Shown: positions 1-64,000 of the stretch, in pieces
Position numbering within the stretch: the first letter of the stretch is position 1
How the letters are laid out: each line of letters opens with the position of its first letter
NCBI GenBank assembly: GCA_965153355.1
Contig: OZ231126.1
Span: 11,098,001-11,162,000 of the forward strand
Length of the DNA stretch: 64,000 nt
From: Flaccisagitta enflata
Taxonomy: Eukaryota
Direction of reading: 5' to 3'
The notes under the pieces: model-generated
Databases searched by the model: none
Told to the model about the DNA's origin: nothing
The model's input: the letters and a program-made list of their open reading frames with translations, nothing else
Position numbers and translations under genes: made by a program

Positions 1-325
1 ACATTTGTAAGTTGATTAGAAATGATTCTATATATAACTTCAACCAGAATCTAAATTGAATAAACTTATGATAACTGAAATTTTGATATTCATCAAAATG
101 TTTTTGAAAATTTTTTATTGGTTTGACGATTATCTTTAAATTTAACAAAAAAAAAACCTCAAAAATTTAAAAAAAAAGCTAGTATCCAGCACTATGTTAA
201 AAAATTTCATTTAGTATCTAGATTAGTAGCTGGTATCCAGATTATTTTTTTACTATCTAAGGCACCTCCATTACTATCCAGAAGTATCCAGATCTAGCTT
301 CTAACTATCCAACTTGGGGCCACTG
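1..325. mobile_element. Partial end of a hAT-like DNA element
   Basis: Clustered TATCCAG/TATCTAG subterminal repeats (180-310) ending in ...GGGGCCACTG (reverse complement CAGTGGCCCC). The other end is outside the window. A similar repeat cluster lies at 59320-59460. Confidence 0.35.
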
Positions 326-2019
326 CATTTTAACCCAGTCGCGGACCCAAACTCTTTCAAGATTTTTACTCTGAAAAATAATCAACTTTGGAGGGGAATC
401 GCAACTTAAACGATAAAGCTACATATCCCAGACTGGTTTCAACTTAAAGAGTTGTTTGAACACTTTAAATTGCGACCAATCTGGGGTTTGTAGCTCAATT
501 TGTTTGTGAGCAGTGGTCTTTCAAAGTTGATGCTCATTTCTAAGCGTGGAAAGTTCTTTATTGTAATTTAGGGTGGATAAAGATGTAAATAACTGAATAG
601 ATAGTAGCTTTTGAGCGTTCTGATCGATGTTATGTGAAGGACAAATGTTAGATTTAGTAATCTGAGAGATCTTATCACAGATTTTTGGTAGTATGAGCCA
701 TTTCAATATATAGCATTTCACTTATCTTTTCATCAAGAAACAAGTGCCAGGAATTGACTGCACAGTGTTTGTTGGTTTTAGTGATTGTATGTTTCTGAAA
801 TTGGTAAAATAGACCAAAAATGAAGTTTTTTGATAATGTCGATATTTTTACGAGCCAATCCATACATCATATGCCATATATGGCCATTTTTTACATTTTC
901 GTCCTACTAGCCTAATTGAATGCAGAAAATTCTGCTTTGTGCCAATTGAACGAGCATGGTCAACTTTATTTACCCTGCAAGTTTCATGCTTCTTCCTATT
1001 CTGGTTATGTGCAGGAAAAGCGAATACATTTTTACATCTCAAGAATTCGTTGACTTCTTCTTTTTCTTTCTTTCTGTCAAGGACAGAACGGATGACAGGA
1101 TGAGCTATATAATTTTTCGTAGAAAATCTTTGCCAACAAATAATATATATATCTACCACTCTTGCAACTTTAATCAAGCGTTCTCGATTTTACAATGTTC
1201 AAAGATGTTTCTACGCGAGGCTAAGGTACTTTTACTGACTTACTACGCTAAAATTACATACGCCATGCAATACTTTCATTTTGCTTTTGCAGCACCTTAA
1301 CGTGGCCGACTATGTTCAAAGCCCATCTGTAGAATGCTGCCACGGCCTGTCGAAGAGAGAATTAGATTAATAAATGAATATCTGTCTTAGTTCGTGTATT
1401 TCTGCGTAATCATGGCAACGAATCAATCACTGAATTAGTCAATTGACATCATTCTTTCAAAACAGCGTTTTGTGTACTTGTCGTAACTAGCTGATGCATG
1501 ATGGATAGGTTGTCTTGATGGATCAACATGTGGATAGATTAACAATAACAGATAGAAAGACGTATAGAAAAGAACAATGCAATTAAGTAAAACGATCTAA
1601 TGCAAAGCTGTGATGTTGCATAGATGAACGCCAGGTCGGGTCATGCGATGCAGTGTCATACTGTGTCAATACCATCATACATGTATGAATCATACCTGTG
1701 ATATCGCGTGTATGGAAGCCATGTCAAATCCTTTTATGCCTTCCTCTGCTAAAGCGGATAGACGCGGAGACACTTTTCTGTTGCGGCCGAAAAGAGACAA
1801 GAAACAAATGAAGTGAAACTCCATCGCGGATTTTCATTTTGGAAAATCGTCCGTTTACTTTCGCTCTATTTTGCATTTTCATTCCATCCACCTTGCATCC
1901 GCTTTGCATCTGTTTTGCAACTACCTAGCATTTACTTCGCATGTGCTGTGCATCTACATTGCATTTAGTTTTCATCTTCCTCACACCCGCTTTGCATTTC
2001 CTGTTATCTAACTTGATCT

Positions 2020-2912
2020 ACCGTGCTTCTGCTTTGCTTCTACCTTGCATCTACCATGCATCTACTTTGCTTCTATCACGCATCTGCTTTGCTTCTACCG
2101 TGCATCTACTTTGCTTCTAACCTGCATCTACCGTGCATCTGCTTTGCTTCTAACTTGCATCTGCTTTGCTTCTACCGTGCATCTGTTTGCTTTTAACTTG
2201 CATCTGCTTTGCTTCTAACCTGCATCTACCATGCATCTGCTTTGCTTCTAACTTGCATCTGCTTTGCTTCTACCGTGCATCTGCTTTGCTTCTAACTTGC
2301 ATCTGCTTTGCTTCTACCGTGCATCTGTTTGCTTCTAACCTGCATCTACCGTGCATCTACCGTGCATCTGCTTTGCTTCTAACTTGCATCTGCTTTGCTT
2401 CTAACTTTCATCTGCTTTGCTTCTACCGTGCATCTGTTTGCCTCTAACCTGCATCTACCATGCATCTGCTTTGCTTCTAACTTGCATCTGCTTTGCTTCT
2501 ACCGTGCATCTACTTTGCTTCTACCTTGCATTTGCTTTGCTTCTACCGTGCATCTGTTTGCTTCTTACCTGCATCTACCGTGCATCTGCTTTGCTTCTAA
2601 CTTGTATCTGCTTTGCCTCTACCGTGCATCTGCTTTGCTTCTAACTTGCATCTGCTTTGCTTCTACCGTGCATCTGTTTGCTTCAAACCTGCATCGCCGT
2701 GTATCTGCTTTGCTTCTAACTTGCATCTGCTTTGCTTCTACCGCGCATCTGCTTTGCTTCTAACCTGTATCTACCATGCATCTGCTTTGCTTCTAACTTT
2801 GCTTCTACCGTGCATCTGTTTGCTTCTAACCTGTATCTACCATGCATCTGCTTTGCTTCTAACTTGCATATGCTTTGCTTCTACTGTGCATCTGTTTGTT
2901 TTTAACTTGCAT
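2020..2912. repeat. ~22-bp minisatellite GCATCTGCTTTGCTTCTA+(CCGT/ACTT/ACCT)
   Basis: Directly visible tandem array. It explains the repetitive ORFs at 2166-3086. Confidence 0.95.
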
Positions 2913-3374
2913 GTACCTGGGATCAACTTCGACGATTTTCGTTCTCATGTTTTCCGTGCCAATTTGGTGCATCTCTTTCTTTATGGATCGCCAACATGTC
3001 AGTTTCTTTACCTATTATGTATCAATGATATATCATACCCTGTCATCAAATACAACTGTAACGAAAGAAATCTTTATTATGCTTAAAGTATTCATGATGA
3101 AGAATTCTGCTTTGCATTATCTGAAAGGAAATAGTCTACCATTTTTTCATGAAAAATTTTAAAGCACTGGTTCAAGCGGTTTGGCTTTCACCTGAATTTC
3201 AAATTTGTTAAGGTTTTCCTTAAAAACACCATTTTTGAATAATTTTTTATAAGATGATTATTCTAAATTCATGCAAATCAAATAAAAATAATTAGATTGG
3301 TAAAAAAAAACAGTTGATACATCAATTTTTTGCATTTTTCTGATTTTTTTTTTTAAATAGAAAAATCAAAGCTA

Positions 3375-3780
3375 CTCTCTTTTTTTTGAGTAAGGACAAA
3401 GTTATAAGGACATGAGGCTGAAATTTGCCCAAAAATTAAGGATATTTTAAGGATAATGGTCAGCCTCAGATTTAGATAAAAAAAAATTTCAGTATAAGTT
3501 TAGATCGTTTCCATATAGGTTTTTCATAAGATTTTCTTATATCACAAAAAGAAATAGTTATTTTTTGCTTTACAATAAACAAATAAATCTTTAAAGAAAT
3601 AAGAATAAATAATGAGTTTTTATTCATACTTCATATTAATCATATCACTGGACATTGGTAACCAGATCTCAAAAAAATATCAAGAACATGGAAAGAACAT
3701 TTCAGCCTGAAATTGACAAAAATTTAAGGACATCCCAGCCTCAGAAAAAATTTACTGGTCCTTATAAAAAGAAAAGAGTG
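3375..3780. mobile_element. MITE with TA TSD
   Basis: ta|CTCTCTTTTTTTTTGAGTAAGGA ... TCCTTATAAAAAGAAAAGAGTG|ta imperfect TIRs, with internal TAAGGA and CAGCCTCAG repeats. Confidence 0.35.
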
Positions 3781-3796
3781 TAACACTCAAATATTT

Positions 3797-3940
3797 TTAG
3801 ATGCGTCATCGCATCTCTATAAGAGGGTCTGTTCATCCGTCGGTCCATCCGTCCGTCCGTCGGTCCGTCCGTCCGTCCGTCCGTTACGCCTCTTCTAATA
3901 TCACGCAGATGACGCATCTAGTTGCCCGATCGGGCTTGTT
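3797..3940 (+). mobile_element. DINE-1/HINE-like element, family C
   Basis: T-run, 5' hairpin AGATGCG-tcat-CGCATCT, (CCGT)n microsatellite, 3' subTIR GACGCATCTA, hairpin GCCCGA-TCGGGC, TTGTT end. Confidence 0.75.
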
Positions 3941-4034
3941 CCTAATCAAATTTGTTCAAACTATAGAAAAATGTAAGCTAACATTCAAATAATTTTCTTA
4001 TTCAAATTTGTTCAAACTATTTCATTCAAATAGG

Positions 4035-4703
4035 TGTTGTGGCCAAACCGTTTCACCTAGAACTTTGAAATTTTGCATAGAAAAATGGTAGATCATGTTC
4101 TTTTAGAAGATACAAAACAGAATTTTTCAATATGATTACTTTACACACAACCAAGGTTTCTTTTGTCACAGTTGGAATTGATCAAAATGGTAGTAATAGT
4201 CGTTACATTTAAAAAAAAAAAACCATTTAATAAACGTTTAATTGATTGCGAGTCAGTAATGCACCGGTGTTAAGCTTAGTGTGAACTACTCTTATATTAG
4301 AGGAAGTTAAATGTAAACAACTAGTTCCGGTCACGATTGCAATGCAATTCTCTCTCTCACGCAAGAGGTATATAAGCCAGACCGACGAAGAGGCCCGCTC
4401 TTATTCATTCAGTCTAAAACCGACTTTTATTCTGCCTCGTTCTGCAACGGAGACAGCCTTTCTAACTCAGCTAATTACGCTAAGCCACGATAGCCACTAG
4501 CTACCAACTGACTATCTTACTAGTCGTCTGAAGAAGCCCGTTCGAGTATCCATTCAATAATTTCAATTGAAAAACAACGATTGGAGAGACAATGAGGATT
4601 TTGATTTTACCTCTACGCCGAGAAGGATGAGAACCGCTCGCAAAACTGTTTGCACTCCCTGCGGCGGACGAACGTAACTGAATACCTGACCAGAGAAACA
4701 ACA
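4035..4703 (+). mobile_element. Possible solo LTR
   Basis: TGTTGT...ACAACA ends, with TATATAAG at 4369 followed by an Inr-like CATTCAGTC. No TSD found and the left boundary is uncertain. Confidence 0.25.
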
Positions 4704-4738
4704 TTTTAATCGCTTCGAAATTTTAGGGCAAATAAAAA

Positions 4739-5130
4739 AACAAGGCCGGATACACGGCCATCAGTTGCGGACGGGTGGGCAGGGGCGGAAATGCGCGTTT
4801 TCTCACTTTTCGACTCGTGGTTACGGACCGACCAACCAACGGACGGACGGACGGACGGACGGACAAAGCCTCTTATAGAGTTGCGTGTCCGCAACTAAAA
4901 ACAGAAACCAACAAAACAAGGCCGGATCCACGGCCACCAGTTGCGGACGGGTGGGCAGGGGCGGAAATGCGCGTTTTCCCACTTTCAGACTCGATCACCT
5001 CTACGGACCGACCGACCAACCAACCGACCAACCGACCAACCAACCGACCGACCAACCGACCGACCGACCGACCGACCAACCGGCCGACGGACGGACAAAG
5101 CCTCTTATAGAGTTGCGTGTCCGCAACTAA
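4739..5130 (-). mobile_element. Two head-to-tail DINE-1/HINE-like elements, family A (4739-4899, 4914-5130)
   Basis: Each copy reads AACAAGGCCGGAT(A/C)CACGGCC, CAGTTGCGGAC subTIR, GACG/GACC microsatellite, then hairpin AGTTGCG-tgtc-CGCAACT and an A-run. Confidence 0.8.
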
Positions 5131-6448
5131 AAAAAAACAAACAAACAAACCAAACATCGCTTACAAAGACCGTATGCACAACCACTAAGAAGTCGAATGC
5201 GGTTTAGCGGGGCGGAAATGCTTTAAAAACAACATCTCCCTTAGTTACTAATGCGCAGATTCTGGAGCGGCGCGTGACGCCGCCATTTTAAAAGAAATGG
5301 AATATTCTACGAGAAGGTTCGAGTCTAGAGCAAAGTTGGCTTCAAAACCTGATTTGCATATTGCAGTGAAAACAACAACACCTTAAGAACAGTTAGAATG
5401 CAAGAAAGCCAATTGCATTTTAAGTTTTAATCGTTATTAGGTATTTTCTTGAGCTCACAAGAGAAAGTTTTTTTTTCAAAAGAAGAACATTCTAGTACAA
5501 AAATCATATTACTGTCGTCAACATTTTTTTTTCTAATTAATTATTTCTTTTTCAACTCAATGTAACAAGAAATAAAACAAGTCTTAACATGTGTAATACC
5601 TCCATTATCAAGACTCAGTCTTCGAATTCTCAAAGCAAACGCAAAATTATTATTGAGTTTGGTACTGACACGGAGGGAGACTACCTGAGGTAGTCAATGA
5701 TGAAGTCTTTGTCGTCTCGAAAAGTGTACCTCGACTATGCATTGAGTGTTCATGGTCATGATTTCCAGTCTCAAATTCTCCAGACTCATGGCCCGCCCGA
5801 GCTTGTCCTCCACGCGCAACATTCGGGCTTTCGTTCTGCATTGTTAGTAAAGTAAGAATGCATTGAGCTCATCTTGATAACTTCCAGTCAATGGATATCT
5901 TTTCGAAATGTCTGTTGTCTCACCATGTGAATCACTGTCATATCCATACTCTTCGGTATGTCCATCTATCAGTCTATCTCCCCGACTCTACCCGTCTATC
6001 AGTCCACTCTAGGATTTAGGCATAGCCGACTTGCAGTCTTGAGCGCATAAACGCATCGATTAATAATGCAGTCAATATTACCGGCGGATGTGGCGCCACC
6101 CTACTATTTGTTTGCCGCGCAGCACAAAATATTCAGCAGAGGCTGCTGCTCCCTTTCCACGTCGGATGATCAAGCTATGGTGTTAACTCGTGCATTTCAA
6201 AATTCGCTAGTTAGCCCCTCAAAAATCGCTAAAATTCGCTAGGTTTCTTTCCTAATTAGCTAGAAATTCGCTAGATTTTCCTTTGCTTACCTGATAACCA
6301 TTAATAAAAAAAAATGATCCATATAACAAGAGTAACATGCCCTTGAAAATGTAAACTGCCACTACTTGATACAATTGGATAGGATTCCATGCATTTATTT
6401 TGAAAAAATTATTCAGCATTCATTGCCAGTTAACCAAAAAATGTGATA

Positions 6449-6594
6449 AAACAAGGCCGGCAATCCAGTCGCGGACGGTTTGGCAGGGGCGGTGCAAAAA
6501 CCGCTCGGCATTCAAAAATGTGACATTCAAAAATGTGACGGACGGACCTACCGACCAACACGGCAAGGTGTGGAGTCGCGTGTCCGCGACTAAA
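6449..6594 (-). mobile_element. HINE-like element, family B
   Basis: AACAAGGCCGG...CAGTCGCGGAC...AGTCGCG-tgtc-CGCGACT-AAAA. Confidence 0.75.
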
Positions 6595-6661
6595 AAGGCA
6601 CAATATGAGTATATGACACAGTGTTGTTGTGTTGTGTCTTTGATAGAAGTGATCGAGACTA

Positions 6662-7066
6662 CAGACAGGACCCTAATAAGGGTGGAGGAGGGACCCAAAG
6701 TGTTACATGCCCCCCTTACAGCTCACATGGTTTAATCAATTTTCACAGTTGCAGTGGCAGTTTGCAATATAGGTGGATACAATTGGCGTCACCATGGCAA
6801 TTTCTCAAATTCCATCTTGAACCCCCCCTAAACCACACCCAAGGCCTGAAAAACCGAGAAAAAATTTTTTCTCAAATTTTGATCTAAAAGTGGTCCAAGG
6901 GGTGGGGTTCAAAGTAGAAATTGAAAAATCGCCAGGGTGGCGCCAATTGTATCCACCTGAGGTGTCAACCCCCACTGCAAATGAGAAAATTGATTGAACC
7001 ATGTGAGCTGTACGGGTGGCATGTAACAATTGGGTCCCTCATCCGCTCTTATTAGGGTCCCGTCTG
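6662..7066. mobile_element. Tc1/mariner-type MITE
   Basis: ta|CAGACAGGACCCTAATAAG ... CTTATTAGGGTCCCGTCTG|ta, with imperfect inverted arms over 100 bp long. Confidence 0.85.
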
Positions 7067-7424
7067 TACTGTGTGATAAAAATGGGTTCGCCAAGACTGT
7101 CCTCAACCTCTTGAAGAATTTGAATCATTTCATCGTCATCATCCTCCTCCTCATTGTTATCACGCTGAGGTCGACTTGTCGAAGCAGCCCCTTGACTGCG
7201 AGCCCGCACATGCTCAATGAGATCATCGACACTAGCTAAAAACCAATTGGTTATCAAAAGTTTCGTTTCCTTTGAATGTGTTCTTATAAGTTTCGACATC
7301 GTCACTGTTAAATGTCGTTGCCGTCATGCCATTTCCATTTCATTTCTACAGTATGCAGCAGACTCTTTGAAAGCGTGCTCTTTGAAATTTGGTTCCTTCT
7401 CAGTCTCAGTTTACATATGTTACT

Positions 7425-7672
7425 GGCATAATTCGAGATTCGCCAGGCCAACTATAAGAAATATGTCCACACTTTGTTACATCAGTATTTTACTGATTCA
7501 TAAAGAAAAATCTATCTATGAGAATTCTAGTACTTTTGTTTAGTTTATGCGCTACAGAAAAAACACTTTGTGATTCCTGAGTTAAAGACAACCCTATGTG
7601 TAAGTGTAAAATCAGTGTGACAGGGCGTGGACATGTTTCTTATAGTTGGCCCGGCGAATCTCGAATTGTGCC
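7425..7672. mobile_element. MITE, ~46-bp TIR, 4-bp TSD TACT (superfamily unclear)
   Basis: tact|GGCATAATTCGAGATTCGCCAGGCCAACTATAAGAAA ... TTTCTTATAGTTGGCCCGGCGAATCTCGAATTGTGCC|tact. Confidence 0.8.
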
Positions 7673-8449
7673 TACTGATATATGCTTCGCGTATTAACAA
7701 AGGATGTATGAATGAACGAATGAATTGATGAGTAAATGAATGAATGAGTGAATGAATGAAAGAATGATAAGACGCACTGAAAATTAAACCCGACGGACTT
7801 ACCCAGAGGACATAGTTACCATTTCCATCACTGATTTTGCTTCAGACAATATATCTGTCTTTTTTTTCTAACCTTGAAATGTTAGATTATAAAGGATCTC
7901 CATTCTGTAATCGCCAAATGAAATGAATGCAAAATGATTGAGAGAAATTCAAATGATAAAGTGCCAAAAAAGTAAAGAAATTTTGCACAATCATCTTGTT
8001 TATGCTTAGACAGAATTACAAATTTGCATAGAAAATCAAAATATCAACAAAATAAGAACATAGCGCGCTCGGTACATGATTTAGGGATCGCGCTAAGTTT
8101 TTATTTTGTTGATATTTTGATTTTTTATGCAAATTTGTAATTCTGTGAAGGTCATGGTAGAAAAACAAATTCAATTTTTCTATGTTTTCTGCCTGTTTTT
8201 CAACCATAAAATGAGAAGTTTGAGGTCAAAACTAGTATGTGAAAATTTATCCATGCAAAATATATGGATTCATAACTTTCTTTAAAACATTCAAGAAAAA
8301 AATTTCAGCTAATTTTGTTTTGTAAAAATTATGATTCATTGGGCATGGGTAACAAATTCTATGCTAATTTTCAGTGCGACATAAGCTCGTAACTTTTTCC
8401 CTTTTTGTAAGAAACAATTTAGTAATTAGATGATGGTTTTGTTCCTCTT

Positions 8450-8599
8450 TTTAGTTGCGGACACGCAACTCTATAAGAGGCTTTGTCCATCCGTCCGTTG
8501 GTTGGTCGGTCCGTAACCATCGAGTCGAAAAGTGGGAAAACGCGCATTTCTGCCCCTTCCCACCCGTCCGCAGCTGATGGCCGTGTATTCGGCCTTGTT
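8450..8599 (+). mobile_element. HINE-like element, family A
   Basis: TAGTTGCGGACACGCAACT...GGCCGTGTATTCGGCCTTGTT. Confidence 0.8.
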
Positions 8600-9468
8600 A
8601 GTCGAGCAATTTCTATGCATCACTGCCCCTGCCTGGCCCCATCACAGCCCCTGCTCTACCATATACAGCTTCTGTCAACCCTAGACCCTTGCGGCAGAGC
8701 ATTTCCGCCACGATTTCGAAGCGATTTCGACGCACCTCCTAATCGCCAGGCGACTTCCGGTTCCAGATGGCGCTAAAACCGCGGATTCCGGTTTCCGGTT
8801 TCTAGTTTTTCAGGGCATTTATCACTTGTTGCTTCTGATACATTGTGCTACTTATACTGTTATACATTGGTTTGAATTGCGCTTTATGTTTTTGATTGAC
8901 TTTAAGAAAACCATTCCCATCGCGTTTTACTTGTATTCAGCAATTTTGTTTCCATTTTTTTTTCTATCTCATTTTTTTTTACGCCAAGGACAATTTAAAA
9001 AAAGGACAAAATGAAAAAGAGAGAGAGAGAGAGAGAGAGAGAACGAGCATCATCCATGAATTGACTGATACAGGTGCAATAGATTTGGTTATCATACAAC
9101 ATGATCACTTGATCACTTGAAGTGTGGTCCATGAAGTCCGGAAGTGCTATTGTTAAGTCGCGAAGTGAGCCAGAGAGAGTCAGAGCGAGTCAGAGAACAT
9201 TTAGAACATTTAGAACATTTAATAGTCCATATTGCAATAAATACAATCGTACAAATGAAAAATCACAGTACTTGGACAATGGTTTGGGAATAAATAAGTT
9301 AATAATTATTCACAGTTTGGATATGTACATTATGCCCTTACATATAAACGTAGGTACAGTTGGTGCCAAGATTCCATCACAACAGTAATTATCATCGTAG
9401 CCGCCAATATATAGAATTCTAAATTCTCTTACGTCTGTCTAGTTACAGCATCTATGTGGGGGGTATCC

Positions 9469-12400
9469 TCATACGGTGTCTTTTACTTGAATCTCATTTT
9501 TTCCATTTTCTATGTTCCATACAGAACGCAAAAGTCGTGATATTTGGCGGATTGTACCAGTTTCTTCAGAATAAACCGCATTAAAATCAATGGAATACCC
9601 CCCGTTGCACAGGTTCACATGTTTCCACCTTTCACACACATTTATCCGGTGGCTTTCATCATCTACTTCATTACATTCCTTACATAAATCCGACCCATAT
9701 TTATTCTTAAAATTCTTTGCGCAATTTAGCATCCCGTATCTTGCCATAATAATAAGTTTTACAGTCTTCTTAGGTGATGTGAAAAGTTCATTATGCTTAT
9801 AATCATGTAGGTCTAAGTCATGCTCCAGTGCCTGAGATATCTTCAGCGTTTTTGTTCGCATCTTTCCCTTTCCTCTACATGAATCAAGAATCATTTTTGA
9901 ATTGAGACACCGCGTCGCGCATTCAACAACATGCCACCATTCACTTTTCTTTTTATGCTTAATTTCTTCTATGGTTAATGAAATTTCGCATTCATCTAAA
10001 ATCTTGACAATGTATGCTCCCCACCCTAAATCATTCCCTATTTGATATAACAAGGATGTTTTATACCAATCTGCATCATCTCTAGACAGTAGAATATGCA
10101 AGTATTTTAATTGTCTGTTAATCACTCTAATTGACATAAACATTGATCTAGTTTCAAAAATTATTGCTGCAGTTGGGGTGGTTATTGGTAGACCCAGAAG
10201 TTTCTTGTAGGCCCAAATCTCCATTTTGTCGAGTTTATTTCTGTCCGTCTTTGTCAGTATCCATGTTTCACAGTTAGTCAGAACTGCTGATATTGTGTAC
10301 GTCTCGTGCAATTGGAGAATTGTTTTTGTGCCCATCCCTTGAAGGACATCAATTTGGGAGCTTGCCAATACTTTTCTCGTTACTGCTTGTAGCTTCATTT
10401 TTCTGTGCTCCAGATTTTTGGCATTTCCTCCATCCGCACTGATGATATCACCTAAATAGGTGTACTGATTGGTGGAGGTGATTTCTGTACTGCCAAGCTT
10501 CCATTTTGTGCTAGGGTCATTCTCTGCGCCAATTTGCATCACTTTGCATTTGTCTGGTCCCCAGCAATGCTTGTGTTTCAATGCAAATTCATTGATGAAC
10601 TCGAGAGTTTTCATTTGCTGCTCATGATTTTCAGCAAAGGAAACTACATCGTCGACCCATTCCAATACTGCCAATAAGATGTCATTTATGTTAATGCCAA
10701 GCTCTGGTTCGTTTTGGAGATCCTCAGCTAGTGTGTCCATTAGCTTAGCAAAGAGGAAAGTCATTATTTTTCCCCCTTGTTTGCCTCCAATTTCTCTCTC
10801 TATTTTCCGCGTTTTGCCATATCTTGTGTGTATCCTCGCAGTAAGATCTGTATTCAACAGCTTTGTGAGTCGCCATATCTTACCTTTAAGACCACTATTC
10901 CATGCTATATATAACATGTCATCTGGGTCCGCATGATCGTAGGCCTTCTGTACATCAAAGAATGTGACAAAGATCTTACGTTTTTGCTTAAGGCAGGTGC
11001 TTATGACTGATCTAAGCAAGAAAACATGATCTCGCGTGGCACTTCCCTTCTTTCCGCCACCTTGAGCTTGTGTAAGTTTGATGACTGATCGCATCCTGTT
11101 GTGAATAATTTCCTCTGGGATCATGGATATAGAACTGGAGACGGTAATTCCACGATGAAATTCCAACTTTTCCTTATCTCCTTTTCCTTTCCATAAGGAG
11201 GAAATTAAGCCTTCATTCCAAAGACTCGGTGCTACTTCATCGAGCCAAAACATTCTAAAAACATGGTAAATGACTTTTGCCATTTCATCTTCGCCATATT
11301 TTAGAATTTCGTTTGGTATGTCTGTCGTGCTTTTGCCATTTTTCTTCTTTTGAATGGCATTTTTTATTTCTGTAAATGTGGGACATTCATTATACTCCTC
11401 GTCATCATGTGAGAAATCTTGCTCGTAAGCGTTTATGGATGATGTGACTATATCATGGTATGGATGGTAAGGAATGTCTTGCTTCTTGAAAAGCCCTTCA
11501 TAGTAACTTGCAGCCCATTCTTTTGAGTCTCTTGGGTCAGTGAGCCTTCGACCATCAGCATCTTTTATTGTTATCCATGATGAGGGAGGTTTTTTATTTC
11601 CGTCTTTTATCTCATTCCAATAAGTTTTTCTGCTTTTATCGCTCATCATTTTTTCAAATTTGTCCTTTATTCTTATTTCTCGTTCTTTTTTTATCAGCTC
11701 TCTTGTTTGTTTCTGCTTATCAATGTATCGCGCCTTCAATTGGTTTTTTGCCTGGTTATCACTTTCTTCTGATATCTCTTTCTTTAATGCGCGTTTTTCT
11801 TCTCTTAATATTTTAACGGATTCACTGAATTTTTCTGGTCTGGAGGTTTTTACTGTCTTTTTTCCAATTGTTCTCGATATGATTTTGCTCAATTCAGAAA
11901 ACCATTTTCCATACCGTTCATCTGTTGACATCTCGGTATTGAAAATCATTTCTTTACTTTTCTGTTCAAAATTTGCAAGCTCATGGACAAATGTATCACG
12001 TGCCTTCTCTGATGGATTTGTATTCCACTTTGAGACTGGTGCAAGCTGATATCGATCAACATTATGGAAGTTCAATGATATGGATATGGTGTTGTGGTCA
12101 GACGCAGCTTTATCACTGTGCATTGTGTATTTTCCTTCTTCATCGATTTCTATGGCTTCAAAAAGATTTTCAGCCTCTTGGCAGGATAAGACAAATTCGA
12201 TAGCAGACTTTTCACTTGGTTTTTTCCTGTTAACGCGCGTGACACTTCCAGCGCATTTTTCTGATAAATTCATATTTACAAGAGGGATTTCTTCTATCAT
12301 GTTGAGTAGGAATTTTCCATTTCTCGACACTTTTTCGCCTAGAATGCCTATTTTAGCGTTGGCATCCATAACAATTATAACATCGCCATTTTGTTTTAAT

Positions 12401-12867
12401 TCCATTATCTCTTCTGTTAATTCTCCAAATTCATTTTCACTATCCTCCTTTCTGACTCTTGACTCCTGTTTGCCATAATAAACTCCAATGTACAACGGAC
12501 ATTGGTTTTTTCGCCTGACACTTACCCAAATGAGCTCAATTTCTCTTCTAGTTTCATGGGGCGTGACATGTTCCATGAGGTCGTTTCTCACAAATATGCC
12601 TACTCCCCCACTCCCTTTGGTTTTGGTTTTCCGACCCTTTCCGCAAAATGAATATCCCTGAATTTGAATGTTTGACATGTCATTTAACATGGTTTCCGTG
12701 AACAGCGCTATTTGTGGCCGAGATTCCGTTAGAATATCTACAAGACATGGTATCTTACTTTTTATGCCTTGCGCATTTGCATATAAAATATTCCAGCGTT
12801 GATGGTAATTTTTTCCGTATCTTCTGTGTCGAGTTTTGGCTGGTTGATGGAATCCCGGCTTTACAAC
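9469..12867 (-). CDS. ORF2: APE endonuclease + reverse transcriptase + C-terminal CCHC-like motif
   Basis: The frame is open 59 codons upstream of the annotated Met (12690) up to the ORF1 stop and contains ILYANAQG and LFTET. APE motifs MDANA and SDHN; RT motifs FFDVQKAYD, KQGG and LEWVDD; C-terminal CKECNEVDDESHRINVC. Confidence 0.95.
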   Translation of the reverse strand, partial: VVKPGFHQPAKTRHRRYGKNYHQRWNILYANAQGIKSKIPCLVDILTESRPQIALFTETMLNDMSNIQIQGYSFCGKGRKTKTKGSGGVGIFVRNDLMEHVTPHETRREIELIWVSVRRKNQCPLYIGVYYGKQESRVRKEDSENEFGELTEEIMELKQNGDVIIVMDANAKIGILGEKVSRNGKFLLNMIEEIPLVNMNLSEKCAGSVTRVNRKKPSEKSAIEFVLSCQEAENLFEAIEIDEEGKYTMHSDKAASDHNTISISLNFHNVDRYQLAPVSKWNTNPSEKARDTFVHELANFEQKSKEMIFNTEMSTDERYGKWFSELSKIISRTIGKKTVKTSRPEKFSESVKILREEKRALKKEISEESDNQAKNQLKARYIDKQKQTRELIKKEREIRIKDKFEKMMSDKSRKTYWNEIKDGNKKPPSSWITIKDADGRRLTDPRDSKEWAASYYEGLFKKQDIPYHPYHDIVTSSINAYEQDFSHDDEEYNECPTFTEIKNAIQKKKNGKSTTDIPNEILKYGEDEMAKVIYHVFRMFWLDEVAPSLWNEGLISSLWKGKGDKEKLEFHRGITVSSSISMIPEEIIHNRMRSVIKLTQAQGGGKKGSATRDHVFLLRSVISTCLKQKRKIFVTFFDVQKAYDHADPDDMLYIAWNSGLKGKIWRLTKLLNTDLTARIHTRYGKTRKIEREIGGKQGGKIMTFLFAKLMDTLAEDLQNEPELGININDILLAVLEWVDDVVSFAENHEQQMKTLEFINEFALKHKHCWGPDKCKVMQIGAENDPSTKWKLGSTEITSTNQYTYLGDIISADGGNAKNLEHRKMKLQAVTRKVLASSQIDVLQGMGTKTILQLHETYTISAVLTNCETWILTKTDRNKLDKMEIWAYKKLLGLPITTPTAAIIFETRSMFMSIRVINRQLKYLHILLSRDDADWYKTSLLYQIGNDLGWGAYIVKILDECEISLTIEEIKHKKKSEWWHVVECATRCLNSKMILDSCRGKGKMRTKTLKISQALEHDLDLHDYKHNELFTSPKKTVKLIIMARYGMLNCAKNFKNKYGSDLCKECNEVDDESHRINVCERWKHVNLCNGGYSIDFNAVYSEETGTIRQISRLLRSVWNIENGKNEIQVKDTV

Positions 12868-14631
12868 TCAGTTTAGAGTACTCACTTTTTGCAGAATTGC
12901 ATGAGTAGACTTTGTTAGCTCAGTGATGGCATTCATGAGCGTTTGCTCTGATGATGGCTTTTCTTGCATCAGTATAGATGGTTGGTTGAGGCGAGAGGGC
13001 TGAGATGGATCTCTGTTGTGAGGCTGTGCATAGATGCTTCTTTTGATATTTCTTGCCACATGTTTGAAGGCAACGTCAGTGTAGTGTATGCCATTCAGCA
13101 TTATTGACCTCAATTTCTTTGTATTTCTGTCAAAAAGCTCCTGATTGTCGATGAAAGAGTATTTGGGTTTGCAACTTTCTGCATATTCTTTCAACTTATT
13201 GTTCAAGTTGATCTCATTTTGAGATACTGATGCTACCGCGCTAACATGAATATGCGCATTTGGGAAGGCCTTTGTATAGATGTCGCATACGTCTTTGTGT
13301 TTAGCAAACGTTTTTTCAGAGGACTCGTTTTTCAGGTCATTGAGGCCACACGCTACGACCACGTCTTTGACTTTTTCCGGGTCTTTAACTTTTGGAATGT
13401 CGATTTTTGCTTTGTCTAGCGTGTATCGTCGCCGTTTCAAAACTTTTTTCTTGTGGTGCAACTTTTCAGGTTCTAAAGCATTACCATTAGAATCGTGTAC
13501 AACTAGAATGTCAGCCTCTCTGAGGTGGTTTTGATCATTTTCATTCTCATTCTGTCGCTCTTCAGGCTCGTCGCATCTCACATGGTATTCTGTGGTGCTT
13601 CTTGTCTGGGCTTGGGACTCGATTTTGTTCTCCAAGTTGCCAATCTTATTTGCCATGTCCAGGAGAATGTCACTGCAGTTTTCTTGCCAGACTGTTGTCG
13701 TTTGGTTTTGTTGAGTTCCATTACTGTTGCTTGGAGCAGAGGCTGTTTTTTCGACAAGTTGGGAAACTGTAGCTTTTATCTCCTTGACTTCCACATTTGT
13801 CGCTTTGACTATCTCTTTTAAGTCAGTCATGGATTCGGCGAGATTTTCATACCTTTTCAGGATGATTGCACAATTGTTGCTCAATGTCTCATTGAGTTCA
13901 GATAATCCTTCGTTTTGCTGTCTGAGTTCCATGATTTCAGAATCTTTGCTCTGAATGACCGTCTGAACGAGATTTGTACAGATTTTTTCCAATGTCGTTT
14001 TGATGGAAGATTGTTGTTGAGTATGTTGGGCAATCATATTCAAACTCTGATCCAATTCGTCATCTGCAAACAAATCATCTTGAGATTCGATGTTTGTTTT
14101 TTCTATTTCGTTATTCTGATTTGGGATTTCCGATCGTTTTGGCTCATGTACGGTGATGATTTTGTTGGCGCCGCTTTTGAGCAAGTCTCTTACTTTCCTG
14201 GTCAAACTGTTGTTATGATCCGATGAACTCGCATCTTGACCGGTTCGAAATGTGTCATCCTCGGTTACTGTGCTACCGGTATCGTCTGTTTCATTTGAAT
14301 CACTGGTTAGATCGAAATCAGCGAGATCACTGTCAGTGGCTGAAATACGGTGACTTGAATTCAAAAGTGGCGGAGATTTATCCGGAGGTTGATTTGAAAC
14401 ATTAGTTTTTGCAATACATTCATCTGGATTTTCTTGAAACTCTTGCGCCGTAATCTTTATGGCTTCCGGATCAACATTATTGCCATTTGCATAGTCACAA
14501 ATGCTGTTTCGTAAAACGTCGACAGTTCCTTCAATCGGTAATCCGTTTACATGGCATATATATCGCAGGCACTTGATATTCTTGTATGGGTGTGAGGTAA
14601 GAAACGATTTTAGCGCAGCGCCGATAGCCAT
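12868..14631 (-). CDS. ORF1 protein: coiled coil + SGNH/GDSL esterase-like domain
   Basis: 587 aa with a heptad-rich middle and SGNH-like blocks LVVHDSN, VACGLND and NGIHY. It lies directly upstream of ORF2. Confidence 0.85.
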   Translation of the reverse strand: MAIGAALKSFLTSHPYKNIKCLRYICHVNGLPIEGTVDVLRNSICDYANGNNVDPEAIKITAQEFQENPDECIAKTNVSNQPPDKSPPLLNSSHRISATDSDLADFDLTSDSNETDDTGSTVTEDDTFRTGQDASSSDHNNSLTRKVRDLLKSGANKIITVHEPKRSEIPNQNNEIEKTNIESQDDLFADDELDQSLNMIAQHTQQQSSIKTTLEKICTNLVQTVIQSKDSEIMELRQQNEGLSELNETLSNNCAIILKRYENLAESMTDLKEIVKATNVEVKEIKATVSQLVEKTASAPSNSNGTQQNQTTTVWQENCSDILLDMANKIGNLENKIESQAQTRSTTEYHVRCDEPEERQNENENDQNHLREADILVVHDSNGNALEPEKLHHKKKVLKRRRYTLDKAKIDIPKVKDPEKVKDVVVACGLNDLKNESSEKTFAKHKDVCDIYTKAFPNAHIHVSAVASVSQNEINLNNKLKEYAESCKPKYSFIDNQELFDRNTKKLRSIMLNGIHYTDVAFKHVARNIKRSIYAQPHNRDPSQPSRLNQPSILMQEKPSSEQTLMNAITELTKSTHAILQKVSTLN

Positions 14632-14659
14632 TCTTTTCTTGTATAATTTGTTTGATAGA

Positions 14660-14720
14660 GTAATCCGTTAAAAATGGTAATCCGTTATGACGAGTAATCC
14701 GTAAAAACAAGTAATCCGTT
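14660..14720 (-). promoter_or_regulatory. Four GTAATCCGT motifs at exact 17-bp spacing in the LINE 5' UTR (candidate internal promoter)
   Basis: TAATCC starts at 14661, 14678, 14695 and 14712. Confidence 0.45.
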
Positions 14721-14766
14721 TTAGAGAGATAACATGTAACGCTATTAATCAGAGAGAGTCAGAGAG

Positions 14767-14820
<54 letters not shown>

Positions 14821-15939
14821 ATCGATCAATGGCGGTTTTAGGTAGGCAAAACCTGCCCACGATTAGTAGTGAAAAATTGCCACACAATCTAACTTATCGA
14901 TTTCCTCGCACGGCTCTAGTCAACCCTCGTAATTGCCCCTGCCAACACGCAAGCGACTACTAATTGGCCGTGTATCCTGCCTTGTTTAAAAGCCTCATGA
15001 AAGGATTATCCAGCAAAAGAAAACAAGGTTAAGTAGGCTATCATAGGCGCCATTCAGAAAGTAGAATGAAAGCATTTCCAACTGACCAACCAACCAACTA
15101 AATAACCAACAGACACAACATCTTAAAGACATGCTCTTGCACGCGGAAAAAATACAGTGTTGCGTGTCCGCTAGAGTGGTCACAAAATAGGGTCAAATTT
15201 CAAATTTTTGCATAAGAAGGCTTGCATGTGACGGCAGAATCTGAAGGCTCACTGAAGGTTTAAAATGACAAATATTTTTCATCAAAACTAACATGATTAT
15301 TGTATAGTAGTACTTTAAATATGTCATCCGGGAAAATCTGAATGCAAAATTATGATCTATTGATGAATCATGAAAAAAATAACTTAAAAATTGATAATTG
15401 TTAGTTTAAAGGTTTTTTCTAATCTTTTAAAATTGTGAAGTATAAAGATTGAAAGTGAAATAGATGAAATGTATATATATCGCATATCTTATATGATTTA
15501 CACATTTCTAAAAGAAATATTCAATGAAGGTATTAAAAAAAACTGATATTTTTCAAACTATTTATTATTTATTATGAATTTTTGCTGACACCGAAAATCC
15601 CGCTTTTGCAAATGCACCGTCCTAATGCCAAAAGTTGTATACTTTCTTGCGGACACGCAACTCTATGAGAGGCTGTGTTTGTCCTTCAGTCCGTCTGTCT
15701 GTCCATCCGTTTATCCGTCCGTCCGTCCGTCCATCCCTCTGTCAAGCTCGAAAAAAGCATTTCTGTAGGGTTCAACTGAACTCTTCATCTTCCTCTACCG
15801 CATTGTTTTTAGCCGCAGACAAGTCATCTTGGTTGGTTGGTTGGTTGGTTGGTTGGTTTGTTGGTTGGTTGGTCGGTAGATCAGTCCATCTGTCACTCAG
15901 TTGTTCTTGGTAGTGCCAACCCGTCCACAGGGTAATCAG

Positions 15940-18790
15940 CAGACTGGGCCGTAGCACCCTTATGAAGGCAGATTGGCTACCAACAGCAGGGACTGGTTTC
16001 ATTCATCATAACAACAAGATTTGCCAAGTTTCATGACCATATGACCGATTTTACTCATGGCCGCCACCCCCCCTAAAATCCCAGCATGAGTGTTGTTGTG
16101 GTAAAAATTCCAACTTTGGGTCACTTTGGCCCCAAAATTAGGCCCTTTCAAATTTAAATTTTGACCTAAAATCCATGAGATTATAAAACTAGAGCTCAAG
16201 AGATAACTAGTGGTGCAATCCGCATGTTTTTATCTTAATTTGTTGAGATTTGAGAGCGTTTCAAAGATGAAAGGGTATGAGGGTCAAATTGCATCCTATT
16301 TTCAGTGGCAATTTTGAGATTTTTCACATATTTGAACATATTCTGGCTTTGGATGGACCAATCTGCATGAAATTGGTGATCAAATTGAAGAGTTTTTCCT
16401 GCTCTAGCTGATGGTAAAAAAATTTTTGATCGATTTTGCCCTCAATTTTTTTTATTGACTGTAAAAGCAGGTGTAAAAAAGTCGATTTTCTTGAAAATTG
16501 AGCAATTTTGGACAAAAAATTAGACCACTTCCGTTTTTTAAAAAGACTTAAAATCCATGAGCAAAATAAAGAGCTGCTCAAGAGCTAACTAGTGGTGCAA
16601 TTGGCATGTCAATATGTTTTTGCATTTAGATTTTACAGTACTTTGAAAATCAAAGGGTATGTCAAAATGACCATTTATGGTCACTTTGGCCGTTTTGGCC
16701 TCAATATGGAGTCACTTTGTTGTAGAAATCAATAAAAGAATCTGTGAGATTATAAAACTAGAGCTCAAGAGCTAACCAGTGGTGCAATCTGCATATTTCT
16801 ATCTTAATTTGTTAAGATTTTAGAGCATTTCAAAGAGGAAAGGGTAGGAAGGTCAAATCGCAGCTTAAATTTCAATGGCGATTATGACACTTTTCACTTA
16901 TGTCAATATTTCTCGGCTTTGGATGAACCAATCTGCATGAAATTGGTGACCAAACTGAAAAGTTTTTGCTGCTCTAGCAGATGGTAAAAGATTTTTTGAT
17001 CAATATGCCCCCCAATTTCTTTTAATGACCCTGGAAGCAGATGCAAAAAGTGTTTTTTTTTTTTTTTTTTTTGTAAATTGGGCAATTTTGGATAACAAAT
17101 TCGGCTACTTCCAATTCAATAATTGACCTAAAATCCATGACCAAAAGAGAGCATTTTTAGGATAAGGGAAGATGATGTATTTTGAGGTATGTTTTGCCAC
17201 AGTAATTTTGTCAGTTCACACATTACTCATTGTAAATTTGCTTCAGATGGACCAGTTGTCACAAAGTTGGTGACCAAAATGAAGAGTTTTTGATACTCTA
17301 GTTGATTGTAGGAAAAGTTTGGATCAATATGTCGCCCAAAAGTGTAAAGAGGCTCTCAAAGTTGAAAAAAAGAAAGAAATTAGTGCAATTTTTTCAAATT
17401 TTAGGATCAAATAAAAAAGTCATTTCCTATTTGAAAAGTGACTATAAATAAGTGGACGGACAGATTAGCCCAAAATGACAAAAATTAGCAAAACTTTCAT
17501 TTTATCATACCAACTGTTCTTCGAAGCTCTAATAAATCTCTATGCTTCAACATATTGAGATGCCGATTGCACCACTGGTTAGCTCTTGAGCTGTAGTTTG
17601 ATTTGCTTATGAATTTCTTGTCTTTTTCTAGCTCGGAAGCACCAAAATTTTGTGACAAAAGTAACCAAATGGGCATAAAAATACTCTTTTAAGCACCTGC
17701 TTATACAGTCTCCAAAACATTTGAGGGTCATATTGAGCAAAAATTTTACCAGAATCAGTTAGAGCATCAAAAAATCTTCAATTTGGTCACCAATTTTATC
17801 CATATTTGTCCATCCAAAGCCGAGATATATAAAAAAATGTGAAATTTGTCAAATTTGACCCCCAAGTTAATTCGGTAAAATAACCATCATACCCTTCCAT
17901 CTTTGAAATGCTCTCAAACTTAAACAAAAAATGATAGCAACATGCGGATTGCACCACTGGTTAGCTCTTGAGCTCTAGTCTTATAATCTCACAGATTTTT
18001 CTATCGATTTCTGCGGCAAAGTGAACCCAAATTGAGGCCAAAACGGCCAAAGTGACCATAAATGGTCATTTTGACATACCCTTTGATATTTGAAGTTCTG
18101 TAAAATCTAAATGCAAAAACATATTGACATGCCGATTGCATCACTAATTAGCTCTTGAGCAGCTCTTTATTTTGCTCATGGATTTTAAGTCTTTTTTAAA
18201 AATGGTCTAATTTTTTGTCCAAAATTGCTCAATTTTCAAGAAAATTGACTTTTTTGCACCTGCTTCTACAGTCAATAAAATAAATTGAGGGCAAAATCGA
18301 TCAAAAATTTTTTTACCAACAGCTAGAGCAGGAAAAACTCTTCAATTTGATCACTAATTTCATGCAGATTCGTCCATCCAAAGCCAAAATATGTTCAAAT
18401 CTGGGAAAAATGTCAAAATTGCCACTGAAAATAAGCTGCAATTTGACCCTCATACCCTATCATCTTTGAAATGCTCTCAAATCTCAACAAATTAAGATAA
18501 AAACATGCGGATTGCACCCCTAGTTAGCTCTTGAGCTCTAGTTTTATATTCTCATGGATTTTAGGTCAAAATTTAAATTTGAAGGGGCCTAATTTTGAGG
18601 CCAAAGTGACCCAAAGTTGGAATTTTTACCACAACAACCCTTATGCTGGGATTTTAGGGGGGGTGGCGGCCATGAGTAAAATCGATCATATGGTCATGAA
18701 ACTTTGCAAATCTTGCTGTTATTATGAATGAAGCCAGTCCCTGCTGTTGGTAGCCGATCTGCCTTCATAAGGGTCCTATGGCCCAGTCTG
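15940..18790. mobile_element. hAT-like foldback element with ~1-kb inverted arms
   Basis: 8-bp TSD GTAATCAG (15932-15939, 18791-18798) and termini CAGACTGGGCC/GGCCCAGTCTG. Mirror ORFs 15999-16199(-) and 18531-18731(+) are near identical. Confidence 0.92.
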
Positions 18791-19036
18791 GTAATCAGGG
18801 TATACAACCTTATTCTGCCTGTATTTTTCAATTTTTCCTTTCATTCACCTTCTCTTTCTTTATCTTTTTCTTTCTTTTTTTATTCTTCTCCTTTTCCATC
18901 TCCCTCTTCTTCTTCTTCTTCTTCTTCTTCTTCTTCTTCTTCTTCTTCTTCTTCTTCTTCTTCTTCTTCTTCTTTTTCTTCTTCTTTTTGTTCACCTCCT
19001 TTTCATCTTCATCTTTTTCTTTGCTACGATGTTTTT

Positions 19037-19429
19037 TTAGTCGCGGACACGCGACTACACCTTGCCGTGTTGGTTGGTCCGTCGCACCTTGATCTGGCGG
19101 CTTAGAAAAACCCGAGATGAATCTAGCGTGTTTCAATAGCTTAATTTACATGAAAAGCATACTTCTAGTTAACCCAGTAAGATGAAATTTTAACTGAAGC
19201 TCTGCAAAACCATCGGCTTTCTTGATGTAAAATTTCATCCCACTTAGGCAACTAGAAGTATACTTTTCATGTAATTTAAGCTATTTAGATTCATCTTGGG
19301 TTTTTCTCAGCCCCCAGATCAAGGTGCGTCGGTCTGTCCATCCATCACATTTCTGAATTGCAAGCGGTTTTTGCATTACTGCTCCTGCCCAACCGTCCGC
19401 GCCTGTCTTGCCGTGTATCCGGCCTTGTT
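19037..19429 (+). mobile_element. HINE-like element, family B, interrupted by a MITE
   Basis: TAGTCGCGGACACGCGACT ... GCCGTGTATCCGGCCTTGTT. Confidence 0.75.
19085..19326. mobile_element. Transib/RAG-like MITE with 12/12 RSS-like ends
   Basis: 5-bp TSD CGTCG (19080-19084, 19327-19331). Both ends read CACCTTG + 12 bp + AGAAAAACC. The element is almost fully palindromic. Confidence 0.85.
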
Positions 19430-20616
19430 CTCTCTTTCTTTCATTCTTCTTTTTCTTCTTCTTCCTCCTTCTCCTCCTCCTTCTCTTCTTCTTCTTCTTC
19501 TTCTTCTTCTTCTTCTTCTTCTTCTTCTTCTTCTTCTTCTTCTTCTACTACTTCTTCTTCGTTGCTTTTCCTTTGAGTGTATCTGTCTGAGTTTCTGTCC
19601 ATGTATTCCTGGTCATTCCGTAGAAGAAACTCGTACTGCAAAATTGTTGATTTGGGAGTGTGACAAGTGGTTGGACGAAATTATATCTTTGCATAGAAAA
19701 TGAAAAAATGGAAAAATGAAGAACATAGCCGCCTTCCAAATTCGATTGCGGAGAGGACTATGTTTTTTGATATGCAAAAAATGTGATTTTGTAGCTGTAA
19801 TATGATTTCGTCCACCAAAAATGATTTTTTCTAAGAATCTCAATTTCGCTTGTTTTCCAACAAGTTTCTGTCATTCTGATTGGTATTCTGGTCGTTATTT
19901 CAGGTGAAACGATATCACTAGGTGTTATTGCATATATCCCAAGCATCCAGGGAACTTTTTGCTGTCATACCAAGTTGAAATCCTTATTTTTTGTTCACTT
20001 TTTATTGAAATGCAAATTAACTTTGTGACTGCAAATGGCAACCAATACAACAAAATTCTGTCAGTAGGCGTCAATTCTGGCCCATGACAGCCCCTACCCA
20101 TACGCCTCAGTATGTGAATAGCACGCTGAAACAAAAAGAAAAATGAAAACATACATGGCTTGGAGGAAAAACTAGAGTTTGGAGTTTTTGACCAAATCAC
20201 CTAGTGGCATTTAACGTAAGTATATTCTGCAGTTTCTGCATACAAGAGTGCGTATAAGAAGAGTATTCAGTCTGAAATACGCATTTTAACGTTTTTTTAA
20301 GTTTCTCCACTAAAACTAAGTTTTCATATGAGAGAAGTTTCCCTAGAAGCTAGAATCTAACTGATATAACACATAATTAACTTTCTATGTGATGTAGTAA
20401 AAAATGTGTAGGTGAATTGGTGAAAACATTGATTTTTAGTCAGAATGACAGGAGACGGTGACAAACAAAATAAGTATTGTTGAATTAATTAGAGACATTC
20501 AACATTTTACGCATTAGATTTTTTTGCCAGTAAAAAAAAGTGTCACGGCACTCATCACTTATTCAAAAGCTATCTTGCTCATCACTGGTATTCGAATCAT
20601 TTCCTCTCTCTCTCTG

Positions 20617-20692
<76 letters not shown>

Positions 20693-20948
20693 TCACCGGA
20701 ATTTGCGAGGCGGTAATTCAATGATCGAAGAAATGGACCGCGACCGATGGTATTCTTTTCTCGGTTATTTCAATCTGTTTTATTATCACCCTAATCAATC
20801 GATATTTAGTGTAACTGGCTTTCGCCCTTCCACCTGGCCTCGAATTCTATCAATTTTTCTATCTGTCAGTCAGTCTGCCTGTCTGTCAGACTGTCTGTCT
20901 GTCTGTCGGTCGGTCGGTCGGTGAGTCGGTCGGTGAGTCGGTCGGTCG

Positions 20949-20992
<44 letters not shown>

Positions 20993-21074
20993 GCCTGTCT
21001 GTCTGCCTGTCTTCCTATCTGTCTATCCGTTTGTCGGAAAAAACTGTTTGTCTGCCTCTGTGCATCGGTTTGCT

Positions 21075-21169
<95 letters not shown>

Positions 21170-21841
21170 GATCTTGGTTGGGCGAATGGATCATTTGCCA
21201 CCTGTTTCTTTTACCTATTAAGCGTCATGAATTCCATGTAGCTTTTCTCATGTTTTTTTATGTTTGCGCTGAATAAGACTTCATTTACTTCTGTTAAACG
21301 CGTCACAAAAAACCAACGGGAAACTACAAAACAAATATTTCTTTAAAACCAAAGATGGTGGTATTCATCACATTTAGATTTTCATTTATTTTAATCTATT
21401 ACTGCGTTTTTTGTCATGAGAATGTTATTACGCCAGTGATAACAATTATTCCTGACTGGCAAAGTAATGTATAAACGTTTTCTTTTACTTTTTTTATCAA
21501 TAACCTGGGCTGTGTCAGTCAGTCTGCATCAAGTTGTGTTTTCTCATTTCTTTGAGAGTGGCTTTTTTTCATCAATGCTTTGATCAAAAAACCAAAATCG
21601 CTTTTGCATCTATGCCCTTACATACCCGCATATGATTAAAGGACTTTAAGAAAAAAATATGACCTGTCATCTAAATATCTTTCCAGAAACATCCTCTTGT
21701 AGTTTATTTGTAGCTTCACCATATCACTTTGGGAATTGATGCTTATAGGATGTAAACATAGAAATATTACCAAGGATCTCTTGTTATTCTTTGCTTATGT
21801 GTTGAATCATCTGTGTCTCTGTGTCTGTCTCTGTGTCTCTG

Positions 21842-21935
<94 letters not shown>

Positions 21936-23619
21936 CTTCCCCCTCTTCCTCCTCTTCCTCCTCCTCCATCTGAAAAAAACTGAAACCGGACACGCATTTT
22001 GGCGTCAAATACATTTTTGCGTCACATCAGCAACTTCCGGTAGAGGTGGCGTATAAAAAAGCGTATAGGTAAACTCTAGGAAAAACGGTTTGAGAGCTCA
22101 TGCGGTCACCAAAATTGCAACGCCAAGTTGACCGTTTTTGTGCATTTTTTGTTCTTTTCTTGACATTTTCGCCCCATGTATACAGTTAAAACATCCTAAG
22201 ATGGTCAGATGTACCCCTGGGAGGTATTTTAGGAACCCTTAAACAAATTTTTGAGATGTTGGGTGGCTTTTGGCATCCATATCATATGCAAAATCATGGT
22301 GAGCTAAAGACTTTTTTACTGAAAAGTTAGCCGTCATAAATGTACCAAATGAAAAGGTTTTCCCACAAGTAGAGGTCTGAATTTGAAGGTTAAACCATGG
22401 CGGCAAACTATAGGCTTCCTATGGCAACAAAGAAGTCCCCATAGCAAGCCTATGGTTTTGCTGACAAGGTTTCTTGTTTGATTTCACACCCCAGCTTGTG
22501 AGAAATCCTTCTTTTATTGGACATTTGTACAAAGGGCTCAAGTATATCAATATATGAAATTTGACCCAATTCCGGACCACCCTAGTGTCCGCGTGGGATA
22601 AAGAATAGCGTTTTGGGCGTATAGATAGAATCTTTGAGCAAGAAGCAATGCAAAAAGTTTGTTCGCATAACATCGCAAACTAAACACAAGCGAAAAAGGA
22701 CATACAATGCATATGATACAAGCCTTGATATTCGAGCAGTATTACATTTTCGATTTAGTAGAGAGCATGATAGTTGGGAGAAGAAATGTCTCAAGCTGCA
22801 ATTTATCTATACAAAAAAGAAGAAAGCCTAAAATTGGATGAATACATAGCAAAAATGGAGAGAATGAGCTGAAATTTGCTAGAATTAGCTAGATTTACTA
22901 GAGGTTTTAAAGAAAATCACTAGATAATATGCAAGGAGATAAATTAGAAACTCTTGTCGCTAGGAGGACCCAGAATTCGCCAGAAGTAGCGACACTGTCT
23001 CTGATTTAGCAGCGAGATCGACTAAATTACTTTTTTTTTCTGGAGTTCATGTTCCGATTGAATTCATTTTTTAAATTGATTTGATATGAAAGAAAGAAGA
23101 GAGTGGAACATGGTTAACATATGCGCTGGTATCAATATTTTCTTTTTGAAATCAATGAATTGTTCTATAAACTACTGACAATGGTTGCTTTTAGTATCAA
23201 CGGGATTTGTTTGACTAATGTGCCGACTGCATTTGTTGAAATAGATTTTTTGTCAGTCTCCACCTTAAGATAACTCTAAAGTCACGAGAATCGCATGGGA
23301 ATCATACGCAGGATTTTTCTTTTTAATTTCACAATCGTAAAATTCGATCGAATCCATTTCATATTTCGTGTGGCCTGGCAAGGCTTTACTTGAAAGTGGA
23401 TTATTGCTGGCAGCTTGAAGTGCCTTCAACTTAAATACCTCTGATTCAGCGTTCAGCCTTTAGTACCCAAACCTTGCTTTTATCCGTAACACATTTTACT
23501 ACTTATACCTGTTACACCTTTAGGCCAGCCGGTCACGAGCCGGATTATTGCTGGCAAGTTGTTTGTAAAATAAGAGGCCGAGGTAAAACAAACGAGATCA
23601 TGGAGACCCGGTTAGATAT

Positions 23620-24470
23620 GAGACGAGAGATAAGAACGCCCGGAGACTAGATGAGAAATGAGATCGTTTGAAGACTAAATTAGGGATGAGAACGCATGGA
23701 GACTAGATTAGAAATGAGATCGTTTGGAGACTAGATTAGAAATGAGATCGTTCGTAGACTAGGTTAGGAATGAGATCACTTGGGGACTAGATTAGAAATG
23801 AGATCGTTTGGAGACTAGATAAGAAACAAGATCGATTGAAGACTAGATTAGGAATGAGAACGCACGGAGACTAGATTAGAAATGAGATCGGTTGGGAGAC
23901 TAGGTCTGAGATGAGATCAATTAAATACTAGATATGAACAAGATCGTTTGGAGACTAGATTAGGTATGAGATCACATGGGGACTAGATTAGAAATGAGAT
24001 CGTTTGGAGACTAGATAAGGAACGAGATTGTTTGAAGACTAGATTAAGAATGAGAACGCATGGAGACTAGATTATAAATGATATCATTTGGAGACTAGGT
24101 CAGGTCAAATGAGATTAATTGAAGACTAGATATGGAACGAGATGGTTTGGAGACTAGATTAGAAATGAGGTCGTTTGGAGACTAGATCAGAAATGAGATC
24201 GTTTGAGGACTAGATTAGGAAAGAGAACGCGTGGAGACTAGATTAGAAATGAGATCGTTTGGAGACTAGATTAGAAATGAGATCGTTTGGAGACTAGATT
24301 AGGAACGAGATCGTTTGAGGACTAATTAGGAATAAGATCAGAAATGAGATCGTCTGAAGACTAGGTTAGGAAAGAGAACGCATCGAGACTAGGTTAGGAA
24401 TGAGATCGTTTGGAGACTAGATAGGACACGAGATCGTTTGAGGACTAGAATGTAAGGTAGACTAGATTGA
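23620..24470. repeat. ~28-bp minisatellite GAGACTAGATTAGAAATGAGATCGTTTG
   Basis: Visible degenerate tandem array, followed by GAGACGGACCAGA repeats to ~24680. Confidence 0.9.
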
Positions 24471-25175
24471 ATGCCGTTAAATATTTCGAGATCGTAAGGA
24501 AAAATGAATATTCAAGACCGCCAATGAATGGAGTAAACTAGATTAAATGCTATCAAACAGGCGTGGACCAGACTAAATAGCCCACGAGACGGACCAGACC
24601 AGGCAGAGCACGAGACGGACCAGAGTCAATCGCAACCGAGATGGACCAGATCAACCAAAACGCAAGACGGACCAAATCAGACGTTCGTGGAGGCAGACCA
24701 GTCCGACATCATTCAAACCATGTGACCAGAATCAAAGGCGGCCGCGTAACGAAAATAGTCCAGCGTGAGTTGTAATTCTAGAAAGGAAAAAGAATATCTG
24801 ACCCGACCAGGAACGAGGAGTGTTATATCTGTTTCTGTTTTTGTTCTTGTTTTGTCTTTTTTGTTTTTTTTTTGTTTTTGTTTTTGTTTTTTTGTTTTTT
24901 TTGTTTCTTTTTTCTCCTCTTTTTGTTTTATCTTGTTTTGTTTTGTTATCTTTTTCTTTTGAAGTTCCCACCGTATCGGGTCAATATACAAAAAAAGGAT
25001 AAACCCTTTCCCCTCTCCTCTTACTTTTACTCCAGGCGTGTGACTCATGAAAAGGCCAACGACGGCAAAGACTCAAAACTGCAGAGACAGGACACAAGAG
25101 GCCCCCCGGGTCCGGCCTGATGTGTGTGTGTGTGTATGTATGAGTGTGTGTGATTGTGTGTGTATGTGTGTGTAT

Positions 25176-25250
<75 letters not shown>

Positions 25251-25508
25251 TGCGGGTGTGTGTTTATATTTTGTCCGGTTGTGTTTGGTTTGTGCATGCA
25301 AGTGTGCATTTGCGTGTGTATGTTGAGTGTGTGCATGTGTGTGTATTTGGAATAAATATATAAATAAGGCGCGCCTGACTAGAAAATGGGTAAAGTCGCG
25401 CGTGACTAGAAAGAATGACCAATATTAGGCCGGGCCAAATATACATGAGGAGAGAGTAGGGGGGGAAGCAAAGCCAAAAGCAGCAAATCCACCCAAATAA
25501 ACCCAAAT

Positions 25509-26400
25509 CTACCTAAATAAGTCCCACCCTCTATACCCCACCCCATCCAAAATACCACACCACTCCACCTCTCCTCCTTCCACCATCCTCCCCAACACGC
25601 CACCTATCAACACAGATGCCGCAAAACACCCAGCCTTCTGTTGCCACATAGCCAATATCCATTCCTCTCCCAACTGCTTCCTCAGTCTTCCCACAATCAG
25701 ACTCCACACCCTTTCTACTGCTACTTCCACACTGCCGAGCACCAACCCCCGCATCATGTGTACCGCCAACCGGAGCTCAAATCCCAACCTCCTCCGAAGT
25801 CGGTCCGCCGCTCTCTCCCCCAATGGCCCAAATGCCATCTCCCCCTCCACCACCTGCATGTCGACGACGCGGATGAGAGTCGGCTCCAACTTCCGCCATA
25901 GACGCCGAACCACCTCACACTCGATCACCACATGCCACCTCTCCCTTGCCACTTCTCCGCACAACCTGCACTCCCCGTTACCATCCCCAACCCATGTGGC
26001 CATATGTGGGGTCCAATAATTGAGCCCCACCTGTTTCCAAATATTGGAGCGAACACGCAAAGAACACGGCGTTGAATGTAGACGCCGCCATATATTGGGC
26101 CAATGCCCGTCCAGAGATGCGCCAAGCGCCCGTTCCCACTTCTCCTCATAATGTCGAGAGCCACTGCATGCCCTTCTACGGAAGGCCACGTAGAGCTCTC
26201 TGTAGGAGACCCTTGTGTGGTCCTTTCCCTCTTCGGATATATCGAAGAGGTAGTGAGGCTCACTCAAGGGCATTTCGGGAGCAATACCACGAAGGCGGGC
26301 CACCTCGTCCCACTTGCCGCGCCCACCCAAACCTAGACCGGACAACGTCCACAACGAACGAACAGACGTCACATCCCGAAGAACAAGCCAAGGGACAGAG
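25509..26400 (-). pseudogene. L1/Tx1 ORF2 C-terminal (zf-RVT-like) region
   Basis: KWERALG...WPNIWRRLH...IWKQ...CRLCGEVARERWHVVIEC...RRLW. Confidence 0.8.
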
Positions 26401-27737
26401 CGGAGCGGAGCTCTCTGTCACCCGCCCAACCATACACCACATCCCATTCCAACCTCTTCCTCTCTTCTTCCAACCTTCGCACATACTCCCTCCTCGCTTC
26501 CGCTTTCTCCCTACTGTAATCCACAGTCACAAGACGCCACACCTCTTTCGCCCAGTCCTACCACTCTCCATCGTCGCCAAAATCCCCCTTCCCTTCTCTG
26601 ACCTCTCTTATTTTACCCCTTAGAAGTTCAGTGTAAGACCTGTCTCTCAACAGGCTCACATTGAACTTCCAATAGCCTACCCCTTGCCTGACCTGGTCCT
26701 CTATCTCAACCTCAAAAACCTTGTGCCCGCTACTGACCCCATCTGCCCAAAAGTAGCGGCACCCTTTCACCCTTCCAGCTGTCACTCCGTCCAGGTACAT
26801 CCTGTCAATCCTACTCCTGTGTAGCCCCTGCTCGTAGGAAAAAACAATGTCCGTGTTTCCGTCCACTCTAAAAGCGTCACACAGACCAGTCCCCTCAAGC
26901 ACACTGGCCATATGACAGCCGCACTTAGTTCCCTTAGGATGAGATATTTTGCCAAAAATCAGCAAAAGTGACTTTTTCAAAAAGCGTTTTTTGTTAAACA
27001 TGGGGCAAGTATATGATCTCAGTTGGTCATATGAGTAAAAAAAAAATCAATTTTAACACGCCTGGATCTGAACAGGCCCCTCTGTAAGACCACTACTCCC
27101 AGTTTTTTTCATTTTTTGAATCTTTTTACCCTATTTTTTAATAGGAAAATGTAGTTACACAGATAGAGGTTTCAAACCAACTGAGCCATGTATCTGACCC
27201 CCCAAGGATACTTTCTGAGGTTATTTGTCATAGAGGGACTGATTCTTCTCTTTACCTATCTTTTTACTCCTCTTTTTACCTGTATATTCTCTTTTTGACA
27301 ATTCTCAGCTTTTCATAGCTGTAACTAGTAACGCAGGCACTTGCAGCTATTCCTACCACAACTAATTTGAAGTACTTTGGGTGCCTATATATGGTTTTGC
27401 CTGCGTCCAGTTGCGACCCAGGGCTCTATTGGCCTTAAAAGTCAACCTATCTGGAATCTTGATGGTAAAAAATGTCAGCTATTTGGTAAAAATGATCGAA
27501 ATATTTTAATCTTCAGAAAATCCTAAATCATCCTCTAGGTAAGCCACAGTACTGGGATTGGACTCCTTTGACAGTATTTTTTAAGTAGTTTATCTGTGTA
27601 AAATTTCATGTGAATCGGTTGAGCGGTTTTTGAGAAAATTGAACTTCTTTTTCAAAAATGAAAAAAAAAATTATCATCTTAGGAAAATTTCGATATTTCT
27701 TCAACCGTTTTATTCTATGAACAGAGAGAGAGAGAGA

Positions 27738-27935
27738 ATCTTGACCCCTGCTTTCCTCCAATCTCCATGTAAATCTCGCGCGTTGTTCCAAATCTTGTTT
27801 TCATTATTGTTCTTAGATTCTTGTTCAAATTATTTAGGATTCTCCACAACTTTCTTCTTAAACCTTTTTTCCACATTATGGTCAAAAAGTCGTCATTGCT
27901 CACATTATCATATGCCTTACTTACATCGTAATATG
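27738..27935 (-). pseudogene. RT fragment related to the 9469-12867 LINE family
   Basis: YYDVSKAYDNVSNDDFLTIMWKKGLRRKLWR...EIGGKQGS parallels FFDVQKAYDHADPDDMLYIAWNSGLKGKIWR...EIGGKQGG. Confidence 0.8.
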
Positions 27936-27965
27936 TGATATAAGTGCGAAATAAGGAAAGAAAAA

Positions 27966-28122
27966 AACAAGGCCGGATACACGGCAATCCAGTCGCAGAC
28001 GGTTGGGCAGGAGCAGTAATGCGAAAACCACTCAAAATTCAAAAATGTGACGGACCGACGGACGGACCGACCTACCGACCGACCAACACGGCAAGGTGTA
28101 GAGTCGCGTGTCCACGACTAAA
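27966..28122 (-). mobile_element. HINE-like element, family B
   Basis: AACAAGGCCGGATACACGGC...AGTCGCGTGTCCACGACTAAAA. Confidence 0.75.
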
Positions 28123-28399
28123 AAGAGGAAAAAGGCGAAAGAGAATAAGAAATCGTTAAAAAGACAGAAACAGAAAAAGATTATCATCCATTATTATCCA
28201 TTGTTATCCATTATTATTTATTATCCATGTCATTCTTTAACCTGTTCCTCTGAATTTACAATAATTCCAATCCTAAGGAACTGCAATGTTTCTAAAGGAG
28301 CCAAGGCAACTACAGTGAAAAAAAATGTATTACAAAACCCACTGTCCCCCTCACAGACTTGCAGTACCTAGAATTATAACAATATTCTTCCCAAACTCA

Positions 28400-28654
28400 G
28401 GGCGTGTTTCTAGTGAAGACAAACAACGCATACACTTACGCCAAACGTATTTTCAGTATGAAGACATATTCATAAATTTGAACTGTCCCACAAGTGAGCG
28501 AGCCCGTGAATGGAGTGAGCGAGCAAAGCGAGTGAGCGAAGTGAGCGTATTATAGTAGAGTAAGTGAGGGGAGTGAGCAGTGCAATTGAAAAGACGTAGC
28601 AAGTGACCCAGTGACCCTTTCAAAACACAATTGTCTCTGACTAGAAACGCACCC
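28400..28654. mobile_element. PIF/Harbinger-like MITE
   Basis: tca|GGGCGTGTTTCTAGT ... ACTAGAAACGCACCC|tca: 3-bp TSD and GGG termini. Confidence 0.5.
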
Positions 28655-28743
28655 TCACTTAGGCACTATGATCTGCATGGTCATGAAATAGAGAATAAAA
28701 TAATTTTAAAAATCTTTATTTTATCAAAGTTTTATTATTGTTT

Positions 28744-29409
28744 TTTAGTCGCGCGCTACACGACTCTACACCCCGCTTTGTCAGTCGGTGCGTCCATCTG
28801 TCCGTTGGTCTGACCATCTGTCCGTCAGTCCGTCACACAATTTTTTCGGCTTTCATGGGGTTTTTGGCTGTACCGCTCCTGCCCAATGCTCCACTGACCT
28901 CAAATATGGCCCCTACCCACCCGCACGCAAATGGGGTAGCCGTGTATCTGGCCTTGTTATAAAAATTGGAGAATTGAGCATAGATAATTTATTATGAAGA
29001 TTTTATAAAAAAAACATAAATAGGCTTACAAAACACTTTAAAGAATTGTATGCAACTTCTAAACAAAAGCTTTGTCAAAATATCATAATACCTTTTTCAT
29101 AATATCATTATGAAAAAGTTTTTAACTATTTTTAGGCATATGCACACAACTCTACACCCCACTTTGTACATCGTTTGGTTGGTTGATTGGTCACATATTT
29201 TTAGTTGCGTGCAACGCGACTCTATAACCCGCTTTGTCGGTCTGTCTGTTTGTCCGTCGGTTGGTCTATCCGTCGGTCCGTCACACTTTACTTTTTTTGG
29301 GTTTTTGCGGTCTTTGGCCTCACTGCTCCTGCCCAAATGATTGAGTGACCTCAAATTCAGCCCCTGCCCACCCGCACGCGACTGAGGTAGCCGTGTATCC
29401 AGCCTTGTT
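28744..29409 (+). mobile_element. Two HINE-like elements (28744-28958, 29199-29409)
   Basis: 5' hairpin, CCGT microsatellite and GTAGCCGTGTATC(T/C)(G/A)GCCTTGTT ends. Confidence 0.7.
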
Positions 29410-29539
29410 TTATTCAGTGACGTCACTGCTGCTGCCTGATGGTCTAGTGACCTCACATATGACCCCTGGCACATGACGGGGGTAGCTGTGAATCTGGCGT
29501 TGTTTTGATACAAGTAATAGTATTTTTAAAAGATGATAA

Positions 29540-29850
29540 AAAAGAAGAAAAAGACAAAATATGACAAAAATGACATAAATAACAAAAAAGACATAAATGA
29601 CAAAAATCACAAAAATCACAAAAATGACAAAAATGACAAAAGTAACAAAAATGACAAACATGAAATAAATGACAAAAATGATAAAAATGACAAAAATGAC
29701 AAAAATGACAAAAATGACATAAATGATAAAAATGAAAAAAATGACAAAAATGACCAAAATGACAAAAATGACAAAAATGACAAAATGACAAAAAAGACAA
29801 AAGTGACAAAAAAAGAGAAAAAAATGACAAAAAAATGACAAAAATGAAAA
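29540..29850. repeat. 9-bp tandem repeat (AAAATGACA)n inside the 23/23 element
   Basis: Directly visible. Confidence 0.9.
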
Positions 29851-32655
29851 AGAATAGAAAAAATAATATTTTTCATATTTAGTATGTAATTCTACAGTAT
29901 TATAACATAATAAATCCATCAGATGATTTTTGTCCAATTTTGAGTCGCTCTCAGAACATAGTGGGCCGCAAGCAGCCTCCCACGTGCTTACAGCGCCCCC
30001 ACACCTATCCAAGCCATCCACCACAAAATTCCAGTCACCCATCATTACCACCGGCACACTGTCATCCACGGCCACCTCCAGGCTTCGAATGAGCCCCGGA
30101 GTACCAGCCGCCCCTGGGTAGCCGTAGACTACCACAAGGTCCATTTCAAACAAAAACACCACACTCCTCACTCTTACCACCATCAACCTGCCAGCACTCA
30201 ACACCCTTTCATTCACGACCTCAAACTCACGCGAAATAACCAAGCAGACACCCGCATACGTATCCCCCTCCGCGTGTCCTGAGTGCAAGACATGATGAGA
30301 TAACCGCATGTCTTGCATTGGTTGGCACAACTGCTCGATATCTGAGCAGTGTGTCTCTTGTAGGGCAACGGCCCCAATATCAGATCCCCGCTGTATATAA
30401 GAGAGGATCCAAGAACCCTTGTATCGGGCTCTTGGTCCCCCTCCCAATCCATTGGGGTTATATGTCAGGAAACGCATAATCGGAGGAAAAGAGAAACACC
30501 AGTCACGCCAACACTACATACCAAGGCCAAGAAAGGCAAAAAACGCGCTCACCACCATTGCTTGCCAAGGTCAACAATTACTCCCATACTACCCTTATAG
30601 GCAGATGAGAGCACCTATCAACCCCCCCAAGCAACCATGGTAAGCACAGGATAACCAGCCCACCTAACCATTGCTACCAAGCCATGACCAGAGGCGATTC
30701 TAGCCTACCCTAGGGCCAGCCAGAATCGACCATAGACATGGCAAGGCAACAATATTTAGGGAGGGAGGCTAAAAATACACAAAAAAGGCGGAAAAAAAAA
30801 CAAAAACGGAGCCAAAACCGAAAAAGGCCAAAACCACCAACTGTTTCCCCCCCTACTGCCATCCAATGCCAATGGACGATTTCGGCCTACTCTAAGATAG
30901 GCCAAGATCGACCAAGGTCAAAGTAAGGCAGTAATGAGTAGGAAAAGAAGGCAGTACAAATAGGCAGAAAGGCAAAAAGGGGCGCCCCAACAGTAACGAG
31001 AGAGAATACAAAGGTCCCCCACACTAATCAAGCATGGTAGGACCCCCTCCCGCTATTGTCCGAGTGGGGAACCCGCGCCAAACCTAAACCAAACCAACCG
31101 GATTATTAGTGGCGATTCTGATGGCCCAAAACAGCTGTTTGGGTGGCCAGCCAATCAGGTCTTTCAGTTCACATCTACCTAACCAGCGGCCAACCAATCA
31201 GAGTAAAGTGACCATCCATCTCGCCAGTAATAATCCCCCGGAAGGTTATAAAAGGCAAAACGGAACCAGAAAACCAAACGCGCGAGGCGTAGCAGCTAAA
31301 CCAGGCGAGGGAGAAAACGACGAAAAAGAAAAAGGAAAAAAGAGAAAAAACAGAAAAAGGCAAAACGAAAAAGAAAAGGCCGGAACAAAGACGAAAAAGG
31401 CAACTAAGCAAGCGACTACGGGGAAGAAAACCCAACTCAATTCAAAGGTGAATTGAATCAAGCCCTCTTCCCAAGCAACAACGACGACGACAAAAGGCCA
31501 AGATGGGGGAAGTATCGACCAAGCAAGCAAGCGACCAAGCGAGCAACCAAGTGACCAAGCTGACCAACCAAGCCAGCCGCCAATCAGGCGACCTGGCTCT
31601 CAAGTGAGCGGGCGATCAACCTAGCAAGCGAAACGACCAAGCAGGCAGACCTTCCCCCTACCCATCAACCAAGCAACCAACCGGGCGACCAAGCGAACGA
31701 CGACAGGAGGGGGGGGGGACCTAAAGTCCTCCCTTTCCTCCCTTTTGCCCACCTCTGGACTGCGCCCTGCTCTGGCGCTGCTGCTGTTGGCCTGGCTGTT
31801 TCAACAAAGCAACCAACTCACGCTGGCTAATGCTAGGCATTTCCTTAGCGTCCCTGCTGACACTCAAATTCCTCTTTGCGTTACTATTCATCTCACCATC
31901 GGGATCAAGAGTTTCATCGCCTCTCGCTCTCTTCAATGAGGCACTGCGGTGCCTCGCGTCCTTGTTTTGGAGTCGAGGGATGGCCATTTTTGGAGCCGTT
32001 GATCCGGAGTAGGCCGACATGGCTGCGCTGCCAAGGGCCTGCAATCTCGCCGAGAGATGCTGGAAGGAACTCGGAGGGTGCTGCTGCTGCTGCAGCCGCC
32101 ACCGCGACTGGTGCTGGTGTCACGATGACCGCGACATGGCCGGATGAGAGCGCCGGGGAGGCGCCAAGAGCGCCGTCCGCGATGCTGTGGTTGATGCTGA
32201 TGCTGTTGTTGTTGCTGTTGAGGCTGGAGACACACGAAATCATCTCCGGTGTCAGTGCGAATGAGCCACTTTCGCTGCCGCTACTTCCTCCTCCTCCTTC
32301 TCTGAAGCCGTCAGCTTCTCCAAGGTGGCTGCTGCTTTTGCTGCCTCATCCTCCTCTTCCTACACCTGGCTGCCCCAACTGACGTTGCCTTGGAGTGTGT
32401 CGTCGCCTTCTTCAACTGGGACCACCACCTCCGCTGCTTCCGCGACTCTCTTCTTCTTCTTCCTCCTCCTCATTTCCTTTGGAGCCTGTGAGGATTCTAC
32501 TATATCCTCCTCCTCCTCCTCTTCCACTTCGCCTCCTTCTCCTGCAAGACTGAAGAGGGCATCCTGCGTCGATGTCGCTGCTGATGCTGCTGATGCTGCT
32601 GTTGTCGAAGACGAAGCTGCCGCAAACGGAGCCGGTGATTGGCCGGCCACTGGTG

Positions 32656-33750
32656 CACAGTGCGAGATTAGAGGAAAAAATTTTAAAATGAATAAAATGT
32701 GTCATAGAACATCATCTTGCTACTCTTTTAGTTTTTTCAAAACGTCTCAAAACGTCACCTCCGTTTGGGAAATATGGTGATTTTGGGGGTTGGGTGGCTG
32801 TAGGGGTGCCCGAGGTGGTGATAAAGGGGGTATTTGGGGTGATTTTGTATTTTTAGGTTAAACTTCCCTCTGGTATATCAAAATCTCGCTATGTGATGGT
32901 GATTTTGGGGGTTGGGTGGCTGTAGGGGTGCCCGAGGTGGTGATAAAGGGGGTATTTGGGGTGATTTTGTAATTTTTGGTTAAACTTCCCTCTGGTATAT
33001 CAAAATCTCGCTATGTGATGGTGATTTTGGGGGTTGGGTGGCTGTAGGGGTGCCCGAGGTGGTGATAAAGGGGGTATTTGGGGTGATTTTGTAATTTTTG
33101 GTTAAACTTCCCTCTGGTATATCAAAATCTCGCTATGTGATGGTGATTTTGGGGGTTGGGTGGCTGTAGGGGTGCCCGAGGTGGTGATAAAGGGGGTATT
33201 TGGGGTGATTTTGTATTTTTAGGTTAAACTTTCCTCTGGTATATCAAAATCTCGCTATGTGATGGTGATTTTGGGGGTTGGGTGGCTGTAGGGGTGCCCG
33301 AGGTCGTGAAAAAGGGGGTATTTGGGGTGATTTTGTATTTTTAGGTTAAACTTTCCTCTGGTATATCAAAATCTCGCTATGTGATGGTGATTTTGGGGGT
33401 TGGGTGGCTGTAGGGGTGCCCGAGGTGGTGATAAAGGGGGTATTTGGGGTGATTTTGTATTTTTAGGTTAAACTTTCCTCTGGTATATCAAAATCTCGCT
33501 ATGTGATGGTGATTTTGGGGGTTGGGTGGCTGTAGGGGTGCCCGAGGTGGTGATAAAGGGGGTATTTGGGGTGATTTTGTATTTTTTAGGTTAAACTTTA
33601 CTCTGGTATATCAAAATCTCGCTATGTGATGGTGATTATGGGGGTTGGGTGGCTGTAGGGGTGCCCGAGGTGGTGATAAAGGGGGTATTTGGGGTGATTT
33701 TGTATTTTTAGGTTAAACTTTCCTCTGGTATATCAAAATCTCGCTATGTG
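32656..33750. mobile_element. Transib/RAG-like non-autonomous element with asymmetric ends
   Basis: Perfect 5-bp TSD TGGTG (32651-32655, 33751-33755). Left end CACAGTG-CGAGATT-AGAGGAAA, right end CACATAG-CGAGATT-TTGATATACC-AGAGGAAA. Confidence 0.85.
32774..33750. repeat. 8 x 122-bp tandem repeat of the element's right end
   Basis: CTCGCTATGTG ends at 32895, 33017, 33139, 33261, 33383, 33505, 33628 and 33750. Confidence 0.95.
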
Positions 33751-33954
33751 TGGTGGTTGCTGCACTGCTGCCGCTGTCGAAGTCGTTGTTGATGGCGCCG
33801 GTGCAAGTTGCGTCGGCGCTGTTGCTGCTGCAGATGATGATGATGATGAAGTTGGAGGGAGTGTTGCTCTTGCTGCTGCCGAAGTTACTGTAGCAGTTGT
33901 GGAAGATGTCGAGGCCGTTACCACTGCTGCATATGATGGCAACGTCGCCGTCGT

Positions 33955-34880
33955 TGTTGTTGTTGTTGTTATCCAGCATGTCGTATTATTCTGGGCTTGA
34001 TGGTAGATCCGCCGTCGATTAATCGAATTAATGGGACGGGTCCCATACCGGCGGGAACCATCTAGGGTGGTGGTGGCTCAGGAGGAGGCCGTCTCCTTCG
34101 AGTTGCTCTGGGAGGAGGAGGGGGAGAAGGACCCGAATCCGGCAGGTCGGAGAAGGATGGAAGGGAAGAGAGAAAGGCAGCCGCTTCACGGGGACGTTCC
34201 CATAGATCCGAAGTCGTCAAATTGGTCGGATGCGATGTACAACTAAATAAATGACTAGATGAGTGTGTTGCTGACTGACAATCCGGACAGAGGTCAGAGG
34301 CGGAACGACCAATGCGGTGGAGGTAGTCGTTCAGGTGAGCACAGTGGCCAGAGCGCAGTTGACTAAGAACAGTGCGGGTACGACGAGGTAGGGATTTCTC
34401 ACTCGGGTGGATTAGCGGTGGAGCTGCATTCAAAACGCGGTTAGGCTGGAAAGCATCGACAACGTCACTGACAACTTGGACATGGAGCCGGTTCTTTTTT
34501 GGATTCAGGACGGATAATACCATCATCAGCCACAAACGGGGAGACGGCATCCCAGCACTTTGAGCGTAATGACTCCTTCATCTTCCTGGGGCCAAGTGGT
34601 TGTTCATTGACGATTCGATGTGAAGGATGACTGGGAACAAGCGCGCGAGCCAGGTATTGCGATGACAATAGGTGGAGATGCTCTTTGACTGGAAGAATTT
34701 GAGTTTCCTGATGGATATGATCAACAGACGCCGCTTTGTGGGCACCAGTGATGAGACGTAGACATTTGTTTTGGATCAACTGTAGGCGATTGATAGACGA
34801 CGGGGAATAGTTGGGATAGACGATGGGGGCCGCATAGTCGAAGAATGGTCGAATAAGGGCCTTGAACGTCATCGTCAAGC
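33955..34880 (-). mobile_element. 5'-truncated LINE (I/Jockey/Ingi-group-like ORF2 C-terminus)
   Basis: 13-bp TSD ACGTCGCCGTCGT (33942-33954, 34881-34893) and a (CAA)n tail. Protein motifs FKALIRPFFDYA...LQLIQNKCLRLITG and LSQLRSGH...CPDC...HLFSC. Confidence 0.88.
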
Positions 34881-36409
34881 ACGTCGCCGTCGTCGCCATG
34901 TCTCCCGATGGCGGTGCATAAGGAGGGCATGCAAACTCCTTATGTAATCGGGTGCAACGCATGCATCCAACCTTGTGATGGCGGTCCAAGCATCCATCGT
35001 ACGGGTTGTCGGCCACCTGAAAAGAAGCTATCGCCTCCTTCCCCATCTTATCATTGACATCAGTCCGCACCCAACCCATCACCTTTCGGGTTCCACCTGC
35101 GGAGTAGTGGATCCCGTCTCGGTCGAGATCTTCGGGGTCGAAGACGAGGGTGTCGAGGTCGATGAAGGTGCAGCCTATTTTCGTTGCCGCTCGCTTTGCC
35201 TCTGCGTGGGTGAAGCGGCGATAATCATACTCCGGGCCATAGCTGATTTCACCGACGAAAGGATCGACGATGAAAATAGAGCGGTCGCCGTTGTTTAGAG
35301 GGGACAACACCTTGCAGAGCTCCTCAAACTGACGCTCCACCATCTCCTTCGCGTCATCAAAATCTCGGCCGTTATTGTTACGGCCCACCGACACGATCAC
35401 AATTTCGCCGTAAGGAAGGATGGACGGATCATTGTTTATGTGGTTCGCCACATGTCCAATTTTCGCGCCGGGGATGGCATCCACCCGCATTGAAGCGTCG
35501 TCCTTCAACATTCTCATGATGCTGTCGCCGAATAAGAGGATTCTTGGCGGGGTAGCTGCTGCCGATGCCGCCGCCGCATTCCTCCGCCTGCGATTGCCGC
35601 CGCCTCCGTTGCTACGCTGTTGCCAACGTGGGCACTGCCCATCCTTGTGCGTGTCGTTGCACTGCCCGCATTCGAAGGGTTACTGCCTATACACGATTTT
35701 AAAGGTGTACTCCACCCCTTCATCCGACGTCCACTTGTTGAAGCGTGGTAGATGGCGACTTCCAATCTCCACCAATGCCTCCCTAACACCATTATAGATG
35801 CCAGACGCCTCCTCATGCTCCTTGCTGACGGTTGGCTGGACGATGACGCATCCGTAATCCTGCATGAAGGCGTCGAAATATTCGTCTCCTACCAACACCA
35901 TCTCTCCTTCATACGTTTGGAAGAATTTAACCCAGGTCGCGGGTTTATTCGACTTCCTCCTCCTCATCGGTATCGTCGTCTTCGTCCTTCCCTTCTCCAC
36001 CTTCAACTCAAACTTCTCCAACACCGCCGCCGCCTCCTTCGTCCGCGCCGAGACGTTGAAAACGCCGCGCTTCCTGAAGGCGTCGGTGATGACGACATTG
36101 TTGAGGATTGTCGTTCCGTGCTAAATCCTTTATCTGCTCCCGGAACGCCTTGGCCACCCACGCCACGTCGATTCCGAGCTGCGAGGGCACGCCAGAACGC
36201 CCGGAAAAGTCGAGGGTGAAGAGACGCTGCGACGCCGCCGCTGTTGACGTCGTCGTCGTCATTCTCGTCGTCGTCGTCTCGCCTACAAAAATAATGCACA
36301 GTCCACACAAAACACAAACGCACAGTCCAACAAGCAGATCCTCGAAAAAGTTACTCGATTCAAGAACGTCGCCGTCGTCGTCAGCGTCGCCGTGATAGAC
36401 GCCGCCAAT

Positions 36410-36450
36410 CCGGAAGTGGCGCCGCTGAACCGGAAGTGGCGCCGGAAGCG
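36410..36450. promoter_or_regulatory. Tandem CCGGAAGTGGCGCC (ETS-like) motifs upstream of Tx1-like ORF1
   Basis: CCGGAAG occurs three times within 40 bp. Confidence 0.35.
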
Positions 36451-36646
36451 CAAAAGACGTCAAAAACAGTCCAAAATCAATATGGGTATCAAACGAAAGG
36501 TCGCGCGTCGATTCGAGCCAAAATTGGGCCAAAATTTGGGCAGAATTTGGGCCAGGCGCGCGGGATTGAATAGCGATTGAATAGCAGAAGTTGCAGAAGC
36601 AGAAGTTGCTAAATTACACCAAGTCGCCGTTTTTTTTTTTACTATA

Positions 36647-37248
36647 CTATCTAGAACATATGTATATCGACAGGCATTTAAAGCAATAACTCTATAAAGA
36701 GTACAAAAATTACATAAAAATCAGTGAGATTCTGAAACCACTTTGAATATCTGACCAAATGACGCAAATCGCATCCTTTTAGCTCAAGCCGTTTAGAAAT
36801 GACAAGCAAAACAAGATTGATACTCCAATCAAAAAAATATGAAAACAAAAAATGCATCTAGTTTCTTTACAAGTTACTAAGACTCTTTTCAGACAGATTG
36901 GAGGTTTTTTCTACCCTATCTTTGGTCCTCATTACAGCGCCCAACACCTTTGTTGCATTTTCTTGGTTGATTTCAACCTCTCTTAGTCATTAGGATTGCA
37001 ACTGAAGCAAAAGGGAGAACATAGCATACACTTAGGAATCTTTTTAAATAAAATTTTATGAGGGAGAGTAATCATGCATTTATTCTCAGCATTTTTGTAA
37101 AAATGCTTAGAAAATCTATTTACAGTTTGTTGTTGAACGCCAAAGATGTAATATTAAGTATCTATCATATTTTGGAGGTTTTTTTATGATTCCCATACTG
37201 ATAGATTATTCAATCTCTACACTGTCGATATACTTATGTTCTAGATAG
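36647..37248. mobile_element. CTATC-ended MITE, TA TSD
   Basis: ta|CTATCTAGAACATATGTATATCGACAG ... CTGTCGATATACTTATGTTCTAGATAG|ta. Confidence 0.85.
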
Positions 37249-37864
37249 TATAACCCCTTTGAACAAAGCACAATTGGTATTGGGAGTAAAACGATTCTGT
37301 CTAGACTGTTTGTTATCATTCATATTTGCTCGTTTGCATATTCATCTGGCCAATCATTAGTCAAGAAATAACAGAGAATTTGACAGAGAATAATCTTCTT
37401 GTTTCAGGAACATCAATTAGCGTGTATAAAACATACGACTGCAATATGCAAATGAGGATTTCGTCAGCGAGTTCTAAAGATGTGGAGACGGAATCCGAAC
37501 AGTTTCATGAAGGTGAAATAACCGGCCAGGGCTACCGTACCGCGGAATTTGTCAAATTTACACAGCGACAGAAAGCTACAGTGGTGCAAGCTAAATCGAA
37601 AATCTAGTATTCGGCTCTGCACCTAACAAAAAAGAAGCCAAAGCTGTGTCTGTAATGATCTCATTCGTTTTCCCTCCTTTCTTTTTCTTTCCTCCTTCTG
37701 CCCTTGCTTGCTTGCTTGCTTGCTTACTTGCTTTCTTCCTCTCTTCCTCCTTTCTTCCACCATTACGATAACCCCCTTGGGCCCTTGGCCGCCCGTATCT
37801 GCCACTTTATGGCGCTTACCTGCCGCGTAGCATTGCTACCATATATAATCGGCACCTCTGCTTA

Positions 37865-38775
37865 CCCGGTGGTGACTAATTGTGATAAATAAAGGCGATG
37901 CGCTGCCTTGAGTGGGGTGACTCATCATCTTATCCATCAATCAATCAAGCAATCAATCATACCCGGCGGTGACTAATTGTGATAAATAAAGGCGATGAGC
38001 TGCATTGAGCGGGGAGACTCATATACTTATCCATCAATCAATCAATCAATCATACCCGGCGGTGACTACTATCTTCACAATAGAAATCTTTACACTTTGA
38101 AAATAAGCTCATTTATTGATGTGAAAATGGATACAAATCAATCGTGGAGCCATCAATATTTAGGGTGAGCCCTGTTTAACTGAATTACAGCCGCCATTTG
38201 TCTGGGAAGTGTTTTGAAGCGCTTTTTGAGGTATTTTGGGGTGATGGCCTTCCAGACCATTCTCGCCACTTTTTTTATCCCCTTTCTTCGCTACATTTAG
38301 ACTTATAGCTCCAGAAAGACTCAACAAATCATAAAAAAATTGGTGACATAAATGAAGCTCTTCAAAATTGCAAGCAGTCTACGCAAACCGCATCTGTCTA
38401 GCTCAATGCGTATAGAAGTAATTCAATAAGGAGTAAAATTATATCGTTTGAAGATAGTGTAAAAATAGTAAACGCGAAATTGAAATATTTCATTCAAAGT
38501 TGAACAACTTTTGAACGCATTGAGTTAGAGAGATGCGGTTTGCGTTGATCGCTTGAAAATTTGAAGGGCTTTAATATGGCCACCAATTTTTTTAAGATCG
38601 GGCTAATATAACCAGAGATATTAGTTAAAACATGTGTAAAGATTTCCATTGTGAAGATAGTAATTGTGATAAATAAAGGCGATGCGCAGTATTGAGCGGG
38701 GTGACTCATCTACTTATAAATCCATCAATCAATCAAGCGTTCAATCATTCAATAAAGTATACCCGGCAGTGACTC
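37865..38775. repeat. ~90-100-bp tandem repeat (about 3 copies), one copy interrupted by a MITE
   Basis: CCCGGCGGTGACTAATTGTGATAAATAAAGGCGATG...ATCCATCAATCAATCAA units. Confidence 0.75.
38069..38660. mobile_element. CTATC-ended MITE, TA TSD
   Basis: ta|CTATCTTCACAATAGAAATCTTTACAC ... GTGTAAAGATTTCCATTGTGAAGATAG|ta. The empty site GGTGACTAATTGTG is present in neighbouring repeat copies. Confidence 0.9.
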
Positions 38776-38932
38776 TTTGAGACAGACAAAGGCGATGCGC
38801 TGTCTTAAGCGCGTTTTCCATTTCATCAACGACGTTGTTTTGCGCAGCCGCGTCGAGGCGCTGATCTACTTGAATTCGGCCCAAAGTCTCTCTTACCTTG
38901 GATAAAAAATTGATAAATAATTATCACTGAGG

Positions 38933-39721
<789 letters not shown>

Positions 39722-40108
39722 GTAAGTACAATTTGGCTTGTACGGCTTTATTTTCCTCCTCGATCGCTTCTTCCTCGAGCCTCTTCAACTTTTCCTTCCT
39801 CCTCCTCTTTTCCATTTCCGCTTCTTCTTGAAGGCAGAGTAAATTTCGCCTCAAATCTTTCAACTTTAATTCCGCGTTTTCCACGAGGATCGAATCCGCG
39901 GCGCTCATCCCTTCCTTCTTACACCTAAGACACAAGTTACAAACGTTATCAATCTTGTGCAAAAGGTTGATGTCTCGGTCCGTCGGTTGGTCCGTCAGCC
40001 GTTAACATTCTCGGAATGAGTGGCCGTGGGTTTTTTTCTAAATACTGTCCTTGCCCAACTTTCATTTATACATTCATTCCCTTAATCACTCACTCGCCAT
40101 CTCTTCCT

Positions 40109-40272
40109 TTTTTAGTTGCGGACACGCAACTCTAAAAGAGGCTTTGTCCGTCCGTCCGTCCGTCCGTCCGTTGGTCGGTCCGTCCGTAACCATCGAGTCG
40201 AAAAGTGGGAAAACGCGGATTTCCGCCCCTGCCCACCCGTCCGCAACTGATTGCCGTGTATCCGGCCTTGTT
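40109..40272 (+). mobile_element. HINE-like element, family A
   Basis: TAGTTGCGGACACGCAACT...GTCCGCAACTGATTGCCGTGTATCCGGCCTTGTTT. Confidence 0.8.
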
Positions 40273-40846
40273 TCACTCATTAATTATTCATTCACTCATT
40301 CATTCATTCATTCATTCATTCATTCATTCATTCATTCATATTCATTCATTCATTCATTCATTTATTCATTCATTCATAGAAGAAGAAGAAGAAGAAGAAG
40401 AAGAAGAAGAAGAAGAAGAAGAAGAAGAAGAAGAAGAAGAAGAAGAAGAAGAAGAAGAAAAAGAAGAAGAAATAAGAACGAAAAAGTTTAGAAACCGACA
40501 CGTGTTTTAGCCTAAATCAGCTTCATCAGGGTATGATTAAAAACCAGACTACAAGGTCTTATATAGGCACAAAAAAGCGGGAATATGCACAAAAAAGGAC
40601 GCGACAAAACAAAAGATATAGGGGGCTTGATTAGTATCAAGAAAAATTGGTCAAAAAGTCAAACACTAGTAATGCGTGGACCAGGATGTAAAGATGGTCA
40701 TTTTTTTTTATAAAAAACTTCCTTCGATTCATTCATTCTCACACCTCACCACCACACAGTGTTCATTTATTCATCCGTCAATTTCATTCATTTATTCTTA
40801 CATTTTTTTCTCTCACTCACTCACCATCTCTTTCTTTCCTTCGCTT

Positions 40847-41482
40847 TTTGGGCAGCGGCCCCGAAGGGGACTAAGTCCTGTAGAACACAGGGGGACTTAC
40901 GTTCGTCTGTTTGTTCGTCCGTCCGTCCGTTCGTCCCCCCTCATCAGGCCCCTCAGGCCTCAAATATGGCCTCTCAGGCCTCAAATCCAGCCTCTCAGGC
41001 CTCAAATCCAGCCTCTCAGGCCTCAAATCCAGCCTCTCAGGCTTCAAATCCAGCCTCTCAGGCCTCAAATCCAACCTCTCAGGCCTCAAACCTGGCCTCT
41101 CAGGCCTCAAATTAGGCTTCTCAGGCCTCAAATCCAAATCACCAGGCCTCAAACCTGGCCTCTCAGGCCTCAAATTAGGCCTCAAATCTGCTAAGCCTCA
41201 ATTCATTGCTCTCAGGCTTCAAATCAGTCCTTTGACCTTTCAAGCCTTAATCCAGCTCTCTCAAGCCTCAAATCAGCCCTCTCAAGCTTCAGATTGGCAT
41301 TATCAGGCCTTACATCAGCCTTCTTAGGTCTCAGTTTAAGGTCTTGAAGGCCTCTAAAGCATCTCATCCACTTCTTCAGGCAGGACGAACGAAAGTTCCC
41401 CTGTGTTCTACAGGACTTCGTCCCCTTCGGGACCGCTGCCCTGCTTCCCCTCACTCCAATTCACAATCACTCAAAGCAGGGC
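40847..41482 (+). mobile_element. Element with ~45-bp subterminal inverted repeats enclosing a 21-bp minisatellite (HINE-like)
   Basis: GGGCAGCGGCCCCGAAGGGGACTAAGTCCTGTAGAACACAGGGG versus CCCCTGTGTTCTACAGGACTTCGTCCCCTTCGGGACCGCTGCCC. Contains a CCGT microsatellite and (CCTCTCAGGCCTCAAATCCAG)n. Confidence 0.7.
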
Positions 41483-42470
41483 CCTTGAGCGACCTGTTCA
41501 TTCATTGATTCGTTCATTCATCGATTCATTCATTCATTCATTCATTCATTCATTCATTTATTCATTCATTCATTCATTCATTGATTCATTCATTCATTAC
41601 TCGGTCTCTTACCTTCTCACCACCACATTCATTCATTCTCTCACCACCACATTCATTCATTCAATCATTCATTCGTTCATTCATTCATTCATTCATTCAT
41701 TCATTCATTCATTCATTCATTCATTCATTATCTCACCAATACAAAGCCCTATGAAGCATCAGGAGATTTTCCTTTTCGATCGCTTCGATGAGACTTTGTT
41801 CTTCCGGTTTCAGCGTCTTTCCAACTTCGCCCTTCTTTGCAGATATTCGCATTTTTGTCGGCGCCTGCAAATCAGTTTTTTTATCTTTTTTTTTCGTCGT
41901 TGTCAATTGTTTTCTATGTAATCATTGCTTTTTTCGTCTTTTTGAGTGATTAGCATCGCTGTGTCTATGATAACACAACATTGTGAGTTATCGGTTGTTT
42001 CGTCGTAGTAGTTGTTGTTGTTGTTGTGATTGTGGTTGTGGTTGTGGTTGTTACTGTTGTTGTTGTTGTTGTTGTTTTTTTAGTCGCGGATAAGCGACTC
42101 TAAGTCTCTATAAGAGGCTTTATCTGTCCGTCGGTCGGTTGGTTGGTCGGTTGGTCCGTAGTGGTGGTGGTGGTGGTGGTGGTGGTGGTGGTGGTGGTGG
42201 TGGTGGTGGTGGTGGTGGTGGTGGTGGTTGTCCTAAAACATTAAACTAATATGGTACAGTTAAGCTTCACTAGAAGGCATCTCAAGGGACTGGTTCATTT
42301 CATGCCTTCTAAGCGGGGTGCCTCATAGACAATCATGCACATTTCTGCACCATACTGAATACATTCAAATATGCTTTGATCATTCTATCTTTTGGCTTGA
42401 TACACTATCAAATGGGCACAGATGGATGCTAGGAAGTGGCAACAAAAAGAATTTGGATCTTCCTTTACTT

Positions 42471-42589
42471 TTTAGATGCGTCATTGCATCTCTATAAGAG
42501 GGTCTGTCTGTCGGTCCGTCAGTCCGTCCATCCGTTGGTCTGTTATGCCTCTTCTGATATCGCATCAAGTTGCCCGCCTGGGCTTGTTG
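42471..42589 (+). mobile_element. HINE-like element, family C
   Basis: TAGATGCGTCATTGCATCT...GCCCGCCTGGGCTTGTT. Confidence 0.7.
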
Positions 42590-42981
42590 CAAAAAGTAAA
42601 CAGTCGCTGTTATCATCATTCATTAACCAGTTCGCCACCTGAATTACCATGAATGAGACTAAAAAAGTGACTGCAGTGCTTAGTAACACAAACTTCATCG
42701 GCTATTTGACTTTTCACTCTTCTTCTTCATCATCATCTCCTTCCTCTCCCTTTCACTTCACTTTGTCTGTTTCTTTCACTTCCTCTTCATCATAATCATC
42801 GGTATCCTTCTTCATCATCGTCATCGCTCTCATCGGTAATTTTTTTCCGTCTTTGCCCTTCTCTTCCACCCACAGCTTATCCACCTCCTAATCCTAAAGT
42901 CACTTAGTTTGTCAGATGCCTTCAAAGCGAGCAAAATATTCACCAAAAACCCCATTTTTCATGCGCTATAGTGAAATTTGC

Positions 42982-43698
42982 CTAATAGGTGGGTGCCTTA
43001 TATGCGGGGCTTATCAACAAAGGAATAAAGAGAAAAAAGTTGGGACTTTTCAAATCATGCCTTGATGCGAGGGATGCCTTATTGCGGGTGCGCTCTAGTG
43101 AAGCTCGACTGTAATTGTAAAAGACCTTGTAATGGATTTTTCCATCTGCTTCGTTCTTCTTCTTGTTTTTGTTGTTGATTTTCTTTCCTTTCTTTTCGAC
43201 TGCGACAAAAACCACTTCCGTTTCTTGCGTTGGCGGCGCTTCAACGGCGGCAGAAGGCGTTCTCGTGGCTTCTTGAGACGCACGAGGAGCTTCTTTAGTC
43301 GTCGTCGGTCGACGATGCTTCCTTTCCTCCGCTTCCTCTTCCCCTCCTCCTCCTTCTCCGCCGTCTGCATCTCGCCAGTAATCTTCCTTCAGTGGAGGAC
43401 CTTCCCCCTTTGACCCAACGCATCGCCGATCCACCGCTGATTGAAACACTTCCTTCTTCATCCCCTTTTTCTCCACATCCTCTTCTTTTTCTATCTCCTC
43501 CCCTTCCTCTCCATTTTCTTCTTCATCGTCTTGCTCTGCCAAGACGTCGACGGTGTCCAAAATGACGATTCCGGTTTCGTCTCTGATCTCGACTCTCTTC
43601 AGCTTCTTGTTCGAGTCGATCGTCGAGAGAGGAGGAAGAGGAAGAGGAGGAGGAGCGAAAATATCGTCGCCTTCGCCGTCCACCAATTCGTCGCTCAT
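42982..43698 (-). CDS. Possible exon of an acidic, disordered protein (unassigned)
   Basis: 238-codon open frame that is not a simple microsatellite. No recognisable domain. Confidence 0.3.
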   Translation of the reverse strand: MSDELVDGEGDDIFAPPPLPLPPLSTIDSNKKLKRVEIRDETGIVILDTVDVLAEQDDEEENGEEGEEIEKEEDVEKKGMKKEVFQSAVDRRCVGSKGEGPPLKEDYWRDADGGEGGGGEEEAEERKHRRPTTTKEAPRASQEATRTPSAAVEAPPTQETEVVFVAVEKKGKKINNKNKKKNEADGKIHYKVFYNYSRASLERTRNKASLASRHDLKSPNFFLFIPLLISPAYKAPTY

Positions 43699-43826
43699 TT
43701 GCTAAAATTTGGCGAGGAGAGAAGTTAAGAATAGAGAGAAATATACCAACGTTATCATCGTCATCATCACCATCAAACAACAACAACAACAATAACAACA
43801 ACAACAACAACAACAAAAACAACAGC

Positions 43827-43923
<97 letters not shown>

Positions 43924-44270
43924 CAGAACTTGGTGAACCTGTAAAGCCTCTGACGCGCATTGTGATGGAATGTCCTTTTGTTTTTCTTCGCATTCCTCCA
44001 GCAGATCGTTGATGCTGTCAATTCTTCGTCGGCGAGGAGCTCGAAAGAAGTCAGATCCCAAACAGTTCGTCCGCCAGACAGTCGCCTTCGACGGCGTCAT
44101 CGGACAACGAGGCTGTTCATACAATCAATCGATAAATCAATGATAATGATTAATCATCAAATAGCGGTCTGCCGTCAGCGCCTGCTGACGAACTGGAACT
44201 TGGTCGTCGATTTTAAATCAATCAGTCAATCAATCTATCAAATAATCAAACAAAAGAATCTCAACCGTCC

Positions 44271-44752
44271 CACAGTGCTCCGGATCCCACCACCACAAAA
44301 AATAAGTACCCGTCACCCCCCTATCACCCCCCATTTATCTACACAGTGCTCCGGATCCCACCACCCCAAAAAATAAGTACCCGTCACCCCCCTATCACCC
44401 CCTCATCACCACCCATTTACCTACACAGTGATCCAGATCCCACCACCACAAAAAGTAAGTACCCGTCATCCCCCTATCACCCCTTAATCATCACCCATTT
44501 ACCTACACAGTGATCCGGATCCCACCACCACAAAAAGTAAGTACCCGTCACCCCCCCTATCACCCCTTAATCACCACCCATTTACCTGCACAGTGCTCCG
44601 GATCCCACCACCACAAAAAATAAGTACCCGTCACCCCCCTATCACCCCCTCATCACCACCCATTTACCTACACAGAGCTCCGGATCCCTACACCACAAAA
44701 AATAAGTACCCGTCAACCCCCTATCACCCCCTCATCACTACCCATTTACCTA
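44271..44752. repeat. 6 x ~82-bp tandem repeat, each unit starting CACAG(T/A)G
   Basis: Unit starts at 44271, 44342, 44424, 44506, 44589 and 44671. Confidence 0.9.
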
Positions 44753-45072
44753 TAGGGGACGGCATTCAGTGTGGCAGGAGCTTGATCGTCGGACATCTTT
44801 TAATCAATCGATCATTAAATCAATCAATCAATCAATCAATCTATCTATGAAACTCAACCGTTGGTGGTCTCCTCATTCTGCCTCCCGTTGGACAGGACCT
44901 CGGCCGGCGATCATCAAAGTCTTGATTTGAAAATTCCTGCGAGAATAAAAATGATTTTCAGCTGAATGCTAAACATTCTTCCGTTCATCTTTCTTTCTTT
45001 TTCTTTCTTTTTTCATTGTTTCTTTCTTCATTTCTGTCTATCTTTCGTCCTATCTATCTTTCTTTCTTTTTT

Positions 45073-45156
<84 letters not shown>

Positions 45157-45416
45157 TTTTCTTCTTCTTTTTCTTTCTTCCTATTTTCCACTTATTTTCT
45201 TTTTTTCTTTCTATATTTCTTTCTATCTGTCTTTCTTTCTTTCTTTCTTTCTTTCTTTTTTTCTTTTTTCTTTTTTCTTTTTTCTTTTTTCTTTTTTCTT
45301 TTTTCTTTTTTCTTTTTTCTTTTTTCTTTTTTCTTTTTTCTTTTCCTCTTTTTCTCTTTTTCTCTTTTTCTCTTTTTCTCTTTTTTTCTTTTTCTTTTTT
45401 TCTTTTTTTCTTTTTT

Positions 45417-45480
<64 letters not shown>

Positions 45481-45484
45481 TCCT

Positions 45485-45522
<38 letters not shown>

Positions 45523-45796
45523 TTTCTTCCATTCTCTTTTTTCTTTCTACTTATTTTCTTCTTAATTTCCCCTGCCCACCCGCGCGCGACTGGGGTAGCC
45601 GCGTAAACGGCCTTGTTTTCTTTCGGTCTACTACTCTTTCGTCCTCAGTTTTCTCTCGTCCATATAACCTTGTGACACATTATGAGTTGTTTCTCGAAGA
45701 CGTTCGATGACGATCTTTTCGCGTATTCGTCGTCGTGGAAGACAATGCTGGTGAAAGGCCTCGGACTTTCGCCTAATGGAATAAAAACAAAGACAG

Positions 45797-45825
45797 TTGT
45801 CTCCGCCGTTTCCCGGCAGTCCCGG

Positions 45826-45857
<32 letters not shown>

Positions 45858-46060
45858 TCACGCCTCCTCCTAGGTTATATCCGGGCTTGTCACCCCCAAA
45901 CGGTCAACCTGGAAGTGGACATCATCCGGGTCACCCTCAACACCCGCTGCATCCCAGGTCGGGACCTTTGGAGGGTTTGCCTCATTATCATCACCCTTTG
46001 GGGTCGCCGGGCAGCGGAGGAGGAGAGCCTCCTTTAACTAGCGGTGCCAGCGATCCGCCG
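45797..46060 (+). CDS. Possible Pro/His/Gly-rich exon
   Basis: RLYPGLSPPNGQPGSGHHPGHPQHPLHPRSG...SDPP followed by a donor-like GTGAGC. Confidence 0.3.
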
Positions 46061-46740
46061 GTGAGCGTGCGACATTTTCGTCTTTAGATTCTATATTAGC
46101 AGAGTGGCCGCTGGGCTCCGGACTTGTAAGCCGGCCGTTTCAAAGATTACCTTGACAACATGATATTTCTATGATCCCTTCATGCATCTAGATTGGGAAA
46201 ATTACCCGGAATATTGACCCCTAGCCATAGTTTTAGCCTTCTATTGCAATAACTGTGATTTTTCCAGTCTCAAATTAAAGCGCGTTCGGACGCCGCAGTT
46301 TAACAAAATGGCGTAGTTTTTGTCACCATTTCCAGCGCAGCATACATCACGTTTTTGGTCATATCTTTTAAACGGTTGGATGGATTTGCAACTTCTGAGA
46401 AGGTCAAAAGAGATTTTTGTCCCTATGAAAAAAATCCGTGGGCCTTCCCACTTTAACGGATCTCAAAGACGGGAATCACTCCCCCAACGACGACGCTTTC
46501 ATGCAAAATCTGTAGGGTAAGTTTATCTTTAACGTGATTTCTAAAACTCGCGTTTTTTATGTCTGTCCATTTTCTCCTCTTCGTGGGGTTGTCAATCTCG
46601 GGGAGGTGAGGACAAGCTTGCTAGTCAACTAGCTTGACGGTCGCTGCTCGGCGGGGTGGCAACGCCAGGAAGCATCTGAAAAATCGCTTCGGCGGGGTAG
46701 ATCGTGTGGAGACGGGCAATTCTATGATGGCTTTGGGGTG

Positions 46741-47580
46741 CTACAACATCTCGCCGATGCTCATCTGTCGGGAAATATTTTGCTTAATAAGTAAATCCTC
46801 GCCCAAATAAAACCAACCATCATCGGGTGACTTCCACATCCTCGAAAATGCTTCGTCAAAATCGCGTTCGAATCTTGACGATGGTTGACCACGCGGCGTT
46901 TTGACAGGTTTCTTGGTCTGTCCTTCGTCATCGTCAACGTCATCGTCATCGTCGTCGTCGCCACCGTCCTTATCCCTCATCAGTTCGGCGAATGCGGCTA
47001 TGGTGGACGTCGAGGAATTCTGATAGTTGTTAATCTTGATAACGTTATTAGAGGACGTAGTCAGCGTTACCATTCGCGGTGGCGTTTTATTTTCATTTTC
47101 ATCGTGCTTTAGATTATCGTCGTCGTCGTCGTCGTCGTCGTCGTTTTCGTTTTCGTGGTCGTCGTTGCCCGATTGACGATCATTTGGATAAACGGGTAGA
47201 ATCGCCGCGTTCGTGATGCCTTCTGAATGAGACTGAGGAGGGCTTCCACCGGAAATGGACTTCCCGTCGATTCTCGTCGGCATCGTTGTCGATGCTTCGA
47301 TGACTCCGCGTCTCCAATCATCATCTTCATCAACGCGACGCTGACCGGAAGAGACTACCAAATCATCGTCTGCTCGGAGACGATCCTCTTCTGAGTTACA
47401 AACGCTCAAAATGGCGATGCTTTGACTCGGGTTCTCTGTCATTGGAGCAGGTGTGACGCAATCGTGATCCTCTTCGACGAAATGAGCTCGAACGTATTCG
47501 CGGGATTTCTGTGTAGACATGAACCAAGACTTGTGGGTGCGGTAACTTACACATGTAGCATGACAAATCCGAAAGCCGCC
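46741..47580 (-). CDS. Possible exon of an acidic low-complexity protein (unassigned)
   Basis: Open frame of ~280 codons including upstream CGGFRICHATCV. No firm domain. Confidence 0.35.
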   Translation of the reverse strand, partial: GGFRICHATCVSYRTHKSWFMSTQKSREYVRAHFVEEDHDCVTPAPMTENPSQSIAILSVCNSEEDRLRADDDLVVSSGQRRVDEDDDWRRGVIEASTTMPTRIDGKSISGGSPPQSHSEGITNAAILPVYPNDRQSGNDDHENENDDDDDDDDDNLKHDENENKTPPRMVTLTTSSNNVIKINNYQNSSTSTIAAFAELMRDKDGGDDDDDDDVDDDEGQTKKPVKTPRGQPSSRFERDFDEAFSRMWKSPDDGWFYLGEDLLIKQNISRQMSIGEML

Positions 47581-47753
47581 GCACTAATGTTTAATTCATA
47601 GGCTATTGACCATCCGCAGGCTTTTCCCTTCCCTTAGTCTAGATCGATGTCCTGTTCCCGTTATTTGTCTATAGTGCACAAACTGCTCTCTATTAAGGCC
47701 CTGGAAAGGATCGAATCCCGACTAATGCCTTATTAGCAATACTGAGAAAATTT

Positions 47754-47872
47754 TTAGGTGCGACAAAGCACCTCTATAACTGACTCTGTCCATTGGTTGG
47801 TCTGTTGGTCTGTCTGTAACGCATTCGTTTGACGATCAACACGTCGCACCTTATCGGCCTACTTGGCCTTGT
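47754..47872 (+). mobile_element. HINE-like element, family D
   Basis: TAGGTGCGACAAAGCACCT...GTCGCACCT...GGCCTACTTGGCCTTGTTT. Confidence 0.75.
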
Positions 47873-50036
47873 TTATGTTTGCATTCCTTCTGACAAAACG
47901 AAACCGTGCTGAGAAATTGAATGAATTTTAAATATATTCGTTCATACTAGCTTATTCGCAAGGTTAGTTCGTTTTTACTTTAGTCTTCAGAATAGCGGAG
48001 TTTTTGAGGCTGAGAAAGGTTCTTTTTTGTTTAAGAAGTTTTTGGCGAGCATGATTAAAAAAACTGCAATATGCAAATGAGGTTTTTATCCACTGAGACT
48101 AGAAATGATATAGTAGAGATTCGAGAAATGTGCAATTCCCTGCGCAAGTGTTGCCACGGGATTTTTTCTCTGGTTTCTCTCTTCCTTCCTTCCTTCCTTC
48201 CTTATCCTAGCTTAGTATGTATGTTTGTTTGTTTGTATGTCATATTAATTACCTTTAAAGCCCAGAGGCTAGTCGCTCTTTTCGTTTCATCGGGAAATTT
48301 ATCATCAGTGACTCCAACTTCATCTCCATACGTGGTTGCAAGGCTCGCCTTTTGTGATGATCGACTCTAAGGGAACAGAATGTCGATTATAGATATTTTT
48401 ACCGCTTTTGAGCATACGTAACTAACACCCCTCTCAAAATTAGGCGAACTGGGATCAGAACAAGTCTGAAAATGCTTCATGAATTCTTTATTAGGAGTCT
48501 GAGTGTTAAGGTAACTTTGAAATATGTAATTTCCAGCAGGCTTATACAAAAATTGTCCAAAAAATGTCAACCAATGGCTTCTAATTTCTTCTTTCGATTG
48601 ATATCATACTACTGTATTTTTGATGAAAGTTCAAAATTGACCGGTGAAACCAACCTATTTGTCAATGAATTCAGGCACTTTGCGGAGCTGTTTCTTATTC
48701 CCAATGCATCGTCGTTGCTTGGTAGTTATCTAACAACTCGGGAATGGCAGTTTTTACCCCACTCATATGGGAAAAAATAAGGAAGTTTGTGCAGTCTCCT
48801 CATAAGAAGATTTCTTGTCAAAATCTTTTACCACATTTTTGACATAGCACACATCTAGGGCCACACACTAGTGTGAATGGTCTATTTGGCCTCGGTTTGC
48901 AAAAATACTATGTTTTAGCTTTCTCTATGTCAAATTTCAGCCCTCTCAGTGCATTTTTACTCTCAATTTTAATCAGTTTTCCAGTTCGTTTAATTTTGAG
49001 AGAGGTGTTATATGGCCGGTCATGTCCATCCCTCAGTCCATTTGTTGGACGGTTGGTCAGTCACGCTTTAATGAAAACCGCAAAAGAGATCAAATTATTC
49101 ACCGTTCTAAGATTCAAAATAATAATCATTCATTCATTCATTCATTCATTCATTCATTCATTCATTCATTCATTCATTCATTCATTCATGCATTCATCTT
49201 TGATTTAACTTTCGTTCGGTACCCCCTGTGACATTTCTAAATAGGCAATGATGATAGGTTTTAAAATGAACGAGACCTGATCCTGGGCGATGTATTTGGG
49301 CGTCCTCCATAAATGTTCGGCCTCGACACTGTCAACAGCATCAACTTGGCAGAACGAACCCCCGATTCGATCCAAGGATTCAGATTCACAATCTGCAGGT
49401 CAAATTGGTGGAATGAACAATCAATCATGTCGTAATCATCACAATCACCTCATCTTTATCAGAATATTGATAATGTTAAGATCATCATTATAGATAACAA
49501 TTGATAACTTTTTGCTGTATTTTAGGAGTAATTTATCGATGTAAAAGAAACAAACAATAGTATTTGTTCTCGCTATTGGGTTCTAATGTTCTATCAGTTG
49601 TAAATTTAATCGAAACATCTCACAGGGTGGTGCATCCATGTTTTCCGTCTGTATCTGATTTGAGTATGTTGTTACGCTGAGTCCTCTATTGATGTCCCTC
49701 TCAGACGAATCGCAAAGGACGGCATTTTCCTCCTCAAATGGATTTGAAAGGATTGATGTTCATTTTGATTTTTTACGAGATTCCATTTGCCTGGGTGTGG
49801 GTATTAGAGACACTCGCGACACAGACCGATCGACAGAGAGACTGCAAACGAATACATGCAATTTAAATAGACATACCTGAACAATTGCGATATTTTGACT
49901 CGCTTTCTGTAGAAAATTAACTCGTCTTTGAGAGACCATTATCAGATTCTCGGGACTCTCAGCATTTGAAATCTGTCGAAGACAAAAATCACATACATTA
50001 TGTATATCAAAATCAACACTGGGATCAAAATGAATG

Positions 50037-50141
<105 letters not shown>

Positions 50142-50233
50142 CCATCCAGACGCACCTTCATATGAGCAAATATTCAAACTCGCACAAACAGGCTCACGAT
50201 TATAAAGAAATAAAAACAAGAATCACAATAACA

Positions 50234-50778
50234 CTAAAACAAAACACTTGACTTGATAACCGCCAAGTTAGCGCCGGACGCGTTGCACAAAAGCGCAATC
50301 ATCTTCATCTTTGTCGTTTTCAATGTTGTGGACACGTCAGGATCGTCTCCCACCACGTCACCACCTCCACCACCTCTGCAACTAGGCGCCACCTCCGTCG
50401 CTTCCGCTTCTTCGGGCGCGATCTTCGTCGGTCGTTTCTTTAGTTTTTCACGCCGAAAAAACACGACGACGACGACGAGAATGACGACGACGCCAACCAC
50501 GAGCAGCCACAACAAATGAAGAGGAGAGAAAGTTTTCGTCGTCGTCGATCGGATTACGACGACCCCGTCATCCTCCATTTGTTTCTAATGAACGCATTTG
50601 AAAGGACAGATAGAGACAAAGAAAGACAACTGTAATCTACTGACTTACTACAGTTCAAATTGACTCATGTCTCCGCGCGCTCCCCCAGCACCGCCCACTC
50701 CTCCTCAACTGTCACTTACCTCTCCCACCTCCTCGGCTGAATGTACTTCGCCACTAAAACCACTCCATCAATTTTGAC

Positions 50779-50835
<57 letters not shown>

Positions 50836-51231
50836 AAGAGAGTTCTTAGCAGGAAACACAAGGCACACGCAATGGCCATTCTCAAATCCCTTAATGACAA
50901 TAACCAGAAAACGGACAGACGTACCTCGAAGCGTAATCCGTTCTTTCTTCCGTCTGCCAAGTCGACTTTTTTCCCTTTCTCGACATTTATCCCATTCATT
51001 TCATCCTCAGGTGTTTTTGCCGATTCTCCTTTGTAAGAATCAAAAAATTCCCTCGTCGATGATGTCACTTCCGCATCATCTGACGACGACGACGACGACG
51101 AATCGCTGCTCATTTGTTTCTTCGTTTCATCAGCGTTGTGGAGGACTTCAATATTGGATTGAGAAGTAGTCGACGACGACGCCATCTGAGGAGATTCACT
51201 AGCATCCTCTACGTCTTCCATGGTCGATGAA

Positions 51232-51281
<50 letters not shown>

Positions 51282-51584
51282 CACCGTGGACGGGATGCAA
51301 TCATCTTCATCAGAACCTCCATCCAAGCAATCATCTTTGCCATCGCAAACGAGATGTCGTTGAATGCAAATTTGATGAGCTCGACACCAAAAATTGAAGG
51401 TAGTAAAATTCTGCGTCTTTTTCGTCAGAGACTCGGATGAAACGTGATCGGATGTAGTTGAGAGAAGACTTGGGGACGAAGAATGCTGGGATACAGTGGA
51501 CGATTTTGACGGAAGACCTGGGGTCGATACGCTCACGTCGTTTGGCGGTTTTTCTGATGGGTTTGACGTAATGGCGTCCTCCGT

Positions 51585-51644
<60 letters not shown>

Positions 51645-51651
51645 CGATGAC

Positions 51652-51696
<45 letters not shown>

Positions 51697-52310
51697 GTAG
51701 AAGTCGGTGACGGAGATAAAAAGACTTTGGTTTCTGCCATATCCTTCCAAATCCTCTTTGCAACCTCCATACCTTGTTGCATCATTTGCAAATCTTCAGA
51801 TGAATCCTTTGTAGTCTTGCAGTGCGGGAAAGGAAAGAAGAAACGCAAATTTCGATTGCACATTGCAACATCATTCTACGGTCTAAACAGACTAAAATTA
51901 AAGACATGCATGGCGAACACTGCACTGATCGTAACGGATAAAATCTCCCTAGTGCAATATCATATTATCACCCCAAACGAACTCACCACGTTCATATATA
52001 TGAGATCTCCATGATCCTCCGAAGCCGTGGCATTTGCCGTGATTGTAACTTGTCCCTGATCCAGATCGGAGTCACTGTTGCCCTCATCCAACTCTCCATC
52101 CTTCGGGTCTCGTTCGGAGACGCAGACTTTTTCTGAGGCTGATTTCTCTTGCGCAAAAGCCGTAACGCGTACGGCCAAATTGACCGGGACATCTTTGAAA
52201 ACGACGTACTGAAGGACCAGGAAGTGACGGGAAGTGGTTCGATATGTCGCATTTCTCACTCTGGTGGATGTAATTTTGTGAGTGACAAATACAGATTGAT
52301 GACCAAAGAA
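50234..52310 (-). CDS. Exons of an LDL-receptor class A repeat-containing single-pass membrane protein (possibly pseudogenised)
   Basis: FWCRAHQICIQRHLVCDGKDDCLDGGSDEDDC at 51297-51392 with S/T-rich flanks and a donor after 50925. Downstream exon LLWLLVVGVVVILVVVVVFFRREKLKKR (TM + basic stop-transfer). The upstream segment is weakly CUB-like. Confidence 0.55.
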
Positions 52311-52539
52311 GCTGCTTTGTCATACACGGACGGACCAACATGGTTTATCGGTAACGTCACTTGGTATGAGGAGCTAAAACAGTTTTTTTTTTCTATTTTT
52401 TGGTCTCTCAAATTCAAGAAAAAGAAAATAACTTCATATTTTCTTCAAAATCTTGTAGACTATCAGATGAACGCATGTATACGACTGTGACAATGAGACA
52501 AACCATGAAACTGACACTAAGGAGTTAGGAGTGATAATA

Positions 52540-53192
52540 AACAAGGCCGGATACACGGGCCAAGACGGTGCGCCGAGCGTTATTAATTCATAGCTATCCC
52601 TAGCTCTATCAGACCTATCCCTAGCTCTATCAGACCTATCCCTAGCTCTATCAGACCATTCCTAGCTCTATCAGACCATTCCTAGCTCTATCAGACCTAT
52701 CCCGCCGGGCGTTATTAATCCACAGCTATCCCTAGCTCCATCAGACCTATCCCTAGCTCTATCAGACCTATCCCTAGCTCTATCAGACCATTCCTAGCTC
52801 TATCAGACCATTCCTAGCTCTTTCAGACCTATCCCGCCGGGCGTTATTAATCCACAGCTATCCCTAGCTCTATCAGACCATTCCTAGCTCTATAAGACCT
52901 ATTCCGAGCTCTATCAGGCCTCTCCCGAGCTCTATCAGACCTTTCCCGAGCTCTATCAGACCTATCCCGAGCTCTATCAGACCTATCCTAAGACCTATCC
53001 GACCTTTCACCAGACCTATCTGACCTATCCCCAGCTCTATAAGACCTAACCGTAGCTGATTATATTAGTGAATGAAATGACGAGTCCTCTATTGATTTCA
53101 AACATTTTTAGCGATTTTTCTTTCAAGCGGGACCGACGGATGGATGGACGGACGGACAGAGCTTCTTATAGAGATGCTATGGCGCTTCTAAA
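52540..53192 (-). mobile_element. HINE-like element carrying a ~21-bp minisatellite (CCCTAGCTCTATCAGACCTAT)n
   Basis: AACAAGGCCGGATACACGG start, array at 52590-53050, GACG microsatellite and AGATGCTATGGCGCTTCTAAAA end. Confidence 0.65.
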
Positions 53193-53732
53193 AATCATTC
53201 TAGCATAATTCTGAATCATTTCCAGTGATTTTTGCTTCTTTTTTAGATTTTCAACTCGAGCGTGACGTGACCGACCAACCGACAGACAGAGCCTCTTATA
53301 GAGGTGCTATGGCGCACCTAAAAACTTCCCACTCACTCATTTTCGCATTTGGGATATTCGGCTCGAATATCCATGAAATTGTCGTGGCCTTGGCCAAAGC
53401 AGAGAAACGGATCCGAGCCACTTTCTAGGTCTGGAATTAAGGACAGGGATTCTATTATCATCTTTTGAAATTTTCTATCATGAATATCAATTCTCACTGC
53501 TTTAATCGATTCTATCATTCACTAGTCCAGTGGCCTGTAGAGGCCTATATACCCTATACAATTTATAGGGGCCCGGGCCTCGGGGGGTCCCGGAGGGCCC
53601 CTTAATTGTCATAGAATTTAAGAGGAGAGAAAGGAGGGAAAGATGAAAAGAAAACAAAAAAAAAAAACAACCCTTGAGGGAATATGTGCAAAACCGGGCC
53701 CTCAGTTAATAATTCAAAGTATACTGCTGTTA

Positions 53733-54309
53733 CTATCTTGGAAAAAAAAATTGTTCACCAAACATTATAAGTGTATCTATATAACAGTAAAATGAATATT
53801 ATTCAATTTCAAATCATTTGATATTTGAATCAACTCTTTTAGAGTGGATGATGGTCTGTTTTTGTCCAGAAAGCGATTTTTGAGCTTCTTGAGGTAATCT
53901 GGAGTAATGGTGTTCAAGATTTTTGAAGCAATAAGAAACTTCTCTATTTTTTATGTTCAACTAACCATATCTTTTTTACGGCTGAACCAATCTTGTTGCA
54001 GCAAAAAAAAAAAGATGCGTCTTGAAAAAATTTACATTTTGGTTACCAATATTTTGTTATTCATCAAGAAATAAAAGGTTATGGCAGTTTGAATGAAAAG
54101 ATTGCATGACAAAAAATTCAAATATGAAACATCCAGAAAGAAGAATTTCATTCAAATTGAGATAACTTCTAAACCCATTGAGATAGCAAGATGCGGTTTG
54201 CGTAGATGGCTTGCAAACACAAAGGGCTTCATTTATCTCAGATAGATATCTTTAGTTTTTTTTGGAGATGTACAGTTTAATGTAATGAACAATTTTTTTT
54301 CCAAGATAG
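53733..54309. mobile_element. CTATC-ended MITE, TA TSD
   Basis: ta|CTATCTTGGAAAAAAAAATTGTTC ... GAACAATTTTTTTTCCAAGATAG|ta. Confidence 0.85.
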
Positions 54310-54412
54310 TACTATTCAACTTTTGTTTTCTCAAAGTGCTTAGTTTAACGCTTAAAAAGATTTTCTTCTTCAGTTTGAATGTGTAGAGACTGAAACGAAA
54401 TCTGTAAAAAAC

Positions 54413-55903
<1,491 letters not shown>

Positions 55904-56439
55904 TAAAAAACAGCATGCGATATCATTTGTGCCAGCAGTCATGCTGGAAATGGAGGGCGGCCCGGATTTTTTGATTGTATGAGGGCCCTAAATTCCTTTA
56001 CAGGCCCCTGCACTAGTCACTCAACGACGACCAGCAAAGAGGATCCAAATTTCTGATACCTTTTGGATGGTATTTTGAGGAACAGAGATAGAGTAGATTT
56101 GGACACGGATGAGAATAGGATTCGATGGAAAGCAGCAAAGACGTCGCCGGAGGAGCCGGGGAAAACACGATGGAACAATAAGTCAAATCGCGCCCAGATC
56201 TACGGGATGCATCAGCAGGCTGTAGGACCTGGAATGAGAGAGAGAGAGAGAGAGAGAGAGCGCGAAAGGGAGAGAGAGCGAGAGAGGCAACGGACTGACA
56301 GAGAGAGACAGACAGACAGACACTGCAGCAGAAAGGGCCGGAGAAAGACAGGAAGAGAGTGAAATTGAAACAGCGATAGGTGGACGGACAATTAACAAAC
56401 AAACAATTAAACAAACACAGGGTCAATAAATGGGACATA

Positions 56440-57046
56440 CCGGGTCATCAGCCTGAGATGCCGGATTCTGTTAAGCTTTTACTCAGAGATGTCACATATC
56501 TTGGATTTCTTACTGATTGTCTCTGAAAGAGCATAGATTGACGTTTTTTGTATCAAAATTTCATTGAAATCGGTGAAGTAGTTTAGATTTTACAAGTCTT
56601 TGAAGTACAAACTAAATTTCTCTCAATGGTTAAATTTTCAATGAAAATTGTGAAAGAGAGACTTTTCAAATTTCTCTCTTTTTTGAACAGTTTGAGCTGG
56701 TAACATGTCAATGGTCTAGTATGAAAAAAAATTTGATGTATGTATTTGTCAAATCATCTTTTATTTAGGACTAATCTTGTTTCTCTGGCTCAAAATATTG
56801 ATAATAATGAGAGAATGGGGAAAAACACTGTTCCTCCAATTTCCCATCAACAAACAGAAGTGGCTGAAAGGAAGTTTTTTACTTAAATTCATGTAAAATC
56901 TGAACTACTCGACCAATTTTGATAAAATTTTGACACAAAGAATGTCAATCCATACTCTTTAAGAGACAATCCGTGAGAAATCCGTGATATGTTGCACCTC
57001 AGAGTAAAAGCTTAACACTACCCGACATCTCTGGCTGATGACCCGG
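56440..57046. mobile_element. Tc1/mariner-type MITE
   Basis: ta|CCGGGTCATCAGCC ... GGCTGATGACCCGG|ta, with ~150-bp imperfect arms. Confidence 0.88.
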
Positions 57047-57542
57047 TAATTGAATACCATGATATGAATGCAAAGTCTACATGAGCGAATATTCGGGCCA
57101 ATTCTGTCTTACTAAAGCAAAATCATTTTTTGCCTGATAGCTACGATCTTGTCTCGAGGTCGGATCTTCATCCTTGGACGCGATGATTATGTGAGAGCTC
57201 GTGATATTCTCGTGATTGTAGATGTACCCTGGAAAATAACAAGGCCATGTAGGTCAGTATATGCGCCGGATGGATCGTCAAAGGTTTTCGTGACCAATTA
57301 ACCGACCGAAAAACTAACCGACGGACATCGCCGGTTATAAAGGTGCGTTGGCGAAACTCAAAGTTTTTCTTTTTTTCTTTTTTGATCCAAGATAAAATTT
57401 CACAAGCATTAGTTTGATTATTCATTGATTTAGTCCATCTCTCATTCATCCATTGCGTTTTCAAAAATCATTCATTGAATTTGAATATTCAGTGATAGAA
57501 TTTAATAAATTAATCAATACGTAAATCAATTCCTTCCTCCAT

Positions 57543-57799
57543 TCACTGAACGATGCCTGGAGTTTCATCGGAGCAAACGTGTCTTGAGGTCTTGCTGACG
57601 TAATCTTCGTAATCGTCTCCTTCGAGAGAATCTGCTTCCGGTCTCACCTTTTCGGGGATCAAATAATGAATAGCCTCGACGCCGAAACTCACAATCGCCA
57701 GAAGCATAAACGTTATCTGAAATACAAATCACGCGCGTGGTCGGAATTGAGTCATCGACGTCCGCGTCCGCGTACGTCCGTCTATTTCTCCCTCCCTCC

Positions 57800-57889
<90 letters not shown>

Positions 57890-57993
57890 ACCTTAGCATT
57901 CCTAGCAATCATGACTGCTATTGCAGTTGCGATCGACGGCAAATTCACTAAAAAATTCGTAACAATGGTTATATCAAATATCCCATTGCCTTT
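57543..57993 (-). CDS. Last two exons of a putative multi-pass membrane protein
   Basis: ...[29 protein letters not shown], then a GT-AG intron 57717-57891 in phase 0, then [23 protein letters not shown]...GIVQ*. Confidence 0.45.
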
Positions 57994-58177
57994 CTATTTG
58001 TTAAAAATGTCTACATACTTATTTAAGGGAGAGATCGCTCTGAATACCCTCGTCCACAGCATGAAGCAAGCTTGATGATTTATTATTATTTTGTTAAAAA
58101 CGAGCATGTATACATAGATTAAAACAAGAGAGAGGGAAGGAAAAAGAGAGGGAGAAAGAGAGAGTGTATCCAGTTTA

Positions 58178-58763
58178 ACAGGGTGAGCAAAAAATTTCGT
58201 ACTTGGTATATAGCTTGAAAACCATACTTGTGATGAGAGTTATGAGCTAAAATTTAAACCAGAGTATCTCAGTAAGTCATACTAAAAGTAGAAACTAAGA
58301 ACAGCAGATGTAATTTCCATACATGACCATGACATGTACTTAAGAAAAAACAGAAAATCAGATTTTGACATGATTTCATTTTGCAAAGCTGTGTTTATTC
58401 AAAAATGAAGGTTTTTGCAACTTTATTGGCCCCTAGATGGATTGTTTGAGAATAAATGTATAAAGGGAAGTTAATTAGGTCATCTAGGAGGGGTTTCAGC
58501 CAATAAAAGTGATATATCAATCAAATTTAGACAAAAGATAAATGTTTTTTTACAAAAATAAAGAAATCTTTTGTGACTTTCTACTTACACCCTGTTGGTC
58601 AAAGAACGTAGTCTGCTGTCTACCATTTATCATTTTTCCTTATCTAAATTATGAAAAATAACCTAGTTTTTAATTCTGAACATTAACACAAAGGAATTTC
58701 TCCAAATCTAGCTGTCTTTGCTACAAATGTGATGGCTAGTACGAGATTTTTTGCACACCCTGT
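58178..58763. mobile_element. Tc1/mariner-type MITE
   Basis: ta|ACAGGGTGAGCAAAAAATTTCGTAC ... GTACGAGATTTTTTGCACACCCTGT|ta. Confidence 0.8.
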
Positions 58764-61101
58764 TACAGGCTGTGGACTGTCTTAGAAATAAAGTGGACAA
58801 GTAAGCAATTATCCATTTTATAACTAAGGCGGGGTTAGGCCCCATCCCCCTTACCCAGATACACAGATTAAGATGGAGAAAAAGTAGAATTTCAGAGAAA
58901 AAGAGAGGTTAAAGGGGGCTTAATTAGTCAGAAGAGAGGACCTTGGTCACATTGGCGCATGCAGCATGGTTTGTGATACTATAAGCAATTTGGGGCCTTT
59001 GCCTGTAAGTGAACCCATGAAGGCATATTATATAAAACAAGTTTTTTTTTTATATCATTCCTTCCAATGTTATTTTTCAGGAATCTTTAAGCAGACGATT
59101 GCAGTTGGATAGATGCGATATGGCCCAGAAAAGAAACTTTTGCCCAATCTACGTTATTCAAAAAATCAACTTAATGATTTACAGACACATAATCTTATAT
59201 AAATGATATACACATGCTTAGCCATAATATCATCTTCATTTTCTAAGCCCAGATTTGAATTTCATCAGGTTAAAAAGTAGTCAAGCATACTAAAATGAAT
59301 GATTTGAAGCCACAAATTGAAGTATCTAGATTTGAGCTGGAGTATCTAGATTTTCTTCCCAAAAGTATCTAGATTAATATCTAGTATCCAGATAACTTTT
59401 CTTATATCTAGGCACCCCTCTAGAGTATCCAGATCTGGATACTAAGTATCTAGTGTGGCGACCGAGGAGCTCACCGAGCTCCCGCCCAAATACCAGAGCG
59501 ACTTTCTTCACTGCCCCAGCCCACCTGCACGCGACTAAGGTAGCCGTGTATCCGGCCTTGTTTACTTCTTGTACACCCTAAACATTATCGGGAAAAAAGT
59601 CGAAGTCAGTCTTTGACTTTTTGACATATTTGAGAGAAACAGGGTTTTCATTTTCTTATACGGAAGTTGAGTGTCTCGATCGACCGAATGAGCCCTCAAA
59701 CAAAATTGATAGGGTAAGTAAATATGATAATTCTCTTTCATTTGGCGCCAAGCAGAATGCTCTACGACAAATACTTTTTGCGTTATGATTTTTTAAAGAT
59801 TTATTTACAAAAATTGCAAATTGAATTTTTTTCGATTTTTTATGATTTTAAGTACGATCAATAAAAGAGTGTATTTATGTTTGTTTGAGCATGTAAATAC
59901 AAGAAAACATGTTTATGAGCATAGCTGCTCATCTGTGAGGGTGTTTTTGAGCAGTCTAGCTCATTTAGCTCATTTAGCTCATTTTGCTCCGTCTTTTTTC
60001 TGATCTCAAATGTGTGACATTCTGCACATTCCCCACCATATTCAGGTTACGAAGCCTTCGAGCGCGCGCAGACGAGTCCCCGGATCCCGGAGGAGTGGAG
60101 AGGATCTCTCGCCGTCGAAATCCAAGATGGCGTCCGTTCGGCAGTCGAGTGGAGGAAATCGAGGCATCCGAGAGAGAATCTTCGTCTCGACGGAGGAAGA
60201 GGAGGCGCGCGAGCGGAAGTGCTGACTTCCGGTCTGGGCGGGAAATAGACATTGCGCCCAAACGGCTTGGAGCAGAATCAACTTCGACCCCTCTAAAGAA
60301 TTCCCACGACGCAGAGCTTGCGATTATTGTCCTTTCATTGCTGCCAAATGATTTCAAATCTCGTGATACTTTGATTTATAGTATTATTTATTTATAGGTT
60401 AAGTGAATTGGCTTCCCCGACTCTTTTACTGACATTGACAAAACAATTTCAAACAGAGACTCGATTTCCGATGCTTTTTCCTTTGACTTCCCTGTCCTGC
60501 GCCCTAGTTTGGAAACCATTCGACAACATCCGTGTAAGTCCTTGACCTTTATCCCTGTTTGGCGCATTTACAGTAGTATCCATCATGGTGTCACAGAGTA
60601 TGTATCTTAACCCTTTTCTTTTCTCTGTCCATCAGGATTCCACAAATAGACTGATTTCGCGGACAACTTGACCGCTCATCTCAACCATTCGTTCTAAGCG
60701 GGTGTTCGTTCCAACTCGATAGCGCAGCTCGGCAGTGGAGTCAGTTCTCGCAATTACGCAACAGGAGCTTGATAGGAAATTAGACGCTAAAGACTCTCAA
60801 AATGCAATAAATGAATAAATATTTTGATACATTTTTAAGCAAGCAGACACAAACAAGGCCGGATACAGCTGCACAACAACTTCACACATCCACGGATCAT
60901 TGGCGGATCATTGCGCCACCAGACATCTGCTGCCGTCACAGTAAAACAACGAATGTGATAGTCATGTAAACTTGAGTGACCTTATCAAACTCTTTTTAAG
61001 GCAGCCAGACAAAAAGAACAAATACGTTTGATGGTTAAACTTTAATTTATTTTTATTTTCCTCTTTTTTCATTTATTTTCTTTTTTTTTTTTAAAGAAAT
61101 A

Positions 61102-61260
61102 TCAATTCTTTTTGGCGGACGCGATGGTCCTTCCCAACTCGGCGAACTCATTTTCGAGCCGCTTCGCCTCTTCCGGGTTTTGGCGATATGCCTTTTCCTT
61201 TTGTTGGATGGCGGTCGTCGTTCCCGCTCCATCTCGGTAATTGAGATTCTTCCATTTTTG
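61102..61260 (-). CDS. Putative terminal coding exon (unassigned)
   Basis: TTTTTTTTCATAG acceptor, then QKWKNLNYRDGAGTTTAIQQKEKAYRQNPEEAKRLENEFAELGRTIASAKKN*. Confidence 0.4.
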   Translation of the reverse strand, partial: QKWKNLNYRDGAGTTTAIQQKEKAYRQNPEEAKRLENEFAELGRTIASAKKN

Positions 61261-62099
61261 CTATGAAAAAAAAAGATGTGTAACTGATCCTCTTCATTGA
61301 TCTACAATGTCTAGTCAAGTCAAATTATGGCCCATATAGGCGTCTTCTTGAAAAGAATGAATGAATGAAGGAATGAATGAATGAATGAATGAAGGAATGA
61401 ATGAATGAATGAATGAATGAAGGAAGGAATAAATGAATGAATAAATGAATGATTTTATGAATGAACGAGAGAGAGAGAGAGAGAGATGTTTTATTTCGCC
61501 GTACGGCCCTAAATCTCTGACATCGTTTTACCAATATGACGTCTTTGTCAAACGCCTTTCGTCCGGGTTCCATCTTCCCGTTCAGAGCGGCTGCAAGCGC
61601 CGTCGCGATGGCCTCTTGCGCCCCTTCCGTCAACTGGCGACGCTCCATTTCCTTCTTGGCGTCCACGACCGCCTTCTCTTCCCACCACTTAAACCAAACT
61701 CTCGAAGATGGCTTTAACGCTGTTATGAAGTGATAGCAAGTAAATTGTATAAGTATCCAGACATCCGATGATTTCCAAAGTTGCGTGATATTTCGTCTGC
61801 AGCAAATGACCTGCCTAATTGAAATACGGTAAAATACTCATCGCTTTCTCATGCGATTCTACATGCTACAATTCCCGCAAAAATCACCCTCGAATGAACT
61901 GCGTTCGCCCCGCACCATAAAAAAAGCTTCGTGAGACCAAATTCCAAATACACTTCCAATGAAGAAACGCTTCTTTAAGCGTGAGGATGTGAGGGTTGGA
62001 TGCCCCTGCCCAATCGTCCGCGACAATATTGTGACCCCCGTCACTTGTTTCTTTTCTGTCTCCCAGTCTCTCTTTCTTTTAATCCTTCCTCTTCTCTTT

Positions 62100-62233
62100 T
62101 TAGGTGCGACAAAGCACCTCTATAACTGGCTGTGTCCGTTGGTCATTCGGTTGGTTGGTCGGTCGCTCGGTCGGGTAACGCATTCGTTCGACGATCCACA
62201 CGTCGCACCTTATTGGCCTACTTGGCCTTGTTT
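62100..62233 (+). mobile_element. HINE-like element, family D
   Basis: Near copy of 47754-47872. Confidence 0.75.
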
Positions 62234-62610
62234 CCTTTATTCCTTTGTTTATTTTGATTTCAAATCTATAAATATTTGTCTTTCCTTAATTCTTTGTTCC
62301 TTCTCATATGGACCAAACAGACGCATACTAGCTCAGATTGCAGATTGCAGATTGCTTTACCGAGTTTGAGCTGGGGGAATTTAGCCAACCAGAACAGTTT
62401 TTTTATACAAATTAATAAAAAAAATGCCTGACACACGGGAGAAAAACAATACTTTGTTGTTTTTTGTTGTGTATGAAGTAAGCGCTTTATGGACCAAAAC
62501 AGATGTTGACAGGTAAATTCATTTTTTTCCGTACACGCGGCTTAGTTTGTTGGGCTTTCTATAGACTGAAACTTATTTAAGCATTCTACAAGCTCTGCTA
62601 ACCTCAATAA

Positions 62611-62845
62611 GTGACGCAGGGTCGCGGACGGGTGGGCAGGCGCATCCGGCATCCAACACCCAGTCTCACCCCAATTCCACCTTCCAACCCCCCTACACAC
62701 ACATACACACACGATTACAACTGCAGCATCATAAATGCGCGTTTTCGCGTTTTCAACACGAGCGTGACGGACCAATCAATGGACCAATGGACAGACAATT
62801 GGAATGACAAAATCCCTCATAGAGTTGCTAGTCTGCAACTTAAAA
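62611..62845 (-). mobile_element. Degenerate HINE-like element
   Basis: GCGGACGGGTGGGCAGG ... AGTTGCTAGTCTGCAACT. Further partial copies lie at ~63460-63770 and from 63819. Confidence 0.55.
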
Positions 62846-63434
62846 AAGTAATATTGATAATTTCAATTAATAAGCAATCTGAGTCCAGACTTGATGCGCT
62901 CGGCGCGAGGTCAATGTTAGTAACCAGAATTCATAAGATGCTTAGGAGACAATAAGATTCAGATGAAAGGAATATGGTCAACGATTCTAGCTTTCAGGTT
63001 TGTTTTGATCGGGGGCCGGAAAACCAATTGCTCTTTCGTCGATATGACTATACCTTCATTTCTTTTCTTTCCTTCTTTCTTCTTTTCTTTCTCTCTCTTT
63101 CTCTTTGTTTCTTTCTTCATTTGTTTTCTTTGTTTGTTTCTTTGTTTGATTCTTTCTTTTCTTCTTTATTTCTTTCTTTCTCTCCTTTTCCTTTCTTAAT
63201 TTCTTTTTCCTTTCTTTCTTTCTTTTACCTTTCTTGCGTTCATTTTCCTTTTCTTTCTTTTTTCCTTATCTTTCTTTTTCCTCCGTCGCTTTCGTTCATT
63301 TTCCTTTCTTCCTTTCTTCCTTTTAATCTTTTTCCTTTAATCTTTCTTTCAATCTTTCATTCAAAAGATAGATTTTTTTATATTCCAGTCTGGCTCTCAG
63401 TTTCTCCCTTGTCTCTGTCTCTGTCTCTTTCTCT

Positions 63435-63483
<49 letters not shown>

Positions 63484-64000
63484 CGTCCGTCCATCTGTCC
63501 GTCCGTCTATCCTTCTGTCCGTCCATCTGTCCGTCCATCTGTCCGTCCGTCCATCTGTGCGTCCGTCCGTCCATCCGTCCATTCGTTTGTCCGTCTGTCC
63601 ATCTGTCCCTCCGTCCGACCGTTGGTAATGATCAAATCGAATAGTGGAAAAACTAGTGTTTTGGATACTTTTTGTGTAAGTTGGCGTGTGAAAGGTAGGA
63701 TTGCGGTGGGATGGGGATAAGAGGCCCCTGCCCACCCGTCCGCAATAATATTGTGACCCCGCGTCACTTGTTTTTCTTTTTTTTTCATACTTCTTGTTTC
63801 ATTCTTCTCCTCCCCTTTTTAGTTGCGGACATGCAATTCTACATGAGGCTTTGTCTGCCCGTCCGGCGTCTGTTGAGTAATCTCCGCAAAAATCGACCCG
63901 CATCGGACAGACTGACCGAGACCCCTTCCTGCATCGTGAACCGATATCCGGAGTGCAACACCGAGACAGACAGACGAGACAGACAGACAGACAAACAGAC

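Follow-up and report, generated by a model that had tools for sequence, protein, structure and literature searches.

Three insertions, each situated within an older repeat, probably belong to the Transib/RAG-like (RAGL) superfamily as non-autonomous DNA transposons, a reading whose probability we put at about 0.78. The elements E1 (242 bp, positions 19085 to 19326), E2 (3042 bp, 26922 to 29963), and E3 (1095 bp, 32656 to 33750), all given on the plus strand, lie within a single 64-kb stretch of DNA, referred to here as the window. The setting is a repeat-rich stretch of the genome of a marine planktonic animal. A preliminary description had presented three non-coding elements with CAC...GTG termini, and this is borne out at 6 of 6 ends, where positions 1 to 3 of the heptamer can be read directly and are invariant. 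The same description assigned them GC-rich target site duplications (TSDs) of 5 bp, and a length of 5 nt is found in all three elements, the evidence being one locus and one copy per family. The duplication is exact in E1 (CGTCG, 19080 to 19084, right copy 19327 to 19331, 5/5) and E3 (TGGTG, 32651 to 32655, right copy 33751 to 33755, 5/5). In E2, AGCCG (26917 to 26921) is paired with GGCCG (29964 to 29968), a match of 4/5, yet its length is fixed by homologues that supply a protein-level empty site, discussed below. The G+C contents of 80%, 100%, and 60%, as against approximately 41% in the window, agree with the GC-rich targets that Transib is described as preferring (PMC1131882), a weak signal at n = 3. 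In 2005, TSDs of 5 bp were described as confined to Transib among the eukaryotic DNA-transposon superfamilies (Kapitonov & Jurka 2005, PMC1131882), and TSDs of this length, a slight GC bias, and dependence on the heptamer CAC are described for HzTransib (Hencken 2012; Carmona 2016, PMC4840297). The CAC ends and 5-bp TSDs fit Transib/RAGL in E1, E2, and E3 alike.

When the whole window was scanned for CAC...GTG pairs that are bordered by an exact 5-bp TSD and match at 10 or more of 14 terminal bases, only two pairs were returned, E1 (13/14) and E3 (12/14), against a mean of 0.5 and a maximum of 2 in Markov controls (n = 30). As previously stated, no transposase was noticed in the window, where the 18 open reading frames (ORFs) of at least 180 aa are by eye of retrotransposon, host-exon, or low-complexity type. 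Two metagenome scans for further copies or a partner of the elements gave 0 matches. A RAG1-core-like DDE transposase, encoded elsewhere, would bind the CAC-heptamer ends and subterminal boxes, would excise the element through nick-and-hairpin cleavage, and would insert it into GC-rich targets with cuts staggered by 5 bp. The features of E1 to E3 do not discriminate between Transib and RAGL as the mobilising enzyme.

E1 is a palindromic MITE with the termini CACCTTG...CAAGGTG, so that both ends carry the heptamer CACCTTG. Each arm of the terminal inverted repeat measures approximately 41 nt (19085 to 19125 and 19286 to 19326); counted with the near-palindromic TSD, the arms are 47 nt long and 91% complementary. 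Matched to its own reverse complement, the element is 75% identical over 257 columns and thus a near-palindrome, a property overlooked in the preliminary description. The two ends of each element were aligned with each other and compared with 500 shuffles each, and the E1 score of 97 (15.6 +/- 5.1 in shuffles) was reached by 0/500. The host of E1 is a dispersed SINE-like repeat, and because 4/4 other copies of this repeat in the window do not contain the element (alignment A1), these paralogues represent empty sites and E1 is an insertion. At both ends, a 12-bp spacer is followed by the box AGAAAAACC (19104 to 19112 and, reverse-complemented, 19299 to 19307), which matches the recombination signal sequence (RSS) nonamer at 8/9 positions. 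As a foldback MITE, E1 derives from a single type of end, with this RSS-like nonamer at 12 bp. The earlier 12/12 label is correct in that a box lies at 12 bp on both sides, but since the element is built from a single end type, the label is uninformative on the two ends of the parent. HzTransib is described as transposing a 12/12 RSS pair in vitro without RAG2 (PMC4840297), so by analogy a 12/12 MITE like E1 may be a plausible type of substrate.

The other two elements interrupt one decayed copy of a non-LTR retrotransposon (25509 to 36613, minus strand), E2 in its ORF2 and E3 in its ORF1. ORF1 runs from approximately 36613 to 31721 and contains a GDSL-esterase domain (Lipase_GDSL_2, 1.1e-05), whereas ORF2 contains an APE endonuclease from approximately 30477 (Exo_endo_phos, 7.2e-06) and has a tail extending to 25509. 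A further domain match is to zf-RVT (0.0091). Elsewhere in the window is a second palindromic MITE, E4 (247 bp, 7426 to 7672, plus strand), whose inverted repeats of approximately 44 nt start with CA(C/T)AATTCGAGATT; its aligned ends score 84.5, reached by 0/500 shuffles, and it has the start CACAnnnCGAGATT in common with E3.

E2 is a non-coding composite element with the termini CACTTAG...CATAGTG. At its left end, CACTTAG (26922 to 26928) is followed by a 23-bp spacer and CCAAAAATC (26952 to 26960, 7/9), and at its right end, when reverse-complemented, CACTATG (29957 to 29963) is followed by a 23-bp spacer and ACAAAAATC (29925 to 29933, 8/9), bearing out the earlier 23/23 description. The ends show no significant likeness to each other beyond the heptamer, since their alignment score of 18 (11.5 +/- 4.4) was reached by 49/500 shuffles. 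The interior contains at least three copies of the SINE-like repeat, a 9-bp minisatellite (29529 to 29864), and a weak reverse-transcriptase fragment (RVT_1, E 0.038). Seventeen ORFs of 55 aa or more overlap 26960 to 29500, and profile searches of 10 of them returned only this match and a PT repeat.

The duplication at E2 is proven by homologues that are uninterrupted across the site. P0001 and P0003, whose identity to the upstream piece of the split endonuclease ORF is 87% and 82%, read through as ...STWEAACGRHMASVLEG..., and the ORF is intact once one 5-nt copy is removed, with no residue gained or lost. Alignment A2 shows ...WEAACGRHMASV... in the uninterrupted homologues, compared with window pieces of which one ends in ...WEAACG and the other begins with GCHMASV. 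GGCCG was the original target, from which the left copy departs by a G>A change. The right end of E2 is multicopy, as in each of the four sequencing runs (X1 to X4) similarity to other copies breaks off precisely at 29963, with loose ends directly behind this position in 9, 11, 7, and 4 contigs, respectively. The bin at this end has a summed contig depth, which is not a copy number, of 38216 compared with approximately 1500 to 2200 in neighbouring bins. Two metagenome contigs carry the E2 flank from 29964 onward (1/261 letters differ) and unmatched sequence before it.

E2 appears, from its sequence, to have the classical Transib layout at both ends, that is, a heptamer, a 23-bp variable spacer, and a nonamer of the AAAAAAATC-like or AAAAATC type. 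The Transib consensus end is given as CACAATG, a 23-bp variable spacer, and AAAAAAATC, with most of 21 families being symmetric and RSS23-like (PMC1131882). Compared with these published families, E2 is alike in its CAC heptamer, its poorly conserved 23-bp spacer, its 9-mers CCAAAAATC and ACAAAAATC, its 5-bp GC-rich TSD, and in being non-autonomous with unrelated internal sequence. It differs from the consensus at heptamer positions 4 to 7 (CACTTAG, CACTATG), and its host is a marine planktonic animal, whereas the hosts published there are fly, mosquito, and sea urchin.

E3 has a structure overlooked in the preliminary description, with a unique left part of 118 bp (32656 to 32773) followed by tandem units (32774 to 33750) for which analysis gave a period of 122, 8.0 copies, and 98% matches. 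Its termini, CACAGTG...CTATGTG, form a 14-nt inverted repeat (12/14). At the left end CACAGTG is followed by CGAGATT and AGAGGAAA (32670 to 32677). The right end, reverse-complemented, reads CACATAG, CGAGATT, 10 extra nt (33727 to 33736), and AGAGGAAA (33719 to 33726). The ends align only when this single 10-nt gap is allowed, and the resulting score of 30 (11.8 +/- 4.2) was reached by 1/500 shuffles. They are therefore asymmetric, in that after the heptamer and the 7-nt CGAGATT the right box lies 10 nt, or one helical turn, further inward. The left end has a box, AAAAAATTT, after 12 bp that matches the Transib consensus at 7/9 positions, and no 9-mer at the right end is nonamer-like, the best being 5/9 at 22 to 24 bp. 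Of the 12/22 configuration claimed earlier, the left box at 12 and the 10-nt shift of AGAGGAAA stand, but the right-hand nonamer-like sequence is absent, and the label rests on the common AGAGGAAA box and the 10-nt indel.

Asymmetric and symmetric ends have been described for both Transib and RAGL (Tao 2022, PMC9435367; Martin 2023, PMC10462144). The 12/23 families named in 2005 are Transib5, Transib2_AG, and TransibN1-3_AG (PMC1131882, Fig. 4C legend and text). These families and Transib subgroup I (PMC9435367) share with E3 a 5' end that falls short of the 3' end by approximately one helical turn (10 nt), and E3 likewise has a 5-bp TSD and, at its shorter end, a perfect CACAGTG. Unlike them, E3 has the AGAGGAAA box, a right end without a nonamer-like 9-mer, and a tandemly amplified 3' half. 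The ends of PflRAGL-A consist of a heptamer, an adjoining conserved TR2, a 10-bp asymmetric spacer, and an AT-rich nonamer-like box (Martin et al. 2023, PMC10462144). The order of parts in E3 is the same, with a heptamer, the adjoining CGAGATT, a 10-nt asymmetry, an A-rich box, and a 5-bp TSD, but CGAGATT is not A-rich, unlike TR2, and no RAG1L/RAG2L genes were seen here.

It is quite possible, if a little short of an even chance, that E1 to E3 are real insertions of Transib/RAGL type whose 12/12, 23/23, and 12/22 labels are over-read. The boxes would then be ordinary subterminal A/T tracts that follow no spacing rule, and the elements would be uninformative on one-turn versus two-turn recognition. 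A-rich boxes at 12 or 22 to 23 bp had been reported for all ends, and at five of the six a box of at least 7/9 does lie at exactly 12 or 23 bp, the exception being the right end of E3 (at most 5/9). Such boxes are found within 1 bp of either spacing at 52/1601 CAC sites (3.25%). A combined criterion of boxes at both ends plus a TSD of at least 4/5 finds E1 and E2, but Markov controls gave a mean of 1.16 pairs and at least two pairs in 37/100, so the boxes, while present, are not shown to be beyond chance. The Transib/RAG-like identity proposed earlier is supported by the CAC...GTG termini and 5-bp GC-rich TSDs, two hallmarks at the DNA level by which such elements are distinguished, and the end layouts agree with those published for Transib and RAGL. 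E1 can be read instead with a Transib-like box (6/9) at 23 bp, and its symmetry is a by-product of the palindrome. The terminal inverted repeats of HzTransib are also described as resembling the RSS nonamer little or not at all (Carmona 2016, PMC4840297), which sets them apart from E1 with its 8/9 box. Against over-reading, the 8/9 match of the E1 box is a level seen at 8/1601 CAC sites (0.5%). The two best boxes of E2 both lie at exactly 23 bp despite spacers that are only 10/23 identical (hand count), and both end in AAAAATC, as does the published Transib consensus. Finally, the E3 ends differ by exactly 10 nt, as in the 12/23 Transib families and PflRAGL-A.

The assignment of E3 to the transposons has a separate and improbable competitor, in which an abundant 122-bp satellite, present as an ordinary array, landed or expanded within ORF1, the CACAGTG and TGGTG being coincidental. 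In run X1 the 122-bp unit has a summed contig depth, which does not equal copy number, of 652,316 to 1,315,382, far above the 7188 of the 118-bp left part. In addition, TGGTG occurs within the first six bases of the unit (ATGGTG), so a truncated unit could in principle account for the right-hand TSD. The flank past this TGGTG, however, departs from the unit sequence (3/7, by hand), and the same 5-mer directly adjoins both the CAC and the GTG of E3. On the left, E3 is bounded by a perfect CACAGTG that pairs with the unit end and shares its box after the 10-nt gap, and the array is a whole number of units ending at the terminus. The flanks are also in frame with each other on the minus strand (by hand) and map colinearly to adjoining parts of an intact 904-aa ORF1 homologue, P0008, and a paralogous contig (run X1, record 6), 93% alike, stops exactly at 32655.

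CACTA-type elements make 2- to 4-bp duplications. Membership of another CAC-ended superfamily (CACTA/EnSpm, Chapaev, or Mirage) is suggested by the E2 termini, CACTT... and CACTA..., but is very unlikely given that CACTA is found only at the E2 right end and that the TSD is 5 nt in E1, E2, and E3, with the E2 length fixed by the protein-level empty site, a duplication length ascribed in PMC1131882 to Transib alone among eukaryotic superfamilies.

With E3 taken as a Transib/RAGL-like transposon, its right-hand 122-bp part has undergone tandem amplification together with the terminus, and as a family it forms a satellite-like repeat of very high abundance. The right terminus of the element (...CTCGCTATGTG) closes each unit, and because the monomer ends exactly there, a complete 3' end is present in every unit. 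The unit is found at approximately 10^4 times single-copy depth in the sequencing runs, in which unique-sequence contigs of X1 have summed depths of 84 to 123. Junctions between units were seen as loose ends in 30, 26, and 6 contigs (X1, X2, and X4), along with joints that go back 122. As in other transposon-derived satellites, the monomer is homologous to part of a transposon and occurs within the element as well as in abundant tandem form. Satellites derived from MITEs or terminal inverted repeats include Tetris TIR-220, Xstir from Xmix, and miDNA4 (review PMC9659126), in which, as in E3, the terminal part of a non-autonomous transposon has become the monomer of an abundant tandem repeat; E3 differs in that its monomer ends exactly at the transposon terminus. 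In the main text of that review, Transib is mentioned once, as a reference-list entry.

The novelty of the elements was overrated earlier, as symmetric 23/23 and asymmetric 12/23 Transib families were reported to coexist in one genome in 2005 (PMC1131882). Elements with such RSS-like ends have been known since then, and E1 to E3 belong to a kind already described. The sole unexpected point is that one end of E3 has been multiplied into a very abundant tandem repeat.

Three elements bounded by CAC...GTG termini, E1 (19085-19326), E2 (26922-29963) and E3 (32656-33750), were put forward in the preliminary description of this DNA as representatives of three Transib/RAG-like families, and their coordinates and termini agree exactly with a direct reading of the sequence. 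E1 runs from CACCTTG to CAAGGTG and has CGTCG on either side, E2 runs from CACTTAG to CATAGTG between the flanks AGCCG and GGCCG, and E3 runs from CACAGTG to CTATGTG and has TGGTG on either side. The target-site duplications (TSDs) of 5 bp attributed to all three are exact for E1 and E3, while the E2 flanks match at 4/5 positions and the 5-nt length of its duplication is read from host codons. The elements had also been described as unrelated, and BLASTN of their ends and bodies within the window gave no cross-similarity.

The motif pattern is insufficient to establish such elements, and the case for them rests on independent insertion evidence. When the window was scanned for CAC...GTG pairs lying 60-6000 bp apart with an exact outer 5-bp repeat and at least 10/14 matching terminal bases, E1 (13/14) and E3 (12/14) were the sole matches; 30 Markov controls averaged 0.5 such pairs, with at most 2 in any one. 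When each element's ends were aligned to one another with gaps allowed and judged against 500 shuffles with the heptamer retained, E1 scored 97 (shuffles 15.6 ± 5.1; reached by 0/500), E3 scored 30 (11.8 ± 4.2; 1/500), and E2 scored 18 (11.5 ± 4.4; 49/500). On similarity alone, the E2 ends cannot be told from chance. The A-rich nonamer-like 9-mer found inward of the CAC heptamer, here called the box, occurs at 12 ± 1 or 23 ± 1 bp with at least 7/9 matches at 52/1601 window CAC sites (3.25%), and with at least 8/9 at 8/1601 (0.5%). A combined criterion, which asks for a box of 7/9 or better at either distance on each end together with a TSD of 4/5 or better, picks out E1 and E2 in the window; the controls averaged 1.16 pairs, and 37/100 reached two.

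E1, E2, and E3 are real insertions. E1 sits in a copy (19022-19443) of a dispersed SINE-like repeat that also occurs at 27956-28125, 28745-28960, 29205-29415, 6455-6600, and elsewhere. This repeat is made up of a (GGTC/CGTC)n core and the conserved blocks ...ACTGCTCCTGCCCAA... and ...GCCGTGTATCC.GCCTTGTT, and at least 10 partial copies are present in the window, one of which hosts E1 and three of which lie inside E2; scanning the window, the repeat included, for tRNAs and Rfam families gave 0 matches. All of the other aligned window copies (4/4) are without E1, and the alignment gap extends from column 57 to about column 295, its exact edge being blurred by the (GGTC/CGTC)n core.

E2 interrupts a minus-strand retrotransposon ORF2 within its endonuclease domain. 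The ORF2 piece upstream of E2 matches Exo_endo_phos (E 7.2e-06), and the downstream piece matches 0 Pfam families even at E 10. Querying with the upstream piece recovered two homologues from metagenome assemblies that are unbroken at the E2 site, P0001 (306 aa, 87% identity to that piece) and P0003 (319 aa, 82%). Across the site both read ...STWEAACGRHMASVLEGTGLCDAFR..., and in the window ...STWEAACG closes the upstream piece and GCHMASVLEG... opens the downstream one. Removal of E2 together with one 5-nt copy restores the codons TGC GGC CGT CAT ATG, which fixes the length of the E2 duplication at exactly 5 nt. The original target was GGCCG, the left copy having later changed from G to A. Contigs of four public sequencing runs (X1-X4) aligned over 29870-32900 show the same right boundary: contigs matching the E2 right end diverge exactly past 29963 (9, 11, 7, and 4 contigs in X1-X4), and two metagenome contigs follow the flank starting at 29964 (1 differing letter in 261) after 68 and 170 letters that find no match. 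The last 94 bp of E2 reach a summed depth of 38216 in X1, compared with 1600-2200 in adjoining bins.

The flanks of E3 share a minus-strand reading phase, worked out by hand, in which both TSD copies have their first base at codon position 2. A 904-aa homologue with a GDSL-esterase domain, P0008, recovered by a search for longer homologues, is colinear with the window between about 36.6 and 31.7 kb, and the E3 flanks map to neighbouring stretches of its low-complexity middle; the alignment, at 49% identity, bears on colinearity and not on the junction residues themselves. A near-homologue search for the empty E3 site at residue level returned nothing, and a representative search yielded P0009 alone. 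One X1 contig (record 6) is 93% alike to the left flank of E3 and ends at 32655 with 25 letters to spare. E2 splits ORF2 and E3 splits ORF1, and both therefore lie within a single decayed retrotransposon copy (25509-36613, minus strand), whose ORF1 carries the GDSL-esterase domain and zinc knuckles. ORF2 of this copy is seemingly without most of its reverse-transcriptase domain, as about 300-650 bp only separate the endonuclease end from a zf-RVT-like tail.

The window is eukaryotic and also contains non-LTR retrotransposons and many microsatellites. The public runs in which it occurs comprise two from one coded organism ('organism A') and marine or seawater metagenomes (17 rows, 9 studies), and its source is therefore a marine planktonic animal. 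An apparently intact non-LTR retrotransposon lies at 9469-14667 on the minus strand with two long open frames of 599 and 1132 aa; BLASTP of the endonuclease pieces of the copy hosting E2 and E3 against its ORF2 gave no meaningful similarity, and it is therefore of a distinct family. An LDL-receptor class A-like exon was identified by eye at 50754-51875, and a 28-bp minisatellite occupies 23642-24449 (about 25 copies, 76% matches, higher-order periods of 56 and 84 bp). A foldback structure at 15935-18795, with outer arms of at least 596 nt that are 94% complementary and further inner inverted repeats, gave rise to a false Transib-like candidate at 16065-18665 (ends 14/14, TSD 4/5), which was rejected as a fifth element as the inverted repeat extends far beyond its supposed ends. 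A fourth CAC-ended palindromic MITE, E4, lies at 7426-7672, and its inverted repeats measure about 44 nt. The E4 ends begin CA(C/T)AATTCGAGATT, and CACAnnnCGAGATT is common to E4 and E3; a 5-bp repeat, TACTG, flanks E4 only if the ends are taken as G-CAT... and ...GTGCC, 1-2 bases beyond CAC.

Transib, in the excerpted text of Kapitonov and Jurka (2005; PMC1131882), is, among superfamilies of DNA transposons in eukaryotes, the sole one whose TSDs measure 5 bp, has GC-rich targets, and has a consensus end made up of CACAATG, a 23-bp variable spacer, and AAAAAAATC. By the same text, both ends are RSS23-like in the majority of Transib families, and in several (Transib5, Transib2_AG, and TransibN1-3_AG) the 5' end is RSS12-like and the 3' end RSS23-like; Yakovenko (2021; PMC8355894) restates these points. 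Within Transib, TIRs are asymmetric in subgroup I and of both kinds in subgroup II (Tao 2022; PMC9435367). A hemichordate RAGL-A transposon is ordered as heptamer, TR2, a spacer with a 10-bp asymmetry, and a nonamer-like element, with 5-bp TSDs (Martin 2023; PMC10462144). HzTransib, in the excerpted account of Carmona (2016; PMC4840297), produces TSDs of 5 bp, and it transposes RSS pairs of the 12/12 type but scarcely a 23/23 pair. CACTA-type families are excluded by TSD length. The hallmarks give good support to placing E1, E2, and E3, each family known from one locus, in Transib/RAGL, an assignment we would hold at a probability of roughly 0.8 from sequence features; Transib and RAGL as the mobilising enzyme are not separable from DNA ends alone. 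Set beside these layouts, E2 is a non-autonomous element of textbook Transib type, E3 belongs with the asymmetric ones and has an order of parts nearest to that described for PflRAGL-A, and E1 is a foldback MITE formed from a one-turn end. In the E2 interior, 10 of the 17 ORFs that overlap 26960-29500 and measure 55 aa or more were scanned; they held no Transib-like coding remnant and matched RVT_1 (E 0.038) and a PT repeat only. In JGI metagenome contigs, a 22-nt pattern from the E3 left end and a 21-nt pattern from the end of its tandem unit each gave 0 matches.

RSS-like boxes 12 or 22-23 bp inward had been described at all six ends, in 12/12, 23/23, and 12/22 pairs for E1, E2, and E3, and this holds for every end except the right end of E3. 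Both ends of E1 consist of the heptamer, a 12-bp spacer, and AGAAAAACC, which matches the RSS nonamer (as given in PMC1131882) at 8/9 positions; a weaker box (6/9) can also be read at 23 bp. Compared with its reverse complement, E1 is near-palindromic from end to end (75%), and its 12/12 symmetry arises because it is built from one end type, so that it need not mirror both ends of an autonomous parent. In E2, the heptamer and a 23-bp spacer are followed by CCAAAAATC on the left (7/9) and ACAAAAATC on the right (8/9), and by hand count the two spacers are identical at 10/23 positions. The left end of E3 is CACAGTG, 12 bp, and AAAAAATTT (7/9 against the Transib consensus), and no box above 5/9 is found 22-24 bp inward of its right end. 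What both E3 ends have in common is the heptamer, an adjoining CGAGATT, and then AGAGGAAA, ahead of which the right end has exactly 10 additional nt. That the 12 and 23 spacings are functionally meaningful is, judged from these sequences, a tentative and somewhat doubtful proposition. A single genome with RSS-like Transib ends of both the symmetric and the asymmetric sort was already on record in 2005.

E3 opens with a unique left part of 118 bp, and the remainder (32774-33750) consists of a 122-bp unit repeated 8.0 times in tandem at 98% identity, a structure that the preliminary description had not noted. Every unit is closed by the right terminus ...AATCTCGCTATGTG, and E3 therefore contains eight candidate right ends. 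The number of units is whole, and their phase coincides with the transposon terminus; the TSD, TGGTG, is contained in the first six bases of the unit, ATGGTG. The unit reaches summed contig depths of 652,316 to 1,315,382 in X1 and 335,383 to 559,693 in X2, compared with 84-123 for contigs with unique sequence at the E3 locus and up to 7188 for the left-part bin. The unit thus stands at about 10^4 times the unique contigs, with a like contrast in the metagenomes X3 and X4, although summed contig depth is not copy number. Junctions between units appear as loose ends before 32774, with a consensus ending ...CTCGCTATGTG (in 30, 26, and 6 contigs), and as joints stepping back 122. What these depths support is that the source organism carries the unit in very high abundance, mostly in tandem, and far above that of the left end of E3. 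Satellites derived from transposable elements are as such well known, in the excerpted text of a review (PMC9659126), and a satellite formed from a complete 3' transposon end is the sole unexpected part.

Through E1-E3, a marine planktonic animal contributes further families of Transib/RAGL type, which display the full range of end layouts already used to argue the descent of the RSS from such ends, confirming published ideas on RSS origin without altering them. The points of note are E1 as a 12/12 MITE with an 8/9 RSS-type nonamer and the 122-bp monomer as a complete 3' end. Taken jointly, the observations could be read as a live Transib/RAGL system that uses one-turn, two-turn, and mixed pairs, with the long (3') end of the mixed family having become one of the genome's most abundant satellites, a reading we consider unlikely. 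If true, about 10^4 potential transposase cleavage sites, heptamer included, would lie in tandem arrays and provide a natural test bed for the reading of spacer asymmetry. A RAG-like nuclease would then face thousands of single ends, with possible outcomes such as decoy binding, array-length change, or chromosome breakage.

Follow-up and report, generated by a model that had tools for sequence, protein, structure and literature searches.

The DNA transposon copy at positions 32656-33750 of the window, by which we mean the entire 64,000-nucleotide stretch of Flaccisagitta enflata DNA analyzed here, is a Transib-type non-autonomous element as judged by its ends and its target-site duplication (TSD). 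We place a probability of roughly 85% on the reading that it is an internally deleted, non-coding copy in which one short-spacer end faces an array of long-spacer ends, and that a Transib transposase likely pairs the short signal with any one of the long ones and cuts by way of hairpins on the flanking DNA. This arrayed long end is a more unusual feature than the spacer asymmetry that a preceding sequence-only reading had emphasized, and it was absent from that account.

A check of the sequence gives the copy a length of 1,095 bp, with TGGTG on both its left (32651..32655) and its right (33751..33755). From 32656 on the plus strand, the short-spacer signal (32656..32683) reads CACAGTG followed by CGAGATTAGAGG and an A-tract. 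The outermost long-spacer signal (33713..33750, minus strand), which is the one used for this insertion, reads inward from 33750 as CACATAG followed by CGAGATTTTGATATACCAGAGG and AAAG. The conserved distal box AGAGGAAA is present in both, its offset being 14 in the short end and 24 in the long one. A 14-nt end motif finds 10 matches in the window with at most two mismatches, against 0.42 expected, and 9 of the 10 fall in the element. The sequence-only reading had described the ends as heptamers joined by 12- and 22-bp spacers to a second box. Its 10-bp difference is present in the sequence and is robust, but the "12/22 plus nonamer" labeling is a choice of register, and AAAGTTTAA, the "nonamer" of the right end, matches an RSS nonamer poorly. 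Likewise, the CACATAG end that it reported does lie at 33750 but is not single. The array (32774..33750, minus strand) consists of eight 122-bp units that are 98% identical, all of which terminate in the right-end signal, with heptamer ends at 32895, 33017, 33139, 33261, 33383, 33505, 33628, and 33750; the box is altered in the unit ending at 33628.

On its other side, the array adjoins a left terminal segment of 118 bp (32656..32773, plus strand) that has a 2-bp microhomology to the first of its units. This segment is 100% identical over 120 bp to copy L001, and the remaining left arm has been deleted to an endpoint that coincides with a unit start. Among the family copies compared, only the window copy has its array directly after the first 120 bp. 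A short inverted repeat at approximately positions 128-160 of the L001 left arm, just beyond the deletion point of the window copy, is conserved both in the window's family (family A) and in a sister family.

The insertion itself was read correctly from the sequence. Removal in silico of the element and one TGGTG restores the minus-strand host frame (QQPPVAGQS), and a paralogous host copy of approximately 90% identity, L304, has the same frame with one TGGTG and no element. The duplication is therefore real. A chance match of TGGTG to the unit start ATGGTG was ruled out by this empty paralog and by the different TSDs of other copies. The interrupted frame (32360..34076, minus strand) is likely the low-complexity part of a non-LTR retrotransposon ORF1. 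Upstream of it is a GDSL/SGNH-type frame (34465-35679) that matches PF13472 at E=1e-5, which is under the curated cut-off. At 34062-35679 and 29410-30513, the host retroelement is itself interrupted by an apparent second non-LTR 3' fragment, with a GDSL-like ORF1 and endonuclease remnants close by. Elsewhere in the window, a near-complete non-LTR retrotransposon (9469-14667, minus strand) has frames of 599 and 1132 aa; the identity of its domains was assigned by eye.

A search of the source genome (794 Mb in nine contigs) returned 40 left-end matches and 37 exact short-end matches to a 19-nt pattern, and the 10-20 kb behind these matches were fetched for inspection. A terminal long end could be called for 29 of 44 recognizable left ends, and 22 of these copies, the window included, have an exact 5-bp TSD; a 23rd such copy was confirmed separately. 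The TSD-bearing copies measure 1.1-15.6 kb, and 2-68 units were counted in them. The 22 TSDs are 66% GC, and 5-bp duplications at GC-rich targets are a Transib trait, as are the family's CAC-initial ends, in which an RSS-like heptamer is accompanied by an A-rich distal box. Of the 44 short ends, 42 place the AGAGG box at offset 14. All 29 long ends place it at offset 24, a count that is partly imposed by the search pattern, and a gapped BLAST listing gives the same layout. Because the 10-bp asymmetry is fixed in the family, which the sequence-only reading had proposed to check by aligning copies, and its length is kept in related families, a copy-specific indel is excluded.

The offset is common to four families, and in each only the long end is arrayed, with units of 122 (family A), 112 (sister family), 71 (family B), and 81 bp (family C). 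The sister family has ends of CACATTG plus 12 bp and an A-tract, and CACAGTA plus 22 bp and AAAC; it retains the family-A box with a diverged spacer, and its TSD is AGCTG. Family B has the box TGATGGGAAAAA at the same 12/22 spacing, an array of approximately 30 units, TSD-flanked copies, and open transposase frames of 769-791 aa, one of them near 68.56 Mb of G000:C6. Its long-end nonamer match is good, and that of family A is weak. In family C, whose two ends come from different copies, the box TATCAAGG sits at offsets 13 and 23. The arrayed end lies 5' of the gene in the A clade and in family C, and 3' of the gene in family B. In all four families the inner heptamers are followed by similar ATGGTG or TAGGTG sequences. 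Family-B loci L196-L206 have further tandem repeats of 22-28 bp and of 74 bp between the transposase and the end array. Family-B element DNA is also present in marine metagenome runs.

Sixty exact long ends have no further unit behind them, and 38 of these, 35 of them unique, have no matching short end nearby. Twenty-one of the 35 orphan arrays begin no more than 5 bp from an internal heptamer (unit positions 1-5 of 122), compared with approximately 1.4 expected (binomial P about 1e-20; one of the 21, L168, is a misparse), and 14 start elsewhere along the unit. In 16 of the 21 border-starting orphans, the bases immediately before the array match the 3' TSD, taken as the 5 bp that follow the last unit, compared with a mean of 2.3 and a maximum of 8 in 20,000 shuffles; the other five fall under the TSD-score threshold. 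The reconstructed empty site is present in other fetched loci for three of four orphan loci probed. Family B provides a replicate, drawn from the first 30 of 401 matches (all on C1), in which 14 of 18 evaluable orphans start at position 5 or earlier. Their summed TSD score is 38.75 against a shuffle mean of 11.1, and 0 of 20,000 shuffles scored as high; only 7 of the 14 pass the threshold singly, and the shuffle maximum for that count is also 7.

Among 40 hand-chosen junctions that were parsed flexibly (three come only from a pattern excluding G before the unit), 8 are flush, 8 have no 5-nt TSD, and 24 have inserted bases. The inserted bases are palindromic to an adjacent end at 18 of the 24 (P=0.002 against 0.44), and P-nucleotides at donor joints, seen here in this hand-chosen set, are a trait of hairpin-forming transposases (RAG/Transib/hAT). 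At L132, L136, and L161, the palindromes are to the first bases of the unit. No reverse-oriented units were seen in 44 loci around orphan arrays or unit starts, which is weakly compatible with a 12/23 rule. Border starts, TSDs, and palindromic bases are all predicted if the enzyme cuts through flank hairpins at the short signal and at one of the inner long signals. The orphan arrays have the appearance of coding joints left by excisions that ran from the short signal to an inner long one. The enzyme likely also cuts at inner copies of the long end, in which case the short signal probably has a choice of many partners, as in V(D)J recombination.

Most inner signals in complete copies are untouched: across 20 such copies, 260 of the 273 junctions are canonical. 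In the array of L082, a few inner junctions carry small insertions at the heptamer border that are possibly open-and-shut joints. A short end at L062/L235 (G000:C7 43.49 Mb) directly adjoins an array in inverted orientation, one base past an inner heptamer; an element inserting into an array, or an inversion within one molecule, is the likely cause.

A Transib, and not a RAG1-RAG2 pair, is the most probable partner enzyme, as suggested by the proteins encoded beside these ends. The genome search found no intact autonomous copy of the exact window family, and a Transib-like protein match is absent from the TSD-bearing copies with the exception of L095. The L095 element begins with a family-A short end (only 87.5% identical to family A over 201 bp) and contains five Transib-like exons on the minus strand; no long end was found within 30 kb. 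Close relatives of these exons lie inside sister-family ends, and in C4_37 they stand between the short end and the array, directly before the latter. The best PDB match is HzTransib both for an L095 exon (E=3e-4) and for family B (E=5e-11), and the RAG-like leaning of the sequence-only reading is not supported. Family B has a GRP motif, and both family B and L095 have a CTT1-like motif, C-x2-C-x5-H-x4-C, that is two residues longer than the published C-x2-C-x3-GH-x4-C. Asymmetric TIRs together with a CTT1-type C-terminal motif are traits of Subgroup I Transibs (Tao 2022). The RAG2-like gene sought by that same reading, which is a trait of RAGL transposons, was not found between the ends by tblastn in 22 transposase-bearing loci. 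Furthermore, in an unrooted tree of 20 rows, which carries long-branch warnings and includes no named Transib reference, a 100/100 branch splits six proteins of the array-linked group (the array is not shown for one, C1_50) from RAG1-like proteins, and the RAG1L-RAG2L loci of this genome fall on the opposite side from the family-linked Transib-type proteins. The first four PF12940 loci were rejected as autonomous partners, with no family ends within approximately 10 kb. Two further loci, L101:1480-2622 (G000:C6 12.75 Mb) and L102, hold RAG1-core-like frames that are divergent and stand alone, with Cys/His motifs near the C terminus, and no transposon ends were found for either.

The same genome also has three RAG2L-RAG1L loci (L195:4621-9518, minus strand; L224:4286-8934, plus strand; and G000:C8 at ~38.377-38.381 Mb, minus strand), which are possibly as interesting as the arrayed ends. 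RAG2L was found genome-wide only at these three loci, always beside RAG1L. The genes are in tandem on the same strand with RAG2L upstream, as in AanRAGL of an alga, and not convergent. A HMMER library search gave 84 RAG1L matches, of which five of five checked are PF12940, and another homologous-protein search gave none. RAG1L has a RING and a zinc finger, and amphioxus RAG1L is its best PDB match (E=1e-28). In the C4 copy, the frame includes a GRPK motif and lacks a CCGHC-type tail. RAG2L combines kelch repeats with a PHD-like end, and its match to PF03089 reaches the cut-off. The C8 copy carries a frameshift. A candidate left end is common to the C4 and C8 loci; a search for right ends found none. 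RAGL and family-B frames drew 0 reads in 6% of run X18, a result that does not amount to an expression test.

Perhaps these RAG1L-RAG2L complexes, and not a Transib, recognize the window-family ends in trans. The open C4 copy, whose GRPK motif is typical of nonamer binding, and the perfect CACAGTG of the short end would both suit such an arrangement. However, the candidate end of the C4 and C8 loci, which begins CAC(A/T)GTGGGCCGA, is different and has no similarity to family-A ends, whereas Transib exons do reside in elements with family-A or sister-family ends and the same end architecture flanks the family-B Transib frames, so that we consider trans recognition by RAGL very improbable. A separate possibility is that the 10-bp offset is a historical accident that has no role in pairing, with only the first ~14 bases being relevant. 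In the available part of PMC7204232, invertebrate RAGL is proposed to rely on the terminal 15-17 bp and to be relatively insensitive to asymmetry. We consider an accident of this kind unlikely; the offset is exactly 10 bp in four families with different spacer and box sequences.

Finally, the array could be a passive satellite, like those of Tetris or Xmix, in which only the outermost signal is ever used. Orphans would then be excision gaps that were partly refilled from the sister chromatid, right flank first, and then end-joined. Post-excision gap repair is standard for DNA transposons, according to the available part of PMC9659126, and it would leave right-end units beside a TSD; the 14 of 35 orphan starts away from the heptamer border fit this route. 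Aborted synthesis nevertheless predicts scattered starts, and those observed lie within 5 bp of a heptamer at 21/35 and 14/18 loci in two families. Unit-start microhomology is no explanation for this clustering because the orphan TSDs are diverse, and the palindromes to the unit's first bases also count against gap repair. It is therefore disfavored as the main route to orphan arrays, and we judge it improbable, slightly more so than an accidental offset.

Returning to pairing of the short signal with alternative long signals, we infer the pairing rule, the enzyme identity, and the origin of the array as follows. A Transib of the intron-containing clade, of which L095 would hold a remnant, may act in trans on window-family ends. 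If the short signal is paired with the outermost long signal, the whole element would move. If it is paired with an inner one, a shorter element would move, and the outer units would stay where they were as a scar resembling a coding joint, trimmed and carrying added palindromic bases. The array could then be refilled through repeat expansion by slippage or unequal exchange, and it likely originated from a duplication covering the end and ~11 bp of old flank. Whether the entire Transib clade in this genome uses arrays of one short against many long signals, with a true 12/23-type rule and V(D)J-like joints at each jump, is a broader proposal that we regard as evenly balanced. If it is true, each jump would pick among dozens of partners and leave V(D)J-like joints, and the clade would offer a living, selfish model in which clusters of RSSs and a choice of partner emerge in the absence of RAG2, as well as a route for the seeding of satellite arrays.

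The origin of the 12/23 rule, like that of clustered recombination signals, is still an open question, and published asymmetric Transib and RAGL ends back such an origin by sequence resemblance. Dozens of apparent excision scars, made at alternative signals, are preserved in this genome, and open transposase frames exist in a related family. Spacer-length pairing, the choice between inner and outer signals, and RAG2 independence are therefore testable with a natural enzyme and substrate. The scars also show concretely how DNA transposons could spread satellite arrays.

End asymmetry of this kind is already known, because 12/23-like Transib ends were published in 2005 and 2022. PMC1131882, in its available part, describes five families (Transib5, Transib2_AG, and TransibN1-N3_AG) with 12/23-like ends and GC-rich TSDs of 5 bp, and all Subgroup I Transibs are asymmetric (PMC9435367). 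The elements described here resemble these in their CAC heptamer, one-turn asymmetry, 5-bp GC-rich TSD, non-autonomous derivatives, GRP-type and CTT1-like motifs, and absence of RAG2 from the loci searched. Unlike published Transibs, they have a long end that is a tandem array of about 2-70 signals, with apparent scars where inner signals were used for excision, and the transposase of clade A is encoded in several exons. In the literature searched, whose scope left out Repbase and most subscription journals and which included the available part of PMC8355894, no functional Transib ends in arrays were found.

Among RAGL elements, a 10-bp asymmetry is described for PflRAGL-A of Ptychodera flava in the available text of bioRxiv 2023.08.20.553239, and AanRAGL has RAG2L upstream in tandem (PMC9435367). 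As far as the available texts describe them, both share with the window family a heptamer, a conserved adjacent block, a spacer asymmetry of approximately 10 bp, and a 5-bp TSD; they encode RAG1L and RAG2L with one TIR per end, whereas no RAG2L was found for the window family. Tetris TIR-220 and Xmix/Xstir (PMC9659126, PMC6004289) are similar in that tandem repeats were amplified from part of a DNA transposon, and Xstir is called an internal segment in the available part of PMC6004289. Their units, in contrast, are not described as cleavage signals in the available parts of these sources, a difference that draws on secondary descriptions. As in V(D)J recombination, one signal type faces a cluster of the other, deletion proceeds to a chosen inner signal, and the junctions resemble coding joints in their trimming and P-like bases. 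Unlike V(D)J recombination, this is a selfish, inherited element that has no coding segments and no RAG2, and its 12/23-type pairing is putative. The novelty, then, is not the asymmetry but the one-to-many signal array, with apparent excision scars that are replicated in a second family.
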